In this document: positions 1 through 64,000 of the stretch, piece after piece
How the letters are laid out: each line of letters begins with the position of its first letter
Position numbering within the stretch: the first letter of the stretch is position 1
Assembly (NCBI GenBank): GCA_023264445.1
Contig: JAHFMN010000001.1
Span: 69,928 to 133,927, forward strand
DNA length: 64,000 nt
Direction of reading: 5' to 3'
Source of the DNA: Candidatus Kaiserbacteria bacterium
Lineage (GTDB): Bacteria > Patescibacteriota > Minisyncoccia > Phycocordibacterales > Phycocordibacteraceae
Notes under the pieces: generated by a model
Told to the model about the DNA's origin: nothing
What the model saw: the letters and a program-made list of their open reading frames with translations, nothing else
The model's database searches: none
Program-made: the position numbers and the translations under genes

Positions 1-2
1 AC

Positions 3-827
3 GTTGCCAGCCAGCACGGTCAGCTCGCCGTCATAGACGATGAAGGCGTTTCCTTTACCTCGCACCTCGATGGTTCGCTCCATCGCTTCACCCCCGAGCG
101 CTCGGTTGAGATCCAGCAGACGCTCGGTGCAGATATATTCTTCGCCTTTGATGAATGTACTTCGCCGGCGGCTGAATTCGCATACCAGCGCGAGGCGATG
201 GAGCGCACACATCGCTGGGCCGAGCGTAGTCTCAAAACGCATCGGCAGAATATTGATGCGAATAAGAAGCAGGCGATCTTCGGCATCGTGCAGGGCGGGC
301 GCCACGAGGATTTGCGGCGAGAGTCTGCCCGCGAGATCGCCTCGCTTGGCTTCGACGGTATCGGCATCGGCGGCTCGTTCAGTAAGGAAGATATGCGCGG
401 CGCGCTCCAAGCCGCGGTGAACGAATTGCCAGAAGAACTGCCGAAGCACTTTCTCGGTATCGGTGAGCCGGGCGATATCCTGGAAGGCATCGCAAACGGT
501 ATGGATCTCTTTGATTGCGTCGCCGCGACGCGCATCGGCCGCCATGGCTCTATCTATACGAAGCGCGGCATCATCCACCTCAAGAACGGGTCATATCAAA
601 ATGATTTCAGCCCGCTTGACCCTGAGACGCCCGTCATCGGCGTCGAAGGATTTACGCGCGCCTATGCGTCCCATCTCGTACGATCAGGGGAGATAACGGG
701 TTCAGTCATTTGTTCCATCCATAATATCGGCTTCATCCTGAATCTAGTACAAGAAGCTCGCCAGGCCATTCTCGGTGGACGATTTGATGAGTATCGGCAG
801 GAGTTTCTTCAACGATATAAAAAATGA
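3..827 (+). CDS. tgt: queuine tRNA-ribosyltransferase, 5' truncated by window start
   Basis: The open frame runs from nt 3. Its translation gives the Tgt motifs HLDGS...TPE, DECT, LFGIVQGG and GFDGIGIGG. Confidence 0.85.
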   Translation, partial: VASQHGQLAVIDDEGVSFTSHLDGSLHRFTPERSVEIQQTLGADIFFAFDECTSPAAEFAYQREAMERTHRWAERSLKTHRQNIDANKKQAIFGIVQGGRHEDLRRESAREIASLGFDGIGIGGSFSKEDMRGALQAAVNELPEELPKHFLGIGEPGDILEGIANGMDLFDCVAATRIGRHGSIYTKRGIIHLKNGSYQNDFSPLDPETPVIGVEGFTRAYASHLVRSGEITGSVICSIHNIGFILNLVQEARQAILGGRFDEYRQEFLQRYKK

Positions 828-831
828 AAAC

Positions 832-858
832 GGCCTACGCGAAGTAGGCCGTCTGTTC
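832..858. terminator. bidirectional hairpin terminator
   Basis: ACGGCCTAC-GCGAA-GTAGGCCGT hairpin. An A-run lies upstream and a T-run on the opposite strand (TTTTCATTTTTTAT), so it fits tgt on + and the small gene on -. Confidence 0.5.
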
Positions 859-871
859 GTTCGATCCGCTT

Positions 872-1084
872 TCACTCGGCACCCGCAAGAAGAATTTTCT
901 TTGCTTCTTCCAGCGATATTTTCTGTACGATCGCGATTCCCGCTGCCGCGCATCCAAACAGTTCGTATTCGCGGGATTTACCGAGCGTATCGAACGAAAC
1001 GCCTGAAGTGATCATCCTGAATACTTGTCGGGCAACTTTTTCTTGGCCCGTAATCGCTGCCGTTGTGGGCATACATTTCTCCAT
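872..1084 (-). CDS. small hypothetical protein (65-70 aa)
   Basis: ORF on the opposite strand between tgt and uvrB. GGAG lies 8 nt before the internal ATG at 1069. A hairpin followed by a T-run sits directly downstream of its stop. Confidence 0.35.
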   Translation of the reverse strand: MEKCMPTTAAITGQEKVARQVFRMITSGVSFDTLGKSREYELFGCAAAGIAIVQKISLEEAKKILLAGAE

Positions 1085-1141
1085 CGGTCGTGTGCAATAT
1101 AGCCGGTTGCATAGTATAGTGTAGAGTCCTTATGTCAAGAT

Positions 1142-3226
1142 ATGGCTAATTTTAAATTACATCTCCCATTTCAGCCGGCGGGCGACCAGCCGAAAGCTAT
1201 TGCGGCTCTTGAGCAAGGGCTGAAAAAGGAGATGCGCCATCAGACCTTATTCGGTGTGACGGGGAGCGGGAAGACGTTTACGGTGGCAAATGTCATCGCG
1301 AAAAACGACAAGCCGACCCTCGTCCTTGCCCACAACAAGACGCTTGCGGCCCAGCTCGCGCAAGAATATCGGGAATTCTTCCCCGAGAATGCAGTGCATT
1401 ATTTCGTCTCCTATTATGATTACTACCAGCCGGAGGCGTATATCGCGCACTCGGACACCTATATAGAGAAGGAGGCGATGATAAACGCCGAGATAGACCG
1501 GCTTCGCCACGCGGCAACGCAGGCGCTCCTCACGCGCAAGGACGTCATTATCGTCGCATCAGTCTCGGCTATCTACGGTCTCGGCTCGCCAGAGGAATAT
1601 GAGAAGGTGCACGTGAAGATTGAGAAGGGTACCGCGGAGAATCGTGCCGCACTCATCCGGAAGCTCGTCGGCATCTACTTTGAGCGCACGACCGCCGACC
1701 TCAATCCCGGGCAGGTACGCGCGATTGGGAACTCGCTTGAATTCATGCCGGTGAATGAGCGCGTGATGTATAGAATCTCATTTGAGGGTGACGTCATCGC
1801 ACAGATTGATCAGCTCGATCCAGTCTCTCGCGCGAAGATTGCGGAGCCGAAGTCAGTCTTCGTCTTTCCGGCGAAGCACTTCATCACGAGCGAGGAGGAG
1901 CGCAATCGTGCGATAGAGGACATTAAGCTTGAGCTTGAGGAGCAGCTTGCGAAGTTTAAGAGGGAAGAGAAGCCGCTTGAGCACGAGCGCTTGAAGCGCC
2001 GTACTCTACACGACATTGCGCTTATTCGCGAGCTCGGCTACACAAGCGGGATTGAGAATTATTCACGGCATTTTGATGGCAGGAAGCCCGGAGAACCGCC
2101 CTTTACATTATTGAGTTATTTAAAACGCTGTGGAGAACTGGCAGACCCCGATGGAAAGCAGACTTCCAACGGGGCAGGTTTCCTCACCGTCATCGATGAG
2201 TCGCACGTCACCGTCCCGCAGATAGGCGGTATGTATGCGGGCGATAAGTCGCGCAAGGATGTGCTCGTGGAGTACGGCTTCCGCCTCCCATCGGCGCGCG
2301 ACAATCGCCCACTCCGCTTCGAGGAGTTTGAGGAGCGTATTGGCCAAGTCTTGTATACGAGCGCGACGCCGGGACCATATGAAAAAACACATTCCGAGCA
2401 GATAGTGGAACAGGTCATCCGCCCAACTGGGCTTATTGACCCGGAGCTCACGGTGCGCGGCGTAAGCGATACGGGAGATTACAAAGGCCAGATAGCGGAT
2501 TTTATCTCTGAAGCAGAAATAGTTATCAAGCGCGGCGGCCGCGCGCTTGCGACGACGCTCACCAAGCAGATGGCCGAAGATCTCGCATCATTTCTGCGCG
2601 AGAAGGGAATGAAGGCCGAGTACCTCCACTCTGACGTGAAGACGATTGACCGTATAGATATTCTCACCAAGTTTCGCCAAGGCGGCTTCGATATCCTCGT
2701 CGGCGTGAACCTACTCCGCGAAGGGCTTGATCTGCCCGAGGTAGAGCTCGTGGGAATCCTCGATGCTGATAAGGAAGGATTTCTGCGGAGCGAGACATCG
2801 CTTATCCAGACTATTGGGCGCGCGGCACGAAATGTCCTCGGCCGCGTCATCCTCTACGCCGACAACATGACGGGCTCGCTAGACAAAGCCATTAGTGAGA
2901 CGAATCGCCGCCGCGCGCTCCAGATGGCCTACAACAAGGAGCATGGCATTACGCCACTCACGATTAAAAAAGAAATTCACGACATCGCGGCGTCTATGCG
3001 TACCGAGCACCAGCGCACCATCGACGAGCTTCTCGTGTTGGACACGCTCGCTTACAAAGACGACCCTACCGCATTTATAAAGCGCAAGAGAGAAGAGATG
3101 GCCGAAGCCGTGGAGCAATTAGACTTTGAAACCGCCGCGCTCATCCGCGATGAGATTTATAAACTAGAAGGCACAGGCCCCAAGGCCCGCAAACCCCGCA
3201 CCCGCAAACCCCTTTCAGGGGGTTAA
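1142..3226 (+). CDS. uvrB: excinuclease ABC subunit B
   Basis: Walker A GVTGSGKT, the helicase motifs, and the C-terminal UVR motif FETAALIRDEIYKLEG. Confidence 0.95.
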   Translation: MANFKLHLPFQPAGDQPKAIAALEQGLKKEMRHQTLFGVTGSGKTFTVANVIAKNDKPTLVLAHNKTLAAQLAQEYREFFPENAVHYFVSYYDYYQPEAYIAHSDTYIEKEAMINAEIDRLRHAATQALLTRKDVIIVASVSAIYGLGSPEEYEKVHVKIEKGTAENRAALIRKLVGIYFERTTADLNPGQVRAIGNSLEFMPVNERVMYRISFEGDVIAQIDQLDPVSRAKIAEPKSVFVFPAKHFITSEEERNRAIEDIKLELEEQLAKFKREEKPLEHERLKRRTLHDIALIRELGYTSGIENYSRHFDGRKPGEPPFTLLSYLKRCGELADPDGKQTSNGAGFLTVIDESHVTVPQIGGMYAGDKSRKDVLVEYGFRLPSARDNRPLRFEEFEERIGQVLYTSATPGPYEKTHSEQIVEQVIRPTGLIDPELTVRGVSDTGDYKGQIADFISEAEIVIKRGGRALATTLTKQMAEDLASFLREKGMKAEYLHSDVKTIDRIDILTKFRQGGFDILVGVNLLREGLDLPEVELVGILDADKEGFLRSETSLIQTIGRAARNVLGRVILYADNMTGSLDKAISETNRRRALQMAYNKEHGITPLTIKKEIHDIAASMRTEHQRTIDELLVLDTLAYKDDPTAFIKRKREEMAEAVEQLDFETAALIRDEIYKLEGTGPKARKPRTRKPLSGG

Positions 3227-3292
3227 TCGGTAGCGTATTTTGCCCAAGGTGATAGAGTGCTTGCCAGACCAATAACCGCACAGGAGATGTGT

Positions 3293-3676
3293 ATGCCACG
3301 CAATAAACTTACGATCACCCCGCAGCAGCTCGAAGGAGTGCTGGCAATACTCGGGGTAAAGTTCGTTCCGGTAGAGGGCGAGCCGCTCAAGCCGGACTGC
3401 TATAACGATCATCTGGATTACCACTGTAAGAACAAGGTGACCCAGCATGCGGTCTGCGGCAACGTATCAATCAGGACGTGTTCGGACTCCTATTGCAGGT
3501 TGTTTGCTGCAATTGCCGCCCACTACATGACTCTCCCTATTAGTGCGCAACCACGGTTGCGCCAGGCGCTCGGGAGTATGCGTAAAAGGTCCATCGTGCG
3601 GATACGGGAACCGTACGTTCCAATGGGGCTCGGGAGCCTGCCGAGAAAGTCGGCAGCACGGTCGCGTGTGCGCTGA
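3293..3676 (+). CDS. hypothetical Cys/His-rich protein
   Basis: ORF 3257..3676. AGGAG lies 7 nt before the ATG at 3293. The protein has multiple C/H residues and no recognisable domain. Confidence 0.45.
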
Positions 3677-3696
3677 TTCCTGAAGGCCGGCGTTCC

Positions 3697-3735
3697 TTGA
3701 AAGCCCAGAGCGATCTGGGCTTTCTCTTTTCTTAT
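3697..3735 (+). terminator. rho-independent terminator
   Basis: GAAAGCCCAG-AGCGATC-CTGGGCTTTC hairpin followed by TCTTTTCTT. Confidence 0.6.
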
Positions 3736-3766
3736 AAACTCATGCCCATGAACTTCTTTCAGGATA

Positions 3767-3795
3767 TTGACAAATGTAATTAAGAATGCTATAAA
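3767..3795 (+). promoter_or_regulatory. sigma70-like promoter TTGACA-N17-TATAAA
   Basis: Consensus -35 box, 17-nt spacer and a near-consensus -10 box, followed by the RBS AAAAGGAGG and the TTG start at 3835. Confidence 0.45.
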
Positions 3796-3834
3796 GGAAA
3801 TGGAACACATTTCAAACGAAAAAAGGAGGTTGTC

Positions 3835-4122
3835 TTGTCCACCTACAGTATATCGAAATGGTTTGCCGTCGCTGTTGCAGTCATCGTAGTAATATTGTTG
3901 ATACTGTGCCTGACCGCAATTATGCAGCGCGACGCCTTCAAGAAACAACGGGAAAATCTCTCGACAGCGTATAAATCGCATCTTGCGAACGAATACATCC
4001 ACAACATCTGCAAGATCGAATTCATCGGAGACAGTCCTCGAGTCATCAGCCCTCAGGATGCAGCCTGTGTCGACGGTGTACGGATGCGAGTCGGGAATGA
4101 GGTCGATGCGATAGCAAAATAG
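3835..4122 (+). CDS. small membrane protein (TTG start)
   Basis: Strong RBS AAAAGGAGG 5 nt upstream. One N-terminal TM helix ([22 protein letters not shown]). Terminator downstream. Confidence 0.55.
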
Positions 4123-4153
4123 CAAATAAGTAATGTCGTTCGACCTGCGAATC

Positions 4154-4194
4154 GCGACCGTCTGGAGAAAACCCGGACGGTCGCTTTGTTTTAT
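4154..4194 (+). terminator. rho-independent terminator
   Basis: 9-bp stem GCGACCGTC/GACGGTCGC followed by TTTGTTTTAT. Confidence 0.55.
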
Positions 4195-4255
4195 ATGCGA
4201 ATGAGCCCGTGCTATACTCATACCGTACCTGCCCCGCCATGGGCAGGATTTGGGT

Positions 4256-6910
4256 ATGAAGAAGATACAAACCACCAAAGAAACCTCCAAAGAGCACCAC
4301 CATAAGCACGGGAGCGACTGGCTCCGTGTGAAGGGCGCACGCACCCATAATTTGAAAAATATTACGGTGGAGATGCCGCGTGGGGCGATGACGGTCATCA
4401 CCGGCCTCTCGGGAAGCGGGAAGTCCTCGCTCGCCTTTGACACCATCTTTGCCGAGGGTCAGCGGCGCTATGTGGAATCACTCTCCGCCTATGCGCGGCA
4501 ATTCTTGAATCAGATGGCGAAGCCGGACGTGGACGAGATTTCAGGCCTCTCCCCAGCCATTTCGATAGATCAGAAGAGTCGTTCTAATAACCCGCGCTCA
4601 ACGGTCGCGACCGTGACCGAGATTTATGACTATCTGCGCGTGCTCTACGCGCGCGCGGGCCAGCCATACTGCATCCACCACGACGTACCTATCGTGCGAC
4701 TCTCCAAAGAAGAGATGATTAAAATGGTCTTCGCGCGCGTAGAAGCGAAGCGGAAGGGCACGAGTCAGAGTGTGATGGGTGTCGCGGTGGATAAAACCGC
4801 CGTCACTATTTACGCGCCGGTCGTCGTCGGGAGAAAAGGCGAATACTATCAACTCCTCTATGATCTCCTCGGAAAGGGGTATGAACGAGTGGTGGTGGAT
4901 GGAAAGCTCCACTCGCTCCGCGAGAAGATAACGCTGGAGAGGAATAAGGTGCACAGTATCGACGCCGTCGTAGACTCTATTTACGTTTCTGAATTTGCGC
5001 GGTCCACTGCGGCCGCGCGCGAGCGCCTCTCCGAGGCGCTTGAGCTCGCGCTCAAGCAGGCCGACGGCCTAGTGAAGATTCAGCATGCCGATGGTACGAC
5101 CGAGACGCTTTCGTCAAAGTTTATCTGCCCTGAAGACGGCGCATCATTTCCAGAAGTAGAACCACGACTCTTCTCCTTCAATTCACCATACGGTGCATGC
5201 CCGGCCTGCCACGGCCTCGGCACCGAATCGCTCTTCTCTGAAGAAGTCTGTCCGGTCTGCGAGGGGAAGCGCCTGCGCCCCGAAGCACTGCGCGTCTACC
5301 TGAAGGGTAAAAAAGATAAGACGCTTGGGATAAATGTCGTGGACTTCACGAATATGTCGATTCGCGAAGCGAAGGAGTTCGTTGACTCTATCGAATTATC
5401 AGAGATGAAGTTCGATATTGCCGCGCCAATTCTAAAAGAAATAGACAGCCGCCTGACCTTCATGCTCAACGTCGGGCTGGATTATCTCACGCTGAACCGC
5501 TCGGCCGCGACACTCTCCGGCGGTGAGGCCCAGCGCATCCGCCTCGCCTCCCAGCTCGGGAGCGGGCTCACGGGCGCTCTCTACGTGCTAGACGAGCCGA
5601 CTATCGGGCTCCATCAGCGCGATAATGACCGTCTGATACAGACGCTCCTTGTACTCAAAGAGCTCGGGAACACCATCGTCGTCGTGGAACACGATGAGGA
5701 TACTATCTATTCTTCAGACTATATCGTCGACATCGGACCGGGCGCGGGTATTCACGGCGGCACGGTCGTTGCTTCTGGCTGGCTCGATGACCTGCTCACT
5801 GCAAAAGAGAACGAGAGCGGCTCGACGACACTTGGCTACCTGCGCGGCGAAAAAGAAATTGAGATACCCGAGGAGCGCCGCACAAGCGAGAAAGGGTGGA
5901 TCAAGATACGCGGCGCCACGCTCCACAATCTGGTAAATCAGAATATCGATGTGCCGCTCGGGAAGCTTACCTGCATCACGGGCGTCTCGGGGAGCGGGAA
6001 GTCCACTTTCCTCTACGATATCCTGCACCGCAATATTGAAAAGCGATTTACCCGCCGCGAGTCGAAGCTGGAGCATATAGCCTCACTCACGGGCACTGAA
6101 TACGTCGGCCGCGCCGTACTCATCGACCAGTCGCCCATTGGCCGCACACCGCGCTCCAACCCGGCGACGTACACAGGCGCCTTCACCCATATCCGCGACC
6201 TCTTCGCTGCCACTCCTGAAGCACGTGCGCGAGGATGGAAGCCCGGGCGCTTCTCCTTCAACGTTCCGGGTGGCCGTTGCGAAGCGTGTCAGGGCAATGG
6301 CTCGATCGCAGTCGAGATGCACTTCCTGCCGACCGTCTACGTCACCTGCGATATATGCATGGGCAAGCGGTTCATGAAGGAGACGCTCGAGATCACCTAT
6401 CGCGGGAAAAATATCTACGAAGTGCTCCAGATGACGATTGAAGAAGCCGAGAAATTCTTCGGTGATATTCCCGCCATCAACGACCGCTTGATGAGCTTGA
6501 ACTCAACCGGGCTCCAGTACCTCACTCTTGGTCAGAGTGCGACGACGCTCTCGGGCGGCGAGGCCCAGCGCGTGAAGATAGCGAGCGAGCTCTACCGCTC
6601 CATGACGATGAAGACCATCTACCTCCTCGATGAGCCGACGGTCGGCCTCCACTACGACGACGTGAAGAAGCTTATTGAAATCTTGCAGGAGCTCGTGCGT
6701 CGCGGCAATTCCGTCGTGGTCATCGAGCATAATCTTGATGTCATCAAGAGCTCCGATTACGTCATCGACTTCGGTCCTGAAGGCGGTGTGGGCGGAGGGA
6801 AGGTGATAGCGAAGGGCACGCCCGAAGAAGTCGCCGACACCAAGGACTCCTACACCGGCGAATACCTTGCGAAGGCATTACATCGTCATGCAAAGAAGCG
6901 AACTAAATAA
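4256..6910 (+). CDS. uvrA: excinuclease ABC subunit A
   Basis: Two ABC ATPase modules (GLSGSGKSS and GVSGSGKST) with LSGGE signatures. AGGA lies 8 nt before the ATG at 4256. The ORF-track start at 4250 is a TTG. Confidence 0.93.
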
Positions 6911-8135
6911 ATTAAATCTGCCGGACGTGCCGGGCGTGTACCTGTTTAAGCAGGGGAGAAATGTGCTGTACGTCGGCAAGGCAACGTCGCTCCGCGACCG
7001 TGTGCGCTCGTATTTCGACGATGACCTTATCGCGACGCGCGGCCCGCGCATCGTAGACATGGTGACGAAGGCCGACCGTATCGCGCACGAAGCGACGCCA
7101 ACTGTCCTTGAGGCGCTCGTGCGCGAGGCGGCGCTCATCAAGCAGTACCTGCCGAAGGCGAATGTGGACGGAAAGGATGATAAGACGTTCCTTTATGCAT
7201 GCATCACCGACGAAGATATTCCGCGCGTGTTGATTATTCGCGGGAAAGACCTGGATTTTAAAACAAAACGCACTAGCGATGGGGAGAAATTAAAAGCGCT
7301 GTATGGTCCTTTTCCATCTGGTACCCAGCTGCGCGAGGGCCTGCGGCTCATACGGCGCATCTTTCCATTTTTTGATACGCCGAAGCCGGTCGGGACGAAG
7401 AGTAAGCACCAAGCGGCAAAGATAGAATTCAATACGCAAATTAAGCAGTATCCGCGCGCGTATGATGCGGCAGAGTATCGCCGTACCATACGCCGCATCA
7501 TGCTTTTCTTGAGCGGCCGCGGGAAAGAGCTACGCGCAACACTTGAGAGGGAAATGAAAACCGCGGCAAAGGAGGAGCGATTTGAAGATGCCGCAGAGGC
7601 GAGGCGCGCACTGTTTGCACTCGACCACATTCAGGACGTCTCACTCATCAAGGATGAGCATTTTGATGAATCGCGCGACAAGCTCACGGGCATGCGCATT
7701 GAGGCGTACGATACCGCTCATCTCTCGGGAACGAACGCTATCGGAGTCATGACGGTTGTAATTGATGGTGCGCCGGTAAAGAGCGAGTATCGCACTTTCC
7801 GCATTCGCGGGATAAAAAAGAATGATGATGTCGCGTCCCTGAAGGAAATTCTCTCGCGCCGCCTGAATCATCCGGAGTGGCCATTGCCGAAGGCAATCGT
7901 CGTAGATGGCGGGAAGACGCAGAAAAAAGCGGCCGAATCGGTATTGAAAGAAGCGGGAGTTGAGATAGTGGTTGCCGCGATAGTGAAGGACGAACGGCAT
8001 CGCCCGCGTGAGGTCATTGGTGCACGGCACGCAGGCATCTCCGAATCAGACGCCGTCCTCGCAAATGCCGAGGCGCATCGCTTCTCGCTTTCTCGACACC
8101 GGAGGGCTCGCTCTCACAGCTTACGCTCAAAATAG
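6888..8135 (+). CDS. uvrC: excinuclease ABC subunit C, short form lacking the C-terminal (HhH)2
   Basis: GIY-YIG N-terminus (GVYLFK...LYVGKA), a UVR motif, and the RNaseH-like endonuclease region. It ends about 415 aa, with no HhH tail. It overlaps the uvrA 3' end. Confidence 0.85.
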   Translation: MQRSELNKLNLPDVPGVYLFKQGRNVLYVGKATSLRDRVRSYFDDDLIATRGPRIVDMVTKADRIAHEATPTVLEALVREAALIKQYLPKANVDGKDDKTFLYACITDEDIPRVLIIRGKDLDFKTKRTSDGEKLKALYGPFPSGTQLREGLRLIRRIFPFFDTPKPVGTKSKHQAAKIEFNTQIKQYPRAYDAAEYRRTIRRIMLFLSGRGKELRATLEREMKTAAKEERFEDAAEARRALFALDHIQDVSLIKDEHFDESRDKLTGMRIEAYDTAHLSGTNAIGVMTVVIDGAPVKSEYRTFRIRGIKKNDDVASLKEILSRRLNHPEWPLPKAIVVDGGKTQKKAAESVLKEAGVEIVVAAIVKDERHRPREVIGARHAGISESDAVLANAEAHRFSLSRHRRARSHSLRSK

Positions 8136-8151
8136 TTGGTATAATCCCTGC

Positions 8152-9117
8152 ATGCACACCGTCGTCGGAGTATTGCGGGGAGGTCCAAGCCGTGAGCATG
8201 AAGTATCGCTCAAGACTGGTGCCGCGATGCTCGCGAACCTTCCGGAGGAACGATACTCGCCACGAGATATCTACATCGATCGTCAGGGCGTGTGGCACGA
8301 TCGCGGCCGTCCGACACCGCCCGAGCGCATATTGCGGCAGATAGACGTCGCGCTCATAGGCCTTCATGGCGAATACGGAGAGGATGGGGGGGTGCAAAAA
8401 CTCCTCGAACGTTTCGGCGTCCCATACACGGGCGCGGATTCCTTCGGCTCGTATCTTGCGATGCATAAGCTCATGGCGAAACAGCGTGCGGAGGAAGCAG
8501 GATTACTTACTCCAGAGTTCCGCTATATCGAAGACGTAAAGGATATTGAGGCGGGAGCGCAAGACATCATCCGCTCGCTCCATCAGCCGGTTGTTGTGAA
8601 GCCCGCTATGTGGGGCTCTTCGGTCGGCGTTTCTATCGTGGGCGGCTATGCTCCAGTGCTTGCCGCCATTAAAAAACTCTTTGCAGATGGTGCGCAGAGC
8701 GTAGTCATCGAGGAGCTCATCCGTGGGAAGGAAGCGACTGCCGGCGTGGTCGAGGGCCTGCGGGGCGAAGCACTCTACGCGCTCCCGCCGATAGAGATTC
8801 TTCCTCCCGAAGATGACTTTTTCTCATACGATGCGAAATATTCGGGAGTAACTCGCGAAATCTGCCCAGGGAATTTCTCTCGTGTCGTCACGGAAGAGCT
8901 CCAGAGGGCGGCGAAGATAATGCATCGCACGCTCGGCCTGCGCCACTACTCCCGAAGCGATTTCATCGTTGCCCCGAAGGGCGTCTACTATCTGGAAACC
9001 AATACGCTCCCCGGACTCACGACTGAATCGCTCATGCCCAAGTCGCTCGCCGCGGTCGGCGTCAAGTTCTCTGACTTCCTGTCGCATCTGGTCAATCTCG
9101 CGCTTGGTAGAAACTGA
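8152..9117 (+). CDS. ddl: D-alanine--D-alanine ligase
   Basis: MHTVVGVLRGGPSREHEVSLKTG N-terminus and an ATP-grasp body. The ATG at 8152 follows the uvrC stop. Confidence 0.88.
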   Translation: MHTVVGVLRGGPSREHEVSLKTGAAMLANLPEERYSPRDIYIDRQGVWHDRGRPTPPERILRQIDVALIGLHGEYGEDGGVQKLLERFGVPYTGADSFGSYLAMHKLMAKQRAEEAGLLTPEFRYIEDVKDIEAGAQDIIRSLHQPVVVKPAMWGSSVGVSIVGGYAPVLAAIKKLFADGAQSVVIEELIRGKEATAGVVEGLRGEALYALPPIEILPPEDDFFSYDAKYSGVTREICPGNFSRVVTEELQRAAKIMHRTLGLRHYSRSDFIVAPKGVYYLETNTLPGLTTESLMPKSLAAVGVKFSDFLSHLVNLALGRN

Positions 9118-9187
9118 TTTTTACAGTGCGAGAGACGCCCTCCCCGCAGTTTTTTATTTAAAGATACCGTGCTACTCTATCGCAGTT

Positions 9188-9260
9188 GGGCCCGTAGCTC
9201 ACTTGGTAGAGCGCCTCATTTGCAATGAGGAGGTAACCGGTTCGATCCCGGTCGGGTCCA
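9188..9260 (+). tRNA. tRNA-Ala (anticodon UGC)
   Basis: Cloverleaf GGGCCCG acceptor, D arm GCTC/GAGC, anticodon stem CCTCA/TGAGG with loop TTTGCAA, and T arm ACCGG-TTCGATC-CCGGT. It has G3:U70 and A73. CCA is not encoded. Confidence 0.85.
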
Positions 9261-9312
9261 CATACATCTCAGTTAAGTGCGATGCTCCACAGCGGGCTGA
9301 TATACTGCACGC

Positions 9313-10086
9313 ATGGAACTCATCGCAGGAGATAAGGAGCTCGAGGCGCTCAATGCACAATTAGATGACCCGAATCAGTTGCAGGCGTACAAGACTCCGC
9401 ACGACAACTATCATCCGCTCTTCCTTCCGCGTCTTCTCGGCCGCGTCTTGGTCGGCTGCGGGAACCTGGTGTATGGGCATGAGCCGTCGTATCTGAAATT
9501 CCGGTCGATAGAAATCGTCGCGCGCGTGCCATACCAATCATGGTCTTCTGCGGTCTATACGCTCCTCACCATGTTCTATGCCGATGAGCACAAGGCCATA
9601 CGATTCTCAAACGTTTCCCGCTATGCGCGCATCGCGCAAGATAACGAGACGATGCACGTCGTAGTCATCTCCCAGCTTGCGCGCACAGAGGGGAGAGCAG
9701 GGCTCATACGGCATACGCTTCTGCCGATGTTCTTTGCGTTCTTTTATTTCTGGGCATCCTACATCCTCTATCTGATGCGGCCTCGCTGGTCTTTCGAACT
9801 CAATTATCTCTTTGAACAGCACGCATTTGACCAATATAATCGCTTTCTTGAACAGTACCGCGAAGAACTGAAAAAGAAGCCGGCTGAAAGCGAATTCCTC
9901 ACCTGGTACGGGCGCAATCCGCGCTCTCAATTTGAGTTTTTCCAATCCGTCCGCAATGACGAACTGATCCACCGCAATCAGTCCGTCCGTGCGGTGAATA
10001 CAGAAGCGGATGCTTACCGTGTACATTCTTTGAAATTTGTTGCGATTGGCGCTGTTATCGTTCTGCTTGTTCTTATTCTGATATAA
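9313..10086 (+). CDS. alternative oxidase (AOX/PTOX)-like di-iron carboxylate protein with a C-terminal TM helix
   Basis: Segments NETMHV (like NERMHL), RNDELIHRN (like RADEAHHR), FEQHA (like LEEEA) and IEIVARVP match the four AOX iron-ligand helices. A C-terminal hydrophobic helix is present. Confidence 0.6.
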   Translation: MELIAGDKELEALNAQLDDPNQLQAYKTPHDNYHPLFLPRLLGRVLVGCGNLVYGHEPSYLKFRSIEIVARVPYQSWSSAVYTLLTMFYADEHKAIRFSNVSRYARIAQDNETMHVVVISQLARTEGRAGLIRHTLLPMFFAFFYFWASYILYLMRPRWSFELNYLFEQHAFDQYNRFLEQYREELKKKPAESEFLTWYGRNPRSQFEFFQSVRNDELIHRNQSVRAVNTEADAYRVHSLKFVAIGAVIVLLVLILI

Positions 10087-10145
10087 GAAGAAAGTCTCCG
10101 CACGTCTGGGAATCCGGTCCCGCATCTGGTATGGTACGAGCGTGC

Positions 10146-10219
10146 GCGCTCTTAGCTCAGTTGGTTAGAGCGTTCGCCTCACACGCGAAAGGTCATAGGT
10201 TCGAATCCTATAGAGCGCA
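10146..10219 (+). tRNA. tRNA-Val (anticodon CAC)
   Basis: Acceptor GCGCTCT/AGAGCGC, D arm GCTC-AGTTGGTTA-GAGC, anticodon loop CTCACAC, and T arm ATAGG-TTCGAAT-CCTAT. Confidence 0.85.
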
Positions 10220-10236
10220 CAAGAGGTGTTCTATGT

Positions 10237-10307
10237 CGGGCCGGAGTATGCCGGTAGTACATGCGCTTCGGGTGCGTAAGGACCGAGTTCAATTCTCGGC
10301 GGCCCGA
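10237..10307 (+). tRNA. tRNA-Pro (anticodon CGG)
   Basis: Acceptor CGGGCCG/CGGCCCG, anticodon stem TGCGC/GCGTA with loop TTCGGGT, and T arm CCGAG-TTCAATT-CTCGG. The D stem is short (3 bp). Confidence 0.75.
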
Positions 10308-10328
10308 CAAAGAACATCTCTCAAGAGG

Positions 10329-10402
10329 CGGGCTATCGTATACCGGTAGTACGCATGCATGGGGTGCATGTAGACCGGGTTCGATTCCCGGTAGCCCGAC
10401 CA
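10329..10402 (+). tRNA. tRNA-Pro (anticodon GGG), CCA encoded
   Basis: Acceptor CGGGCTA/TAGCCCG, anticodon stem CATGC/GCATG with loop ATGGGGT, and T arm CCGGG-TTCGATT-CCCGG, followed by ACCA. Confidence 0.75.
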
Positions 10403-10430
10403 AATATCGTCATGCTAGAATCGTGCGCAC

Positions 10431-10563
10431 GGGCCATTAGCTCAGCTGGTAAGCCGGTCAAAATCCGAAACCCAGTCCGGCTTCCCGACGGCACTTGCCT
10501 CGCATGAACAATATGAAGACATATGTTCATGCACTCGGCTCGCTTGCCGGTAGAGCGCGTTAT
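10431..10563 (+). pseudogene. tRNA-Ala 5' fragment with a ~100-nt structured insertion in the D-loop
   Basis: 21 nt GGGCCATTAGCTCAGCTGGTA are identical to the 5' end of the tRNA-Ala(CGC) 170 nt downstream. They are followed by a 101-nt insert with two hairpins, then GAGCGCGT matching tRNA positions 22-29. No 3' half or T arm follows. Confidence 0.6.
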
Positions 10564-10600
10564 TGTGATCCTATAGGTTTTCAGTATCCTGTAAGTAATC

Positions 10601-10673
10601 GGGCCATTAGCTCAGCTGGTAGAGCGCGTCATTCGCATTGACGAGGTCAGCGGTTCGACTCCGCTATGGTCCA
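10601..10673 (+). tRNA. tRNA-Ala (anticodon CGC)
   Basis: Acceptor GGGCCAT/ATGGTCC with G3:U70, D arm GCTC-AGCTGGTA-GAGC, anticodon loop TTCGCAT, and T arm AGCGG-TTCGACT-CCGCT. Confidence 0.85.
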
Positions 10674-10698
10674 CTGGGCTTCAAAGGGAAACAATCGC

Positions 10699-10769
10699 GG
10701 GCCTATGGTGAAGCGGTATCACGCGTCCATGGCATGGACGAAGTCGGGGTTCGACTCCCCGTAGGTCCA
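10699..10769 (+). tRNA. tRNA-Ala (anticodon GGC)
   Basis: Acceptor GGGCCTA/TAGGTCC with G3:U70, anticodon stem CGTCC/GGACG with loop ATGGCAT, and T arm CGGGG-TTCGACT-CCCCG. Confidence 0.8.
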
Positions 10770-10822
10770 CAAAAGTACGAAGTAGTTTTGTGGACCTATG
10801 CGCCATGCCTGCGCATGGCGCG
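10762..10822 (+). terminator. two consecutive perfect hairpins after the tRNA array
   Basis: GGTCCACAAAA-loop-TTTTGTGGACC is an 11-bp stem that reuses the tRNA 3' end. GCGCCATGC-CTGC-GCATGGCGC is a 9-bp stem. There is no T-run, so function as a terminator or processing site is uncertain. Confidence 0.35.
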
Positions 10823-10928
10823 GCGGGGAGTCGAATGCCGGAGCGATGTTCGGTCAGCAGGCCGAACCGCGAGGCGGGGCTGCGACCGAGCCGAGTGACG
10901 ACGAGGCGAGAGTTGTAGCCGACTCCTG

Positions 10929-10957
10929 TGACTTTTACTGCGTTAACGCGCTATACT
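10929..10957 (+). promoter_or_regulatory. sigma70-like promoter TGACTT-N17-TATACT
   Basis: -35 and -10 boxes with 17-nt spacing, about 35 nt upstream of the 10991 gene. Confidence 0.35.
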
Positions 10958-10990
10958 GAATCTGCTAGACACTACCCACATAACTAATCT

Positions 10991-11464
10991 TTGTCTCTCA
11001 TGGACCTCGAAGCGATCAGAAAGCACGGAATAGTCTCCTATCTCGCGAAGGAGAAAATGGCAATTCTTTCCACTCATGCATCCGATGGCTCAATTGATGC
11101 GATGACGGTGTTTTTTATGGCCGACGAAAACCTCGACTTCTTCTTCATGACAAAAGTGGATACGAGGAAATATCAAAATATGGCCGCTAATCCGCACGTG
11201 TCCCTGACGATTTCAAATGCCGAGACGTTAGAGACCGTAGAAGCAAAAGGGACCGCAAGCGTGATGACGAGCCCGAAAGACATCACGGACCGTATGACCT
11301 CCATCATAAATAAGGGTAAATACGAAGGAATGCCCTGGGCTCCGCCAATCGCCAAGCTCAATGCAGGACAGTATGTGATTATTAAGGTCGTGCCCACGTG
11401 GCTTCGGTACGGTGTATTTCTCAATGAGTTCCCGAAGGGGGAATATTTCAAACAGATTATTTAG
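10991..11464 (+). CDS. pyridoxamine 5'-phosphate oxidase-like FMN-binding family protein (general stress protein 26-like)
   Basis: Split-barrel PNPOx-like sequence pattern. The ORF-track start is TTG; an ATG lies at 11000. Confidence 0.6.
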   Translation: MSLMDLEAIRKHGIVSYLAKEKMAILSTHASDGSIDAMTVFFMADENLDFFFMTKVDTRKYQNMAANPHVSLTISNAETLETVEAKGTASVMTSPKDITDRMTSIINKGKYEGMPWAPPIAKLNAGQYVIIKVVPTWLRYGVFLNEFPKGEYFKQII

Positions 11465-11487
11465 CTTCGTAATTGCACTTGAATCTT

Positions 11488-11886
11488 ATGCTTAAAGAAT
11501 TCAAACAGTTTCTCCTGCGCGGGAATGTCGTCGATCTGGCGGTTGGTGTCGTGGTCGGCGCCGCGTTCGGGACGGTGGTCTCTGCGCTTGTCGCCGACCT
11601 ACTTACGCCACTTATCGCGGCTATAGCGAGGGTGCCAGACTTTAGCGGGCTTTCGTTTACCCTCAACGGAGCTAAGTTTATGTATGGCCATCTGATAAAT
11701 ACCCTCATTTCGTTCCTACTTATAGCGACCGCGGTGTTCTTCTTCGTGGTGAAGCCGATGAATCTCTTGGTCTCCCGCTCGCATAAGGAGCCACCTGCTG
11801 ATCCCACTACGAAGAAGTGCCCGGAATGCATAAGCGAAATCCCGCTCGACGCCAAGCGTTGTAAGTACTGCGCACAGACCGTATAG
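11488..11886 (+). CDS. mscL: large-conductance mechanosensitive channel with a C-terminal CxxC...CxxC zinc-ribbon tail
   Basis: MLKEFKQFLLRGNVVDLAVGVVVGAAFG is the canonical MscL TM1. The C-terminal helical bundle is replaced by CPEC-x10-CKYC. Confidence 0.85.
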   Translation: MLKEFKQFLLRGNVVDLAVGVVVGAAFGTVVSALVADLLTPLIAAIARVPDFSGLSFTLNGAKFMYGHLINTLISFLLIATAVFFFVVKPMNLLVSRSHKEPPADPTTKKCPECISEIPLDAKRCKYCAQTV

Positions 11887-11887
11887 A

Positions 11888-11930
11888 AAAGTAAGACCCG
11901 CCGGAAGGCGGGTCTTACTTTTACTACTTG
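11888..11930. terminator. bidirectional rho-independent terminator
   Basis: AAGTAAGACCCGCC-GGAA-GGCGGGTCTTACTT perfect hairpin with a T-run on the + side. It lies between convergent mscL and the SWIB gene. Confidence 0.65.
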
Positions 11931-11937
11931 TCTAGAT

Positions 11938-12189
11938 TTAAGACAAGTGCGCCGAGACGAGCTTCGTCATCTCGAACATCGAGACTTCGCTCTTGCCGCC
12001 GAATATCGGCTTCAGTTTGTCATCGGCCATAATATTCCTCTTGTTCTTTGGATTCTGGAGATCGTGCTTCTTGATATATACCCAAAGCTGCTTAACCACT
12101 TCAGTTCTCGGCATCGGACCCTGTCCTACGACCGCTTCCAGTTCGGAAGAGAGCTTAAGCGGCTTTGATAAAGCTGAATTTATTGCCAT
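11938..12189 (-). CDS. SWIB/MDM2 domain protein
   Basis: ELEAVVGQGPMPRTEVVKQLWVYIKKHDLQNPKNKRNIMADDKLKPIFG...FEMTKLVSAHL closely matches bacterial (chlamydial-type) SWIB proteins. The start is set at the internal Met (MAINSAL). The upstream in-frame Mets overlap a TGGTATATA -10-like element. Confidence 0.8.
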   Translation of the reverse strand: MAINSALSKPLKLSSELEAVVGQGPMPRTEVVKQLWVYIKKHDLQNPKNKRNIMADDKLKPIFGGKSEVSMFEMTKLVSAHLS

Positions 12190-12359
12190 AGATAGATTTA
12201 ATCGTATTAATACTAACGCCGCCTTAGTATATACCATAGCAAGCCTAGAGGGGAAAGTGTCCACAGGGTATTGTGTTTCTTAAAAAATGTTCTATGTTGT
12301 GTATAGACAGTCAGCATCGCACTCCTGCGGATGCACTTTCACACTTGAGGGGAGTAAAG

Positions 12360-12863
12360 ATGAAGAAGCAGAAAGTTTCAGTACCACCGGTCCATGACCA
12401 GAAGGGGCGCGGAAGCACGAACCTCATGTTCGATCTGTATCTCGATGCTGAAAGCAACGTCAAACTTGCTTTCTCCCCTGGTCGATTGCATTGGACGCTG
12501 CGCAATGCAATCAGAGGTGTCGGTATGACGCAACGAAAGTCCCTTCTCGACCCATGGGAAACCAAGCTTACTGGTCCCGCAAGCTTCTTCCACTCCTTGG
12601 AGGAGTCGCATGTTCGGATAGAGACCTGGCCCGAAGACATGCATGTCCAGGGGGAAGTGCAGCTCTGCAACTACTCCCGCAACAACACTGAAGCAACATG
12701 GCGTCTCGCGTGGTTCATCATCGATACCCTGAATCCCGCGCGTGGCCAGATCCTTCCGATTACACGCGGTCCAAATGCACCTCTCGGGACCCATTCGGTG
12801 ATTGACTGGAAACGCAGCGACAGCAAGGAAATCATCAGGCAGTTATGCACCGTCATGGTGTAA
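12360..12863 (+). CDS. hypothetical protein
   Basis: ORF 12273..12863. The RBS GAGGGGAG precedes the ATG at 12360. No recognisable domain. Confidence 0.45.
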   Translation: MKKQKVSVPPVHDQKGRGSTNLMFDLYLDAESNVKLAFSPGRLHWTLRNAIRGVGMTQRKSLLDPWETKLTGPASFFHSLEESHVRIETWPEDMHVQGEVQLCNYSRNNTEATWRLAWFIIDTLNPARGQILPITRGPNAPLGTHSVIDWKRSDSKEIIRQLCTVMV

Positions 12864-12957
12864 GGGGGCGCGAGCGCAAGCTCGCGCCCTTAGTATTTTC
12901 CCTCTGACTGTTCCTTTCAGGCACTTGCGCGCCCTGTACAGGGGGTATACTAAGCGC

Positions 12958-13383
12958 ATGACTTTCGAAGGAAACGGGAACGATGGAGGTACGAGCATCC
13001 CGCCGCATCGCGTCATCCCGCATTATCATGGGGATTCTGTACGGATACTCTTCGTCATTGGTGCTATCGTCATCATCGTCGCGAAGTCTACGGGAGCCGA
13101 AATCCCTCTTTCATCATTCGGTTCGGTCGTGGCGGCTGTGGTACTCGTGATTGCTGCCGGTATCACCAATCCGACGCAATTTTGGATCCATTGGGCAAAT
13201 GCATTCCTTGCCATATACGGCACCATCATTTTCGGTACGACCGCGGTCGAACACTACCGCGCAGGAACCAGCATATTCGATTCCTCCTTCATATACGTTG
13301 AAGCAATTGCGCTTCTTTCGCTCATCGCCCTCTACTTCACGACGCGGACCGTACGCGGACTCCACATGCGGCCGAAGTACTAA
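12958..13383 (+). CDS. hypothetical 4-TM membrane protein
   Basis: Hydrophobic helices. The start is the internal Met after the upstream gene's stop. Confidence 0.45.
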   Translation: MTFEGNGNDGGTSIPPHRVIPHYHGDSVRILFVIGAIVIIVAKSTGAEIPLSSFGSVVAAVVLVIAAGITNPTQFWIHWANAFLAIYGTIIFGTTAVEHYRAGTSIFDSSFIYVEAIALLSLIALYFTTRTVRGLHMRPKY

Positions 13384-13426
13384 AACGTTCCACACGGGCG
13401 GTCTATCATCGTGATAGTATTACAAT

Positions 13427-13660
13427 ATGTCCGTACAAAGTTTTCTTCTCAAGCAATACGCAAAATGGAAGATGAAGGACGTGCCGGAGGCGCAGCGCGA
13501 GCAGATGACCGAGATGGTTTCAAAGGATCCTCAGCTTTTTAAGAAAATTGGCGAGGAGATTGAACGGCGGAAGAAGGGCGGAGAGAGCGAAGTGAAGGCG
13601 TCGATGGAGGTGATGAAGAAGTATCGCACCGAGCTCTCGATGCTAATGCAGAAGAAATAA
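13427..13660 (+). CDS. small charged helical hypothetical protein
   Basis: 77-aa ORF, K/E-rich. It lies 2 nt upstream of the next gene. Confidence 0.4.
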   Translation: MSVQSFLLKQYAKWKMKDVPEAQREQMTEMVSKDPQLFKKIGEEIERRKKGGESEVKASMEVMKKYRTELSMLMQKK

Positions 13661-13661
13661 T

Positions 13662-14162
13662 ATGCAAGCTCTTGTCCCATTTCTCGCTTTCTGTCAGGCA
13701 TTTGGAGCGTCGGTCGGCGCCTTTGCAGCGGTCTGGTCCGAGATTGCATACCTGCGCGCAATGCGAGACGGAAATGTAAGCAATGCGGAACAGGCACATC
13801 TCCGCATCATTGCACGAGGATTGCGTTTCGGCATGACACTTCTCCTTTTCTCTTCTCTTGGGCTTGTCATCGCCGGATATGTCCTCGCCGCACCGCTTTC
13901 GCCCGCGCTCTCCCCGAGCTATTGGATTTCTATCGCGCTTGCGCTCCTCATCATCGGCGTGACATGGGCACTTTCTCGGCATCGCATTTCCTTTGCACTC
14001 GGTTCGGCGCTCGTGTTTTCGGCATGGTGGCTGCTTGCCTATCTCACTATCGGACAGCTGCCGGCTCTTTCCTTCGGTTCAGCTGTCGCACTGTTCGTGG
14101 TCGCGACCGTTCTTTTCTACGGGCTCCTTCAGTACGGGCGGTTTCTTGCCTTGCGCAAATAA
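13662..14162 (+). CDS. hypothetical multi-TM membrane protein
   Basis: 4-5 hydrophobic helices. The start is 2 nt after the preceding stop. Confidence 0.5.
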   Translation: MQALVPFLAFCQAFGASVGAFAAVWSEIAYLRAMRDGNVSNAEQAHLRIIARGLRFGMTLLLFSSLGLVIAGYVLAAPLSPALSPSYWISIALALLIIGVTWALSRHRISFALGSALVFSAWWLLAYLTIGQLPALSFGSAVALFVVATVLFYGLLQYGRFLALRK

Positions 14163-14185
14163 CGGAGAGGCACTAGGGTGCTTGC

Positions 14186-15283
14186 ATGTTGAAAATTGGA
14201 ATCGTTGGACTGCCGAACGTGGGGAAATCCACGCTTTTTAATGCGCTCACTAAGGCATCGGTGCCGGCGGAGAACTATCCCTTTTGTACCATTGACCCCT
14301 CCGTGGGAGTCGTCGGTGTGCCAGACGCACGTCTTGGCGCGCTGGCACAATTCTCTGCAAGCGAGAAAGTCGTCCCGGCGGCAATAGAGTTCGTGGACAT
14401 CGCAGGGCTCGTGAAAGGTGCAGCGGAGGGCGAGGGTCTCGGGAATCAGTTTCTCGCGAATATCCGCGAGACGGACGCAATCCTCCACCTTGTTCGTTTC
14501 TTTGACGACCCAAATATCACGCACGTCGAGGAAGAGATTGAACCCTATAAAGACATAGAAATCATCAATCTTGAATTGGTACTCGCGGATGCCGAGCAGG
14601 TGCGCAAGCGGCGCGATAAAATCGCGGGCGATATCAAAGCGGGCCGTAAGGACGCGATTGCCGAAGACGCCGCACTGGCGAAGCTCACGCAGGCCTTCGC
14701 CGCAGGGAAGCTCGCGCTACATGCTGGACTCACTGATGACGAGAAAAAGATCCTTGCAGGATTAAACTTTCTCACCATGAAGCCGATGCTCTACGCGCTC
14801 AATCGGAAGAGTGGAGGACATAATCTCGATGAGCTTTCCGATGGTCGTGCCACGCGCGCATTTGAGCTCATTACCTCGCTTGGCTCACAATACATATTTC
14901 TTGATGCGGCAACGGAGCATGAGTTAAACGATGTCGCAGACGACGATCGTGAAGGATTTCGACGAGAACTTGGCGTCTCTGAAGATGGTCTCGCCGGGCT
15001 CATCCGCGGTGCATATGAGACCCTGGGTCTTATTTCTTTCTTTACCACTGGTACCGACGAGACGCGCGCGTGGACTATTACGCGGGGGAGTACGGCGCCC
15101 GAGGCGGGCGCCGCCATCCATAACGACTTCCTTACTAAATTTATCCGTGCTGAAATTATCGAATGGGACAAACTCCTCGCTGCTGGCTCGTACGCTGCCG
15201 CGCGTGAGAAGGGTCTCGTTCGCACCGAAGGGAAGGAGTATATCGTTCGCGACGGGGATGTGGTTGTCTTTCTTCACGGATAG
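14186..15283 (+). CDS. ychF: ribosome-binding ATPase YchF
   Basis: GIVGLPNVGKSTLFNALT G1 motif, the YchF body and the C-terminal TGS-like end. The RBS GGAGAGG is upstream. Confidence 0.92.
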   Translation: MLKIGIVGLPNVGKSTLFNALTKASVPAENYPFCTIDPSVGVVGVPDARLGALAQFSASEKVVPAAIEFVDIAGLVKGAAEGEGLGNQFLANIRETDAILHLVRFFDDPNITHVEEEIEPYKDIEIINLELVLADAEQVRKRRDKIAGDIKAGRKDAIAEDAALAKLTQAFAAGKLALHAGLTDDEKKILAGLNFLTMKPMLYALNRKSGGHNLDELSDGRATRAFELITSLGSQYIFLDAATEHELNDVADDDREGFRRELGVSEDGLAGLIRGAYETLGLISFFTTGTDETRAWTITRGSTAPEAGAAIHNDFLTKFIRAEIIEWDKLLAAGSYAAAREKGLVRTEGKEYIVRDGDVVVFLHG

Positions 15284-15358
15284 TTGACAAATCAAAAAAT
15301 ATAAGTACCATCAATTATAGAAAATTTCCTTCAATCTTTCCTCTAAGAGGAGAAGTCC

Positions 15359-15706
15359 ATGAACATCCGTCTGTTTCTATCCGTGTTGCTTCTCTTGCTA
15401 TTCGCAGGATGCGGCTCGGAAGCAAGGAGTAAAAGAGCATCATTCCTCGATGGCAAAGTCATTGTGGAGTATCAGGAGAATTTGGCTGAATATCGTCCGA
15501 AATATTACCTCTCCTTTCGGTTCTATGAGAAAGGAGATTACAACGTTTTGTTCGAGAGCCCTTCTCGTTACAAGACGCCGAAAAATTTTTGGAGGTCTAT
15601 CGATAGCGCCCCGCAGGAAATTGTGTTTGAGTCAAAAGAGCTCCCACACGAACTTCAAATAACTATCGTCAAAGATGGTGGCAGACGAGAAAGAAAAAAC
15701 TTCTGA
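15359..15706 (+). CDS. lipoprotein (signal peptide plus lipobox LFAGC)
   Basis: RBS GAGGAG. Hydrophobic signal peptide ending in AGC. Terminator downstream. Confidence 0.6.
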   Translation: MNIRLFLSVLLLLLFAGCGSEARSKRASFLDGKVIVEYQENLAEYRPKYYLSFRFYEKGDYNVLFESPSRYKTPKNFWRSIDSAPQEIVFESKELPHELQITIVKDGGRRERKNF

Positions 15707-15736
15707 GCCCCTGCCGATATCCCAACCTTGTTAATC

Positions 15737-15768
15737 CCCGTCTGCGCGGGGATTTCTTTTTATGGTGG
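15737..15768 (+). terminator. rho-independent terminator
   Basis: ATCCCCG-TCTGCG-CGGGGAT hairpin followed by TTCTTTTTAT. Confidence 0.55.
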
Positions 15769-15770
15769 CG

Positions 15771-15779
15771 TGGTATAAT
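15771..15779 (+). promoter_or_regulatory. extended -10 promoter TGGTATAAT (leaderless start at 15788)
   Basis: A TGnTATAAT element 8 nt before the ATG, with no SD sequence. Confidence 0.4.
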
Positions 15780-15787
15780 CCGTATCT

Positions 15788-16732
15788 ATGGATAAACCAA
15801 AAACAACGCCAAAAGATTTCTTCCTGTGGGCCGGGGCGATGGTTGCATTCTATTGGGCCATCATTGCCTACACGTTTCTTATTTTTGATTACATCAACTA
15901 CGCGCTTCCGAACGCACTTACGTATTATCCAAGCGATCCCTATCAGAGCGGCATCAGCTACGAAATGGCTTCAGTAATCGTTCTCCTACCGCTCTATATG
16001 TTCCTCATGCAGCTCATTCGTCGTGGCATTGTTCTCGATGCGTCCCGTAAAGAAATCTGGGTGCGCCGCTGGGCGCTCATTCTCACGCTCTTCGTCGCCG
16101 GCGTGGCGATAGCAGGAGACCTCATCACGCTTCTCACCACCTTCCTCAATGGGGAAGAACTCACGATGGCATTCATTCTCAAAGTGCTCACCATCTTCCT
16201 TATTGCAGCAGGAGTCTTCATGCACTTTACTGCGGACCTCAAGGGATACTGGGAGCTGTTTCCAAGCCGAAAACGTCTCCTTGGTGTCAGCGTCGGAATG
16301 CTCGCACTCGGCACGATTGTCGCAGGCTTCTTCATCGTAGGTACGCCGGCCGAAGCACGTCTTGCGCGCTTTGACACACAGAAGGTAAACGATTTGCAGA
16401 ACATACAGTCGCAAGTCGTGTACTACTGGCAGGCGAAGCAGCAACTGCCGATGACGATCACTGACCTCAATAACTCTCTCTCCTACGGCCCAGTACCGGT
16501 GGATCCCCAGACAGGGAAGTCGTACGTCTACCAAACGGTCGGGGCACTCTCCTTCAAGCTGTGTGCAGTGTTTAACGCAGAAAGCCGCACAGGTGTCATG
16601 CCCATCGAAAACCGCCCGATTCCGGTAGGGGAGAAGGGTCTCCCGGATAATTGGCAACATGACGCCGGTCAGGTGTGTTTCGACCGGACTATCGATCCGA
16701 GCTTCTATCCACCGCTCACGAAGCAGCTGTAA
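15788..16732 (+). CDS. hypothetical membrane protein (N-terminal multi-TM region plus C-terminal soluble domain)
   Basis: Six predicted TM helices followed by a domain of about 110 aa. No confident family assignment. Confidence 0.6.
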   Translation: MDKPKTTPKDFFLWAGAMVAFYWAIIAYTFLIFDYINYALPNALTYYPSDPYQSGISYEMASVIVLLPLYMFLMQLIRRGIVLDASRKEIWVRRWALILTLFVAGVAIAGDLITLLTTFLNGEELTMAFILKVLTIFLIAAGVFMHFTADLKGYWELFPSRKRLLGVSVGMLALGTIVAGFFIVGTPAEARLARFDTQKVNDLQNIQSQVVYYWQAKQQLPMTITDLNNSLSYGPVPVDPQTGKSYVYQTVGALSFKLCAVFNAESRTGVMPIENRPIPVGEKGLPDNWQHDAGQVCFDRTIDPSFYPPLTKQL

Positions 16733-16755
16733 CAGCCGGTTACGGTATCGGCCAC

Positions 16756-19590
16756 ATGGCGTACGACCACACAGAGATCGAGAAAGCAGCCCGAGAGAAA
16801 TGGGCCAGTCTTAATCTCTACACGGTCGACTTCTCTGATAATGTAAAAGACCCGTATTATCTCCTTGTCGAGTTCCCGTACCCCTCGGGTGATCTCCATA
16901 TCGGGCATTGGTACGCGTTTGCGGTGACCGACATCTATGCGCGCATGCTGCGCGCGCGGGGAAAGAATGTTCTGTTCCCAATCGGATTCGATGCGTTCGG
17001 ACTGCCCGCGGAAAATGCAGCTATCAAGAATGGCCTTGATCCGAAGGAGTGGACGTATAAGAACATGGAACGCATGCGGCAGCAGCTGACAACGATGGGC
17101 CCGTCATTTGATTGGTCAAAAGAAGTTGTGACCTGCGAACCGGGGTACTACCAGTGGACGCAGTGGCTCTTCGTGAAGCTTTTTGAGCAAGGACTTGCCG
17201 AGCATCGTGAAGCAGCAGTCAAATGGTGTCCGAAGGATCAGACGGTGCTTGCAAACGAACAGGTCATCGACGGCTGCTGTGAGCGCTGTAGTACGCCAGT
17301 GGAAGAGAAAAGACTGACGCAGTGGTTCCTCAAGATTACCGACTATGCCGAGCGACTCCTCACCGGTCTCGATGCGCTCCCATGGCGCGAAGAGATAAAG
17401 GAAGCACAGCGTGCATGGATAGGGAAAAGCGAAGGCGCGTATCTGGAATTTCCAATCGTTGGTCGCGATGAGAAGATTAAGGTCTTCACAACGCGTCCCG
17501 ACACGGTGTTCGGTGCCACGTATGCAGTGCTTGCGCCGGAGCACGCGCTTGTCTCGGCGCTGTTGCCTGCTATTTCAAATAAAAAAGAAGTTGAAGCATA
17601 TGTGCATGCCACTGCACAGAAGACTGAACGAGAACGTAGTGAAAACAAAGAGAAGACCGGTGTGAAGCTCGAAGGAGTGAACGCGGTACATCCCGCAACA
17701 AATGAGGAAATTCCAATTTTCGTCGCCGATTATGTCATAGGTTCGTATGGCACCGGCGCGCTGATGGCAGTCCCAGCACACGATGAGCGAGATAGTGAGT
17801 TTGCACAAAAAATGGGCATACCCGTTCGTCAAGTTATTGCACCGCGGTATCACCAGACGACTGAGCCAGGAATCTATCGGCCGGAGGAACCGACCACAGA
17901 AAAAGACGGCATCATCGTCCTCATCAAACACTGGAAGGAAGAGAAATACCTCGGTCTCAAGTGGAAAGAGGTCGCATGGGGAACCCTACTCACCGGCGGT
18001 GTTGACGAGGGACTCACGCCAGAAGAAACGGTGTTCAAAGAAATCAAGGAGGAAACAGGATATCTGCACCTACAGATCAAACAGAAATTCGGAGTCGTCG
18101 ATGGACTCTTCTATCACGTACCGAAGCAGAAGAATCAGCATGTACACGGGCATATGTTTTATGTCGAGCTGAAAGATGGCGAGCAAGAAGCCATCAGCAA
18201 GGACGAATCTTCAAAACACGACCTAGTCTGGCTCACGGTAGAAGAATTGGAAACATTCCTTACGCCCGATACGCACAAACACACCTTGAATCTATTCCGT
18301 AACGGGCCGCAACCGTACACCGGAAATGGCTCTCTTGTCAGTTCGGGCGAATTTTCCGGCCGCGAGAGTGAAGATGCAAAATGGGAGATTGTGAAGCATG
18401 TCGGCGGAGAAAAGACCACTCAATATCGCATTCGGGATTGGCTCGTTTCCCGCCAGCGATACTGGGGATGTCCTATACCGATTGTCTATGATCCTGAAGG
18501 GAAGCCGCGTCCGATCCCGAAGGAGCATCTGCCGTGGCTTCTGCCAACCGATGTAGACTTCACGCCCACCGGCAAGGCGCCACTTGCGTCTTCAAAGGAA
18601 TTGCAGGAGCGCGTGACGAAGCTATTCGGCGAAGGATGGACGCCAGAATACGACACGCTCGATACCTTCGTTGATTCCTCCTGGTACTTCCTCCGCTATC
18701 TTGATCCGAAAGATCTGCATGATTTCTCGGATGCAGCTCTTATGAAGAAATGGATGCCGGTCAACCGATACTCGGGCGGGAGCGAACACACGACGATGCA
18801 CCTTCTCTATGCTCGGTTCTTTACGAAAGCGCTCTATGACCTCGCACTCGTGCCCGTGGATGAGCCGTTTACCGAACGTTTCAATCGCGGACTCATCATG
18901 GGTCCCGATGGACAAAAAATGAGCAAGTCAAAAGGGAACGTCGTGAATCCGGATGAATTTGTGCAGAAATATGGCGCAGATGCCGTACGGCTTTTCCTCG
19001 CTTTCATCGGCCCGTATAACGAACCGGGAAGTTATCCATGGAGCTTGGAAGGCGTTGCTTCCATGCGTAAATTCCTTGAGCGCGTTATGCGCCTCACGGA
19101 ACGGGCTCAAGACGTATCCGAAGTGGGTAATGAACTGCAGCAGGCGATTGCACGGGCAAGCATAAAGGTCTCCAAAGACGGTGATCGATTTAAATTCAAT
19201 ACCGGCGTTGCAGCACTCATGATTCTCGTCAACGAACTTGAAGCTTCCGTAGCTGTGCCAAAAACTGCATTGAGTTCTTTCCTCGTCATGCTCGCTCCTT
19301 TTGCGCCTCATATCGCTGAATACCTATGGGAGAAACTCGGAGGAGAAGGGAGTATCCACCAGCAGGCGTGGCCAGTGTTTGACGCGAGCACTCTTGTCGA
19401 GAGTTCAGCGGAAGTTGTGGTTCAGGTCAACGGCAAGCGGCGTGGCTCGCTCACCCTCGCCACCGATATTTCCGAGGAGGAAGCCGTTCGTGCTGCACGT
19501 GCGCTTCCCGCTGCCGCCGCGGCGCTTGCCGGAAAGGATCCTTCGCGCACCGTATATGTCCCGGGGAAAATCATCAATCTGGTCGGATAA
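16756..19590 (+). CDS. leuS: leucyl-tRNA synthetase carrying an inserted Nudix-hydrolase-like domain
   Basis: HIGH (HIGHWYAF), the CP1 editing domain (TTRPDT...MAVPAHDERD), RDWLVSRQRYWG and KMSKS. In addition there is a ~150-aa insert between the AHDERD motif and SSGEFSG that contains a Nudix box GGVDEGLTPEETVFKEIKEETGY. Confidence 0.92.
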   Translation: MAYDHTEIEKAAREKWASLNLYTVDFSDNVKDPYYLLVEFPYPSGDLHIGHWYAFAVTDIYARMLRARGKNVLFPIGFDAFGLPAENAAIKNGLDPKEWTYKNMERMRQQLTTMGPSFDWSKEVVTCEPGYYQWTQWLFVKLFEQGLAEHREAAVKWCPKDQTVLANEQVIDGCCERCSTPVEEKRLTQWFLKITDYAERLLTGLDALPWREEIKEAQRAWIGKSEGAYLEFPIVGRDEKIKVFTTRPDTVFGATYAVLAPEHALVSALLPAISNKKEVEAYVHATAQKTERERSENKEKTGVKLEGVNAVHPATNEEIPIFVADYVIGSYGTGALMAVPAHDERDSEFAQKMGIPVRQVIAPRYHQTTEPGIYRPEEPTTEKDGIIVLIKHWKEEKYLGLKWKEVAWGTLLTGGVDEGLTPEETVFKEIKEETGYLHLQIKQKFGVVDGLFYHVPKQKNQHVHGHMFYVELKDGEQEAISKDESSKHDLVWLTVEELETFLTPDTHKHTLNLFRNGPQPYTGNGSLVSSGEFSGRESEDAKWEIVKHVGGEKTTQYRIRDWLVSRQRYWGCPIPIVYDPEGKPRPIPKEHLPWLLPTDVDFTPTGKAPLASSKELQERVTKLFGEGWTPEYDTLDTFVDSSWYFLRYLDPKDLHDFSDAALMKKWMPVNRYSGGSEHTTMHLLYARFFTKALYDLALVPVDEPFTERFNRGLIMGPDGQKMSKSKGNVVNPDEFVQKYGADAVRLFLAFIGPYNEPGSYPWSLEGVASMRKFLERVMRLTERAQDVSEVGNELQQAIARASIKVSKDGDRFKFNTGVAALMILVNELEASVAVPKTALSSFLVMLAPFAPHIAEYLWEKLGGEGSIHQQAWPVFDASTLVESSAEVVVQVNGKRRGSLTLATDISEEEAVRAARALPAAAAALAGKDPSRTVYVPGKIINLVG

Positions 19591-19600
19591 CTGCGTGCCA

Positions 19601-19629
19601 TTGACTCTTTATGAGGTGTTTGCTATAAA
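19601..19629 (+). promoter_or_regulatory. sigma70-like promoter TTGACT-N17-TATAAA driving a leaderless transcript
   Basis: Near-consensus boxes. The ATG at 19639 lies about 9 nt after the -10 box, with no SD. Confidence 0.45.
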
Positions 19630-19638
19630 TTAGACCAC

Positions 19639-20718
19639 ATGAAAAAGACACGTTCGAGCACTGCGCATGCAAAGGGGCGGACTGTCCCCAGTACCTCGTT
19701 TTCTTTTGATGCTGCGACGCTTGCGAAGCGTCTTCTTGCTGCAGCTCCAGAACGTTCTCGAGAGGTCCTTACTCGCCGCTTCGGTCTCGGTGCTTCTCCC
19801 GAGCGCGAGACTCTCGAGGCAATCGGGGATCGCTCGAGCATCACGCGCGAGCGCGTACGGCAGATCGAAGCAGCTGGCCTCGATGCGATACGCTCAAGCA
19901 AAGTTTTCAAAGAAGCCGCTACTGCTTTTGATGAAATTGCAAAATACATCCATTCGCTTGGTGCCATCGTGCCTGAAGAGACTCTCCTTTCCGCGCTCGG
20001 TAAGGATGAAAAGAACCGCAATCGTTTCCGCTTCTTCCTCATGGTCAATGCAGCATTTTTCCGCGAACGTGAGACGAACGATTTCCTCGCGCGCTGGCAC
20101 GTGGATCATACGACGGCAAAGCATATCCACTCGGCACTGACGCGGCTCTATTCTTCGCTTTCTGATACCGACGTTGTTACCGAAGGAGAACTTCTTGACC
20201 GTTTTCTTGATGAACTCAAAGAGGTAAATGATGCGTACAAGAATGAAGAGGTGCTGAAGCGCTGGCTCTCGCTCTCCAAGCACATCGGCAGTAATCCGCT
20301 CACGCAATGGGGCCGTGTCACGGCACCTGCTATCCGCATCAAGGGCGTTCGCGATTACGCGTATCTTGCCGTAAAGCGTCATGGCACCCCGATGCATTTC
20401 TCTGAAGTGGCGAAGACCATCGGCGCGCTGTTCTCCAAGAAGGCGCATATTGCGACGACGCACAACGAGCTCATCAAGGATCCACGCTTCGTGCTGGTCG
20501 GTCGCGGACTCTATGCACTTACCGAATGGGGCTATACGCCGGGCGTCGTACGCGACGTCATCCGCGAGACGCTCGAGGAGAAGGGACCGATGAAAAAGGA
20601 GGAAATCATCAAACATGTGAAGAAGGCACGTTTCGTGAAGGACAACACCATTCTGGTCAATTTGAATGATTCTCGTTACTTCAAACGCATGAAGGACGGT
20701 CGTTACGCGGCAGTCTAA
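19639..20718 (+). CDS. regulatory protein with an N-terminal sigma-70 region-4-like HTH and a C-terminal HARE-HTH domain
   Basis: TLEAIGDRSSITRERVRQIEAAGLDAIR resembles region 4.2. The C-terminal HFSEVAKTIGALF...FVLVGRGLYALTEWGY resembles HARE-HTH, as in the RpoE delta subunit N-terminus. Confidence 0.6.
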   Translation: MKKTRSSTAHAKGRTVPSTSFSFDAATLAKRLLAAAPERSREVLTRRFGLGASPERETLEAIGDRSSITRERVRQIEAAGLDAIRSSKVFKEAATAFDEIAKYIHSLGAIVPEETLLSALGKDEKNRNRFRFFLMVNAAFFRERETNDFLARWHVDHTTAKHIHSALTRLYSSLSDTDVVTEGELLDRFLDELKEVNDAYKNEEVLKRWLSLSKHIGSNPLTQWGRVTAPAIRIKGVRDYAYLAVKRHGTPMHFSEVAKTIGALFSKKAHIATTHNELIKDPRFVLVGRGLYALTEWGYTPGVVRDVIRETLEEKGPMKKEEIIKHVKKARFVKDNTILVNLNDSRYFKRMKDGRYAAV

Positions 20719-20736
20719 CAACGCGCAACAAAAACA

Positions 20737-20775
20737 GCGGCGTCTCATGACGCCGCTGTTTTTGTTGGTATCCCC
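20737..20775 (+). terminator. rho-independent terminator
   Basis: CAGCGGCGTC-TCAT-GACGCCGCTG hairpin followed by TTTTTGTTGG. Confidence 0.6.
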
Positions 20776-20815
20776 GTAGTAGAGCTTCGCTTCACTACAG
20801 GGTATACTAGAAACC

Positions 20816-22180
20816 ATGCTGCCGTTCTTCGAATGGGTGACAGATCTACGAGATACGATTACCGGTACATTTGGCCTCCGCTTCCATCCGTGGCCGATTT
20901 TCATACTCGGCCTTGCACTCCTCGTCGTGTCATACCTCTTCATGCCGGATGCGGTCTCTCTCGCTTTTTCAATCGCGCTTTTCCTCGCACCTCTGTGGCT
21001 ACCGTTCCTGCTCGTGAACGCAGCACTCATGCTCTGGCTTATCTTGAAACAAGGAGAGTTCATCTCATCCCAGAAATATCTTTTGCTTGAAATAAAGCCG
21101 CCACGAAACTTGGTGAAGACTCCGCTCGCAATGGAAGCTTTCCTATCTACATTGCACATAGGCCCCGGTGAGAGTACGTGGTATGTACGGTGGATGAAAG
21201 GTGCTCTGCGCCCGTGGTGGTCGCTTGAGATAGCGTCGTTCGAAGGTCAGGTCCATTTCTTCATATGGACGCGAGCCAACTTCCGCCGCATGATTGAGAC
21301 GCAGATATATGCGCAGTATCCGGGCGCGCAGATAGTCGAGGCGCCCGACTATACACGACTTATCAGCGGGACAATAGAAGATTTTGGTATCTGGGGCTGT
21401 GATTTTAAACACACTAACGCAACGCCACTTCCCATCAAAACATATATTGAATACGGGCTTGACCAGGTGCAGAAGGAGCCGGAACAGGTCGATCCGCTTG
21501 CAAACCTCATTGAATTTATGGGTTCAGTGGGCAAGGGTGAATACCTCTGGCTCCAGATGATATTCCGCCAACATAAGGGAGAGCGATACGGGAAACTCAA
21601 CGAAAAAGGTAAAGCGTATACGTGGACCGATGAGGCAAAAGAGATGATCGATAAGATACGCAAGGAAACTCGCGAACCGTATGTGGATCCTATGACCGGT
21701 AAAGAGATGCCGGGATTTCCGAGTCCGACGAAAGGGCAGGCAGAGAAAATTGCAGCTATCGAACGCAATGTTTCGAAACAGGGTTTTGATGTCGGCATCC
21801 GCTGCATCTATCTTGCGAAGAAGGATTCATTCAATCCTATCGTCATCACCCAGATGAACGGGCTTTTCAATCCCTTCAACTCACTAGGATGGAACGGCAT
21901 TGGAGCGGCCGAATGGCTCCGGCATTTCGATGACTATCCATGGGAAATCGGTGTGGAAAAAAAGAAGGACCTGTATCGTCGCAAACTCGTTGAAGCGTTT
22001 CGCCGTCGTCAGTTCTTCCATGAACCGTTTTCTTTTGGTGTTGCGCCGAAAGATATCATGGTCATGAGCACGGAAGAGCTTGCGACCGTCTACCATATAC
22101 CTTCGCGTGCCGTCGAGACGCCAGGCCTCACGCGCATCCAGTCAGCGACGAGCGAAGCGCCTCCGAACCTGCCGACCTAA
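20816..22180 (+). CDS. hypothetical membrane protein (2 N-terminal TM helices plus a ~380-aa soluble domain)
   Basis: Long ORF with no Walker motif or recognisable family. The TATACT -10 box is immediately upstream (leaderless). Confidence 0.6.
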   Translation: MLPFFEWVTDLRDTITGTFGLRFHPWPIFILGLALLVVSYLFMPDAVSLAFSIALFLAPLWLPFLLVNAALMLWLILKQGEFISSQKYLLLEIKPPRNLVKTPLAMEAFLSTLHIGPGESTWYVRWMKGALRPWWSLEIASFEGQVHFFIWTRANFRRMIETQIYAQYPGAQIVEAPDYTRLISGTIEDFGIWGCDFKHTNATPLPIKTYIEYGLDQVQKEPEQVDPLANLIEFMGSVGKGEYLWLQMIFRQHKGERYGKLNEKGKAYTWTDEAKEMIDKIRKETREPYVDPMTGKEMPGFPSPTKGQAEKIAAIERNVSKQGFDVGIRCIYLAKKDSFNPIVITQMNGLFNPFNSLGWNGIGAAEWLRHFDDYPWEIGVEKKKDLYRRKLVEAFRRRQFFHEPFSFGVAPKDIMVMSTEELATVYHIPSRAVETPGLTRIQSATSEAPPNLPT

Positions 22181-22185
22181 TACGC

Positions 22186-23139
22186 ATGGATTTTCTCAAG
22201 CGCCATCTCCGCTGGCTCGTTGTGCTTATAGGCGTTTTCTTCATAGGCGGGTATGCTGCGTTTATTGCTCCGCCTACAAATTTCCCTTCAGGGAATATCG
22301 TTGTCATCGCGCGCGGAGCTTCAGTGTCTGACATTGCGGCGGAGCTCTTTCATGCGCGCGCCATCAAGCATCCGACGGTCCTGCAAGTGCTTCTGCGTAT
22401 GTCGGGTACGAGTTCTCGGGTACAGGCGGGTGCCTATCTTTTCAAATCTCCTGAAAATGTATTTACCATCGCGTATCGGCTTGTCGCCGGAGTGTATGGT
22501 CTCCCGCCGGTGCGCATCACTTTTCCCGAAGGAGACACGGTTCGTGATATTGCTGCGCGGGTGCATGACGCATTTCCAAATATCACCGAGTCGGACTTTC
22601 TTGTAAAAGCGCAATCGTATGAAGGCTATCTTTTCCCCGATACCTATCTCTTCTCATCATCCTCTGATATCGAGTCAATTCTGAAAACGATGCGCACGAA
22701 TTTTGAGACCAAGATAGCGACGATAGCGGACGATGTATCATCATCGGGACATTCACTTTCCGATATCGTTATCATGGCTTCTCTGGTAGAGAAGGAAGCG
22801 CGTACGATAGAGAACAAGCGAATCATTGCGGGCATCCTTTGGAGTCGACTCTCGCTCGGCATGCCGCTTCAAGTAGATGCTGTCTTTGGCTTCATTCTTG
22901 GACGCGATACGTATTCGCCGTCGTTTGCAGATTTGAAAATCGCTTCGCCCTATAATACGTATATCCATACCGGCCTCCCGCCTGGTCCGATAGATAATCC
23001 GGGAATGGAAACGATTGAAGCCGTTCTGCATCCGACAAAAACAAGTTATCTTTACTATCTTACTGACAAAGAGGGCGTGATGCACTACGCAACGACCTAT
23101 GCCGTCCACCAAGCTAACCAAAAAAGGTATTTGCAGTAG
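22186..23139 (+). CDS. mltG: endolytic murein transglycosylase MltG (YceG-like)
   Basis: N-terminal TM helix and the C-terminal motif YNTYIHTGLPPGPIDNPG. Confidence 0.88.
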   Translation: MDFLKRHLRWLVVLIGVFFIGGYAAFIAPPTNFPSGNIVVIARGASVSDIAAELFHARAIKHPTVLQVLLRMSGTSSRVQAGAYLFKSPENVFTIAYRLVAGVYGLPPVRITFPEGDTVRDIAARVHDAFPNITESDFLVKAQSYEGYLFPDTYLFSSSSDIESILKTMRTNFETKIATIADDVSSSGHSLSDIVIMASLVEKEARTIENKRIIAGILWSRLSLGMPLQVDAVFGFILGRDTYSPSFADLKIASPYNTYIHTGLPPGPIDNPGMETIEAVLHPTKTSYLYYLTDKEGVMHYATTYAVHQANQKRYLQ

Positions 23140-23150
23140 AATGCGCGGTA

Positions 23151-24080
23151 ATGGATATACGAGGAAAGAAGATATTCATAGGGCTGTCGGGGGGCGTGGA
23201 CTCGGCCGTATCTGCAGCGCTTTTACAGCGTACAGGAGCGCGCGTGACAGGTGTCTACATCAAGGGATGGTACCCGCCTGGGATGCCCTGCACCTGGGCC
23301 GCGGAGCGTCGCGATGCAATGCGGGTGGCGGCGCGGCTCCACATCCCATTCCTTACGCTAGACGCAAGCATGGAATACAAGAAGGGAGTCATTGACTATC
23401 TGCTTGCGGAATATCGCGCAGGTCGGACGCCGAATCCGGACGTCATGTGCAATAAGGATGTGAAGTTTGGTGCATTTTATCGCTTCGCAAAAGAGCAGGG
23501 AGCCGATGCTATTGCAACCGGACACTACCGCAGTGGAGAAAAAGACCAGAGCTATTTCCTCTGGGCCGTGCCGAAAGACATTTTGGAAACAACGATATTT
23601 CCCATTGGTCATATGGAGAAGATCGAGGTGCGCAGACTCGCAAAGAAATGTAATCTGCCGGTTGCCGAAAAGAAGGATAGTCAAGGAGTTTGTTTCCTTG
23701 GTTCCGTGTCAATCGAAGATTTCTTGAAGCAGGAATTTGGAAGCGATAATCCAGCTCTCCTCTACACGATAGGGCAGCGAGTCCCACTGCCGGATGGTCC
23801 ATGGTACGCCGTTGGGAAGGATGTTGGAAAAAAAGAAATCAAGGTTTCAAAGATGCGTATACCTGCTACGCAGGAAGCATGTTTTACTAGCCAAAATTGG
23901 TTTGGCGACCCGGCAGATGTACACGAAGCACAGTATCGCTATCGGGGCCCACATATAGAGGGTCATATAGAAGGGAATCGGTTTATAAGCACTAAACCGA
24001 TTCCGGATATTCCGGCGCCCGGTCAATCACTCGTTTTCTATCGTGATGGCAAATTAATTGGCGGGGGAATTATTGTGTAA
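23151..24080 (+). CDS. mnmA: tRNA-specific 2-thiouridylase MnmA
   Basis: PP-loop GLSGGVDSAV, NPDVMCNKDVKFG, and a 309-aa body. Confidence 0.88.
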   Translation: MDIRGKKIFIGLSGGVDSAVSAALLQRTGARVTGVYIKGWYPPGMPCTWAAERRDAMRVAARLHIPFLTLDASMEYKKGVIDYLLAEYRAGRTPNPDVMCNKDVKFGAFYRFAKEQGADAIATGHYRSGEKDQSYFLWAVPKDILETTIFPIGHMEKIEVRRLAKKCNLPVAEKKDSQGVCFLGSVSIEDFLKQEFGSDNPALLYTIGQRVPLPDGPWYAVGKDVGKKEIKVSKMRIPATQEACFTSQNWFGDPADVHEAQYRYRGPHIEGHIEGNRFISTKPIPDIPAPGQSLVFYRDGKLIGGGIIV

Positions 24081-24105
24081 GCGGCCTGTGGTGTATTATT
24101 GCTAG

Positions 24106-24519
24106 ATGACGTATTCACGGCTCTGGGTGATGGCAGCTATCATTGCCGGCATCATCCTCATCGGTTTCGTGCTTTCGGTGCCGCATACCCGCGAGATTCC
24201 CGGCGCATCACTTTCGGAGAGCACTACCCCACATATCTCAAGTGTCTCCCTGCACGATTCTTTCAAGAAGGGGCTCCACACCATCACTGGATCTATTGAA
24301 GTACCAAATGCATGTGCGTCGGTCATCGCCGAGGCCTCACTCACCGGAGAGGCGTCTACAACCAGTAGAATCCTCGTAGCGATCTTATTGCCGGAAGATA
24401 CCGGCGTCTGCCTGCAAGTGCCGACTGTCATGCACTTCTCGACGACAATTAGTGCACCAGCAGGCCTTCCAATTGAAGCGACGGTCAATGGTATTGCTGC
24501 CACCACGAGTGTGTCATGA
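24106..24519 (+). CDS. membrane-anchored hypothetical protein (first gene of a five-gene overlapping operon)
   Basis: N-terminal TM helix plus a ~100-aa exported domain. Its stop overlaps the next start (ATGA). Confidence 0.5.
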   Translation: MTYSRLWVMAAIIAGIILIGFVLSVPHTREIPGASLSESTTPHISSVSLHDSFKKGLHTITGSIEVPNACASVIAEASLTGEASTTSRILVAILLPEDTGVCLQVPTVMHFSTTISAPAGLPIEATVNGIAATTSVS

Positions 24520-25385
24520 ACGGCTTACCTGTCATCGTAAAGGCCGATGGAACGAAGCAGGTATTTGACCCAATGCGTCTGATCGTTTCACTGCGCCGAG
24601 CGGGTGCAGGAGAGCACACGGCAGAACAGATTGCACACGTCATCACCGAGACACTTGTGCCCGGTACGAGCTCGAAAGAGATTTATGCCCGCGCCTTTGC
24701 GCTTCTGCGCAAAGAAGCACGACCCGTTGCCGCACGGTATGCGCTTCGCCGTGCGCTTCTGGAGCTTGGTCCCACTGGGCATCCTTTTGAGGATTTCATT
24801 TCGCATTTATTTCGAGCGGAGGGGTGGCAGGTTGAGACGCGGAAAATCATCCGTGGAGCATGTGTCGCGCACGAAGTTGACCTCTATGCATCGCACGAAG
24901 AGCAGAACACGTTTCTCGCCGCCGAGCTTAAGTATCATAATGATCCGGGCTATAAGACCGATCTGAAAGTTGCGCTCTACGTGAAGAGTCGTTTCGATGA
25001 CATCTTCTCATGCGATCCAACCGTGCGCGCTTGCCCGATTGACCGGGGATTGCTCGTCACGAATACCAAGTTCACCTCAGAAGCAATCGCATATGCCGAG
25101 TGTGCAGGTGTGGAGCTCCTCGGCTGGAGCTACCCGGCGCACGATAATCTCTTCCTGCGCATGAGTCGCGCGGCGGTGTACCCAATCACCACTTTGACCG
25201 GTCTCTCGCACGCTGAGAAACGGCTTCTCATCGAGCGCGGTATCATCGCTGTTGACGACATCATGCAGGATCGCCGCACGCTCGACCCCATCCATCTCTC
25301 GAGTGAGCGAATTGGAGAGGTTCTTGCCGAGATTGATGGTCTCCTTAGGCTTCCTCTGGTGCCGCATGATATTGTTCCCGTATGA
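24516..25385 (+). CDS. ATP-cone domain fused to an Mrr-type restriction-endonuclease (PD-(D/E)XK) domain
   Basis: N-terminal VIVKADGTKQVFDPMRLIVSL is ATP-cone-like, as in NrdR or RNR. The C-terminal HLFRAEGWQVE...HEVDL...AAELKYH carries the D...ExK catalytic triad of the Mrr catalytic domain. Confidence 0.65.
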   Translation: MNGLPVIVKADGTKQVFDPMRLIVSLRRAGAGEHTAEQIAHVITETLVPGTSSKEIYARAFALLRKEARPVAARYALRRALLELGPTGHPFEDFISHLFRAEGWQVETRKIIRGACVAHEVDLYASHEEQNTFLAAELKYHNDPGYKTDLKVALYVKSRFDDIFSCDPTVRACPIDRGLLVTNTKFTSEAIAYAECAGVELLGWSYPAHDNLFLRMSRAAVYPITTLTGLSHAEKRLLIERGIIAVDDIMQDRRTLDPIHLSSERIGEVLAEIDGLLRLPLVPHDIVPV

Positions 25386-25858
25386 TGCAGCGCTTTTCAA
25401 CAACTTCCTTCATTCTTGGAGTGATGTTCGGAGCTCTTGTCTCAGCTGCGTGGTTTCTAAATGGTCCTACTGGACTCACCCCTTTCTCCAGCTCGCCTTT
25501 TCTTGCTACGACAGTTGATTCCTTGCTGCCGCAAAGTAGTGCAATAATCGTGGCCGATCAGTCTGCTGGCCCAAGCGTCACTATTGAGTCGGTGACCATA
25601 CCATCACTTCCCATCTGGGTTGCCGTACTTGAGACGAATGGTCACGAATTAGGGAACGTGCTTGGTGCCGCACGCATTCTTGGTTCGCACAGCAGTATCA
25701 CTGTCACACTCCTGCGGGCGACCGAGCCAAATCGTACGTACGCAGTCGAACTCTATCGGGATGACAATTACGGCGTTTTTGATCCGTCAGAGAACAGTGT
25801 CTACGTAGATTTCGATACCGGTATGCGCGCGGTTTCCTACTTCACGACCACTCCCTAG
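25382..25858 (+). CDS. membrane-anchored hypothetical protein (possible paralogue of the 24106 gene)
   Basis: N-terminal TM helix plus an exported beta-rich domain. ATGA overlap with the upstream gene. Confidence 0.5.
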   Translation: MMQRFSTTSFILGVMFGALVSAAWFLNGPTGLTPFSSSPFLATTVDSLLPQSSAIIVADQSAGPSVTIESVTIPSLPIWVAVLETNGHELGNVLGAARILGSHSSITVTLLRATEPNRTYAVELYRDDNYGVFDPSENSVYVDFDTGMRAVSYFTTTP

Positions 25859-25859
25859 C

Positions 25860-26648
25860 ATGGCTTCAAAATTCAGCCGCAGCGGCCCGTTTGACCCGTC
25901 TTCGCCAGAACCGTTTAAGGTAAGTCGTTCTAAAATAGATTTATTCTCTGAGTGCCAGCGATGCGCGTATCTGGATATGAAATTGGGGGTGAGACGCCCC
26001 TCGATGCCCGCCTTCACACTCAACAACGCGGTGGATGAACTCTTGAAGCGGGAGTTTGACATCCATCGTGCGAATGCCAGTAAGCATCCGCTCGTTGAGA
26101 AGTACGGTCTTGATGCCGTACCGCTTGATGATGAGCGGATGGAAGAGTGGCGTGACGCTTTGCGGCGCGGTATTGCGTACCTCCACGCGCCGACGAATAT
26201 CTTAGTGCGCGGTGGCATTGACGACGTATGGGTTAATCCAGAAGGGGAGTTCATCATCGTGGATTACAAGGCGACAAGTAAAAAGGTGGGACCAAGCACA
26301 GAGGACGATTTATACGATTCGTACAAGCGGCAGCTGGAGATTTATCAGTGGCTCTTTCGTCAGAATGGCTTCAAGGTCTCGCCGACGGTGTACTTTGTGT
26401 ACGTAAACGGGAAATCCGATGCAAAGGCGTTCGATGGAAAACTTGAATTCGATGTGGAGCTCATTCCATACACGGGAAGCGATGCGTGGGTCGAGCCCGC
26501 AATCTATGACCTGAAGGAGATGCTCATGAGCGACGATATACCGCCGGTCGGGAAGGCATTTGGCGGCGGCCCCTGCGACTACTGCACGTATCGTGAGAGT
26601 GCTGGTAAAATCCTTCTTGATTTGCATACCAAAAATAAAAAGAAATGA
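25860..26648 (+). CDS. PD-(D/E)XK nuclease with a Cas4/AddB-like four-cysteine Fe-S motif
   Basis: The N-terminus SKIDLFSECQRCAYLD is like Cas4 (S.S.L..Y..CPR..YL). Catalytic motifs VDYK and QLEIYQW are present, with a C-terminal CDYC. No cas neighbours and no CRISPR array. Confidence 0.6.
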   Translation: MASKFSRSGPFDPSSPEPFKVSRSKIDLFSECQRCAYLDMKLGVRRPSMPAFTLNNAVDELLKREFDIHRANASKHPLVEKYGLDAVPLDDERMEEWRDALRRGIAYLHAPTNILVRGGIDDVWVNPEGEFIIVDYKATSKKVGPSTEDDLYDSYKRQLEIYQWLFRQNGFKVSPTVYFVYVNGKSDAKAFDGKLEFDVELIPYTGSDAWVEPAIYDLKEMLMSDDIPPVGKAFGGGPCDYCTYRESAGKILLDLHTKNKKK

Positions 26649-26908
26649 GAAAGTCATTTGCCGATTACGTGCGAGACGCCGTGCGCCAGATTCCGAAAGG
26701 GCAGACCCGCACCTATGGCGAGGTTGCGAGAGTCATCGGCCATCCCGGCGCCGCGCGCGCCGTTGGTACCATCATGAAAAATAATTATGACCCCAGTGTG
26801 CCGTGTCATCGAGTCATCAAGAGCGATGGCACTATCGGTGATTACAATCGAGGCGGTTCTGCAAAAAAGCGCTCTCTTTTGAAAGCCGAGGGAGTGAGAG
26901 GAATATAG
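26645..26908 (+). CDS. ogt: minimal methylated-DNA--protein-cysteine methyltransferase (DNA-binding/active-site domain only)
   Basis: The PCHRVI active-site motif and a TYGEVA...HTH-like region. 87 aa. ATGA overlap with the upstream gene. Confidence 0.75.
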   Translation: MRKSFADYVRDAVRQIPKGQTRTYGEVARVIGHPGAARAVGTIMKNNYDPSVPCHRVIKSDGTIGDYNRGGSAKKRSLLKAEGVRGI

Positions 26909-26910
26909 CA

Positions 26911-27578
26911 ATGGAAGTGAAAATCGAGTCATCGTGGAAAGACAAATTGCATGTCGAATTTGAACAGGATTATTTTGCACAGCTCACGAGCTTTATAAAA
27001 AGGAATATCAAGAAGGGAAGGTGTACCCGGCGCCGAAGAATATCTTCCGCGCCTTCGACCTTTGTCCTTTTGGTAAGGTAAAAGTCGTTATTCTGGGACA
27101 AGACCCGTACCATGGGGCGCGACAGGCCAACGGTCTTTCATTCGCTGTTGATGCAAATGAAGTGGTTCCACCCTCGCTTAAAAATATATTTAAAGAGATA
27201 GGAAGCGACTTTGGCAAGCCGCTCGTGCATACCGACGGCGATCTCTCGCGTTGGGCGAAGCAGGGCGTCTTGCTCCTGAACGCGACGCTGACCGTGCGAG
27301 CCGGCGCTGCCGGCTCGCACCAGGAGAAGGGCTGGGAACAATTTACCGATGCCATTATCCGCGCGCTTTCCGAGGAACGCGGACATCTGGTCTTTATGCT
27401 CTGGGGCAATTACGCAAAGGCGAAGGGCGCGCACATCGACCGAAGCAAGCACCTCGTGCTTGAAGCGCCGCATCCATCGCCGTTTTCCGCCGCTTCCGGC
27501 TTCTTCGGCTGTAAACACTTCAGCAAGGCCAACGAGTACCTCATCGCCAATGGAGAGACACCAATAGACTGGTTGTAG
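26911..27578 (+). pseudogene. ung: uracil-DNA glycosylase (family 1) with a frameshift in an A5 run
   Basis: The N-terminal 29 codons (MEVKIESSWKDKLHVEFEQDYFAQLTSFI) are in one frame. The rest (EYQEGKVYPAPKNIF...VVILGQDPYHG...HPSPLSA) is in the +1 frame. The join is at AAAAA 26997-27001; one extra A would restore a ~222-aa Ung. Confidence 0.7.
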
Positions 27579-27585
27579 ACATTGT

Positions 27586-27597
27586 GATATAATATCG
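27586..27597 (+). promoter_or_regulatory. extended -10 promoter TGTGATATAAT
   Basis: TGnTATAAT-type element about 44 nt upstream of the 27641 ATG. Confidence 0.35.
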
Positions 27598-27640
27598 TCG
27601 GAACTTTTTCATCCTCTCCCTAATCTCTAGCGAGGAACAC

Positions 27641-27985
27641 ATGAATCAGATGCGCTTCATTGCTGTCTTCACGTTCGGTCTTGACCGCCCTATGACGGGA
27701 TTAATTCTTGCTAAGGCCGATAAGGGGACTTTGACTCATGCGGAGCTGGCCAAGTACTACAATCTAACGTCTGACACGCCGATGTACGCCGGGTATCTGA
27801 CCCTGGAATCTGGCAAAATCTTTACCTTCGGGGGAAGTCCTTCGCTCGGTATCTTCTTCGATGAGAAGAAGAATCGGAAGGTTGAGGAAGAAGTCGAGTC
27901 GTTCGCACGCCTCAGTAACGGAGCCCTCTTCCTCTCCGACAACTTCGCCCAGAGGAAGCTTGCGCACGTGATGCTGAACCGGTAG
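27641..27985 (+). CDS. hypothetical protein
   Basis: 114-aa ORF with a terminator downstream. No recognisable domain. Confidence 0.45.
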   Translation: MNQMRFIAVFTFGLDRPMTGLILAKADKGTLTHAELAKYYNLTSDTPMYAGYLTLESGKIFTFGGSPSLGIFFDEKKNRKVEEEVESFARLSNGALFLSDNFAQRKLAHVMLNR

Positions 27986-28004
27986 GGGACCGGATGCAAA
28001 TCCG

Positions 28005-28036
28005 CGGGACTCATCCCGCGGTATTTTTTATTCGCA
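28005..28036 (+). terminator. rho-independent terminator
   Basis: CCGCGGGA-CTCA-TCCCGCGG hairpin followed by TATTTTTTATT. Confidence 0.6.
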
Positions 28037-28056
28037 AACTGCGATATGCTGAAGAA

Positions 28057-28641
28057 ATGAATCATACGCCCCAGATAAAGAAGGCGATACAGTTTGCGGC
28101 GCGCAAGCATCACGGCCATTTGCGAGTTTCAAACATGGAGGGACCCTTGCCGTATGTCACTCACCTCTTCTCGGTTGCACTTCTGGTGGCCGAGGATGGC
28201 GCGCATGACGATGTCGTCACCGCCGCACTTCTCCATGACACCATAGAAGACACCGGCACTACGCGGGAGGAAATTGCAGGAACTTTTAACGAAGGCGTCG
28301 CAACGCTTGTGGAATCAGTGAGCGAGACAAAAGAGAAAGATGGCGAGAAGATTGAATGGAGAGAATATAAGGAGAATTATATTGCTCGTATGGAACATAT
28401 GAGCGCTGATGCGCTTCTCATCGCTATTGCTGATAAGGTAGATAATGTTGAAAGCTGGATAGAGGAATACGGGAAAGAAGGGGCGGCATTTCTAAAACGA
28501 TGGAAGCAGCCAGCAGAATCATATCTCTGGTTCTACGGCGAGGCGCTCCGTGTCGCGCAGGCACGCCTGCCTGAACATCCGCTCACGCAGCGTTACGCAG
28601 AGGCTTACCAGATTTTCGCACGGTCTTTCGGTTCCCGATAA
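28057..28641 (+). CDS. RelA/SpoT-family HD-domain (p)ppGpp hydrolase (small alarmone hydrolase)
   Basis: The RelA/SpoT hydrolase signature KKAIQFAARKHHGHLRVSNMEGPLPYVTHLFSVALLVAEDGAHDDVVTAALLHDTIEDT. The start is at the ATG after the terminator; the ORF-track start at 27994 overlaps the hairpin. Confidence 0.75.
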   Translation: MNHTPQIKKAIQFAARKHHGHLRVSNMEGPLPYVTHLFSVALLVAEDGAHDDVVTAALLHDTIEDTGTTREEIAGTFNEGVATLVESVSETKEKDGEKIEWREYKENYIARMEHMSADALLIAIADKVDNVESWIEEYGKEGAAFLKRWKQPAESYLWFYGEALRVAQARLPEHPLTQRYAEAYQIFARSFGSR

Positions 28642-30563
28642 AGATTGTCGCCTTTCCGTACACCGAAAGCAGCATAGAATTCAGGAAGATTTGAGAGCGG
28701 GCCGTTCACGCGAAAACGGGATGGAGAATGCGGGTCGGTCATGACCATGGTCTTACGGTACTCTGGCCGTTCCTGCTCTCGTTCGGTTGCTGCGTACCCA
28801 AGGAAGAAACGTTGCTCGGGTGTGAAGCCGCCCTTATCTTGCCGGCCAGTTTCAGCAAGGCGTAGCTGGTACGCATCAAAGGCGATGGAGATGCCGCCGA
28901 GGTCGGCAATATTCTCTCCGAGCGTCAGCTTGCCATTGACGTTCATCCCGGGCGCAACGCTGTATCCATTGAATTCTTCGACAAGTCGTTTCGCTTTTTG
29001 GTCAAAACGCTTACGGTCGGCTTTCGTCCACCAGGTCTTCCGATTGCCTTTACCGTCAAACTTGCAGCCCTGGTCGTCAAATCCATGCGTTATCTCGTGG
29101 CCGATGACCGAACCGATGGCGCCGTAATTGAAAGCATCATCAGCGGTCGCGTCAAAAAACGGATGCTGGAGGATGGCGGCAGGGAAGACGATATCGTTCA
29201 AGCCGAAACTACAATACGCATTCACTGTCTGCGGGCTCATGAACCATTCTTTGCGGTCAACTGGTTTCGCGAGCCGGCGCGTCGCACGACGGTGCTCATA
29301 TTCGCCGGCACGCATCGCATTCCCCGCATAATCGTCGGCGAGGATGCGGAGTCCGCGATACGTTTTCCAGCGGTCAGGATATCCGAGCTTCCGATTCATC
29401 TCGTGGAGCTTCCGTACGGCTTTCTTCTTAGTCGGAGTGCTCATCCAATCAAGATTCTTGATGCGCGCCTCGTATGCGCGGAAAAGGTCGGCGACCACCA
29501 TGACCACCTTCTGTTTCGCTTCCGGCGGGAAATACTCCTCCACGTACAGCTCTCCCAAGAGCTCGCTCAATCCTCTATTCACTACCCGCAGGATGCGTCG
29601 CCAGAGCGGTTGCATGTGCTTCGTACCGGTAAGCACGGTGCCGTAGAAAGCGAAGTTCTCTTTTTCCAGTTCGGGCGTGAGGAAAGAGGCAAAATCTCCG
29701 ATGGCATGTGTACGCAGGTAGGTTTTCCACGATTCAATAGGGAACCGGGCGAGTATCCGGTCTGCGGCTGCGAAAAAGTCAGGTTGCATCACCACGACCT
29801 CTCGCGGCTCTGTACCGAGTATCTTGAAATAATTCTTCCAAGGTATTCGCGGCGCTATCGCCTGCAGCTGTGCAAGCGTTTTTTTATGATACGTCTTGTC
29901 TACGTCGCGCAGGTCTTCTTTCTTCATTGAAACTTTTGCGATTGCGGTCTCTATTTCAAGCACGACTTCCGCTTCTTGCCGTGCTTCCTTGCGGCGGCCG
30001 GCGAGTTCCAAGAGCCGCACAAGGTGCATCTGGTAGGCCCTTCGCACCCGCTTCAATTCGGTCTCGTCTTTCAGATAGTAATCGCGATCCGGCATGCCGA
30101 GGCCTCCTTGGCCGAGGTAGACGATGTAGCGTTCGCTGTTTTTCATATCCTGGTCGATGCCCATGCCCCAGATGCCGCCCGAACCGAGGCGCTCAAGGTG
30201 AGCGATGACGCTCACGACGTCGTCCTGATTCCGTATCGCATCAATGCGCTTCAGGAGCGGCGCAAGCGGTGTAAGGCCGAGCGCGCGGCGGCCCTCCATA
30301 TCCATACCGGAGCGATAGAAGTCCCGTATCATTTGCTCGGCACCCCCGGTCTTCGTGCGTTTCTTCCCAACAACCTTTTTCAAGAGCGACTGGAGCTGGG
30401 TATCGGTGGCATGGCGCAATACCGTAAACGAGCCCCATCGTGCCTCGGCTTTCGGTATCGGATTCCGCTTCATCCACCCGCCGCTTGCGTAGTGAAAGAA
30501 ATCGTCTTGCGGTCGGACCGCTGCATCCATGTCCCGTACATCAAATCCCCAGTCTTTTTTCAT
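28605..30563 (-). CDS. pepO: M13-family zinc metallopeptidase (PepO/neprilysin-like)
   Basis: HEITHGFD zinc motif, GENIADLGG, and the C-terminal neprilysin fold. No signal peptide. Confidence 0.88.
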   Translation of the reverse strand: MKKDWGFDVRDMDAAVRPQDDFFHYASGGWMKRNPIPKAEARWGSFTVLRHATDTQLQSLLKKVVGKKRTKTGGAEQMIRDFYRSGMDMEGRRALGLTPLAPLLKRIDAIRNQDDVVSVIAHLERLGSGGIWGMGIDQDMKNSERYIVYLGQGGLGMPDRDYYLKDETELKRVRRAYQMHLVRLLELAGRRKEARQEAEVVLEIETAIAKVSMKKEDLRDVDKTYHKKTLAQLQAIAPRIPWKNYFKILGTEPREVVVMQPDFFAAADRILARFPIESWKTYLRTHAIGDFASFLTPELEKENFAFYGTVLTGTKHMQPLWRRILRVVNRGLSELLGELYVEEYFPPEAKQKVVMVVADLFRAYEARIKNLDWMSTPTKKKAVRKLHEMNRKLGYPDRWKTYRGLRILADDYAGNAMRAGEYEHRRATRRLAKPVDRKEWFMSPQTVNAYCSFGLNDIVFPAAILQHPFFDATADDAFNYGAIGSVIGHEITHGFDDQGCKFDGKGNRKTWWTKADRKRFDQKAKRLVEEFNGYSVAPGMNVNGKLTLGENIADLGGISIAFDAYQLRLAETGRQDKGGFTPEQRFFLGYAATEREQERPEYRKTMVMTDPHSPSRFRVNGPLSNLPEFYAAFGVRKGDNLYREPKDRAKIW

Positions 30564-30770
30564 GTGGGCATACTATAACCTAGAACCTTCTTTTACAAAG
30601 ATTGCCATACAGATTTTCATACAGTAATGACTATAGAATTTGCATGTCGTAATTTTTGACCTATAGGTTCAAAATTGCGACATCAAGAACTTTAGATATA
30701 AAAGTGGGCGATAATTATGACGGCACGACAATGTGCATGAAGACGTTGGTTTGTGCTATCTTTTTGACAT

Positions 30771-32561
30771 ATGACTGTCAGCGATGTGCGCAAAGGCTAT
30801 CTAGATTTCTTTGCCAAGCGGGGACACGCCATCATCCCCTCGGCGCCTATCGTGCCGGAGAACGACCCGACGACGCTCTTTACGAGTAGCGGAATGCAGC
30901 CCCTTGTACCGTACCTCCTCGGCGAACCGCATCCGGAGGGAAGCCGACTCGTTAACTCCCAGCTCTCATTCCGTGCCGGCGATATTGAGGAGGTGGGCGA
31001 CAACCGTCATACCACCTTCTTTGAGATGCTCGGCAACTGGTCACTCGGGGATTATTTCAAAAAAGAGCAATTGCCATGGGTCTACGAATTCTTAACTACA
31101 GAACTCAAGCTTCCCAAGGAACGGCTTTGGGTTACGTGCTTTGCCGGTGACGAGTCGCTTGATCTGCCTAAGGACACTGAATCAGCAGGAATCTGGAAAT
31201 CCATAGGCGTGCCGGAAGACAGAATCCTTTTTTACGATGCAAAGAAGAATTGGTGGAGCCGCTCTGGCACGCCGGAGAAGATGCCGGCAGGAGAGCCGGG
31301 CGGTCCTGATTCGGAAATCTTTTTTGATTTCCAGACGCCGCACGACAAAGCGTTTGGCGAGGAGTGCCATCCGAACTGCGACTGCGGGCGCTTCATGGAA
31401 ATCGGCAACTCGGTCTTTATGGAGTATGTAAAAAATGCCGACGGCACCTTCGGCAAGCTCCCGAAGCAGAATGTGGATTTCGGCGGCGGCCTCGAGCGCC
31501 TCGCTGCCGCCGTGCGCGATAATCCCGATATCTTTTTGATTGATGTATTTAACGCGGCACATACCGTGCTCGAGAAACGCTCGGGGAAAACATATGCGGA
31601 CGCGACGCGTTCATTCCGCATCATCCTCGACCACATGCGTGCGGCATCATTTTTTATCGCCTCTGGTATCCGGCCGGGTAATAGCGAACAGGGATATGTG
31701 CTTCGTCGTCTTATCCGCCGATCCATCCGCGAAGCGGACAAGCTTGGCATCAAGGAAGCCGTACTTGCAGAAGTGGCGGAAGATTTCGGTGCGGCATATG
31801 CGGGAGCATACCCATTCCTGAAAGAAGCGGCCCAGAGCATTCGCGAAGAGCTTGATAAGGAAGAAGCGCAATTCAGGAAGACGCTTGCGCACGGGATGCA
31901 TGAGCTCGAGAAGATGGGGGCAAACATCGATGCATTCATGCTCTTCACCACCTACGGTTTCCCGGTTGAGCTCACCGAAGAAATTGCAAAGGAGCGAGGC
32001 ATCGTTCTCGATGTGGAGGCGGTGCAGGGGAAGATGAAAGAACATCAGGCGCTCTCGCGGGCGGGCGCGGCGCAGAAGTTTGCCGGTGGGCTCGCCGATC
32101 ATGCGGAACAAACAATTCGCTACCACACCGCGCACCACATCCTCCTCAAAGCGCTCCAGATGGTGCTCGGGAAGGATGTCCATCAGCGCGGGAGCAACAT
32201 CACGAGCGAGCGGCTTCGCATCGACTTCTCCTATGGGCAGAAGGTGGCGCTCGAACAGCTTCGGGAGGTGGAAAGGATAGTAAATGAGAAAATATCTGAA
32301 GCGATTCCTGTCGTCCGCACGGATATGAAAAAAGAAGAGGCAGAGAAGCTCGGTGCCGAACATGAATTCGGCGCGACGTATCCCGATATGGTGTCGGTCT
32401 ATTCAGTTGGTTCGCTCGACAGCGCATTTTCAGTAGAGTTCTGCGGCGGCCCGCACGTACAGAACACACGCGAGCTTGGCGAAGGAGGGAAGACATTCAA
32501 GATTATCAAGGAAGAAGCATCTTCCGCAGGCGTTCGCCGCATCAAGGCAGTGTTAGAATAA
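30771..32561 (+). CDS. alaS: alanyl-tRNA synthetase, short form (catalytic plus editing domains, no C-Ala domain)
   Basis: FTSSGMQPL, TFFEMLGNWSLGDYFK, the editing HTAHHIL (HxxxH) and CGGPHV. 596 aa. Confidence 0.88.
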   Translation: MTVSDVRKGYLDFFAKRGHAIIPSAPIVPENDPTTLFTSSGMQPLVPYLLGEPHPEGSRLVNSQLSFRAGDIEEVGDNRHTTFFEMLGNWSLGDYFKKEQLPWVYEFLTTELKLPKERLWVTCFAGDESLDLPKDTESAGIWKSIGVPEDRILFYDAKKNWWSRSGTPEKMPAGEPGGPDSEIFFDFQTPHDKAFGEECHPNCDCGRFMEIGNSVFMEYVKNADGTFGKLPKQNVDFGGGLERLAAAVRDNPDIFLIDVFNAAHTVLEKRSGKTYADATRSFRIILDHMRAASFFIASGIRPGNSEQGYVLRRLIRRSIREADKLGIKEAVLAEVAEDFGAAYAGAYPFLKEAAQSIREELDKEEAQFRKTLAHGMHELEKMGANIDAFMLFTTYGFPVELTEEIAKERGIVLDVEAVQGKMKEHQALSRAGAAQKFAGGLADHAEQTIRYHTAHHILLKALQMVLGKDVHQRGSNITSERLRIDFSYGQKVALEQLREVERIVNEKISEAIPVVRTDMKKEEAEKLGAEHEFGATYPDMVSVYSVGSLDSAFSVEFCGGPHVQNTRELGEGGKTFKIIKEEASSAGVRRIKAVLE

Positions 32562-32565
32562 TTGG

Positions 32566-33612
32566 ATGGGTCTCTTCGGCCGTCTTTTCAATACAAAACG
32601 AGTAGCATCGGCAGTACTCATTGATATCGCTGCAGATTCAGTAGCAGGCGCGTATGCAACGTATCCTTCCGGCGAATTGCCTGTGGTGCTCTATGCACAA
32701 CGCATTCCGATTGAAATAGGGAAGGGGGAGCTGCATCAGAAGGCGCTTGTGCGCGCGCTCCAGACGCTTGGCGAAGTCCTTATCCGCGAAGGCGCTCCGC
32801 TACTTGCACGCGCAACAGGCAACGGCGCAAGCGATACTATCCTCGTCTCGATCGAAGCTCCTTGGCAGAAGACTACGGTGAGAACTGAATTCTTTGCGCA
32901 AAAAGAGCCATTCATCTTCAGCAAACATCTCGTCACTGCTGCTCTGAAGAAGACAAGCGCAGCACCGCCCGGGCAGCTTCTGGTAGACGAAAGCATCATC
33001 GGCACGGTCTTAAATGGATATGAGACCCGTGATCCGTACGGCAAGAAGGTAACTCGAGCGTCGATAGTCATTCTGACCTCCTTCCTCGACGAGGAGATTG
33101 GAGAAAGTATATTCGCGACACTACGCAGTCTCTATCACACCAAACATATCGTTTCCATTGCCGGTACCTCATTACGGTACCAAGCGATGCGGGACACCTT
33201 CCCCCACGAGAGTGATGCCTTCATCCTGGATGTTTCGGGACCGCTGACATCGCTTTCACTCATCCGCAGAGGGCTTCTCGTGGATGTCGTCGAAGCGGCG
33301 AATCCGCTTTCCGATACTGCGCAGTGGCTGCAGAACGTGATGAAAGAATTTGCCGGCATTGCCGCGCGATTCCCGCTGCCGCGCACCATCTTCCTCGTCG
33401 CGCGCGAAAGCGACCTAGTGCCTCTGCGCAAAGCGCTTGATGGAGCACAGTTCGATACACTCTGGCTCTCGGATAATCCGCCGAAGATAGTTTCAGTACT
33501 CGGGAGCCACATTGCCGGACTCGTACGGAATGATGCAGCAGCCCCTCCAGATGTCCCACTCCTTTTTATGGCGTTCTTCCACCAGCATCATCCTCGCGAG
33601 GAAAGCGTGTAA
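32566..33612 (+). CDS. actin-fold ATPase-like protein (PilM/FtsA-like), hypothetical
   Basis: N-terminal AVLIDIAADSVAGAY and a later FILDVSGPLTSLSLIRRG resemble the phosphate-binding loops of PilM/FtsA. Weak evidence. Confidence 0.4.
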   Translation: MGLFGRLFNTKRVASAVLIDIAADSVAGAYATYPSGELPVVLYAQRIPIEIGKGELHQKALVRALQTLGEVLIREGAPLLARATGNGASDTILVSIEAPWQKTTVRTEFFAQKEPFIFSKHLVTAALKKTSAAPPGQLLVDESIIGTVLNGYETRDPYGKKVTRASIVILTSFLDEEIGESIFATLRSLYHTKHIVSIAGTSLRYQAMRDTFPHESDAFILDVSGPLTSLSLIRRGLLVDVVEAANPLSDTAQWLQNVMKEFAGIAARFPLPRTIFLVARESDLVPLRKALDGAQFDTLWLSDNPPKIVSVLGSHIAGLVRNDAAAPPDVPLLFMAFFHQHHPREESV

Positions 33613-33662
33613 TGCACAGCTCGTGCAGAGGGGTTGCCCTGTGGAGGTGATATACTCTGCCC

Positions 33663-34871
33663 ATGCGTACACTTGATGACATCATTCCACCTTCTCGCCG
33701 TAAGGAAACAGAAGCACCTGGTAGACCGGTAAGCCGAGACCCCGGATCCGGCGGGCGACCGCGATTTTCCTTTACGACCCTCATTGCAATCGTGGCGGTC
33801 ATCGCCATTTCAATAGGAGCCCTATTTTATTTCTCGAGCGCTAAGGTGGAGGTGACGCCAAATACCGTTTCCACCGCAGTCTCTGGCTCGTTCGCTGCGA
33901 ACCATAGCTCTGCCGATCTGTCGTATCAAGTCATTACTGCACAGAAAATCGCTTCGCAAAGCGTCAAAAGCAGCGGTGTAAAGACGGTAAACTCCTCTGC
34001 TTCAGGAACGCTTACTATCTACAACACCCAGTCAAAGTCGCAGACGCTCATCGCAAACACTCGTTTCGCCACAACTGCCGGACTCATATTCCGCATCCAT
34101 ACCGCAATAACTATTCCAGCCGGTAGTACTGCGAAACCCGGCAGCATAACGGCAAAGGTGTACGCCGATAAACCCGGTGATTCCTACAATGTCGACCCCA
34201 CCTCTTTCACCATCCCTGGATTTGCCGGAACACCGCAGGCGACCCAGGTATACGCGCGTTCAACCACAGCAATGGCCGGTGGTGCTTCGGGGAGCATACC
34301 AGTCGTAGACGCAGCGATTGAGAAGGAGGCACGGAGCGCCCTTGACGCCGCCCTCGCTCCGGATCTTGCGGCAAGCATCAAGGCTCAGATCCCTGAAGGT
34401 TATGTACTTTTGCCCGGCGCTACGATTACCTCCTATGAGGAGCTGACCCCTGTCCCCTCAACCACGACCGGCATGGCCGAAGTGAAGGAGCAAGGTACCA
34501 TCACCGCGGTGGTATTTCCGAACGCCGCCCTTGCCGAAGCGATTGCAGCATCGGTCGGTGGGCTCGGTTATCAGGGGGAGCCGCTGACATTCGCATCTAC
34601 TGATGCACTTCTCCTTGCCGCCCCGGGAGGGATGCCCGCCCAAGACGCTGCTTCCTTCTCCTTTACCTTGAGCGGTACGGCATCCCTCATCTACACCGTT
34701 GATCCGGCCCGCATCGCCGCAGCAGTAAGTGGAAAGACCCGCCCGGAGGCAGAGACCGCGCTCTCCAACTATCCAGAAGTCAAGCGTGCCGTCATCGTAC
34801 TCCGGCCTTTCTGGAGGCAGTCATTCCCCCAGGACCCCGCCTCTATCTCGGTCGTGATAGCCAAACCGTAG
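33663..34871 (+). CDS. membrane-anchored Ser/Thr/Ala-rich exported protein
   Basis: A charged N-terminus, one TM helix, then a ~340-aa low-complexity T/S/A-rich domain. TGATATACT extended -10 upstream. Confidence 0.5.
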   Translation: MRTLDDIIPPSRRKETEAPGRPVSRDPGSGGRPRFSFTTLIAIVAVIAISIGALFYFSSAKVEVTPNTVSTAVSGSFAANHSSADLSYQVITAQKIASQSVKSSGVKTVNSSASGTLTIYNTQSKSQTLIANTRFATTAGLIFRIHTAITIPAGSTAKPGSITAKVYADKPGDSYNVDPTSFTIPGFAGTPQATQVYARSTTAMAGGASGSIPVVDAAIEKEARSALDAALAPDLAASIKAQIPEGYVLLPGATITSYEELTPVPSTTTGMAEVKEQGTITAVVFPNAALAEAIAASVGGLGYQGEPLTFASTDALLLAAPGGMPAQDAASFSFTLSGTASLIYTVDPARIAAAVSGKTRPEAETALSNYPEVKRAVIVLRPFWRQSFPQDPASISVVIAKP

Positions 34872-34877
34872 TCCCGG

Positions 34878-34906
34878 TTGACGATTTTCCAGACTCCTGC
34901 TAGATT
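34878..34906 (+). promoter_or_regulatory. sigma70-like promoter TTGACG-N17-TAGATT for the infA-ribosomal operon
   Basis: -35 and -10 boxes with 17-nt spacing, about 22 nt upstream of the infA ATG. Confidence 0.35.
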
Positions 34907-34928
34907 AGTAAGGTACTTGCATGACGGA

Positions 34929-35168
34929 ATGAGTGAAGGCGAAGAAACAAAAACGACGGTGACTGGAACCGTCGAAGAAGTGTTGCCGAACTCGCTTTTT
35001 CGTGTTCGTCTTCCGGCCCCGGAAGGGGGAGGGGAGGGGGAGCTTGTGCTCGCCTATCTTGCAGGGAAAATGCGTTTGCACCGTATCCGCGTCCTTATGG
35101 GTGACCAGGTAGAAATGGTGCTTGATCCCTACGGGGGCCGTGCGAGAATAGTCCGCCGATTAACATAA
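34929..35168 (+). CDS. infA: translation initiation factor IF-1
   Basis: [16 protein letters not shown]...[21 protein letters not shown] is the S1-like IF-1 fold with a short Gly-rich loop insertion. The start is at the internal ATG. Confidence 0.85.
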
Positions 35169-35182
35169 ATTCACTTTTTAGA

Positions 35183-35299
35183 ATGAAAGTCCGTGCGTCT
35201 ATCAAGGTACAACAGCCAGGAGATCAGCTCGTCCGTCGCGGCGGGCGTTTGTACCGTATCAATAAGAAAAAGCCCCGTCGCAAAGCGCGTCAGGGCTAA
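35183..35299 (+). CDS. rpmJ: ribosomal protein L36, cysteine-free (zinc-independent) form
   Basis: 38 codons: [38 protein letters not shown]. This is L36-like, with all four Zn ligands replaced. Not in the ORF track because it is under 60 aa. Confidence 0.8.
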
Positions 35300-35315
35300 T
35301 ATTTATTTCATACCT

Positions 35316-35696
35316 ATGCGTATTGCCGGCGTTACCATTCCCGATAATAAGCAGCTCGCCTATGCGCTGCCGCTTATTTTTGGCATCGGTCCGACGCGTG
35401 CTCGAGACATTTTGGAAAAGACCGGCATCCCGGCAACGAAGAAAGGCAGCGAGCTCACTGCAGAAGAAGAGCAGAAGATTCGTGCACTTGCAGAAGGCTA
35501 TACCATCGAGGGAGAGCTACGCCGCGAAATCGGCCAGAACATCAAGCGACTAAAGGATATTCATGCGATTCGCGGCGATCGTCATTCGCGCGGGCTGCCG
35601 GTGCGCGGCCAACGCACGAAGACGAATTCGCGCACGCGCCGCGGCAACGTCCGCAAGACGATGACCTCCGGCCGCCGTACGCTTGAAAAGACGTAA
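35316..35696 (+). CDS. rpsM: ribosomal protein S13
   Basis: MRIAGVTIPDNKQLAYALPLIFGIGPTRA. The ORF-track start lies in the upstream frame; the true ATG is at 35316. Confidence 0.92.
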   Translation: MRIAGVTIPDNKQLAYALPLIFGIGPTRARDILEKTGIPATKKGSELTAEEEQKIRALAEGYTIEGELRREIGQNIKRLKDIHAIRGDRHSRGLPVRGQRTKTNSRTRRGNVRKTMTSGRRTLEKT

Positions 35697-35702
35697 TTAA
35701 AT

Positions 35703-36137
35703 ATGGGAAAGAAACGTATCATCAAGAAGAGCGGAAAAGGTCTCGACCAGGGGCGAAAGGAGCGTGCCATGTCAAAGGTGACAAAGCGGCACCTTGAGAA
35801 GGGTGTTCTCCATATCGAAGCAACCTTCAATAATACAAAGGCGATTCTCACGGATGAAAAGGGGAATGCCATCGTCTCCTCAAGTGCGGGCACGCTCGGC
35901 TTTTCTGGCGCAAGGAAGTCTACGCCCTATGCAGCAGCAAAGGTCGGAGAGTTTCTCGGTGAGAAAGGTACGATGATCGGACTTAAGGAAGCATCGGTCA
36001 TCATCCGCGGTGTCGGCGCCGGTCGCGAGTCGGTCTTGCGTGCGTTCTCGGGGAAGGGCATCCAGATACGCTCCATCAAGGATGTGACACCGATTCCACA
36101 CAACGGCCCGCGTCCGCCAAAGCCGCGCCGCATATAA
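35703..36137 (+). CDS. rpsK: ribosomal protein S11
   Basis: Canonical S11 sequence. Confidence 0.93.
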   Translation: MGKKRIIKKSGKGLDQGRKERAMSKVTKRHLEKGVLHIEATFNNTKAILTDEKGNAIVSSSAGTLGFSGARKSTPYAAAKVGEFLGEKGTMIGLKEASVIIRGVGAGRESVLRAFSGKGIQIRSIKDVTPIPHNGPRPPKPRRI

Positions 36138-36140
36138 ATC

Positions 36141-36752
36141 ATGAAAACCGGACCACGATACAAAATAGCAAAGCGCCTCGGCGCAACGGTGTTTGAGAAA
36201 GCGCAGACGCAGAAGTTTGCGCTTTCCGCCGACCGCAGTGCGAAGAATAAGCGCCGCGGTCGCGGTCGCCAGAGCGAATACGGCAAGCAGATGCTCGAAA
36301 AGCAGAAAGTGCGTATGACTTACGGGCTGCCGGAGCGGCAATTCCGCAACTATGTTCGGAAGGCGCTTGAAGCGCACAGCGCAAAACCGACCGACCGCCT
36401 GCACGAGCTTCTCGAGCTCCGACTCGACAATGTCGTCTGGCGGCTTGGTCTTGCCTCCACGCGCCGCGGCGCGCGCCAGATGGTCGCGCACGGACACGTG
36501 ATGGTCGGCGGGAAGAAAACCCGCGTCCCTTCTCATCTGCTCTCGACTGGCGATACAATCGCTGTGCGCGAGGGTTCCAAGGGACACGGCGTGCTCGTCG
36601 GCTTCGCCGAGCGCTTCGCGGAGCGACCGCTGCCTTCCTGGCTTTCGTGGAATCCCACGAAGATGGAAGGCACGGTCTCCGAGCGACCGACGGCCGCATC
36701 GGCGGATCCGGCGGGCGACCTCGTCGCCGTGCTCTCGTTCTACACGAGATAG
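36141..36752 (+). CDS. rpsD: ribosomal protein S4
   Basis: Canonical S4 with an S4 RNA-binding domain. Confidence 0.93.
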   Translation: MKTGPRYKIAKRLGATVFEKAQTQKFALSADRSAKNKRRGRGRQSEYGKQMLEKQKVRMTYGLPERQFRNYVRKALEAHSAKPTDRLHELLELRLDNVVWRLGLASTRRGARQMVAHGHVMVGGKKTRVPSHLLSTGDTIAVREGSKGHGVLVGFAERFAERPLPSWLSWNPTKMEGTVSERPTAASADPAGDLVAVLSFYTR

Positions 36753-36804
36753 TCGGTTATAGTATTTTCAGTATTAATTAATAACTGGTAATTACGATTG
36801 AGTT

Positions 36805-37749
36805 ATGGAATACCACGTCACACTTCCAAGCAAGCCCCGCATCGTTTCTGAAGAAGGACTGCAGGGTGTATATGAAATAGATTCTTTGTATCCGGGATAT
36901 GGCCATACGCTCGGCAACAGCCTGCGCCGCATCATCCTCTCCTCTCTTCCGGGAGCTTCCGTCACGCAGGTGAAGATAGAGGGCGTTCCGCACGAGTTCG
37001 CCACGGTCGAAGGTATGCGCGAGACGGTCATGGAGCTCCTCCTCAACCTCAAGCGCGTGCATTTCGTCCTCCATGGCGATGAGCCGCAGACTATTTCGCT
37101 CTCGGTGAAGGGGGCACGTGAAGTCACTGCGGCAGATTTCAATCTGCCGAGCCAGGTCGAGATAAAGAACCCGGAACAGCACCTCTGCGATCTTTCAGGG
37201 AAAGCAACCCTTGAACTTGAAGCGACCATTGAACGTGGTCTCGGCTATGTGCCCCGTGAAGCACTCACGAAGGACAAGGTAGACATCGGAACCATTGCGC
37301 TTGACGCGACATTTACCCCAATACGCCGCGTGAACTATGAGGTAGAGAACATGCGCGTGGGCGATCGCACCGACTTCAACCGACTCCGCATCCTCATTGA
37401 GACTAACGGTACGATTGCGCCACGACAGGCACTTGAAGATTCTATTGAGACCATGATCCATCAGTTGAAGGCAATCATCGGTTTCCAGGAGCGCGAACCA
37501 GTCGCATCCGCAGATGCTTCTGCGAAGGTCTCCGAGGGCTCAATTGATAGCACAAAGGTAAAGGTCGCTGATATGGGTCTCTCGACTCGTATTGTTACGT
37601 CTCTTGAAAAGGAAGGGGTTAAGAGTGCAGCTGGCCTTGCTCGCAAGACCGCAAGCGCGCTCAAGGAGCTCGACGGCATCGGCGAGAAAGCGATTGAAGA
37701 AATCTCTGAAGCGCTTGCTGGCTATGGCCTCACGCTCAAGGGCGAATAA
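36805..37749 (+). CDS. rpoA: DNA-directed RNA polymerase alpha subunit
   Basis: Alpha N-terminal domain plus C-terminal domain motifs. Confidence 0.93.
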   Translation: MEYHVTLPSKPRIVSEEGLQGVYEIDSLYPGYGHTLGNSLRRIILSSLPGASVTQVKIEGVPHEFATVEGMRETVMELLLNLKRVHFVLHGDEPQTISLSVKGAREVTAADFNLPSQVEIKNPEQHLCDLSGKATLELEATIERGLGYVPREALTKDKVDIGTIALDATFTPIRRVNYEVENMRVGDRTDFNRLRILIETNGTIAPRQALEDSIETMIHQLKAIIGFQEREPVASADASAKVSEGSIDSTKVKVADMGLSTRIVTSLEKEGVKSAAGLARKTASALKELDGIGEKAIEEISEALAGYGLTLKGE

Positions 37750-37754
37750 TCACC

Positions 37755-38108
37755 ATGGCGTATACGAAAAAAGCTCAAACCTTTCATCGCAAGAGCGGCC
37801 AACGCCGTGCGCTCTTGAAGTCGCTTGCGCGCTCCCTCGTGCTCGAGGAACGCATCTCGACTACCGAGGCGAAGGCGAAGGCATTGCGTCCTCTCATCGA
37901 ACGCCTCGTCACCTATGCGAAGTCGGGCACGCTTGCGAGCCGGCGACTTGCGCAGACCAAGCTTGGCGATCCTGCGGCGGTAAAGAAGCTTTTTGCCACC
38001 ATCGGTCCGCGCTATACGGAACGCAAGGGCGGTTATGTCCGCATCGTGAAGCGTACGAAGCGCGGAAGCAATGATGCTCGTAAGCTTGCGTACATCGCCT
38101 TCGTATAG
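37755..38108 (+). CDS. rplQ: ribosomal protein L17
   Basis: Canonical L17. Confidence 0.92.
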   Translation: MAYTKKAQTFHRKSGQRRALLKSLARSLVLEERISTTEAKAKALRPLIERLVTYAKSGTLASRRLAQTKLGDPAAVKKLFATIGPRYTERKGGYVRIVKRTKRGSNDARKLAYIAFV

Positions 38109-38112
38109 GAAT

Positions 38113-38478
38113 ATGAGCACTCCTATGGAAATCACGACCTACACTATCGATGCAAGCGGCCGCACGCTCGGCCGCGTGGCGAGCGAGGCCGCGAGCGCGC
38201 TTCTCGGCAAGCGCTCCGTACAGTTTGCAAAGAACAAGGCCCTCCCGATGAAGGTCGTTATTGAGAACGCGAGCAAGCTCTATTTGCCTTCGCGACGTAC
38301 GAAAGGTAAGGTCTATACCCGCTACAGCGGCTATCCGGGCGGCCTCTACTCCACGACTATGGAGGAGATGCTTGCGAAGAAGGGCGTTGCGGAAGTCGTC
38401 AAAAAGACCGTAGACGGCATGATCCCGCGCAATAAGCTTCGCGCGCCACGCATGAAGAACCTCATCGTTAAAGCATAG
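38113..38478 (+). CDS. rplM: ribosomal protein L13
   Basis: IDASGRTLGRVASEAASALLGK. The start is at the ATG after the rplQ stop. Confidence 0.9.
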   Translation: MSTPMEITTYTIDASGRTLGRVASEAASALLGKRSVQFAKNKALPMKVVIENASKLYLPSRRTKGKVYTRYSGYPGGLYSTTMEEMLAKKGVAEVVKKTVDGMIPRNKLRAPRMKNLIVKA

Positions 38479-38480
38479 TT

Positions 38481-38879
38481 ATGCCTTCCAAACATTTCAT
38501 CACTGCAGTTGGGCGCCGAAAGACCGCTATCGCGAGCGTGCGCATGATAAAAGCCGCAAAGGGCAGCGTCATGGTCAATGGCAAGAGCGCAAAGGAATAT
38601 TTCAAGACTGATGAGCGCGCAAAGATTGCCGAAGAGGCACTTGCGACCGCCGAGAGCGCGGAGCACTACGAAGTTCATGCTCACGTGGAAGGTGGCGGCA
38701 TCGCCGCACAGGCAGATGCTGTGCGTCATGCCATTTCCCGCGCCATTACCAAGGCCGAGCCGAATACTCGCAAGGTGCTCAAGGCCGCGCACTTCCTCAA
38801 GCGTGATCCTCGCGCCAAAGAGCGCAAGAAGCCAGGCCTCAAGAAAGCCCGCAAAGCGCCACAGTGGTCGAAGCGATAG
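38481..38879 (+). CDS. rpsI: ribosomal protein S9
   Basis: Canonical S9 with the basic tail ending in KR. Confidence 0.93.
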   Translation: MPSKHFITAVGRRKTAIASVRMIKAAKGSVMVNGKSAKEYFKTDERAKIAEEALATAESAEHYEVHAHVEGGGIAAQADAVRHAISRAITKAEPNTRKVLKAAHFLKRDPRAKERKKPGLKKARKAPQWSKR

Positions 38880-38883
38880 AAAA

Positions 38884-38932
38884 ACTAACGAACCGGCTCT
38901 CGCAATCGAGAGCCGGTTCGTTTGCTTTTCTA
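38884..38932 (+). terminator. rho-independent terminator of the ribosomal operon
   Basis: AACGAACCGGCTCTCG-CAAT-CGAGAGCCGGTTCGTT hairpin followed by TGCTTTTCT. Confidence 0.65.
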
Positions 38933-39047
38933 TAACGTAAACACTAGTAGAATGAGTTGCTTTTTATAATTCTCTGGTCTAGTATTCCCCTCGGATGAAG
39001 GAAACGGGGAATTTCCCCTAAATACAAAGAATCTTGGAGGAGTACAC

Positions 39048-39224
39048 ATGAAAGTATTGCCCGCATTTCCAAACCTCAAGCTCGTTGTTCTGCTGCTGCT
39101 TTCTGCTCTCATTCTGAACGAGTGCGATAATCAGCAAAGAAAGCCAAGACTCGGTGATCCTGATTGGGAGTATGACGCCGATCCCGGAAGAGATTATGAT
39201 GCGTCGGGGAATCGCGTCAGGTAA
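39048..39224 (+). CDS. small secreted/lipoprotein-like peptide (58 aa)
   Basis: RBS TGGAGGAG 7 nt upstream. The signal-like sequence MKVLPAFPNLKLVVLLLLSALILNEC is followed by an acidic tail. Below the ORF-track threshold. Confidence 0.4.
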   Translation: MKVLPAFPNLKLVVLLLLSALILNECDNQQRKPRLGDPDWEYDADPGRDYDASGNRVR

Positions 39225-39308
39225 GCTGAGTCATTCGTCATCGATGGATGACCAATCATTTCGTGCATAATGATGGCGCAGGCGACTCATTAACCAAGGA
39301 GGGCAGAG

Positions 39309-39524
39309 ATGGACATTCCGAAGGACAAGGGCTATCCCACCAACAGCGTCCAGTGCGACGGCTGTGGAGGCCATGGCTGCGAGGCCTGTGCCAGTAAAGG
39401 GTGGCTGATCCCGAACACCCACCAGGGAGGGAGGCGCTGCATGAATGACAGCTGCAAGAAACCCCTCCATCCCGCGCATGTCGCAGTCTACTGCTCAAAC
39501 CAGTGCGCCCTAGACGATGTCTAG
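39309..39524 (+). CDS. small Cys-rich protein with a DnaJ-type CxxCxGxG zinc-finger motif
   Basis: RBS AAGGAGG. CDGCGGHGCEAC, plus CMNDSC and CSNQC. 10 Cys in 71 aa. Confidence 0.55.
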   Translation: MDIPKDKGYPTNSVQCDGCGGHGCEACASKGWLIPNTHQGGRRCMNDSCKKPLHPAHVAVYCSNQCALDDV

Positions 39525-39582
39525 ACCGTCCCAACGCGAGCCGTTGAGGACGGTTTCGCTTTATGTTTCTGCAGATAGTATT

Positions 39583-39612
39583 GACATTTCATAATTTAAA
39601 TGGTATTTAAAT
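39583..39612 (+). promoter_or_regulatory. sigma70-like promoter TTGACA-N17-TATTTA with duplicated ATTTAAAT motifs
   Basis: Upstream of the 39651 gene. Confidence 0.3.
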
Positions 39613-39650
39613 AGACAGAGGTATCCACACAAACCAATCGGGGGAGCAGC

Positions 39651-39959
39651 ATGAGCGAGAGAACGTATGCTTTGCATTTGAACGAGGAGCAGCTCATCTT
39701 CTGGACGGAGATACTGGTGGGTAGCTATTGTCGCGCATTAGAAGTCCAACTGCTCGCGGTCACGAGGGGCAGATATTCTTTTGCGGCGCCAGTGATAGAA
39801 GCGGCTCTGCGTGAGCAGATACGCAGCCTGCTACGTGAACCGCTACAGAGCCCGCTCTTCCGCAAAGAGTTCAACGACTACTTCAGCAAGCATCCGGACG
39901 AGGATATCCGTAAGTACGGATGGAGGTGGATGGAGGAGGTCTTAGTCTGGGAGTCCTAA
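39651..39959 (+). CDS. hypothetical protein
   Basis: RBS GGGGGAG. 102-aa ORF with no recognisable domain. Confidence 0.45.
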   Translation: MSERTYALHLNEEQLIFWTEILVGSYCRALEVQLLAVTRGRYSFAAPVIEAALREQIRSLLREPLQSPLFRKEFNDYFSKHPDEDIRKYGWRWMEEVLVWES

Positions 39960-40042
39960 CCGCTGTGGCGAATACCGCCCCGGCGGTTTCGTTTTTCCAT
40001 CCAGGTTTTGACTCTATGAAGACTTTCTGGCATAGTAGGAAA

Positions 40043-40567
40043 ATGGATGAACAGGATGATGTGAAGATCGAGGTCGAAGACCCGGAAGCGGAGGCGCAGG
40101 CCGATACGAAGGTCAAGAAACTCCGCGCGGAGCTCGAAGCATGCCGCAAGGAAAGCCGGGAATACATGGATGGCTGGCAGAGAGCGAAGGCCGATTATGT
40201 AAACGCGCTCAAGCGGTTTAGCGACGATGGTAAGACCTTGGAATTGCGCGGAAAGATAAAGGCCATCGAGACGCTTCTACCGGCCTTCGACGCCCTTGAG
40301 CGCTCCAAAGAGCACGGAGACATCCCAGAGGGATTTATGGCCATCGCCAAACAGCTTGAGAGCGCCTTCTCCTCGCTCGGGCTCGAGGGGCTTGGGAAAG
40401 TAGGGGAAAAATTTGATCCGGCATTCCACGAAGCGCTTGGACAAGACCATACAGACCGTGCTGAAACCGATGACACTATCACTGCAGTTTTGGAAAAAGG
40501 ATGGAAAATAAATGGTTCAGTCGTCCGTCCGGCGAAGGTGCGGGTCGCGCACTTTGCAAGCACATAG
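40043..40567 (+). CDS. grpE: nucleotide exchange factor GrpE
   Basis: Coiled-coil plus the C-terminal GrpE beta domain (ITAVLEKGWKINGSVVRPAKVRV). AGGAAA RBS before the ATG at 40043. Confidence 0.88.
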   Translation: MDEQDDVKIEVEDPEAEAQADTKVKKLRAELEACRKESREYMDGWQRAKADYVNALKRFSDDGKTLELRGKIKAIETLLPAFDALERSKEHGDIPEGFMAIAKQLESAFSSLGLEGLGKVGEKFDPAFHEALGQDHTDRAETDDTITAVLEKGWKINGSVVRPAKVRVAHFAST

Positions 40568-40605
40568 CAACAAGTATAAAATAGCTTTCTAAACTTTAAT
40601 TATTT

Positions 40606-42501
40606 ATGGCAAAAATTCTCGGTATAGATTTGGGCACGACGAACTCCGCGATGGCAGTCGTGGAGGGTGGAGAGCCGCGCGTCCTTGAGAACGCAGAGGG
40701 TGCCCGCACGACCCCGTCTATCGTGGCGGTGGGGAAGACCGGTGAGCGCATCGTCGGTACGCTTGCCAAGCGCCAGTCGGTCACGAATCCGCTCAATACT
40801 ATCTTCCAAATCAAGCGATTCATCGGGCACTCCTTTGATGAGCCAGCCGTGCAGAAGGATAAGGCATCCGTTCCTTTTGAGATGCGCAAGGCCGAAAAGG
40901 GTGGTATCGAAGTGAAAATGACGGAGAAGTGGTACCGTCCTGAAGAGATTTCCGCGATGATACTCGGAAAGATGAAAGCCGACGCAGAGACGAAGCTCGG
41001 CGAGAAGATTACCCAGGCGGTTATCACCGTTCCCGCATACTTTAACGACGATCAGCGCAGTGCGACGAAGGCTGCAGGCCAGATTGCCGGTCTTGAAGTA
41101 TTGCGCATTATCAACGAGCCGACTGCAGCCGCGCTCGCGTATGGATTTAATAAAAAGAAGGACGAGAAGATTGTGGTCTTCGACTTCGGTGGCGGCACGT
41201 TCGATATCTCCGTGCTCGAAGTGGGCGGCGACGTGATTGAAGTGAAATCAACTGATGGCGACGCGCACCTCGGCGGCAAAGACGTCGACCAGAAGATCAT
41301 AAACTGGCTCGCAGATGAGTTTAAGAAAGAAAGCGGCATTGATGTGCGCTCCGACGCGCTTGCGCGCCAGCGCCTTGATGAGGCGGCCGAGAAAGCAAAG
41401 ATTGAGCTCTCGAGCGCGATGGAGACGGAAATCAATATCCCGTTCCTCACCTCCGACGCATCTGGTCCGCGCCACCTACTCATCAAGATGACTCGCGCGA
41501 AGCTCGAAGAGCTTTCAAGCGAATTCATACAGCGCGCGATGGATATCACGAAGCGCGCGATGGAAGCATCGCCGTTCAAGGTCCCCGATATCAATGAGGT
41601 CATCCTCGTGGGCGGTCAGACGCGCATGCCGGCTATCCAAGCCGCCGTTGAAAAATTCTTCGGCAAGAAGCCGAACATGACGGTAAACCCGGATGAGGTT
41701 GTCGCCATCGGTGCGGCCATCCAGGCGGGCATCCTGCAGGGAGATGTGAAGGATATCTTGCTTGTGGATGTCATCCCGCTTTCGCTCGCTATTGAGACGA
41801 TGAGCGGCGTCGCCACCAAGCTCGTCGAGCGCAACACGGCGATTCCGACGAGTCGCTCGCAGACCTTCTCTACTGCTGCAGACAATCAGCCATCAGTAGA
41901 GATCCACATCACGCAAGGCGAGCGCGCCATGAGCGCCGATAATAAGTCGCTCGGGAAATTCATGCTTGACGGTATCCCACCCGCGCCGCGCGGTATGCCG
42001 CAAGTGGAAGTGACGTTTGACGTAGACGCCTCCGGTATTCTGACCGTGAAGGCTAAGGAGAAGACAACGGGGAAGGAACAGTCTATTCGCATTGAGGGCT
42101 CCACCGGGCTCTCCAAAGAAGATATTGCAAAGATGCAGGCCGATGCCGAAGCGCATGCGGCAGACGACGAGAAGCGCAAAGAGCTCGTCGAGGCACGCAA
42201 CATCGCCGACCAAGCCGTCTACGCAGGCGAAAAAGCGATAAAGGAACATGGAGAAAAAGCAGGACCGGAAATAGTGAAAGAGGTGCAGGACAAGATTGAT
42301 GCACTGAAGACCGCACGGGCCAGTGAAGATAGCGGTACCATCAAGACTGCTACCGAGGCACTCTCCTCGGCACTTTCGAAAATAGGGGAGGCGATGGCGA
42401 AACAATCCCAGACTCCGCCACCAGCAGACGGCAGCACGCCGCCTGCGCCTGATGCTCCTCCTGCCGGTCCGACCGACGCCGAGTTCAAAGAGAAGTCCTA
42501 G
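40606..42501 (+). CDS. dnaK: chaperone DnaK (Hsp70)
   Basis: [33 protein letters not shown]. Confidence 0.97.
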
Positions 42502-42571
42502 ACATTTTCTATCTGTTCTGTATAATACAACCGAGCTAGGTTGGCTAGCGCGTTCTATAAGGAGTGCACGA

Positions 42572-42763
42572 ATGTTCCCAATCGTGATATTTGCGGCAAT
42601 CGCCTTTGTTCCGATCACGTTGCTAATTGCTCTAATCGAGGAGCGTCCAGCGACGCTGAAGATCCTTGTTGGCATTTGGGTATGTCTCTCCATCTTTATG
42701 TCGATAGGGACCTACGAATTTAGACAGAACCATCCTGACCTGGCCCAAATGATTCGAAGGTGA
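42572..42763 (+). CDS. small 2-TM membrane protein inserted between dnaK and dnaJ
   Basis: AAGGAG RBS 6 nt before the ATG. 63 aa with two hydrophobic helices. Confidence 0.45.
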   Translation: MFPIVIFAAIAFVPITLLIALIEERPATLKILVGIWVCLSIFMSIGTYEFRQNHPDLAQMIRR

Positions 42764-42823
42764 ACTGGGTCGGATTTCAACCTCAGCGGCGCAGGATGCA
42801 ACATCCCCTGTGCCGTTTTTGTT

Positions 42824-42852
42824 TTGCATACAAAAAGTAACAAGAGTATACT
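42824..42852 (+). promoter_or_regulatory. sigma70-like promoter TTGCAT-N17-TATACT (leaderless dnaJ)
   Basis: The -10 box ends 10 nt before the MAKDYY ATG at 42863. No SD. Confidence 0.4.
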
Positions 42853-42862
42853 GATGGAAATT

Positions 42863-43948
42863 ATGGCAAAAGATTATTACAGCGTGCTGGGCGTCGATAA
42901 GAAAGCGAGCCAGGACGATATTAAAAAAGCGTTCCGGAAGCTCGCGCACAAATATCACCCCGACAAGGGCGGCACCGACGAACAGAAATTCAAAGAAATC
43001 ACCGAGGCATACTCGGTCTTGAGCGACGATAAGAAGCGCCGTGAATACGACGCGTATGGCCAGGCATTCCCGGGCGGTGCACCGAGAGGGGGGCAAGCAG
43101 GACAGGGCTTCGGCGGATTCGATTTCAGCCAATTCCAGCAGGGTTTCGGAGGGAATGTGGAGTTTGATTTCGGCGATATATTTGGAGACATCTTCGGTGG
43201 CGGCCGGAATCAGCAGGCGCGCACACCGCGCGGCCGCGATATCTCTATTGATTTGGAAATCCCATTTAAAGACGCCGCATTCGGTACCACTCGTACGGTA
43301 CTCATCGCAAAAGTTTCTACCTGTACGCTCTGCCGCGGTACGGGCGGTAAGCCGGGTACCCAGCTTGAGACCTGTACGACCTGTAATGGCAGCGGCCGCG
43401 TGCACGAGACGCGCAATTCTATGCTCGGCCAATTCACGAGCGTGCGCACCTGCACAGTCTGCGAGGGTAGCGGAAAAGTACCGAAGGAGAAGTGCCCAGA
43501 ATGCAAGGGTCATGGCGTTCGCCGTAAGCAGGAAGAAGTGAAGATACAGATTCCCGCCGGCATTGATAATGGCGAGATGATACGCATGCCACAGCAAGGG
43601 GAGGCCATTAAGGCGGGTGTTGTGGGAGATCTCTACGTGAAGGTGCACGTGAAGCCGCACGCGACCTTCCGCCGCGAAGGAGCGAATCTCATCATGAATC
43701 TGCCGGTGAAGCTGACTGATGCACTACTCGGCACTACCGTCTCAATTGAATCTCTGGAAGGGAAGACGCTTGAGGTAAAGATTCCCGTGATGAAGCGCGC
43801 GGAGGAGCTTCTGCGCGTAGCAGGCAAGGGCATCCCGCTTGAAGGCACACGAGGCGACCTCATCATCCGGCTCGAAGTAGCGCTTCCGCACAAGCTCTCC
43901 GGCAAAGCCAAAAAGAGTGTTGAAGATTTGAAATCCGAGGGGCTCTAG
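42863..43948 (+). CDS. dnaJ: chaperone DnaJ
   Basis: J domain with HPD, a G/F-rich region, and four CxxCxGxG repeats. The start is set at MAKDYY; the ORF-track start lies inside the promoter. Confidence 0.93.
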   Translation: MAKDYYSVLGVDKKASQDDIKKAFRKLAHKYHPDKGGTDEQKFKEITEAYSVLSDDKKRREYDAYGQAFPGGAPRGGQAGQGFGGFDFSQFQQGFGGNVEFDFGDIFGDIFGGGRNQQARTPRGRDISIDLEIPFKDAAFGTTRTVLIAKVSTCTLCRGTGGKPGTQLETCTTCNGSGRVHETRNSMLGQFTSVRTCTVCEGSGKVPKEKCPECKGHGVRRKQEEVKIQIPAGIDNGEMIRMPQQGEAIKAGVVGDLYVKVHVKPHATFRREGANLIMNLPVKLTDALLGTTVSIESLEGKTLEVKIPVMKRAEELLRVAGKGIPLEGTRGDLIIRLEVALPHKLSGKAKKSVEDLKSEGL

Positions 43949-43973
43949 TCAGTTCAGAAATAGTGGTCGACAT

Positions 43974-43994
43974 ACCGCACGGTGTGCGGTATCT
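43974..43994 (+). terminator. hairpin after dnaJ
   Basis: ATACCGCAC-GGT-GTGCGGTAT 9-bp stem with a weak T tract. Confidence 0.35.
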
Positions 43995-44036
43995 TCTGCA
44001 CGGGCAGTTAACCAACCCATTTTGAGGAGAAAGAGT

Positions 44037-44861
44037 ATGGGACAGGTATTTACGTGGGATGCTATCCGCACCGGAAGAATCCCCAGATTGGAAAGTTTCC
44101 AGCGCGTGGCAGATATTTTGCGCAGGTCGCTCTCAAGCGAGCCATTTGTGGTGAGCGCACTACTCTTCGGTTCGGTCGTGCGAGGGGACTTCAATATCCG
44201 TAGCGATATCGACTGTGTCGTCATTTACGAGACCATTCGAGAAGGTCAGGCAGTGAGAATCATGCATAACATCAACCGGATGGCGCATGCATTGCATGTG
44301 CCCATCAACTTCACACCCTGCGACACGGTGCTGGCCCGAACGCGCCTGCACCATCTGGGAACGTCGTTCATCCGGCATTTGCAAGCATCAATCGATGCGG
44401 GCGGCCTGATCAAAGGCAATCTCGTCGATCTTCTTGCGCCGACGATACCTGTCGACCAGGAGATCGAGTCGTACATCAAGATGAAGATGTACAGCATGCA
44501 GGAATCGCTGGCCCAGATGACGTACTTCGGCGATGAGAAGCTTGCAGCGTTTCTCAAGAAGGCACTCGAGGCACCAATGCATGTGGCACGAAAGATGCTG
44601 ATCTACGAAGGGACTCTCCAGGGCGACTCTAAGAAGGAAGTTCAGGGGCGCTATCGCGAAACCATGCCGTCGCATCTCTGGAAGCAATTCGATGCTCTTC
44701 TGCGCGTCGATTCCTGGTATAGCACGGAGCTTGAAGCTACGATCAGAAGCTCTGGCAAGGTGAGCTACTACGGAATCGTGCTCGATGGTCTGAAGCAAGA
44801 ACTGCCAGCAGTGCTCGAGTTCCTACGTTCAAACATCCTCCGCCTCAACAAAGCCCGCTAG
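44037..44861 (+). CDS. Pol-beta-superfamily nucleotidyltransferase-domain protein (antibiotic-NTase-like architecture)
   Basis: RBS GAGGAGAAAGAGT. The NTase motif LLFGSVVRGDFNIRSDIDCVVIY plus a ~170-aa C-terminal helical domain. Confidence 0.65.
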   Translation: MGQVFTWDAIRTGRIPRLESFQRVADILRRSLSSEPFVVSALLFGSVVRGDFNIRSDIDCVVIYETIREGQAVRIMHNINRMAHALHVPINFTPCDTVLARTRLHHLGTSFIRHLQASIDAGGLIKGNLVDLLAPTIPVDQEIESYIKMKMYSMQESLAQMTYFGDEKLAAFLKKALEAPMHVARKMLIYEGTLQGDSKKEVQGRYRETMPSHLWKQFDALLRVDSWYSTELEATIRSSGKVSYYGIVLDGLKQELPAVLEFLRSNILRLNKAR

Positions 44862-44880
44862 CGGGCTTTGTTTTTGTTAT
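44848..44880 (+). terminator. rho-independent terminator
   Basis: AAAGCCCGC-TA-GCGGGCTTT hairpin followed by GTTTTTGTT. Confidence 0.6.
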
Positions 44881-44890
44881 ACTGTTCTTA

Positions 44891-45421
44891 ATGTCTTCCA
44901 CTGGTGGCACCGAAGCGCTTGCACAAGTGAATACGCTCGCGACCCATACGGCTCTTACCGCGTGGAATTCCGCGAGCGACTTCCTCATTATCATTATCCT
45001 TCTCTCTTTCTTCTTCCTCTTTGCGTGGTATGTCGGGCGCGGGCCCCTCGTCGCTATCCTCCTTTCCTACTACGGCGCGTACGCCATCTACACGCAGTTT
45101 CCGTATCTCTCGTACTTGCCCTCGGCGCCACCCCTGACGGCACTTCTGGCACACGTCGGAGTCTATACTGGAATCGGGTTCGCATTCTACGTCGTCTTGC
45201 GCCGCGTCGTCGTCTCCGACTTCCTCTCGGTAGGAAACATCGGGCTTATCATACTTTCGTTCCTCGGAGCGGCGTTTCCCATTGCGCTTGCATATCACGT
45301 ATTTGATATCACGACGGTGTACCAATTCACGCCCGCTATCGATATGCTCTTTGCGCCAGACAAATACTTCTTCTGGTGGTTTATTTCACCCGCCATCGGC
45401 CTCTTCTTCATCGCCCGCTAG
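44891..45421 (+). CDS. hypothetical 4-5-TM membrane protein
   Basis: Strongly hydrophobic ORF. Confidence 0.5.
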   Translation: MSSTGGTEALAQVNTLATHTALTAWNSASDFLIIIILLSFFFLFAWYVGRGPLVAILLSYYGAYAIYTQFPYLSYLPSAPPLTALLAHVGVYTGIGFAFYVVLRRVVVSDFLSVGNIGLIILSFLGAAFPIALAYHVFDITTVYQFTPAIDMLFAPDKYFFWWFISPAIGLFFIAR

Positions 45422-45439
45422 AAAGGGAAATGCTATTGT

Positions 45440-47239
45440 GTGCATGTGACTGAATCAGGAGAGAAGCAGACATTCACATGGGAACAAAAGAAAAAAGCGC
45501 TCTGGCGTCAGCTTCGTCCGTACCGCGGACTTCTTATTTCTCTTAGTGCGGCAGAAGTCGTTGCCGCTCTTGCAAACGGTGTGGTCCCGTATGTCACGGG
45601 TAAATTTTTTGACACGCTCGTCACCCCTTATTCAATCGGATTCACGAATCTTGGCTCTTATCCGGCATGGCTTGTCTTGCTTACTTTGTGGGCCGTTATT
45701 CAACTTGCCGCAAATAGCATTAGCTGGGCGATGGATCGCTCGACCCGCCAACTGACTACCCGGCTTGAAGCAGGCGTACAAGCAACGGCTTTTGCTCACC
45801 TGCTTACGCTTCCGGTCTCTTTCCATAAAAAGCAGCGCACCGGAGAAATAACCGACAATGTAAGCAAAGCCGGTTGGATGCTTGGGAGTCTCGTAAACAC
45901 CATACTCATTATTGCTCCCCAATTCCTCACAGTCGTAGTCGGTATCATTATCTCCTTTTCAATACGACCATCGCTCGCTTTTGTGCTGCTTGGCGGAGTG
46001 CTTGTCTATATTATTTTTCTTATTCGTGTCCTGCCCACCACTTCGCGATATCAAGAAGAGGGATTTAAGATGTGGAATCGCGCGTATGGTGATGCCCAAG
46101 ATGCATACACAAACGTCCAGACTGTGAAGCAAGCAGGGGCCGAAGAATACGAACGGGAACGAATCTTTTCTGGTTTTTTTAAGCAAGCGGTGCCGCTCTG
46201 GTATCGGATGGAACTTGCTTGGAGCAACCTCAACTTCTTTCAACGCATTATCGTAACGCTCACGCAAGGGGTCATCCTCTTTTATTCGGTGTACCTCATC
46301 GGACAGGGAGTGATTACCATCGGCGATCTGATCGCATTCAATGCGTATGCCGGGATGATTATGGGCCCCTTCGTCTCGCTCGGACATCAGTGGCAGACAG
46401 TGCAAAACGGCCTTGTCGCGCTAGCCAGAGCTGAAAATATATTCGGTGCTTCTTCTGAAAAATACAATCCAGCAGGGGCAGTACGCCTACCTCATCTTGA
46501 GGGTCGGGTCGCCTTTGAAGATGTGTATTTCTCATACGAACCGGATCAACCGGAAGTATTGAGTGGAATCTCATTTGAGGCAGACGCCGGCGATGTCATC
46601 GCATTTGTCGGAGAGACCGGAGTAGGGAAGTCGACCTCGGCAGAACTCATATCGGGTTACTATTTCCCCTCGCACGGCAGAGTTCTTATAGACGGTACTG
46701 ACATCCGGCAAGTCAACCTGACTGATATACGGAGCCAGATGGCAGTCGTTCCTCAAGAAGTTGTCCTGTTTAATGCGAGCATCAAGGACAATATCCGTTA
46801 TGGACGGCCGGAAGTTACCGATGCAGAAGTAGAAGCGGTTGCTAAGAAGGCGCATGCGGACGGATTCATCGAGAAATTCCCGCAAAAATACGAACAGGAG
46901 GTGGGCGAGCGCGGCATCAAGCTCTCGGTCGGGCAGAAACAGCGCGTTGCGATCGCACGGGCCATGCTTCGCAATCCGCGCATCCTGATCCTTGATGAAC
47001 CGACTTCTGCGCTTGATGCCGAAACTGAAAAATACATAAGTACCTCTCTCGATGAGCTTATGCAAGGCCGCACGACCTTCATCATCGCGCATCGGCTATC
47101 CACGGTGCGCAAAGCCGATAAAATAATCGTACTGAAGGATGGGAAGGTAGTTGAACAAGGGAAACATGACGACCTTATCCAGATTCCCGATGGAATCTAC
47201 CGCCATCTCTATGAGCTCCATATTGGGCTCCATGAATAA
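45440..47239 (+). CDS. ABC transporter, fused permease/ATP-binding (MsbA-like exporter)
   Basis: Six TM helices followed by Walker A GETGVGKST, LSVGQKQRVAIARA and ILILDEPTSALD. Confidence 0.9.
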   Translation: MHVTESGEKQTFTWEQKKKALWRQLRPYRGLLISLSAAEVVAALANGVVPYVTGKFFDTLVTPYSIGFTNLGSYPAWLVLLTLWAVIQLAANSISWAMDRSTRQLTTRLEAGVQATAFAHLLTLPVSFHKKQRTGEITDNVSKAGWMLGSLVNTILIIAPQFLTVVVGIIISFSIRPSLAFVLLGGVLVYIIFLIRVLPTTSRYQEEGFKMWNRAYGDAQDAYTNVQTVKQAGAEEYERERIFSGFFKQAVPLWYRMELAWSNLNFFQRIIVTLTQGVILFYSVYLIGQGVITIGDLIAFNAYAGMIMGPFVSLGHQWQTVQNGLVALARAENIFGASSEKYNPAGAVRLPHLEGRVAFEDVYFSYEPDQPEVLSGISFEADAGDVIAFVGETGVGKSTSAELISGYYFPSHGRVLIDGTDIRQVNLTDIRSQMAVVPQEVVLFNASIKDNIRYGRPEVTDAEVEAVAKKAHADGFIEKFPQKYEQEVGERGIKLSVGQKQRVAIARAMLRNPRILILDEPTSALDAETEKYISTSLDELMQGRTTFIIAHRLSTVRKADKIIVLKDGKVVEQGKHDDLIQIPDGIYRHLYELHIGLHE

Positions 47240-47254
47240 TGCTATATTTTTGAT

Positions 47255-48508
47255 ATGACGCTCGCTGAAGAACTGAAAAGCCGCGGACTCATAGAACAGT
47301 CCTCCACAGCACCAGAACAGATTCTTTCAAAACCACGCACGGTCTACCTCGGCATTGATCCTACTGCTGACTCGCTCCATGTCGGCCACCTTGTCCCCGT
47401 CCTTCTGATGAAGCGCCTGGCTGATGCAGGGCACAAGCTTCTCTTCCTCGTCGGGGGAGGGACGGGCATGATCGGCGATCCGAAAGAGCAGGGCGAGCGC
47501 GTCATGCTCGACGAGAAGACCGTCGCCGCGAACACCCGCGCGATCACGACTCAACTGAAAAGGATCCTCGGCCGCACTTCTTTCAAGATGCTTGATAATG
47601 CCGACTGGCTGACGAACGTGAAGCTCCTCCCGTTTCTTCGAGGCATTGGAAAATACTTTACGATAAACGATTTGATAAAGCGCGACCTCATCAAGAAACG
47701 CATCGAAACGCCGGACGAGAGCATCTCATACGCTGAATTCTCCTATTCGCTTCTGCAGGGATTTGATTACCTCACGCTTCACCAGAAATACGGATGTGAT
47801 CTGCAAGTGGGGGCGAGCGACCAGTGGACGAATATCCTCTCCGGCGTCGACCTCATCCACAAGAAACTTGGAGAGGACGTGTATGCGTTTACGACGCCGC
47901 TTGTCACTGACTCCACCGGGAAGAAATTCGGCAAAAGCGAGGGTAATGCAGTATGGCTTGATCCGAAAAAGACGTCGCCCTTCCGTTTCTACCAATTCTG
48001 GATAAACCTGCCGGACACCCGCATTGAGCAATACCTGAAGATCTATACATTTCTCTCGTCTCCTGAAATCACGATATTGATGGACTTGCACAAGCGTAAT
48101 CCCGGAGAGCGCCAAGCGCAGGAAACGCTTGCTCGGCTCGTCACCGAAATTGTCCACGGCCCAGCCGCCGTTGCACAGGCCGCCGCCGCAACCGATGCGC
48201 TTTTTGGCGACACTTCATTCGATGCGCTATCGCGCGAAGCGCTCGCCGTCGCACTTGCCGAAGCACCTTCGGTAGCGCTCATGAAGAAAGATGTTAAGGA
48301 CGGTTCTCCGCTTGCTGAAGCTCTCGTTACGGGAGGCCTCGCTTCTTCCAAGAGTGATGCACGCCGTCTCATCCAAGGGAAGGGCATCACGCTCTCCGGG
48401 CAAGCTATCGAAGATCCAGATCAGAAGGTATTTCTCGGGGATCTTTCCAAAGGCTATGCGCTCGTACGCAAAGGCAAACAGGGTGTCCTCATTCTAGTGC
48501 TCAAATAG
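47255..48508 (+). CDS. tyrS: tyrosyl-tRNA synthetase
   Basis: HVGHL (HIGH), KFGKS (KMSKS variant), and the C-terminal S4-like domain. Confidence 0.92.
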   Translation: MTLAEELKSRGLIEQSSTAPEQILSKPRTVYLGIDPTADSLHVGHLVPVLLMKRLADAGHKLLFLVGGGTGMIGDPKEQGERVMLDEKTVAANTRAITTQLKRILGRTSFKMLDNADWLTNVKLLPFLRGIGKYFTINDLIKRDLIKKRIETPDESISYAEFSYSLLQGFDYLTLHQKYGCDLQVGASDQWTNILSGVDLIHKKLGEDVYAFTTPLVTDSTGKKFGKSEGNAVWLDPKKTSPFRFYQFWINLPDTRIEQYLKIYTFLSSPEITILMDLHKRNPGERQAQETLARLVTEIVHGPAAVAQAAAATDALFGDTSFDALSREALAVALAEAPSVALMKKDVKDGSPLAEALVTGGLASSKSDARRLIQGKGITLSGQAIEDPDQKVFLGDLSKGYALVRKGKQGVLILVLK

Positions 48509-48583
48509 CGATATATTTGACAATCTCGACCTACGAGGTAGGTTATATTTGGCAGATTCGCCGTTCTGTTTAGGGAGAGGTCG

Positions 48584-49111
48584 ATGGATCCAAAATTGCT
48601 TAGACCGCAGCACAAGGTATGGGAACCGAATGTAGAAGTTCCCACCATCTTCGTCGACGCATTCCGCGAAGGCCATGACCCGGAAGTCTCTTTCCAATGG
48701 TTCGGGGAAAGTGACAGTTTGGGGTTTCTGGAGAAGGACTTCGGAGAAGAGGTCTCCTGGCGCTTTGGGCGGATGCAGTTTCGGTTTCCTATTCCGATGC
48801 GCATAGATGACATCCACTGGATGAACCATCCAGAGCATTTTCGAGTGGTCTTCCTCGGTCAGGGGAAGGATTGGCCGAAGACGGGAAAGGCACCGGGGGA
48901 TGATCTGGAGTCATGGTGGCTCTGGGTCGTGTCCACCCACTACACGACCATGCAACCGAGCGGGGAAGGTCCAGGTTCTTTCGCTACCCCTCTGAACGCG
49001 ATGCTCGGTGATGGAGTCTACGGCATCATCAGGCCGAAGCAGTACTTCGACATCGAGGTGCTCAACAAGGAGGTGCGGAGAGTCGATGAGATGCGACGAA
49101 AGCGTGCGTAG
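48584..49111 (+). CDS. hypothetical Trp-rich protein
   Basis: RBS GGGAGAGG. 175 aa with no recognisable domain. Terminator downstream. Confidence 0.5.
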   Translation: MDPKLLRPQHKVWEPNVEVPTIFVDAFREGHDPEVSFQWFGESDSLGFLEKDFGEEVSWRFGRMQFRFPIPMRIDDIHWMNHPEHFRVVFLGQGKDWPKTGKAPGDDLESWWLWVVSTHYTTMQPSGEGPGSFATPLNAMLGDGVYGIIRPKQYFDIEVLNKEVRRVDEMRRKRA

Positions 49112-49117
49112 TCCAGC

Positions 49118-49152
49118 GCCGGCCCCAGGTCGGCGCGTTTGTTTTGAAATAA
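49118..49152 (+). terminator. rho-independent terminator
   Basis: GCGCCGGCC-CCA-GGTCGGCGC hairpin followed by GTTTGTTTTG. Confidence 0.55.
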
Positions 49153-49179
49153 AGTCGTAATCGGCTATAGTTGCCCTAT

Positions 49180-49264
49180 TGCGTCGGTGGCGGAGTGGTC
49201 AATCGCAACAGGCTGTAAACCTGTCGGACATCGTCCTTCGTTGGTTCGAATCCAACCCGGCGCA
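49180..49264 (+). tRNA. tRNA-Tyr (anticodon GUA), long variable arm
   Basis: Acceptor GCGTCGG/CCGGCGC, anticodon stem ACAGG/CCTGT with loop CTGTAAA, a long variable arm, and T arm GTTGG-TTCGAAT-CCAAC. Coordinates may be off by 1 nt. Confidence 0.8.
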
Positions 49265-49269
49265 CAAAA

Positions 49270-49300
49270 AAGAAACCCCGCCAAAGCGGGGTGTGCGGTT
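49270..49300 (-). terminator. rho-independent terminator for the minus-strand peptide gene
   Basis: On the minus strand, ACACCCCGC-TTTG-GCGGGGT followed by TTCTTTTTTG. Confidence 0.5.
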
Positions 49301-49308
49301 CAGGGATA

Positions 49309-49423
49309 CTTACCATGGCATCCCCACCACGAACCAAAGAGCGATGCCTCCCAGTATGCTTACGATGAATAAGGTTCGCCCGATGAACCCAATGACCTCG
49401 AGGTCACTATATATCTTCTCCAT
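49309..49423 (-). CDS. small hydrophobic peptide (37 aa) MEKIYSDLEVIGFIGRTLFIVSILGGIALWFVVGMPW
   Basis: Strong RBS GGGAGGGG just upstream of the ATG. A terminator hairpin with a T-run lies immediately downstream. Below the ORF-track cutoff; coordinates may be off by 1 nt. Confidence 0.4.
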
Positions 49424-49473
49424 GTGCCCCTCCCAGTAAGAACGTATTTCTAACACTAGGTTATTTCGCAACC

Positions 49474-50460
49474 ATGTCAAGGCGTGGTATCGTAATTCGT
49501 ATGACCGATGGAAAACCCGTCCTCGTCTCCGGCGTAAAACCGACCGGGGACCTGCATATCGGCAACTATTTCGGCGCGATGCGCCAGCAGGTGGAGCTCG
49601 TCCAGAGCGAGAAATACAAGCCCTTCATATTTGTCGCCAACTATCACGCCCTCAACACCATGCAGGACGCGGAGGAGATGCGTAAGCGCACGCGCGAACT
49701 CGTCACCGCATATCTGGCTATCGGACTTGATCCGAAGGAAGTCGTCTTTTTCAAGCAGTCAGACGTGCCCACACATACCGAGCTCGCATGGATTTTTGAC
49801 ACCATCACCACGATGCCGTACCTCATGCGCGCGCATGCCTATAAAGATGCGGAAGCAAAGAATCACGAAATAAATGTGGGTACCTTTAATTACCCCATGC
49901 TCATGGCGGCTGATATTCTGCTCTATGATGCCGCGGTGGTACCAGTGGGGCAGGATCAGAAACAGCATATAGAGATTGCCCGCGATACGGCGGAGAAATT
50001 CAATCGCACGTTCAAAACGGAGGTATTCAAGCTTCCCGAGCCCTACATCATGCCCGAAGTTGCAGTCGTCCCCGGCGTTGATGGCAGGAAGATGAGCAAG
50101 AGCTATGGGAATGTCATCCCGCTTTTCACTTCTCGCGATGAACTTACAAAATGCGTCATGGGCATCGTGACTGATTCTTCAGGCGATCGTCCGGAAAATG
50201 TATACGCAATCCATAAACTAGTACGGAGTGAAGGCGAGCTCGAGAAACTGTACGACGAGCATCGTGGCAATTACAAGATGCTAAAGGAACTACTCGTTGA
50301 GGACCTCGACCGCTATCTCGCGCCGATACGTGCGAAATACGAAGCCCTTAAAAATGATTCCGGTATCGTGGACGAAGTCCTCGCGAAAGGGAAGATAGAG
50401 GCCCGCGCCGTAAGCGAAGCGAAGATGGAAGAAGTACGTCGCGCGATTGGTGTAGCATAG
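49474..50460 (+). CDS. trpS: tryptophanyl-tRNA synthetase
   Basis: GVKPTGDLHIGNYFG and KMSKS. Confidence 0.93.
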   Translation: MSRRGIVIRMTDGKPVLVSGVKPTGDLHIGNYFGAMRQQVELVQSEKYKPFIFVANYHALNTMQDAEEMRKRTRELVTAYLAIGLDPKEVVFFKQSDVPTHTELAWIFDTITTMPYLMRAHAYKDAEAKNHEINVGTFNYPMLMAADILLYDAAVVPVGQDQKQHIEIARDTAEKFNRTFKTEVFKLPEPYIMPEVAVVPGVDGRKMSKSYGNVIPLFTSRDELTKCVMGIVTDSSGDRPENVYAIHKLVRSEGELEKLYDEHRGNYKMLKELLVEDLDRYLAPIRAKYEALKNDSGIVDEVLAKGKIEARAVSEAKMEEVRRAIGVA

Positions 50461-50465
50461 GAATC

Positions 50466-51797
50466 ATGGAGCGCACACTTATCGGGGACTTGGGAAATCA
50501 TATCGGCAAGACCGTTTCCATTTCGGGTTGGGTGGATGTGCGCCGAGACCACGGGAAGCTTGTCTTCTTAGACATACGCGACCGCTCGGGGAAGGTACAA
50601 AGTGTCTGCCTACCAAATCATGCCGAAGCGCTTGAGACGGCGCAGACGCTACGGCCCGAGTGGGTTGTCTCCATTGAAGGCATCGTGAACGAGCGCCCGG
50701 AAAAGATGCGCGTTGAAGGAGTGAACGGAAATGTCGAGCTTGAAGCGACGGCGATAGCCGTCCTCTCGCAAGCGCAGGAGCTCCCATTCCCCAAAGACGA
50801 AAAAGTAAATCTCGATACTCTGCTTGATAATCGCCCCCTTACGCTCCGGAGCGAGCGAGAGCGAGATATTTTTGCCGTACAAGCCACGATAGCGGATGCC
50901 TATCGCCGCTCGCTTACAAAACAAGGATTCACCGAGTTTCAGGCGCCTGCGCTCACCGGCGGCGATGCCGAAGGCGGTGCAGCAGTGTTTAAGGTGGATT
51001 ATTTCTACGACAAGACGGCCTACCTTGCGACAAGTCCTCAGCTCTATAAGCAGATCATGGTCGGAGCATTCGAGCGCGCCTTCACGATTGCCCGCATATT
51101 CCGCGCGGAGAAAAGCGCGACGACGCGGCACATTTCTGAACTTACTCAAATGGATTTTGAAATGGGATTCATCAAGGACGAGCGAGACGTCATGGAAACT
51201 CTGGAACAGGTCATCCGCGAGGTCGTGGCCGAAGTAGGGAAGACGCATGCAGGAGTGTTTGCTCGGCTCGGCACAACTATTCCCAAGCTCGGAAAAGCAT
51301 TCCCCGTACTTACCCTGCGCGAAGCCCAGCAGATTCTCGGCGTCTCGGAAGCTCCCGACATGGAGCCGGAAGATGAACGGCGCATTTGCGAGTGGGCGCT
51401 CAAGGAACATGATTCCGATTTCGTATTCATCACTCGATTCCCGACGACGACCCGTGCGTTCTATACCTACGAGGACTCGAGCGAGGCGCCGTACTCGCGC
51501 GGCTTTGACCTCCTGTTCCGCGGTCTTGAGATTAACAGCGGTAGCCAGCGCATCCATAACTATGACGAGATGATCACGCGTCTCGAGACACGTGGGCTGG
51601 ACCCGAAGAAATTCTCTTTTTATCTGCAGGCCTTCAAATACGGCATGCCGCCGCACGGAGGATGCTCTACCGGCCTTGAGCGCTTCACCGCGCGTATGCT
51701 AGAACTCGCCAACATTAAGGAAGCATCGGCCTTCCCGCGCGACCTCAATCGCATTGATACATTGCTCTCGGTCAACACGACCGACAACGCCGAATAG
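50466..51797 (+). CDS. aspS: archaeal/eukaryal-type class II AspRS/AsnRS-family synthetase (likely aspartyl, possibly non-discriminating)
   Basis: N-terminal OB fold, FRAEKS, SPQLYKQ, and GMPPHGGCSTGLERF. The short 443-aa architecture is typical of AspRS2. Confidence 0.75.
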   Translation: MERTLIGDLGNHIGKTVSISGWVDVRRDHGKLVFLDIRDRSGKVQSVCLPNHAEALETAQTLRPEWVVSIEGIVNERPEKMRVEGVNGNVELEATAIAVLSQAQELPFPKDEKVNLDTLLDNRPLTLRSERERDIFAVQATIADAYRRSLTKQGFTEFQAPALTGGDAEGGAAVFKVDYFYDKTAYLATSPQLYKQIMVGAFERAFTIARIFRAEKSATTRHISELTQMDFEMGFIKDERDVMETLEQVIREVVAEVGKTHAGVFARLGTTIPKLGKAFPVLTLREAQQILGVSEAPDMEPEDERRICEWALKEHDSDFVFITRFPTTTRAFYTYEDSSEAPYSRGFDLLFRGLEINSGSQRIHNYDEMITRLETRGLDPKKFSFYLQAFKYGMPPHGGCSTGLERFTARMLELANIKEASAFPRDLNRIDTLLSVNTTDNAE

Positions 51798-51800
51798 CCA

Positions 51801-52544
51801 ATGGAAACTGAAGCCCTGAAGACTGGCTTTTCAATAAAGACCGATTCGTACGAAGGGCCGTTTGAAGTGCTGCTTGATCTCATAGAAACACGGAAACTTC
51901 TTGTAAACGATCTCGCGCTCGCAAGCATCACCGAGGACTTTATCGCGCATGTGCGTGCGCAAGAATCCTTTCCTGTAGAACAGACTGCACATTTTATCCA
52001 GATCGCCGCCACGCTGCTCCTCATCAAATCAAAGTCGCTCATCCCTGATCTTACGCTCTCTGATGACGAGAATGCGGATGTCGAGGACTTGAAACGGCGC
52101 CTTGCGGCGTATGAGAAGGTACGCGAGGCCGCTCGCGAGCTCTCCCGCATCTACGGAAGGAGTGTCATGGCGAGAGCAGGGAAGCGCGCGCCCGAGGTCT
52201 CTTTTGCACCCTCCCGCGACCTTTCCCCCGATACACTTTCCGAAGCGCTTGCGCGTATGCTTGCCGCACGTACAGAAGTTGAAGCGCTTCCTGAAGCTCG
52301 TGTAAAGCCGCTCGTGACTATCGAGGAGATGATGGACCAGCTCGCGAAGCGGGTGCAGAGCGCTATGACGCTTTCATTTAAAGATTTCGCCGGAAGTGCG
52401 AAGGAGAAAGTTGAAGTCATTATTTCCTTCCTCGCCCTTCTGGAACTCGTGAAGCAAGGGGCCGTTGCGGCCGAACAGTATGATGCTCATGGCGACATCC
52501 GCATCAGCCACACTGCCTCCGCTTCCGTCCCACACTATGGCTAA
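51801..52544 (+). CDS. scpA: segregation and condensation protein A
   Basis: FEGPFEVLLDLIETRKLLVNDLALASITEDF. Confidence 0.88.
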   Translation: METEALKTGFSIKTDSYEGPFEVLLDLIETRKLLVNDLALASITEDFIAHVRAQESFPVEQTAHFIQIAATLLLIKSKSLIPDLTLSDDENADVEDLKRRLAAYEKVREAARELSRIYGRSVMARAGKRAPEVSFAPSRDLSPDTLSEALARMLAARTEVEALPEARVKPLVTIEEMMDQLAKRVQSAMTLSFKDFAGSAKEKVEVIISFLALLELVKQGAVAAEQYDAHGDIRISHTASASVPHYG

Positions 52545-52917
52545 GGATTGGTGGCAGAAAGGGAAGGGGCTTGACCTCTGGTCCATCCCCCATTTTCTTT
52601 TCGGGATTCTGATGGGGATGTCTCCATCGCTTATCGGTGTGTCATTTTCAACGGCGTTCATGCTTACCATTACTCTCGCAGTAGCATGGGAACTCTATGA
52701 GCAATGCATCGGTATACGTGAGACCGTTCCGAACATCTTGCTCGATATCGTCTTGTCCATCACAGCATGCATCCTTACTTCATATGCGCTTCTTGCGTAC
52801 CCGCTTCATCCGCATGACCTTCTCGTCATAGCGGCCGCCGTACTGGTTCTCTATGTATTTACCAATCTTTCCGGATGGCTCGCATATCGCCGACGCAAAC
52901 GTGACTTCATGGGCTAG
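52537..52917 (+). CDS. hypothetical 3-4-TM membrane protein between scpA and scpB
   Basis: The ATG overlaps the scpA stop (ATGGCTAA). Hydrophobic. Confidence 0.45.
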   Translation: MAKDWWQKGKGLDLWSIPHFLFGILMGMSPSLIGVSFSTAFMLTITLAVAWELYEQCIGIRETVPNILLDIVLSITACILTSYALLAYPLHPHDLLVIAAAVLVLYVFTNLSGWLAYRRRKRDFMG

Positions 52918-52976
52918 ATGTCCGTCCCCATAAGAAGGCGTTGCCGCCTTGGGGCGGCGCAGCTACAATAGAGCCA

Positions 52977-53531
52977 ATGCTTACGCCTCCTGCCGCCGCA
53001 CACGCCCTTCTTTTTGCCTCTGACGGACCCCTTTCGAAGGGGCAGCTTGCCACGCTCCTCGAGGTGAAAGAATCGGAAGTGAAAGTCGTACTTAAAGCAC
53101 TGACCGATTCGCTCAAAGGGAGCGGCGTAATGCTAGTCGAGAACGACTTCGAAGTAGAGCTGCGCACCGCCCCCGAAGCTTCTGCAATCGTGAAGAAACT
53201 TCGCGAGAACGAGCTTGCGCGCGACCTCGGGAAGGCAAGTCTTGAGACCCTTGCCGTCATCGCATATCAGACGGGCGCCACACGCGGAGAAGTAGACTGG
53301 GTGCGCGGCGTTAATTCTTCTGCATCGCTTCGTACTCTTCTCATGCGCGGCCTTATAGAGGGGACGGAAGATCCGAAAGATAAGCGACGCATACGCTACA
53401 ACCTGACCACCGAGGCGCTCGCGCATCTCGGCATCGCGCAGCTTACGGATCTCCCACGTGCCGCAGAACTTTCCGTCGCCACACAGGAAATTATCAACGA
53501 GGAAGCAGCGGACGCTGACGCTCCTCTATAA
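52977..53531 (+). CDS. scpB: segregation and condensation protein B
   Basis: Winged-helix pair (LLFASDGPLSKGQLATLL ... LAVIAYQTGATRGEVDWVRG). An alternative start is at 52941. Confidence 0.8.
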   Translation: MLTPPAAAHALLFASDGPLSKGQLATLLEVKESEVKVVLKALTDSLKGSGVMLVENDFEVELRTAPEASAIVKKLRENELARDLGKASLETLAVIAYQTGATRGEVDWVRGVNSSASLRTLLMRGLIEGTEDPKDKRRIRYNLTTEALAHLGIAQLTDLPRAAELSVATQEIINEEAADADAPL

Positions 53532-53540
53532 CTCTAAAGT

Positions 53541-54485
53541 ATGGATTCTTCTGAGCTGCAGGCATACGCCCACCGAATGCGCTTCATGCGTGAAGCAGGC
53601 ATTACGCTCGTGCTTGCATCTGGCGTGCTCGCCTTCTTCCTCTTCATACCGCTTTTCGAGCAGAAGGCTCCGCCCGCACCAACCGTCGTTGCTACGACAG
53701 GACCAGACGCGTTCGCACAAGTTTCCATCGATGCGAAAGCTGCTATCGTATACGACCTCACTACCGGGGAAGTCTTGTACGCAAAAAATGCTGACGCGCA
53801 GCTCCCGCTTGCTTCACTCACGAAACTCTTGACCGTGTACGCGGCGCTCGCTAAACTTTCTCCCGATACGCCAATCACCATTCCCGCACTCGCAACGCAT
53901 CTTGACGGACCCCATGCGTTTTCTGCCGGTCAGACATTCGCGCTCGATGACCTTGCACGACTTACCCTAACTGCATCTCTAAACGACGGCGCCGCCGCTA
54001 TCGCAGAAGCAACCGCTTCGCGTCAGAATATCTCGCAAACTGATATGCTTGCAGGCGCTGCTGCAGCACTTGGCCTTGGAGAAACATACGCGGTAAACGG
54101 CAGCGGTCTTGATGTGAACGCTGCAGTTTCTGGCGGTTATGGTTCGGCACGTGACCTCGCGCGGCTAGCGGGAGCGCTTGTCGAGCAAGCACCGGCTATT
54201 GCAGCAGCGACAACGGAAAACATCGTACACGCCGTTTCAGAAGGCGGTACTTCATTCTCTTTGAAAAATACGGACCCTATCGTCTCAAGTATTTCGCGCC
54301 TCCTTCTGTCTAAGACCGGCTACACTGACCTCGCCGGCGGCAACCTCGCTCTCGTCTTTGACAGCGGCATGCGGCACATGGTTGCAGTCGTCGTTCTCGG
54401 TTCGTCCCTGAAAGCGCGCTTCACCGATGGTGCCGCGCTCGTTGCCGCGACGCTTGCACACTTCGCCGGGGTTGATTCTTTATGA
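53541..54485 (+). CDS. dacA: D-alanyl-D-alanine carboxypeptidase (S11 peptidase / PBP5-like)
   Basis: N-terminal TM helix, the SxxK motif ASLTK, SGN-like and KTG (SKTGYT) motifs. Confidence 0.82.
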   Translation: MDSSELQAYAHRMRFMREAGITLVLASGVLAFFLFIPLFEQKAPPAPTVVATTGPDAFAQVSIDAKAAIVYDLTTGEVLYAKNADAQLPLASLTKLLTVYAALAKLSPDTPITIPALATHLDGPHAFSAGQTFALDDLARLTLTASLNDGAAAIAEATASRQNISQTDMLAGAAAALGLGETYAVNGSGLDVNAAVSGGYGSARDLARLAGALVEQAPAIAAATTENIVHAVSEGGTSFSLKNTDPIVSSISRLLLSKTGYTDLAGGNLALVFDSGMRHMVAVVVLGSSLKARFTDGAALVAATLAHFAGVDSL

Positions 54486-55549
54486 TTAGTACAGCTACCC
54501 GCGTCCTTATCCCTTCGGCGACCGCATTCGCGCTTGGTATCGTCTTCGCGCCGCTTCTGGCCGGCATCTTGTACCGCAAGAAAGCATGGAAGAAGAGCCC
54601 CGGAAAAGGGAATGGCATTGGCGGGGGTGGTACTCCCATTTTCGATGAGTTGCACAAGGAGCGCGAAATCTCGACGCCGCGCATGGGAGGTATTCTCATC
54701 TGGGCTTCGGTACTTGCCACCGCATTCCTCTTCTGGGTCCTCGCCCGTTCGTTTGACACGTTTTGGCCCATGCTTGATTTCATTAATCGCCAGGAGACCT
54801 GGCTACCCATCTTTGCGCTTGCGATAGGAGCTTTCGCAGGACTTATCGACGATCTCCTTGAAATTACAAGCGGGAAAGGAGGACTCTCTCTTCGACGACG
54901 CCTTCTGATCGTCGGTAGTATCGGGCTTGTCGCCGGCTGGTGGTTCTACGCGAAGCTTGGCGTCACGGCTATCGGCATTCCTTTTGCCTCCCCACTGATT
55001 CTCGGCTGGCTTATCGTGCCATTCTTCGCATTCGTGACTCTCGCTATTTATGCCGGCGGTACCATAGACGGCCTCGACGGCCTCGCCGGTGGTGTATTCG
55101 CCATCATATTCATGGTCTATGCGGGTATCGCAGTGGGAGAGGGGCAAGTATCGCTTGCAGCATGTGCCGCTACCATTGCGGGAGCCACCCTCGCCTTCCT
55201 CTGGTTTAATATTCCGCCGGCGCGATTCTATATGTCGGAGACCGGCAGTATGGCACTCACGCTCGCCCTCGCGATGACTGCGTTTGCTTCAGACGCGCTC
55301 GCGGAAGGCGTGGGGGTATCGGTGCTTCCCATCGTTGCTTTTCCGCTCACTGCCACCGTCGCGACGACAATGCTGCAGGTCTTCTGGAAACGAGTTTTCC
55401 ATAAAAAACTATTTCGCGTCGCGCCCATTCATCATCATTTTGAAGCGCTCGGCTGGCCTGCAGCAAAAGTGACCATGCGGTATTGGGTCATCACCATCAT
55501 CGCAGGGGTGCTTGGCCTCGCTATCGCGCTCCTCGCACGCGTGCCATGA
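54482..55549 (+). CDS. mraY: phospho-N-acetylmuramoyl-pentapeptide transferase
   Basis: TPRMGGILIW, DDLLEI, IDGLDGLAGG. Confidence 0.92.
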   Translation: MISTATRVLIPSATAFALGIVFAPLLAGILYRKKAWKKSPGKGNGIGGGGTPIFDELHKEREISTPRMGGILIWASVLATAFLFWVLARSFDTFWPMLDFINRQETWLPIFALAIGAFAGLIDDLLEITSGKGGLSLRRRLLIVGSIGLVAGWWFYAKLGVTAIGIPFASPLILGWLIVPFFAFVTLAIYAGGTIDGLDGLAGGVFAIIFMVYAGIAVGEGQVSLAACAATIAGATLAFLWFNIPPARFYMSETGSMALTLALAMTAFASDALAEGVGVSVLPIVAFPLTATVATTMLQVFWKRVFHKKLFRVAPIHHHFEALGWPAAKVTMRYWVITIIAGVLGLAIALLARVP

Positions 55550-56646
55550 AGCTCGCATCCGGCGACCGCATGTTTTTCATGCTTGTGCTTGGCATCGTAC
55601 TTGCCGGCCTCGCCATCTTTTCTTCCGCGGCGCTCGGCCTCCTAGCCCGAGAAAGCAATTCCGTATCGCAAGACATTATCTTGCAGGCAGGGCTCGGTAT
55701 CGGACTTGGCTTCCTCGCACTTTTTGTCGCCCGCGCCATTCCTCTTTCCTACCTGAAGCGCTTCGCGCCTTTTCTGTATGCGGCGACTCTTCTCTTTACT
55801 GCACTTGTCTTTGTCCCTGGTATCGGACTTCATGCAAACGGAGCAACCCGCTGGATTAATCTGGGCTTTACCACGGTGCAACCAGCAGAATTTCTAAAAA
55901 TTGGTTTTGTGCTGGTGCTTGCGTGGTGGCTTGCCCCCCGCGCGCAGCGACTTACTGAACTCAAAAAAGGATTGATTCCATTCTCACTTATTCTCTCATT
56001 TCCGATTCTTCTCCTGCTCGCCCAGCCGAATACCTCGACGACTCTGCTCATCGTTGCGACCGGTTCGGTCATGTACTTCGTCGCAGGAGCGCCCTGGCGC
56101 GATTTTGGTATTCTCAGCCTCCTTGCAGTGCTTGCATTCATTGCCATCATCATGGTGCGCCCGTATGTGCTGGAGCGGGTTAAGACCTTCATGGACCCCG
56201 CAGCAAATTCACTCAGCAGCGGCTACCAGATCCAGCAATCGCTCATCGCGATAGGTTCCGGCGGACTCCTCGGCAGGGGATTCGGTCAGAGCGTAGAGAA
56301 ATTCAATTACTTACCAGAACCTTCCGGTGACTCCGTATTCGCCGTATTCGCAGAAGAAACAGGATTCCTCGGGGCAATCATCCTGCTTGCTCTCTTTGTG
56401 GGGCTTGCGGCGCGCGGCATCGTGATCGCTGGAGATTCGCGCGACCTTTTCGGCGGACTGCTTGCGCTTGGTTTTTCCTTCCTCATCATTCTCCAAGCCT
56501 TTATCAACATGTGTGCGATGCTCGGCATCATTCCGCTTACCGGACTGCCGCTGCCGTTCGTCTCCCACGGCGGTACGGCACTTATGGCGGCGCTCATTAT
56601 GTGCGGCCTCATTCTCAACGTCGCTGCTCATCGCAAAAGCGCATAA
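55546..56646 (+). CDS. ftsW: SEDS-family peptidoglycan polymerase FtsW/RodA
   Basis: 10-TM SEDS sequence. The ATGA overlaps the mraY stop. Confidence 0.88.
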   Translation: MKLASGDRMFFMLVLGIVLAGLAIFSSAALGLLARESNSVSQDIILQAGLGIGLGFLALFVARAIPLSYLKRFAPFLYAATLLFTALVFVPGIGLHANGATRWINLGFTTVQPAEFLKIGFVLVLAWWLAPRAQRLTELKKGLIPFSLILSFPILLLLAQPNTSTTLLIVATGSVMYFVAGAPWRDFGILSLLAVLAFIAIIMVRPYVLERVKTFMDPAANSLSSGYQIQQSLIAIGSGGLLGRGFGQSVEKFNYLPEPSGDSVFAVFAEETGFLGAIILLALFVGLAARGIVIAGDSRDLFGGLLALGFSFLIILQAFINMCAMLGIIPLTGLPLPFVSHGGTALMAALIMCGLILNVAAHRKSA

Positions 56647-56661
56647 GGTATACTGAGTATC

Positions 56662-57801
56662 ATGACCATCGCGTTCACCGGAGGGGGCACGGGCGGGCAT
56701 TTCTACCCCATCATTGCCATTGCCGAAGCAATCAATGACCTCGTGCGCGAAGAACGGCTCGTGGCGCCAAAGCTCTATTACCTCGCCCCAAATGCGTTTG
56801 ACGAACAAGCACTTTTTGAAAACAGCATCACGCATATCCGCATACCGGCAGGCAAGGTGCGCCGCTATGCTTCGCTACGCAACTTCACCGATCTATTCAT
56901 CACGTTCTTCGGCACAATCTCAGCACTCTTCACACTCTTCCGCCTTTATCCGGACGTCGTGATGAGCAAGGGAGGTTATGGTAGCGTGCCGACCGTGCTC
57001 GCCGCGCGTATCCTCGGCATCCCGATCATCATTCATGAATCGGATGCAAAGCCTGGGCGCGCAAACCTGCTCGCCGCCCCATGGGCAAAAAAAATCGCTA
57101 TTTCGTTTGAGAGTGCGGCGGCGTTCTTTCCCGAGAAAGTACGTAGTCGTATCGCGCGCACCGGTATCCCCATCAGGAAGGCACTCATGCGGATTGAGCC
57201 AGAGGGTGCGGCGCAGTATCTCGGACTCGAGAGGGAAGTGCCGACCATTCTCATTCTCGGGGGCTCCCTGGGAGCACTCAAAATAAATGAGACGGTACTC
57301 TCCGCATTACCCGATTTGGTCTTATTTACAAACGTCATCCACCAGACAGGGCAGGCGCATTTTAAGAATGTCGAAGGGGTCGCGAAGGTCGTACTTGCGA
57401 AATCGCCGCATGCAGGCCGATACCACCCCGTGAACTATATGAACGAAATATCCCTACAGCGCGCCGCTGGCATTGCCGACCTCATCGTATCGCGTGCAGG
57501 TGCGAACTCCATTGCCGAGATAGGACTCTGGAAGAAGCCGGCCATTCTCATCCCCATTCCCGAGTCCGTGAGTCACGACCAGCGCACCAATGCGTACAGC
57601 TATGCCCGGACGGGTGCTGCCGTCGTGCTTGAAGAAGAGAACCTGACGCCGCATCTACTTGTCTCCGAGATCCAGCGCATCGTGAGCGATCCGCAGCTCG
57701 CACAACGCATGGGCGCATCTGCTGCCGGCTTTACCGATCCAGATGCTGCCCGGCTCATAGCGCATGAGACGCTCGCGCTTGCACTCTCGCACGAATCATG
57801 A
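56662..57801 (+). CDS. murG: UDP-GlcNAc:undecaprenyl-PP-MurNAc-pentapeptide GlcNAc transferase
   Basis: FTGGGTGGHFYPIIAIAEA and the GT28 C-terminal domain. Confidence 0.92.
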   Translation: MTIAFTGGGTGGHFYPIIAIAEAINDLVREERLVAPKLYYLAPNAFDEQALFENSITHIRIPAGKVRRYASLRNFTDLFITFFGTISALFTLFRLYPDVVMSKGGYGSVPTVLAARILGIPIIIHESDAKPGRANLLAAPWAKKIAISFESAAAFFPEKVRSRIARTGIPIRKALMRIEPEGAAQYLGLEREVPTILILGGSLGALKINETVLSALPDLVLFTNVIHQTGQAHFKNVEGVAKVVLAKSPHAGRYHPVNYMNEISLQRAAGIADLIVSRAGANSIAEIGLWKKPAILIPIPESVSHDQRTNAYSYARTGAAVVLEEENLTPHLLVSEIQRIVSDPQLAQRMGASAAGFTDPDAARLIAHETLALALSHES

Positions 57802-57828
57802 GCCCCGTTAGAAATTTCCGAAATTGAT

Positions 57829-59214
57829 ATGAATCAAACGAACGACAACTCCATGCCTCAAAGAAAGATTATTTCTAACGGGGTGAGCCCCGTCGTTACC
57901 CGCTTCGCGCCCTCACCGACCGGATACCTACATGCCGGCAATTACCGGACTGCCGTATTCGCCTACCTCTTCGCGAAGCATAGCGGCGGGAAGTTCATCG
58001 TGCGCATTGAGGATACGGACGCTGCTCGATCGAAGCGCGAATACGAGGAGAATATTTTTGATGCGCTTGCCTGGCTGAATCTCCCAGCCGATGCGACATA
58101 CCGCCAGAGCGAACATCGCTCCCGACACCGCGAGCTACTGGAAAAGCTCATCGCCGCCGACACTGCATATGTCTCAAAAGAAACGCCGCAAAAACCTGGA
58201 GATCGCGAAGAAGTCATTCGTTTCAGAAATCCGGGCGGCAGCCTCACATTCTCCGATGTTATTCATGGCGATATAACCACGGATGTCACCGACCTCGGTG
58301 ATTTCATCATCGCGCGTTCTCTCGACGAACCCGTCTTCCACTTCGCTGTCGTAGTAGATGATGCCGACGAAGGAGTAACGCACGTCATCCGCGGGGGAGA
58401 CCATATTTCAAACACTGCGCGTCAGCTACTCATCTCACGTGCGCTCGGTTTTGCGACTCCAACGTACGCACATCTACCGCTCATCATGGATAGCCAGCAT
58501 AAAAAGCTTGGCAAGCGTACCGGTGCGAAGGCACTTACCGACTATCGTCTCCTAGGCATTCTCCCCGAAGCGCTTCTGAACTATCTCGCCTTCCTTGGCT
58601 GGAATCCCGGAGACACTCGCGAATACATGTCTCGAGATGAGCTGGTGGAAGCATTTGATCTCACGCGCGTGCAGAAGGGAAGTGCGGTCTTTGATGAAGT
58701 GAAATTATTCTCGGTCAATCAGCACTGGATGCGCAAACTCTCAACTGATGATTTCCTCACGCGAGGAAATCTTTCTTCCGATAGCCCGGAAAAACTTCGA
58801 AAAGCTGTTCCGCTTCTGCAGGAACGCGCACGTACCTATGGTGAAGTGCAGGAGATGCTCGATGGGGAGCTTTCCTGCCTCTTTTCAGCGCCGGAACCAG
58901 CCCGGGACCAGCTCCTTGCGAAGGAGCTGCCAGGGCGCCAAGCGGTAGCCAAAAGCGCCCTAGAAGGCCTCCTGGAGGCCATAAAAGCCCTTCCGGGAGA
59001 GGTAAGCGCCGAGGAGGTAAAAGGGGTGATTATGCCCCTCGCTGATGAGGAGGAGGCGAGGGGGAAAGGGGGCAGGGGAGCCGTCCTCTGGCCGCTGCGC
59101 TATGCCCTCTCGGGGCAGGAGCGCTCGCCCGACCCCTTCACTCTCATCTCAATTCTGGGGCCCGAAGAATCATTGGCTCGCATCCAGAAAGCGATTGCTA
59201 TACTCGAGGGATGA
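57829..59214 (+). CDS. gltX: glutamyl-tRNA synthetase
   Basis: RFAPSPTGYLHAGNYRTAVFAYLFAK...IVRIEDTD. The start may be the internal Met at 57853. Confidence 0.9.
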   Translation: MNQTNDNSMPQRKIISNGVSPVVTRFAPSPTGYLHAGNYRTAVFAYLFAKHSGGKFIVRIEDTDAARSKREYEENIFDALAWLNLPADATYRQSEHRSRHRELLEKLIAADTAYVSKETPQKPGDREEVIRFRNPGGSLTFSDVIHGDITTDVTDLGDFIIARSLDEPVFHFAVVVDDADEGVTHVIRGGDHISNTARQLLISRALGFATPTYAHLPLIMDSQHKKLGKRTGAKALTDYRLLGILPEALLNYLAFLGWNPGDTREYMSRDELVEAFDLTRVQKGSAVFDEVKLFSVNQHWMRKLSTDDFLTRGNLSSDSPEKLRKAVPLLQERARTYGEVQEMLDGELSCLFSAPEPARDQLLAKELPGRQAVAKSALEGLLEAIKALPGEVSAEEVKGVIMPLADEEEARGKGGRGAVLWPLRYALSGQERSPDPFTLISILGPEESLARIQKAIAILEG

Positions 59215-60470
59215 ATCGCTTCGCACTGCTCCTTTTTTTAGTCCTTTCTTTCGGTGCGCCGCAGCTAACATTCGCTGATGCGATATCAGATATTCAAGCG
59301 CAAATACAAGCGAATAATCAACAACTTGATGCACTCAAAGCAGAGATTGCTTCATACCAGAAGGAGCTTGATGCTCTGGGTCCAAAGAAGGATACGCTCC
59401 AGTCCGCAATTAGCTCACTCACCATCTCACAAAAGCAGCTCACCGCACAGATAAAAGCTACAGAAAATAAAATCGCTTCTGCCAATTTGGAAATTCGCGA
59501 GCTCACCAACTCTATCGGCGATAAAGAAGAGACTATTGCTGAGAACCAGACGGCTATTGGTAAAGCACTACGCATCGTGGCACAAGATGAGTCCGCCTCA
59601 CTTGTGACGACGCTCATATCTTCGGACACCTTTAGTGACGCGTGGCACGCGACTGATGTTGCACTTCAATTTAACCGCGCGCTGCGAGACGACATCGCGA
59701 GTCTGCGCGCAGTACGTACCGAGCTCTCAACCAATCGCGATGCAGTGACGAAGGAGAAGACGAAGCTTGTCGCACTTCAGAGTGATTTGGCGGTGCAAAA
59801 AAAGTCGGTAGAGGTATCCAAGGCAGCACAGCAGAAACTCCTCGCTGATACTAAGAATCAAGAGAGCGCATATCAGAAAATTCTTGCTCAGAAACGCACC
59901 CAGCAAACCGAATTTGAGAATCAGCTCTTCCGCTATGAGGAACAATTGCGCCAGGCGCTTGACCCCTCGTCGGTGCCATTTGCACATTCGGGTATATTGT
60001 TCCCGCCGCTTGCACAAACAACCATTACTCAATACTTCGGAAAGACAGTGGATGCGATACGCCTCTATGTCTCGGGGACGCACGGCGGCGTAGACTTCAA
60101 GGCCTCTATTGGTACGCCGGTCAAAGCTGCTCTCATGGGAATGGTATTGGATACCGAAAGCGTACAAGTAAGAAGCGGCTGCCAGTACGGCAAATGGGTG
60201 CTCATTAAGCATGCAAACGGCCTCTCAACTATTTATGGGCACCTTTCATACGTATATGTGCACCCCGGCGACACGGTGAGTACCGGGCAAGTGATAGGGC
60301 TCTCGGGCGATACTGGCTATGCCTATGGTCCCCATCTTCACTTTGGTGTCTATAACACAACCGGCATCAAGGTCGTGGACGCGGGCGCACTCGGCTCTGT
60401 GCGCTGCGCCGGCATTAAAACAGTCGCCGCAAGTCCTACGGCGTATCTCAACCCGCTTTCGTATCTCTAG
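59211..60470 (+). CDS. M23 peptidase with an N-terminal coiled-coil (EnvC-like murein hydrolase activator)
   Basis: Signal peptide, a long coiled-coil, and the LytM motifs HGGVDF...HLHFGV. Confidence 0.85.
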   Translation: MNRFALLLFLVLSFGAPQLTFADAISDIQAQIQANNQQLDALKAEIASYQKELDALGPKKDTLQSAISSLTISQKQLTAQIKATENKIASANLEIRELTNSIGDKEETIAENQTAIGKALRIVAQDESASLVTTLISSDTFSDAWHATDVALQFNRALRDDIASLRAVRTELSTNRDAVTKEKTKLVALQSDLAVQKKSVEVSKAAQQKLLADTKNQESAYQKILAQKRTQQTEFENQLFRYEEQLRQALDPSSVPFAHSGILFPPLAQTTITQYFGKTVDAIRLYVSGTHGGVDFKASIGTPVKAALMGMVLDTESVQVRSGCQYGKWVLIKHANGLSTIYGHLSYVYVHPGDTVSTGQVIGLSGDTGYAYGPHLHFGVYNTTGIKVVDAGALGSVRCAGIKTVAASPTAYLNPLSYL

Positions 60471-61074
60471 TGCGCCAGAGGAGTAGGGAAGCGAAGGTGC
60501 GATACGGAGACCATCGCTGCGAAATGGTGAGAAGCTTTTCGCGTGAAGCACCTTTCGGCAGGCCATAGATGGCTTCAATGGCACGAATGAGGCCGAGATC
60601 GCCCGGAGAAAAGACATCGGGCCGACCGAGCGAAAACATCATAAACATTTCCACCGACCATGGTCCAAGCCCCCATATCTGTAGTAACCTCTCGGCGGCA
60701 ATTGCTTCAGAAATCTTTTTCAGTTCAAGCAAATCCAATGTACCTTTCTGTACGACGGTCGCAATTGCTTTCAATGTCTTTATCTTCGCACCCGAGAGGC
60801 CAGCTGATTGGAGAGCAGAAACGCGAGTCTTCAAAATCAACTCCGGAGCAAGCTTGCCTTTGCAAGCTTTTTTGACGCGGAGGAAGATGCTCCGGGCAGC
60901 AGCAGTGCCAAGCTGCTGCGAAATAACAATCCGTACTAATGATTCAAATAATTGTGCGCGGGTCTTTTTCTCTGGAAGTTGCGTTGGCAGGGAAGAGTGG
61001 TGTGCTTTTGTCGCCCTATAGAAATGTGGGTCAACACGCTTGAAATGTGTGAGTGCGCTTGAACTTCTCGGCAT
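60448..61074 (-). CDS. alkA: HhH-GPD DNA glycosylase (3-methyladenine DNA glycosylase II / AlkA-like)
   Basis: LQIWGLGPWSVEMFMMFSLGRPDVFSPGDLGL, and a helix-hairpin-helix-GPD with the catalytic Asp. Confidence 0.8.
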   Translation of the reverse strand: MPRSSSALTHFKRVDPHFYRATKAHHSSLPTQLPEKKTRAQLFESLVRIVISQQLGTAAARSIFLRVKKACKGKLAPELILKTRVSALQSAGLSGAKIKTLKAIATVVQKGTLDLLELKKISEAIAAERLLQIWGLGPWSVEMFMMFSLGRPDVFSPGDLGLIRAIEAIYGLPKGASREKLLTISQRWSPYRTFASLLLWRTRDTKAG

Positions 61075-61359
61075 GCCGAGATACTACCACCACTGCGCTG
61101 TACTATACTGTCCCTACCATGCTGAATCTCATAGTCTGGATACTCATCTTCCTCCTTGCGCTCTCATTCTTCGGCATCTCAATCCAGGCCGTCTTCAACT
61201 CTCCAGCCGGCCAATCCACTATCCTCTATCTCTCTCATTTCCTTTTACAAATCTGGCAATGGATTACGGTCCATATCCCATCATAGACGTTAACAAAAGA
61301 TAAAGACTGTACAGGGCAATATTTTACGAACGTGCTTTTTGACGTTTGGAAAATGTTGC

Positions 61360-61399
61360 CGATCTTTTGCGCAGAAGCCTCTAGCTCTCTGCGCAAAAG
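61360..61399. repeat. 11-bp inverted repeat CTTTTGCGCAG-N14-CTGCGCAAAAG inside an unusually long intergenic region
   Basis: A perfect stem in the ~600-bp non-coding stretch 61075-61670. Confidence 0.4.
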
Positions 61400-61670
61400 A
61401 TATATTGTGCGTACATTAGATACAGAATCCCCCACCATCGAGAGACCCTAAAAACCGGGAAAATTAAAATAACTTCTATTCCCTACTTTTTGAACGCGAT
61501 GATTACGACGTGCACCAGACTGATGAGAGTGCTCATAAGCCCGGTCCAGAAGGCATACATCTGCAGACGCCTTGCTGAGTAATTTTTCATAGCCATGGGG
61601 AAGAGGATATCATGCGGAAAGGAGTCAAATTAGGATTACTCACTTCCCTGCTCCTTTTCTTTTTTGCTTT

Positions 61671-62417
61671 TTAGCAAGAAACGTTTGAGACGATGTAGTT
61701 ATAAGCTTCGTCCACCGTATCCACGATTGTGTAGAGTGTCATATCTCCCTCATCGATAGCTGCACGTTTCTGATACAGCTCCTTTTCAATGAACGCAGAC
61801 AGCGGTTCCCAGAATTTCTTACCGAAGAGGAGGATAGGCACTTTACGGATCTTCTTGGTCTGCACGAGCGTCACGATTTCAAAAAATTCGTCCAGCGTGC
61901 CGAACCCACCCGGAAAATAGACATAAATTTCAGAGGCGTAGGTCAGCATCACTTTGCGTACGAAGAAATGATCGAAACTAAATTTTTCGGTGAGGTAGGG
62001 ATTGTAGACCTGGGAATCCGGCAGATTGATATTGAGCCCGACCGATACGCCGCCTGCCTCAAACGCTCCCTTATTCGCGGCCTGCATGATGCCAGAGCTG
62101 CCGCCGGTAATCACGGCAAAACCTTTTTTTGCCAATCGGCCCGCGAGTTCCTCCGCATGTTTGTATGCGGCATCTTCTAGAGAAGTACGCGTGCTGCCGA
62201 AGAAGGATACGGCAAGGCCGTGGCGGCGAATGATGTCAAATCCCTCTATGAATTCCGACATGATCTTGAACACGCGCCAGGACTCCACTTTTTTCGGCTT
62301 GCAGACGAGCAGTGGACGATCCTCCGGCATCGTACGCTGTCCTTCATGCACAACTTTCGCAAGCCGCTCGGCCGTTGTTTCCATAATTGGCGCATCGCGT
62401 GTTAGATCATCATTCAT
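61671..62417 (-). CDS. LOG-family nucleotide phosphoribohydrolase (TIGR00730 Rossmann-fold protein)
   Basis: AVITGGSSGIMQAANKGAFEAGGVSVGLNINLP...PGGFGTLDEFFE. The start is set at MNDDLTRD; the upstream ORF-track extension overlaps the neighbouring genes. Confidence 0.8.
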   Translation of the reverse strand: MNDDLTRDAPIMETTAERLAKVVHEGQRTMPEDRPLLVCKPKKVESWRVFKIMSEFIEGFDIIRRHGLAVSFFGSTRTSLEDAAYKHAEELAGRLAKKGFAVITGGSSGIMQAANKGAFEAGGVSVGLNINLPDSQVYNPYLTEKFSFDHFFVRKVMLTYASEIYVYFPGGFGTLDEFFEIVTLVQTKKIRKVPILLFGKKFWEPLSAFIEKELYQKRAAIDEGDMTLYTIVDTVDEAYNYIVSNVSC

Positions 62418-62442
62418 AGATAGTAATGATATCAGAGAAAAA

Positions 62443-62784
62443 TTATTTGCAATTTGCAGCGAGAGCATAACCAGCTTCTTCTGCTTCTGCGGCAGAAGCG
62501 AACCACACCTTGTTTGCCTCTGAAATACGGTTCGCGCCAGCGCATCCTGGTGGATAATATTTTGTCCCCGATTTTGAAGCGACGAACTGCCCTGCCACCG
62601 CAGTTGCAGCAAGCGGAACGATTCCGGGCGCAGGAACTCTTTCGGCCCGCTCGTCCAGGCCCGTAAGATACCCGAGTCCGAAGCTCGAAACGGAGGCGGA
62701 AACGAGAATGCCGACCGTAAGCAAGTCCCGCGGTATGCGCGCGATGAAGCTTTTGCATTTTTCGCGCACATCTGCTATAATCAT
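62443..62784 (-). CDS. small membrane-anchored protein with a C-terminal Ada-type Zn-binding-like motif
   Basis: TM helix followed by KYYPPGCAGANRISEANKVWFASAAEAEEAGYALAANCK (C...N.v.F.s.eeA..aGY..C pattern). The start is set at the Met that avoids overlap with rpmA. Confidence 0.45.
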   Translation of the reverse strand: MIIADVREKCKSFIARIPRDLLTVGILVSASVSSFGLGYLTGLDERAERVPAPGIVPLAATAVAGQFVASKSGTKYYPPGCAGANRISEANKVWFASAAEAEEAGYALAANCK

Positions 62785-62803
62785 CACGTAAAAGATATCA
62801 CGT

Positions 62804-63076
62804 ATGGCATCAACCAAAGCTGGCGGTTCAGCAAAAAACCTCACCGATTCCAACCCGAAATACCTCGGAGTGAAGCTTGCTGATGGCGCCTCCGCACGTC
62901 CCGGCATGGTCATCGTCCGCCAACGCGGCACAAAAATCGAGGCGGGGAAAAACGTCGCAGTTGGCAAGGATCATACGCTCTTTGCGCTTGCCTCTGGAAA
63001 AGTCTCCTTCCGTACGCGCCGCAAGACTAGCTTTACCGGCCGCATCATCTCCAAGAAAGTCGCGGACGTCGTCTAA
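62804..63076 (+). CDS. rpmA: ribosomal protein L27
   Basis: [24 protein letters not shown]...[31 protein letters not shown] at 62775-62780 is upstream. Confidence 0.93.
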
Positions 63077-63597
63077 CGTTTCTGTTGCGGTTTTTCGAAG
63101 TGCTGCCAATCTTTCCTCTCCTTCCAGTCCCCTCCCCATTCCCAGCCATATGATTTGATAACAGCCGCTATGTCGGCTGTTATCGTTCCTGGCTGTGCCG
63201 GATCGTACTGTGCACCTAGCGGCACGACGATGCCGTCGCGCTGGGTATATGGATTCTGGACCGGATTGATGTCTATCGCACGCCCGTATGAATGATTTGA
63301 CAGTCGGTCCGTGCCGAAAATAACGCGGTAATTGAATGCAGACGTATTATTCGCTTCCATAGAAACATCATCGTCCCATCCATAGGCGACAACCGGGACC
63401 ATCTCTTGGATGGGAAATCGGGCCTCCTGCAATGTGTAAAAGATATTCTTTACTTCTTCAACGACCTCTATGTGAACCACTAGCTGACCTTGGCGAACTT
63501 CCCCGCCAAAAGAAAGGTAGGGGATGTCGACCAGCACGAGCGTATCCCGTATCTCTTTTGGGATTTCCTTTCCCGCGAGAGCTTCTGCAAGAGTCAT
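63073..63597 (-). CDS. M15-family zinc D-Ala-D-Ala carboxypeptidase-like peptidase (VanY/LAS superfamily)
   Basis: [11 protein letters not shown] (SxHxxGxAxD) and a downstream His/Asp. The start is the internal Met following the rplI stop; the rplI 3' end supplies a GAGGCGGAGG RBS. Confidence 0.7.
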
Positions 63598-63604
63598 GGG
63601 GCTG

Positions 63605-64000
63605 TTATGCCTCCGCCTCAATGATGATGGAGAATGTGCCGAACGTATCGCCAGCAGAGACTGCGATATTAAACGTTCCCAATTCCTTAATCGGCTTCTC
63701 GAGCTTGATGGCATCTTCAGGGAGATCGATGCGTGCCTGCTCTTTCGCAGCTATGCTTATTTCTGACTTCCCTACCGCATCATAGAGATGGCCTTTTTCA
63801 TTTGCTTTTGTCTTAATCACGATGCGAGTCTCCGCAAGAGCAGCGATATTTTGCGCAAGTAGTTTGGCATCCAGCTCTCCGCGGTCCGTCGCTTGTTTAC
63901 GGCGCAATTCCGCCTCCCGCTGTGCTGTAGGCGTCGCAGGAATTGCAAATCGCTTCGGGATGAGGAAATTAAGCGCATAGCCGTCGGTTGCGACGACCTC
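63605..64000 (-). CDS. rplI: ribosomal protein L9, N-terminus beyond the window end
   Basis: The C-terminal domain (LYDAVGKSEISIAAKEQARIDLPEDAIKLEKPIKELGTFNIAV) and, upstream of the first Met, GYALNFLIPKRFA from the N-domain. The ORF is open to the window edge. Confidence 0.85.
   Translation of the reverse strand, partial: EVVATDGYALNFLIPKRFAIPATPTAQREAELRRKQATDRGELDAKLLAQNIAALAETRIVIKTKANEKGHLYDAVGKSEISIAAKEQARIDLPEDAIKLEKPIKELGTFNIAVSAGDTFGTFSIIIEAEA

Follow-up and report, generated by a model that had tools for sequence, protein, structure and literature searches.

The window, a stretch of 64,000 nucleotides from a contig of Candidatus Kaiserbacteria bacterium, harbors on its forward strand five open reading frames (g1 to g5), which were confirmed, together with their domain assignments, at the positions given by the first-pass annotation (Table 1). 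Reading of the junctions disclosed ATGA overlaps of 4 nt at g1/g2, g2/g3 and g4/g5. At g3/g4 the sequence is TAG-c-ATG, i.e., there is a 1-nt spacer, and the claim that all genes of the group overlap is therefore correct for three of the four internal junctions and wrong for one. The gene ung starts 2 nt after g5, as had been described. Upstream of g1, a spacer of 25 nt leads to mnmA, which is itself preceded at 11 nt by mltG; all of these genes point in one direction with tight spacing, mltG being an upstream member of the string. The window contains 52 pairs of same-strand neighbours. Only four of these pairs show a start/stop overlap of 4 nt, and three of the four belong to the g1-g5 block. 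Consensus scans for internal promoters and terminators gave nothing convincing in g1-g5, the match counts being no higher than the shuffle expectation. A promoter match just past ung is likely the start of the next transcription unit, though the number of promoter matches in the region, this one included, did not exceed the shuffle expectation.

Table 1. Genes and other features of the locus (positions refer to the window)
Feature	Position	Strand	Description
mltG (YceG-like)	22186..23139	+	Pfam YceG, E=4.7e-72
mnmA (tRNA 2-thiouridylase)	23151..24080	+	Pfam tRNA_Me_trans, E=6e-60
g1	24106..24519	+	137 aa; N-terminal TM helix and small all-beta domain; familyless
g2	24516..25385	+	289 aa; ATP-cone, AF1548/Mrr-type PD-(D/E)XK domain and AF1548-like C-terminal helical domain
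g3	25382..25858	+	158 aa; N-terminal TM helix and DUF7282
g4	25860..26648	+	262 aa; RecB/Cas4/EXO5-class PD-(D/E)XK nuclease
g5 (ogt)	26645..26908	+	87 aa; O6-alkylguanine-DNA alkyltransferase, C-terminal domain only
ung, family-1 uracil-DNA glycosylase	26911..27578	+	frame broken by 1-nt deletion
sigma-70-like promoter match	27565..27593	+	TAGACT-17-TATAAT, TG upstream; consensus match only

Of the description of g2 as an ATP-cone fused to an Mrr-type nuclease, the nuclease part was confirmed, and an ATP-cone is likely. The Mrr_cat domain (PF04471) passed its cutoff of 21 with 25.4 bits, and residues 94-274 could be aligned to PDB entry 1Y88 (AF1548) with an E-value of 2.6e-22. This alignment covers the D...E-x-K triad, which is the predicted catalytic triad of AF1548 (PMC1821046); in g2, D122 and E137-x-K139 were invariant across the alignments of close and distant homologues. 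AF1548 itself, unlike g2, has no ATP-cone. The ATP-cone of g2 (PF03477) reached 23.8 bits, just under the cutoff of 25.8; the domain was matched in 13 of 14 close homologues (E<=0.01), and precomputed PF03477 matches exist for most distant homologues. The same architecture is displayed by an NCBI family of proteins named 'ATP cone domain-containing protein / restriction endonuclease' (PF04471 plus AF1548-like_C, PF22357), and more than 390 clusters (50% identity) carry the three-part arrangement of approximately 280 aa. Within this ATP-cone/AF1548 family, the g2 proteins of Kaiserbacteria-like organisms form a tight subgroup, which is at most 45% identical to the remaining members and resides in another gene context. 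No biochemically characterised member of the family was found in the searched literature. The ATP-cones of RNR and NrdR possess a conserved N-terminal K-R-x-G motif contacting the nucleotide. Throughout the g2 family this motif reads K-A-x-G (KADG in the window), and nucleotide binding is therefore not assured. With Mrr-type (type IV) restriction endonucleases, g2 has the PD-(D/E)XK catalytic core (Mrr_cat) in common, whereas Mrr carries an N-terminal winged-helix for modified DNA at the place of the ATP-cone. Moreover, Mrr-type enzymes are patchily distributed, while g2 is a vertically inherited core gene.

The product of g4, whose 262-aa sequence is already on record, was described in the first-pass annotation as a Cas4-like Fe-S PD-(D/E)XK nuclease. 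Only part of this label could be upheld. The nuclease assignment is sound, as PDDEXK_1 (PF12705) was matched with 46.3 bits (cutoff 22; E=6.7e-12), while the Cas4 profile TIGR00372 yielded 31.1 bits and failed its equivalog cutoff of 65. An AF2 model (pLDDT 75) gave Foldseek probabilities of 1.0 to RecE, the AdnAB nuclease, EXO5, Cas4 and MGME1, albeit with modest TM scores of 0.3-0.46. No sequence homologue was found in the PDB. The RecB-like 5'-to-3' nucleases Cas4, AddB/AdnAB, EXO5 and MGME1 share with g4 the PDDEXK_1 domain and cysteines at both termini, and the g4 motifs D...D-Y-K followed by a QxxxY-type motif are those of RecB-like nucleases. However, g4 stands alone without a helicase partner, and its invariant cysteines (C32-x2-C35 and C239-x2-C242) follow the pattern CX2C...CX2C. 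The cluster of Cas4 and AddB consists of one N-terminal cysteine and a C-terminal CX2CX5C. Because of this difference in spacing, we use Fe-S as a putative label only. A CRISPR-associated Cas4 was rejected as an identity of g4 by virtue of the sub-cutoff TIGR00372 score, the lack of cas1 and cas2 among the Pfam-annotated neighbours and of tandem repeats in the window, and the deviating cysteine pattern.

Both g1 and g3 encode small proteins with one N-terminal hydrophobic helix; only about 5-8 residues of each anchored protein are predicted to be cytoplasmic. In g1 the TM helix spans approximately residues 6-25 (Kyte-Doolittle 19-residue maximum of 2.65 at residue 7), and the all-beta domain contains two invariant cysteines, C70 and C102; its AF2 model was of low confidence (pLDDT 59.5). 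Searches in Pfam, NCBIfam and PADLOC did not assign g1 to any family. The DUF7282 match of g3 (PF23951) passed the Pfam cutoff with 34.4 versus 27 bits; this family has no assigned function, and the literature search returned no paper mentioning it. A DNA-binding domain was not detected in either protein (Pfam, NCBIfam), nor did a comparison of g1 with g3 indicate homology (BLASTP E=14; hhalign probability 0.1%). The last gene of the group, g5, had been called a minimal Ogt, and the profile matches bear this out. The Ogt C-terminal domain PF01035 was found with 101 bits (E=2.6e-29), TIGR00589 passed with 79.5 bits against a cutoff of 46.4, and the translation includes VPCHRVI, while the N-terminal domain of full-length Ogt is missing. 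With Ogt/MGMT, g5 thus shares the DNA_binding_1 domain and the PCHR active-site cysteine. ATL proteins likewise do without the N-terminal domain, but do not retain the reactive cysteine, which g5 does. As judged from these motifs, g5 is a single-domain alkyltransferase with an active-site motif.

We compared the locus with 80 species-level loci of Kaiserbacteria-like Parcubacteria containing a g2 orthologue (71-81% identity). The five genes, proposed to constitute one operon, co-occur in related genomes; the order recurs in 80 species and is not unique to this one, so that the refuting condition set in the first-pass annotation, an order confined to this genome, does not apply. It is part of a conserved block of more than 13 kb with the order sigma-like gene, u3 (unknown), mltG, mnmA, g1, g2, g3, g4, ogt, ung, HD, M13 peptidase (minus strand) and alaS, mltG being syntenic in 70 of the 80 related loci. 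Presence was counted on the 47 well-flanked loci. mnmA, g2 and g4 occurred in all of them, g1 and ung in 46 each, g3 in 33 (missing from 14) and g5 in 24 (missing from 23). Among all 80 related loci, g1 was detected in 78 and g3 in 57. Where g3 is absent, g2 either directly adjoins g4 (nine Kaiserbacteria-like loci) or is followed by a murE-like gene; such a gene, lying on the opposite strand between g2 and g4, was encountered in about ten species, in four of them accompanied by asnB. The ATGA overlap was kept at g1/g2 in 76 of 78 loci and at g2/g3 in 49 of 57. Furthermore, mnmA and g1 overlap by the same 4 nt (ATGA) in 61 of 76 loci, so the chain begins at mnmA in most relatives. Median identities amounted to 76% for g2, 80% for g4, 81% for Ung, 73% for AlaRS, 68% for MnmA and 58% for MltG. 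At these values, the conservation of g2 and g4 matches that of Ung and AlaRS.

No upstream neighbour of g2 is more constant than mnmA, which also precedes g2 in 23 distant metagenome loci. Even where MnmA is only 40-45% identical to that of the window, mltG, mnmA, g2, (g3), g4, g5 and (ung) are still found together, and the core mnmA, g2, g4, ogt and ung is retained in more distant Parcubacteria. Here, g2 and g4 abut in 7 of 13 distant loci, with distances between -4 and +3 nt. By contrast, g1 was present in only five of 80 distant loci, and both g1 and g3 are missing from most distant lineages that retain g2-g4. The locus can do without either membrane-anchored protein, g3 being an optional insert between g2 and g4.

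The data point to a block that belongs to the vertically inherited core genome of Kaiserbacteria-like Parcubacteria (CPR) and is neither a mobile nor a defence module, a reading to which we assign a probability of roughly 60%. It is a housekeeping string with a DNA-maintenance sub-cluster inside, and g2 and g4 seem to belong to the core genome of a large CPR clade. The proposed DNA-damage processing module stays tenable only for g4-ogt-ung, and possibly for g2. The ancestral order may have been mnmA, g2, g4, ogt, ung, from which the present order would have arisen by later insertion of g1 behind mnmA and of g3 behind g2. One long polycistronic message probably starts upstream, at or before mltG/mnmA, and the ATGA junctions would couple translation of adjacent ORFs, whose products might then act separately. 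The coupling continues into a tRNA-modification gene (mnmA) and, even though conserved, therefore does not delimit a functional module. In such a string, g1 and g3 would be anchored in the membrane and expose their beta-domains to the exterior; g2 would act as a cytoplasmic PD-(D/E)XK endonuclease, probably gated by a nucleotide-binding ATP-cone, and g4 as a RecB/Cas4/EXO5-type putative metal-cluster nuclease processing DNA ends. Ogt is expected to reverse O6-alkylguanine damage, and Ung to remove uracil, provided that an assembly error accounts for the frameshift.

Some observations run counter to an inherited core string. The 4-nt overlaps are locally rare, with most of them in this block, yet they are kept in relatives; conserved overlaps could mean that selection favours stoichiometric co-expression of proteins with linked functions. 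The adjacency of g2 and g4 outlasts divergence at which much other order could have decayed, and their direct abutment where g3 is absent is compatible with a real partnership. In addition, g4 alone has repeatedly been replaced in situ by divergent homologues (about 55% identical) independently of its flanks. Such repeated replacement at the same site is unusual, and it is a pattern often seen in conflict genes.

A partnership of this kind would mean that g2 and g4 form a functional two-nuclease unit for nucleic-acid turnover or nucleotide salvage, in which g2, an endonuclease sensing ATP or nucleotides, would make the cuts and g4, as a 5'-to-3' exonuclease, would degrade from the ends thus created, while Ogt and Ung would merely be co-located. 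We consider this doubtful, though it has a counterpart in other phyla. Outside Parcubacteria, members of the g2 family lie in clusters related to nucleotides, energy and Mg stress. In Bacteroidota, Chlamydiota and others, the g2 homologue is followed by a beta-CASP MBL nuclease and then by a thymidine-phosphorylase-family protein and a PRPP-synthetase-like protein, so that, as in the window, a second nuclease comes immediately after a member of the same family. PPK2, AAA_28/dNK-like, USP, MgtC and P-type ATPase genes were found near these non-Parcubacteria homologues; MgtC and the P-type ATPase recur near clusters of the beta-CASP type and also in some Parcubacteria loci. On the other hand, g1, g3, g4, ogt and ung are all missing from these clusters, whose second nuclease is of another fold and whose surroundings consist of genes for energy, nucleotides and stress (USP, PFK, GAPDH-like, DeoC, PPK2). 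The abutting of g2 and g4 in close and distant loci without g3 speaks for the unit, and the very strong conservation of both genes fits an essential metabolic role. Nucleotide auxotrophy also counts in its favour, as CPR bacteria are known to have no de novo nucleotide synthesis. Downstream sequence of at least 3 kb was available for 48 distant g2 loci; g4 or a beta-CASP nuclease lay within 4 kb in 21 of them, but 27 had neither. In several Parcubacteria (L099, L110, L137, L140 and L157) mnmA-g2 exists without g4 within 10 kb, and in L140 and L157 a P-type ATPase follows g3. Further arguments against the unit are the opposite-strand genes that part g2 from g4 and the swaps of g4, which were not accompanied by co-variation in g2 and thus argue against an intimate physical interface between the two proteins.

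Taken more broadly, g2 might represent a widespread class of nucleotide-pool-gated nucleases paired with a neighbouring 5'-to-3' exonuclease whose fold is interchangeable, a generalization that we regard as rather improbable. The partner may be the RecB/Cas4-like g4 in Parcubacteria and the beta-CASP nuclease in Bacteroidota, Chlamydiota and others. If this were true, the pair would degrade nucleic acid under limiting ATP, Mg or energy and fulfil a core salvage function in nucleotide-auxotrophic CPR bacteria, and the swapping of g4 would reflect selection on the exonuclease partner, e.g., from phage inhibitors. Since the ATP-cone/AF1548 family has strikingly consistent but differing gene partners in several phyla, the hypothesis of a nucleotide-sensing nuclease is directly testable. 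In any case, g2 and g4 are two very highly conserved predicted nucleases.

The first-pass annotation had also considered a novel defence island, in which the two nucleases would act against phages or plasmids together with surface-anchored sensor proteins. The presence of both an Mrr-like and a Cas4-like PD-(D/E)XK nuclease and the conserved tight coupling may be cited in its favour, and the in-situ replacement of g4 can reflect an arms race, e.g., with phage nuclease inhibitors. Nevertheless, such a function is very improbable. The block is near-universal in the clade and vertically inherited, and purifying selection on g2 and g4 (median identities of 76-80%) equals that on Ung and AlaRS, a picture contrary to that of patchy, fast-evolving defence genes. 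It resides among core genes (uvrABC, leuS, alaS, rpoA, dnaKJ, tyrS; five aminoacyl-tRNA synthetases in the window) at a flat GC content of 0.51-0.54 without compositional anomaly, the conserved synteny reaching mltG, mnmA, leuS and alaS and the translational chain starting at mnmA in most relatives. Tandem repeats were detected nowhere in the window and neither CRISPR-like repeats nor ncRNA in the block, and a methyltransferase or cas gene was not among the 29 window ORFs compared with Pfam (including all called between 15788 and 34871), in agreement with the earlier statement that no CRISPR array, cas gene or methyltransferase goes with the nucleases. PADLOC-DB v2 identified no defence system. 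It gave only sub-threshold generic Cas4 matches on g4 (best E=4e-9) and a single ZorD match on g2 (E=0.04), and nothing on g1, g3, g5, ung or the flanking genes; that the gene set corresponds to no described defence or repair system was likewise confirmed. Moreover, the block can do without g1, g3 and g5, housekeeping genes on the opposite strand can part g2 from g4, and elsewhere the g2 family lies in metabolic and stress clusters. No phage homologue of g4 was found, plasmid homologues are almost lacking (g2 on only 2 of 72,556 plasmids), and the few cytoplasmic residues of the anchored proteins offer little to contact cytoplasmic nucleases. In practical terms the outcome is negative, as a tightly packed nuclease pair in this CPR genome does not amount to a new immune system.

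Even less credible is the suggested competence-associated unit, in which g1 and g3 would capture DNA outside the cell for processing by g2 and g4 after uptake. Genes for exported or anchored proteins do take turns with nuclease genes here, and CPR bacteria may scavenge DNA, but the housekeeping synteny counts against this reading as well, no com or pilus genes were among the 29 annotated window ORFs, and g1 and g3 are mutually unrelated, have no detected DNA-binding domain and are often absent, both from most distant lineages keeping g2-g4 and, in the case of g3, from 14 of the 47 close relatives.

Finally, the frameshift in ung noted in the first-pass annotation could be traced to an A missing from the A5 run at 26997-27001. 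This 1-nt deletion, which may be a sequencing error or the mark of a pseudogene, splits the gene, whose C-terminal ORF of 185 aa scored 286 bits with NF003589 (cutoff 223). In relatives Ung is intact, most commonly with 222 aa (30 of 61 ORFs measured) and reading ...FVKKEYxxGxVYPAPKNIF.... An independent ENA contig was 100% identical over 8,984 bp.

The five genes described by the first-pass annotation were all found in the window (see table), and their junctions were read from the sequence. ATGA overlaps join g1 to g2, g2 to g3 and g4 to g5, while the g3/g4 junction, likewise claimed to overlap, is TAG-c-ATG with a 1-nt spacer; a gap of 2 nt separates g5 from ung. Start/stop overlaps of 4 nt occur in only 4 of the 52 same-strand neighbour pairs of the window, three of them within the block formed by g1 to g5 and ung. 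Because of this rarity, mere genome compaction was rejected as their cause, and the observation is real and beyond chance expectation, although one junction had been mis-stated. The upstream spacers are tiny too, amounting to 5 nt between u3 (a 454-aa gene) and mltG, 11 nt between mltG and mnmA and 25 nt between mnmA and g1. A promoter and terminator scan gave match counts not above shuffle expectation and was thus unable to delimit the transcription unit. The best promoter-like site of the region lies upstream of a 114-aa ORF past the block, for which neither a homologue in the 80 related loci nor a family match was obtained, and which is either a lineage-specific ORFan or a non-gene.

Features of the window, their presence in the 47 related loci with enough flanking sequence, and median protein identity in related loci
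Feature	Window position	Description	Loci (of 47)	Median identity
tRNA cluster	9188-10770	Ala-TGC, Val-CAC, Pro-CGG, Pro-GGG, Ala-CGC, Ala-GGC		
leuS	16675-19590	leucyl-tRNA synthetase, 971 aa		
sigma-like gene	19639-20718	359 aa, Sigma70 region 4 and HARE-HTH		81%
u3	20816-22180	454 aa, no Pfam family		65%
mltG				58%
mnmA		tRNA-modification gene	47	68%
g1	24106-24519	small protein, N-terminal transmembrane helix	46	55%
g2	24516-25385	ATP-cone/Mrr-AF1548-type nuclease	47	76%
g3	25382-25858	small protein, N-terminal transmembrane helix	33	54%
g4	25860-26648	RecB/Cas4-class PD-(D/E)XK nuclease	47	80%
g5	26645-26908	ogt	24	
ung	26911-27578	frameshifted	46	81%
ORF	27641-27985	114 aa		
alaS		AlaRS		73%

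Thousands of close homologues of g2 with 75-83% identity were detected in Paceibacterota and Kaiserbacteria MAGs. Eighty species-representative loci were fetched and the window proteins were mapped onto them. Synteny in these loci covers the entire block, beginning with the sigma-like gene and ending with alaS, and the order of the five genes is therefore conserved beyond this genome, contrary to the uniqueness that the first-pass annotation had named as refuting. What is conserved is a long housekeeping string, in which the five genes are not singled out, and the complete gene set was present in only 16 of the 47 well-flanked loci. The mnmA/g1 junction is ATGA in 61 of 76 related loci, indicating that the coupled chain normally begins at the tRNA-modification gene. 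The same overlap was found at g1/g2 in 76 of 78 and at g2/g3 in 49 of 57 loci, and the g3/g4 junction is typically +1. In nine loci lacking g3, g2 adjoins g4. Six other g3-less loci carry an opposite-strand murE-like ligase between the two nuclease genes, and four more the ligase together with asnB. Inserts of ~1.27 kb (L011, L014, L021, L028, L074) place the murE-like Mur ligase at the g3 position, and those of ~3.15 kb (L044, L048, L050, L073) contain an asparagine synthetase gene in addition. Since the inserted ligase gene lies on the opposite strand, co-transcription of g2 and g4 is not obligatory. To judge from the sequences, both nucleases are under housekeeping-grade constraint.

No other members of the block are as weakly conserved or as dispensable as the two anchored proteins, g1 and g3, which seem to have been inserted later into an older order of mnmA, g2, g4, ogt and ung. 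The family annotation succeeded for g3, which possesses a transmembrane helix and DUF7282 (Pfam), and gave no match for g1 in Pfam, NCBIfam or PADLOC. The g1 protein consists of a transmembrane helix and a small beta domain with two invariant cysteines. Its single-sequence AF2 model comprises the helix and a six-strand beta domain, with a pLDDT (59.5) too poor for a meaningful fold search. The compositional similarity ascribed to g1 and g3 does not reflect homology, which was rejected by BLASTP (E=14) and by hhalign profile-profile comparison (78 vs 57 sequences, probability 0.1%). Their predicted topology leaves only ~5-8 residues of either protein in the cytoplasm, which makes them unlikely partners for nucleases located there. 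The g5 gene encodes an Ogt of one domain in which the PCHR motif is present. The frameshift reported for ung was confirmed: one A is missing in the A5 run at 26997-27001, while the Ung of relatives is intact and most commonly 222 aa long. An ENA contig identical to the window over 8,984 bp, possibly derived from the same data, has the same ung sequence. If Lys-tRNA re-paired at -1 on A-AAA-A, exactly the relatives' ...FIKKEYQEGKVYP... would be restored. The split may reflect a sequencing error, a pseudogene or low-level slippage alike.

The g2 protein scored over the cutoff for Mrr_cat and, with 23.8 bits, slightly under that for the ATP-cone (25.8), a domain matched by 13 of 14 close homologues. 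AF1548, a structural-genomics protein (PDB 1Y88), aligns with g2 residues 94-274 (E=2.6e-22), and its predicted catalytic triad corresponds to D122/E137/K139 of g2 (PMC1821046). In our alignments this triad is invariant across close and distant homologues. The ATP-cones of RNR and NrdR contain a K-R-x-G motif, in place of which the N-terminal motif throughout the g2 family is K-A-x-G; nucleotide binding by g2 is for this reason plausible but not assured. No functional work on the g2 family, its gene cluster or DUF7282 was found in the literature searched.

The g4 protein, designated a Cas4-like Fe-S nuclease in the first-pass annotation, belongs to PDDEXK_1 and did not reach the Cas4 equivalog cutoff. 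A sequence search of the PDB revealed no relative, so that its placement came from the fold search only: Foldseek matched the AF2 model (pLDDT 75) with probability 1.0, at modest TM scores, to RecE, the AdnAB nuclease domains, EXO5, Cas4 and MGME1. Alignment of relatives disclosed four invariant cysteines (CX2C...CX2C), whose arrangement differs from the canonical Cas4/AddB spacing, and naming the putative metal cluster Fe-S is therefore only a guess. The g4 sequences of close species form four clusters by identity (55, 12, 5 and 2 loci), with 54-59% identity from one cluster to another, whereas none of the flanking genes, g3 and g5 included, showed a cluster structure, identity within classes equalling that between them. 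The minor g4 classes are dispersed over the tree of six concatenated flanking genes, where they require 12 changes as against 14.2 with random labels, an exact count that is soft because this tree is star-like. Several species with a minor class lie significantly closer to species with the major one. The explanation that the classes merely follow a sub-clade was thus largely rejected. A comparison including the distant loci L120, L133, L142, L149 and L162 alongside L001-L080 showed that the minor clusters resemble g4 of distant Parcubacteria, and that g4 of the major cluster occurs in one distant locus. This pattern looks like repeated xenologous replacement at the same site, restricted to g4, and is the sole conflict-like signal found.

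A depth search of 1.8 billion cluster representatives demonstrated a wide occurrence of the ~280-aa g2 architecture with identities of 35-45%, and E<1e-30 was obtained for 390 representatives. The named members are mostly Bacteroidota, the others coming from further CPR lineages. Eighty metagenome loci of such distant homologues were examined and revealed two types of context. The first, in other Parcubacteria with an MnmA 40-45% identical to that of the window, has the order (sigma-like, u3, mltG,) mnmA, (g1,) g2, (g3,) g4, (g5,) (ung). Here 23 loci have mnmA upstream and 13 have g4 downstream, and in seven of the latter the two nuclease genes adjoin at -4 to +3 nt; g1 is present in only five loci and g3 in seven. 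In the second type, which recurs outside Parcubacteria (L081-L089, L094, L098, L124, L143, L161, L168, L172, L173), genes for a beta-CASP MBL nuclease, a 500-aa protein of the thymidine phosphorylase family and a PRPP-synthetase-like protein come next after the g2 homologue. Around them are genes for a cation P-type ATPase, MgtC, PPK2, AAA_28, tandem USP, PFK, a GAPDH-like protein, DeoC and a 2-hydroxyacid dehydrogenase. The arrangement is also annotated on Pontibacter and Criblamydia plasmids; it has the appearance of an energy, Mg and nucleotide-stress cluster, for which no published description was found. Some Parcubacteria loci retain mnmA-g2 without g4 and have MgtC (directly 3' of g2 in L099, L110 and L116) or a P-type ATPase (following g2-g3 in L140 and L157) downstream instead, which links the two context types. 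Of the distant loci, 48 have 3 kb or more of downstream sequence, and among these 11 contained g4, 10 the beta-CASP nuclease and 27 neither.

The suggestion of a novel defence island was not borne out, as the block is neither patchy nor mobile nor anomalous in composition, and lacks a modification partner and matches to known systems. GC content is flat around the block. PADLOC gave generic Cas4 matches for g4, a ZorD match for g2 (E=0.04) and nothing else. Neither tandem nor CRISPR-like repeats were found, in agreement with the reported lack of a CRISPR array beside the nucleases, and the block contains no ncRNA. A model in which g2 and g4 act as a two-nuclease, ATP-sensing system of nucleic-acid turnover is kept alive by the persisting direct abutment of both genes and by the parallel in other phyla, which pair g2 with a different 5'-to-3' nuclease fold followed by nucleotide-catabolic enzymes. 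The cluster variation of g4 speaks against an intimate complex with g2, and we regard this model as rather unlikely. Since conservation spans the whole string, g1 and g3 are dispensable and the properties of a defence island are missing, we favour, with a probability of about 60%, a polycistronic core-genome string that is partly coupled in translation and whose products would act separately. Within it, g4, Ogt and Ung would form a DNA-maintenance sub-cluster and g2 would be a nuclease gated by nucleotide. The initial observation was largely right. Its components add new members to families that are known but uncharacterised, and their housekeeping order is conserved throughout the lineage. 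The g2 family is a somewhat more interesting target for biochemistry than the finding as originally stated.

The window is core genome. Up to the block it harbors uvrB, uvrA, uvrC, a six-tRNA cluster, ychF, leuS, the sigma-like gene, u3, mltG and mnmA, and past it the 114-aa ORF, an HD (SpoT-like) hydrolase, an M13 peptidase, alaS, rpoA, dnaK, dnaJ, tyrS and a class II (D/K/N-type) aminoacyl-tRNA synthetase. The syntenic block is headed by the sigma-like gene, whose product is very strongly conserved. Between it and mltG, u3 is syntenic; it was found in 68 of the 80 related loci, and its homologues in distant Parcubacteria are 36-42% identical, L099 alone reaching 55%. The leucyl-tRNA synthetase contains a NUDIX domain (residues 410-531, Pfam E=1.2e-11) right after the editing domain, an unusual insertion for LeuRS.

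Follow-up and report, generated by a model that had tools for sequence, protein, structure and literature searches.

An ATP-cone joined to an AF1548-like PD-(D/E)XK nuclease domain: a candidate nucleotide-gated DNA endonuclease conserved in Patescibacteria

A small gene in a core chromosomal region

The window analyzed here, a 64-kb stretch (64,000 nucleotides) of a Candidatus Kaiserbacteria contig, is core chromosome, with genes for UvrABC, DnaK, and aminoacyl-tRNA synthetases. It holds an open reading frame that the original prediction had described as an ATP-cone domain fused to an intact Mrr-type restriction endonuclease domain, and whose coordinates agree exactly with the ORF list and the translation. 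The same 289-aa protein, identical in sequence and with the same neighbors, is already present in public assemblies; the ORF is a genuine, uncharacterized bacterial gene. It and its neighbors are arranged as follows.

23151-24080, + strand: MnmA, the conserved upstream neighbor (Pfam tRNA_Me_trans)
24106-24519, + strand: 137-aa membrane protein with no Pfam match, its stop overlapping the start of the ATP-cone nuclease gene (ATGA)
24516-25385, + strand: ATP-cone/nuclease gene (289 aa, ATG start, TGA stop)
25382-25858, + strand: 158-aa DUF7282 membrane protein, its start overlapping the stop of the ATP-cone nuclease gene (ATGA)
25860-27578, + strand: downstream repair string (Pfam and PADLOC), made up of the next three entries
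25860-26648, + strand: Cas4-like PDDEXK_1
26645-26908, + strand: 87-aa MGMT domain
27021-27578, + strand: uracil-DNA glycosylase (UDG)

Domain architecture

Five segments, together with the key residues of the nuclease, can be placed along the gene.

24528-24761, + strand: ATP-cone domain, residues 5-82, with a beta-hairpin lid (E6-8, E14-16) and four helices
24762-24791, + strand: hinge (ELGPTGHPFE, residues 83-92), whose last residue is E92, the glutamate of the catalytic helix (24789-24791)
24792-25160, + strand: PD-(D/E)XK nuclease core, residues 93-215
24879-24881, 24924-24926, and 24930-24932, + strand: nuclease residues D122, E137, and K139, respectively
25161-25346, + strand: predicted C-terminal helical DNA-binding domain, residues 216-277, AF1548-like_C, HhH type
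25347-25382, + strand: disordered tail ending in HDIVPV, conserved only in the gene's own clade

A Pfam scan of the window protein gave 25.4 bits for Mrr_cat (PF04471; cut-off, 21) and, over residues 6 to 79, 23.8 bits for the ATP-cone model (PF03477), slightly below its curated cut-off of 25.8. Among 49 diverse full-length family members, the ATP-cone model matched all 49 (E ≤ 0.01; best, 3.3e-10), Mrr_cat 46, and AF1548-like_C 31. A search of NCBIfam with the 289-aa protein gave no meaningful match. Structure prediction with AF2 was poor when the alignment held 36 close relatives of 75 to 83% identity (pLDDT 67; below 50 in the C-terminal domain). A second model, with diverse sequences added via a profile search, reached a pLDDT of 93.1 and a pTM of 0.89, values that point to a fixed interdomain arrangement. 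The last block of the AF2 model has a pLDDT of 62, falling below 50 at residues 287 to 289; the tail motif HDIV(S/P)V is kept in the alignment of the gene's own clade but not in the wider family.

The nuclease core carries the motifs HEVD (with D122) and AELK (with E137 and K139), which the original prediction had read as EVDL and AELK. Neither these three residues nor the helix-1 glutamate E92 vary among 82 sequences that reach as low as approximately 35% identity, so that the profile score above cut-off, the intact D...(D/E)xK site, and the helix-1 Glu jointly place the domain among PD-(D/E)XK nucleases. Further invariant residues are C116, H119, E120, H141, R159, D162, N183, T184, and C196. 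The proposed fusion of an ATP-cone with an intact Mrr_cat-group nuclease domain is thus borne out by both the Pfam matches and the invariant catalytic residues. The original reading had missed a third domain, the C-terminal HhH domain (residues ~216 to 277).

The closest relative is AF1548 from Archaeoglobus fulgidus (PDB accession no. 1Y88; E 2.6e-52), to which both the nuclease and the C-terminal domain are homologous. D122, E137, and K139 correspond to D38, E51, and K53 of 1Y88, which align structurally with the catalytic residues of type II restriction enzymes (PMC1874628; PMC1821046). AF1548 is an archaeal structural-genomics protein without an assigned function, has never been characterized biochemically, and differs from the family described here in having no ATP-cone (the alignment starts at residue 22-23 of its 199-residue chain). 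Literature searches for "AF1548" returned mostly unrelated accession numbers.

The label "Mrr-type restriction endonuclease" holds for the catalytic-domain group but not for the protein as a whole, as the N-terminal DNA-reader domain of Mrr is absent. We considered and rejected a classical Mrr enzyme, given that the N terminus is an ATP-cone and has no Pfam match to Mrr_N or SRA. In the type IV, modification-dependent enzymes Mrr, MspJI, and AspBHI, a reader domain (Mrr_N or SRA) occupies the place taken here by the ATP-cone and the HhH domain; moreover, the distribution of the ATP-cone nuclease is housekeeping-like and unlike that of a defense gene. The genomic context argues against a restriction role, and the protein is most likely not a classical restriction enzyme. 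Many relatives of the nuclease fold are defense effectors, such as Card1, Can2, MspJI, and the nuclease domain of ZorD.

Conservation within the protein peaks in the hinge, ELGPxGxPFE, which links the last helix of the cone to the catalytic helix. Its mean top-residue frequency is 0.88, compared with 0.54 to 0.63 in the domains, and residues G85, P86, G88, F91, and E92 are invariant.

The cone itself has the expected beta-hairpin lid over a four-helix bundle. We compared it with the nucleotide contacts of E. coli NrdA (K9, R10, E15, K21, T55, and H59) and NrdR (K53, E59, F61, K65, and L66). Conservation in the family is at least 95% at the positions matching NrdA K9, K21, and T55 and NrdR K53, F61, K65, and L66, and cone positions K9, F17, K21 (R in the window protein), L22, and T53 (S in the window protein) are kept at that same level. 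Position E15 is Q15 in the window protein, with Glu in most relatives and in more than 90% of its own clade. The equivalent of NrdA R10 is Ala here (Ala/Ser in the family comparison) and that of H59 is Tyr57; E. coli NrdR, although it binds nucleotides, likewise has no Arg at the R10 position. Judged by alignment, then, the cone retains most adenine-nucleotide-contacting positions, which makes nucleotide gating of the nuclease, as originally proposed, a reasonable expectation; the nuclease triad is fully kept, and the departures lie at the R10, H59, and E15 equivalents.

The activity-site cones of RNRs (NrdA, NrdD, and Leeuwenhoekiella NrdB) share this fold and the K9, K21, and T55 positions but differ at R10 and H59, and the enzyme that they regulate is unrelated. 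NrdR has a zinc ribbon followed by a C-terminal cone, whereas here the zinc ribbon is absent, the cone is N-terminal (from residue 5), and the effector is a nuclease with an HhH domain. No further ATP-cone was found in the 64-kb window, and no neighborhood examined linked the gene to RNR genes.

Genomic context and distribution

In Patescibacteria the gene is part of a fixed string, namely, LeuRS, a sigma4/HARE protein, an unknown protein of 454 aa, MltG, MnmA, the ATP-cone nuclease, PDDEXK_1, UDG, and AlaRS, with MGMT also present between the Cas4-like nuclease and UDG. MnmA lies upstream within three genes in 55 of the 77 loci in which the ATP-cone nuclease was located, and directly upstream in 43; PDDEXK_1 follows within three genes in 34 loci and the DUF7282 gene immediately downstream in 20. 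When metagenome loci were anchored on PDDEXK_1 instead, the ATP-cone nuclease lay between MnmA and PDDEXK_1 in all 14 scored loci with MnmA upstream, 26 of the 41 anchored loci having another context with no MnmA nearby. Across one common set of genome pairs, median pairwise identity was 45% for the ATP-cone nuclease, 46.6% for MnmA, 44% for LeuRS, and 42% for MltG; in Patescibacteria, the gene diverges at the housekeeping rate of MnmA and LeuRS. The conserved gene order may reflect frozen synteny and need not imply functional coupling. Patescibacteria are reported to depend on salvaged nucleotides.

At least 598 GTDB species, belonging to Patescibacteria and Bacteroidota, carry the full ATP-cone/nuclease/HhH architecture. 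Relatives form 1,046 clusters at 50% identity, and among the best 150 of these nearly all are 270 to 310 aa long and match end to end.

Outside Patescibacteria the gene appears accessory and its contexts are mixed (stress islands, metal-resistance islands, two plasmids, and sites near an integrase and IS5). In Pontibacter, Criblamydia, and Owenweeksia, it forms a cassette with a beta-CASP MBL hydrolase, a thymidine-phosphorylase-family protein, and Prs; in Adhaeribacter, a P-type ATPase gene lies between the ATP-cone nuclease and the beta-CASP hydrolase. Genes for universal stress proteins (Usp), P-type ATPases, PPK2, lactate dehydrogenase (LDH), phosphoketolase, and acetate kinase surround these cassettes. 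Such gene content speaks for a link to nucleotide or energy status outside Patescibacteria, in favor of a nucleotide-gated enzyme, and resembles that of the Burkholderia lxa locus, which is induced by hypoxia, and of the DosR regulon (PMC3721108).

Proposed function and alternatives

The protein joins three folds and has intact catalytic residues, mostly kept nucleotide contacts, an invariant hinge, and a vertical, housekeeping-like inheritance. We favor, with moderate confidence, its interpretation as a nucleotide-gated cytoplasmic DNA endonuclease, composed of an ATP-cone, a PD-(D/E)XK domain of the AF1548/Mrr_cat group, and an HhH domain, and serving repair or nucleic-acid turnover. The N-terminal cone would bind an adenine nucleotide (ATP and/or dATP), the PD-(D/E)XK domain with its complete E-D-ExK metal site would cut DNA, and the Rad51-N/RuvA-like HhH domain would grip DNA without sequence specificity. 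Nucleotide occupancy of the cone might then act on the hinge, the oligomeric state, or both, turning cleavage on or off; through such a switch, DNA repair, recombination, or nucleic-acid turnover would follow the ATP/dATP status of the cell. We infer the nucleotide switching by analogy with RNR and NrdR, and DNA rather than RNA as the substrate only from the HhH domain and the neighboring repair genes.

In the literature searched, ATP-cones are experimentally understood only in RNRs and NrdR, where the ATP/dATP ratio drives a change of oligomeric state, and no characterized ATP-cone nuclease was found, in agreement with the original statement that the architecture has no characterized function. 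A widespread family with the same sensor on an intact nuclease would extend the ATP-cone principle to DNA cleavage. Assigning a biochemical activity would also give the AF1548 structural-genomics fold a first function and, since the gene is conserved and syntenic in the poorly understood Patescibacteria, would annotate thousands of genomes. Its small size (289 aa) and high-confidence predicted structure make the protein directly testable in vitro. It is tempting to speculate further, and we do so tentatively, that the cone is a working ATP/dATP sensor licensing a chromosomally fixed DNA endonuclease; this would constitute a third functional class of ATP-cone regulation after RNRs and NrdR, in which DNA repair or nucleic-acid turnover responds to the nucleotide pool or energy status. 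The gene would then be a core gene in Patescibacteria and, in Bacteroidota and Chlamydiota, would encode the entry enzyme of a starvation/hypoxia cassette (nuclease, beta-CASP hydrolase, nucleotide phosphorylase, and Prs) that recycles nucleic acids.

Alternatively, the protein might be a structure-specific nuclease that acts constitutively in repair or recombination, either resolving Holliday junctions or cutting flaps or mismatches in the manner of Hjc, NucS, or XPF, with a cone that no longer senses nucleotides and acts only as an oligomerization or protein-docking module; we regard this as unlikely. Such an enzyme would fit the layout of a nuclease followed by an HhH domain, the neighboring Cas4-like nuclease, MGMT, and UDG, and the replacement of the NrdA R10 and H59 equivalents. 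Some members match the Pfam models Hjc and UPF0102, and source names include "Holliday junction resolvase-like." NucS/EndoMS is the second-best structural match, although its N-terminal DNA-binding domain is missing here, and the likeness to XPF/Mus81/Hef is an analogy of layout only. However, a ligand-free cone is hard to reconcile with the family-wide conservation, at least 95%, of the lid and pocket residues K9, F17, K21, and T/S53, which contact adenine in NrdA and NrdR, and with Glu as the majority residue at position 15. The Arg equivalent to R10 is also missing from E. coli NrdR, a protein that binds nucleotides.

We consider it rather improbable that the family represents a starvation- or hypoxia-induced catabolic nuclease, possibly acting on RNA, which at low ATP would supply mononucleotides to the thymidine/AMP-phosphorylase-family enzyme and Prs. 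This would be a more specific form of nucleotide gating, with another substrate and role. It takes its appeal from the conservation of the cassette with the beta-CASP/RMMBL hydrolase, the thymidine-phosphorylase-family protein, and Prs across Bacteroidota and Chlamydiota, and from the genes around it: the lxa and DosR hypoxia loci likewise contain USPs, a cation ATPase, a metal-dependent RNase, and acetate kinase (PMC3721108). This parallel is one of gene content and names rather than of tested homology, since neither an ATP-cone protein nor thymidine phosphorylase or Prs is named in the work on lxa (PMC3721108). Moreover, beta-CASP, thymidine-phosphorylase-family, Prs, PPK2, and Usp genes are absent near the ATP-cone nuclease in the window and in 55 Patescibacteria loci, a P-type ATPase lying nearby in a single one (L014), and the HhH domain and AF1548/NucS-like fold point to duplex DNA.

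The original prediction had suggested that the nuclease senses phage-induced changes in dNTP pools. As a phage defense or abortive-infection effector, its cone would register phage-driven dNTP/ATP changes and free a nonspecific nuclease against phage or host DNA. Pairing a sensor with a PD-(D/E)XK nuclease is indeed the logic of known defense effectors, Card1, Can2, Cdn1, NucC, MspJI, and ZorD have similar nuclease domains, and some Bacteroidota and Chlamydiota loci are accessory islands or plasmids near an integrase or IS element. Yet the CARF/SAVED sensors of Card1, Can2, Cdn1, NucC, and Cap4 recognize cyclic oligonucleotides that a partner cyclase synthesizes, whereas the sensor here is an ATP-cone predicted to bind ordinary ATP/dATP, in a nondefense context; we found neither a CARF/SAVED sensor nor, in about 90 neighborhoods, a partner cyclase. 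No methyltransferase, toxin-antitoxin, cyclase, or known defense gene recurred as a neighbor in the loci examined, and PADLOC matched a single neighbor, the Cas4-like protein, with no CRISPR locus. In PADLOC-DB v2 the best match of the window protein had an E value of only 0.04, and the matches of its relatives were local, to the nuclease domain of the ZorD and CARF_PDDEXK models (residues ~88 to 205), with no model covering more than the nuclease domain. Neither IMG/VR nor a set of 50,697 phage genomes contained a match to the gene; 72,556 plasmids gave two matches, and BFVD gave none of full length. With its fixed position between MnmA and repair genes in Patescibacteria, its housekeeping rate of divergence, and a near-uniform length and architecture lacking the diversification typical of defense genes, it has the profile of a chromosomal gene under stable inheritance, not that of a phage defense gene. 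The proposed phage-sensing role is thus unsupported, and the protein is probably not a defense effector, an assignment that we hold to be quite improbable.

Finally, a catalytically silent, NrdR-like regulator whose nuclease fold and HhH domain only bind DNA has precedents, in that NrdR shows how an ATP-cone can drive DNA binding through oligomerization and inactive restriction-endonuclease folds exist (e.g., Pfam NA-iREase1, weakly matched by five members), but it is scarcely credible, and an inactive nuclease was rejected, because E92-D122-E137-x-K139 together with H119, E120, and H141 are invariant across the family, and inactivated nuclease folds typically lose such catalytic residues.

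Gene setting and domain architecture

The open reading frame lies exactly where the original prediction had placed it:

24516..25385, + strand: target ORF, 289 aa, ATG start, TGA stop

The target shares one ATGA (24516-24519) with the end of an upstream 137-aa membrane-protein ORF and another (25382-25385) with the beginning of a downstream 158-aa DUF7282 ORF, so that it is probably translated within an operon. Public assemblies hold an identical protein with the same neighbors.

When the target alone was scanned against Pfam, Mrr_cat scored 25.4 bits (cut-off, 21), ATP-cone 23.8 bits, slightly under its cut-off of 25.8, and AF1548-like_C a weak 12.9 bits; among 49 full-length relatives (31 to 45% identity), the three domains were detected in 46, 49, and 31 sequences, respectively. 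Compared with solved structures, residues 94 to 274 matched AF1548, a structural-genomics protein from Archaeoglobus fulgidus (PDB accession no. 1Y88), with an E value of 2.6e-22, which reached 2.6e-52 with the family profile. A first structure model, built from an alignment of near-identical sequences, was poor; a second, built from a diverse 82-sequence alignment, attained a pLDDT of 93.1 and a pTM of 0.89, which indicates that the three domains sit in a defined mutual arrangement.

Structural matches of the target (match, score, part of the target)
1Y88 (AF1548), 19.2, nuclease and C-terminal domain
NucS repair endonuclease, 10.3 (26% identity over 105 residues), nuclease
AspBHI, 9.7, nuclease
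NrdR, 8.6 and 8.4, ATP-cone
ATP-cone-bearing NrdB, 8.3, ATP-cone
Card1, 8.2, nuclease
Rad51 N-terminal domains, RuvA, Pol X, and NusA AR2, 5.8-6.9, C-terminal domain

Because of this last set of matches, the final ~60 ordered residues, as modeled, are assigned to a DNA-binding domain of the helix-hairpin-helix (HhH) type. Thus, the ATP-cone and Mrr_cat domains originally proposed are both present, but the C-terminal HhH domain had been overlooked, and the label "Mrr-type" is fair for the catalytic domain only, given that 1Y88 itself is classed among the PD-(D/E)XK enzymes of the Mrr_cat group (PMC3424549).

Nuclease site, ATP-cone, and hinge

Residue conservation was scored over 82 sequences, the most divergent being about 35% identical. 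Invariant residues were K9, F17, S25, Y75, G85, P86, G88, F91, and E92 in the cone and hinge; G114, C116, H119, E120, D122, E137, K139, H141, K151, L154, Y155, R159, D162, N183, T184, C196, W204, and P207 in the nuclease core; and P223 in the C-terminal domain. D122, E137, and K139 are the counterparts of the 1Y88 residues D38, E51, and K53, which superpose on the catalytic residues of type II restriction enzymes (PMC1874628; PMC1821046), and E92 is the usual acidic residue of helix 1. The catalytic residues are therefore present, as had been claimed, and the nuclease site is intact as judged from sequence. Other conserved features include C116 and C196, invariant family-wide and in AF1548, and two extra cysteines, C166 and C173, invariant in the target's own clade (24861-25103 spans all four), as well as a C-terminal tail, HDIV(S/P)V, conserved in that clade (25347-25382). 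The cysteines might form a metal site and the tail a docking motif.

The cone was mapped by HMM alignment to E. coli NrdA and by published NrdR contacts (bioRxiv 10.1101/2025.03.28.645925). The target holds K9 (NrdA K9/NrdR K53), Q15 (NrdA E15/NrdR E59; Glu in >90% of the clade), F17 (NrdR F61), R21 (NrdA K21/NrdR K65; Lys in the wider family), L22 (NrdR L66), S53 (NrdA T55; Thr in the wider family), and Y57 (NrdA H59). NrdA R10 is replaced by A10, and E. coli NrdR likewise lacks Arg at this position (bioRxiv 10.1101/2025.03.28.645925). Conservation is at least 95% at positions K9, G12, F17, K21, T53, I56, and Y57, a pattern that ligand binding would maintain. Conservation along the protein peaks in the hinge, ELGPxGxPFE (residues 83-92), where the mean top-residue frequency is 0.88 (cone, 0.60; nuclease, 0.63; HhH domain, 0.54). 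The hinge connects the cone's last helix with the catalytic helix bearing E92. In RNRs and NrdR, the cone's last helix contributes to holding the phosphates of the nucleotide. The hinge is thus a likely path of allosteric coupling.

The best-supported reading is that the target is a nucleotide-gated DNA endonuclease. Its cone would read ATP/dATP and, in whichever direction the control may run, the signal would be passed to the PD-(D/E)XK site via the invariant hinge and/or an altered oligomeric state, while the HhH domain would hold the DNA. Such an enzyme would serve in repair, recombination, or nucleic-acid turnover, linked to nucleotide or energy status. Of this reading, the folds, residues, and inheritance pattern are established, and ligand binding, gating, substrate, and direction of control are inferred.

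Family range and neighborhoods outside Patescibacteria

An exhaustive HMMER scan over 1.84 billion representative proteins returned 1046 clusters at E <= 1e-3, of which 390 reached E <= 1e-30; the best 150 of the 1046 were nearly all 270-310 aa long and aligned end to end. Scanning one genome per GTDB species confirmed at least 598 species, those listed belonging to Patescibacteria (Paceibacteria, Kaiser-, Adler-, Zambryski-, Nomura-, Taylorbacteria, and others) and Bacteroidota; in Chlamydiota, the gene also occurs on one plasmid. Because databases already annotate the family, as "ATP cone domain-containing protein" or "restriction endonuclease," the architecture is not new. The literature searched yielded no characterized member. 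Both points are in line with the original prediction. New here is that the protein is recognized as a nuclease with three domains that is inherited vertically and is probably allosteric; it would be one more ligand-sensor-gated PD-(D/E)XK nuclease and ATP-cone-regulated protein.

In Bacteroidota, one to five universal stress protein (USP) genes typically precede the target gene and a beta-CASP/RMMBL metallo-hydrolase follows it (9 loci), with P-type cation ATPases, a 500-aa thymidine-phosphorylase-family protein, a Prs-like kinase, PPK2, type II GAPDH, and lactate dehydrogenase nearby. Two arrangements recur at loci outside Patescibacteria:

L082 1972-6597, L083 7995-12602, L036, and L081: cassette of ATP-cone nuclease, beta-CASP/RMMBL hydrolase, ~500-aa thymidine-phosphorylase-family protein, and Prs-like kinase
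L084 6711-10478, L087 7001-10014, and L081 8001-11523: target stop overlapping P-type cation ATPase start

The cassette, hosted by Bacteroidota and a Criblamydia (Chlamydiota) plasmid, is identical on the latter and on a Pontibacter plasmid; universal stress protein, P-type ATPase, PPK2, phosphoketolase, and acetate kinase genes surround it, and the Criblamydia copy is flanked by phosphoketolase/GlgP and acetate kinase. In L084 and L085, an ArsR-type regulator overlaps the target start (order ArsR, target, P-type ATPase), and these target-ATPase loci lie within copper/metal-resistance islands. In gene content, as judged by gene names, the surroundings outside Patescibacteria resemble the experimentally defined hypoxia/dormancy loci of Burkholderia (lxa) and the DosR regulon, which hold USPs, a cation ATPase, a metal-dependent RNase, and acetate kinase (PMC3721108); the lxa paper does not mention an ATP-cone protein.

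Tests for phage defense, and inheritance in Patescibacteria

The suggestion that the target senses phage-induced nucleotide changes was not supported and is unlikely. A Cas4-like nuclease was the sole match of the window neighbors to defense models, with no CRISPR locus present, and PADLOC gave relatives only local matches, to ZorD and CARF-PDDEXK nuclease domains, and the target itself no significant match. By tblastn, no relative was found in 50,697 phage genomes and only two copies among 72,556 plasmids; IMG/VR yielded no relative, structural matches in BFVD were single-domain only, and no methyltransferase, cyclase, toxin-antitoxin, or other defense gene recurred beside the target.

We called ORFs and clustered neighbors at 80 loci, which revealed a near-fixed string in Patescibacteria: LeuRS, a sigma70-r4/HARE-HTH protein, a 454-aa unknown membrane protein, MltG, MnmA, the target, (DUF7282 or MgtC), Cas4-like PDDEXK_1, UDG, and AlaRS. 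At 55 loci MnmA stands no more than three genes upstream of the target, and at 43 it is the immediate upstream neighbor. The target evolves like a housekeeping gene: its median identity is 45%, compared over the same genome pairs with those of its neighbors (MnmA, 46.6%; LeuRS, 44%; MltG, 42%; AlaRS, 52.6%; PDDEXK_1, 56%). In an independent test on 80 metagenome loci anchored on PDDEXK_1, the target (37-78% identity) lay between both genes in 14/14 loci with MnmA upstream. The window is core chromosome (UvrB/A/C, YchF, LeuRS, AlaRS, DnaK, and GluRS), and further features were observed in it:

16675-19590, + strand: leucyl-tRNA synthetase, 971 aa, with a NUDIX hydrolase domain (PF00293, residues 410-531, E 1.2e-11) inserted directly after the editing domain
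19639-20718, + strand: sigma-70 region 4 and HARE-HTH protein, the most conserved of the syntenic block (median pairwise identity, 58.8%)
20816-22180, + strand: 454-aa membrane protein with no Pfam match, which 44 Patescibacteria loci keep at the same position, flanked by the sigma4/HARE-HTH gene and MltG
25860-27578, + strand: compact repair string directly 3' of the target, with a stand-alone Cas4-like PDDEXK_1, an 87-aa MGMT-type domain retaining the PCHR motif, and a family-1 uracil-DNA glycosylase
9188-10770, + strand: six clustered tRNA genes (Ala-TGC, Val-CAC, Pro-CGG, Pro-GGG, Ala-CGC, and Ala-GGC), downstream of the UvrB/UvrA/UvrC genes (1142-8135)
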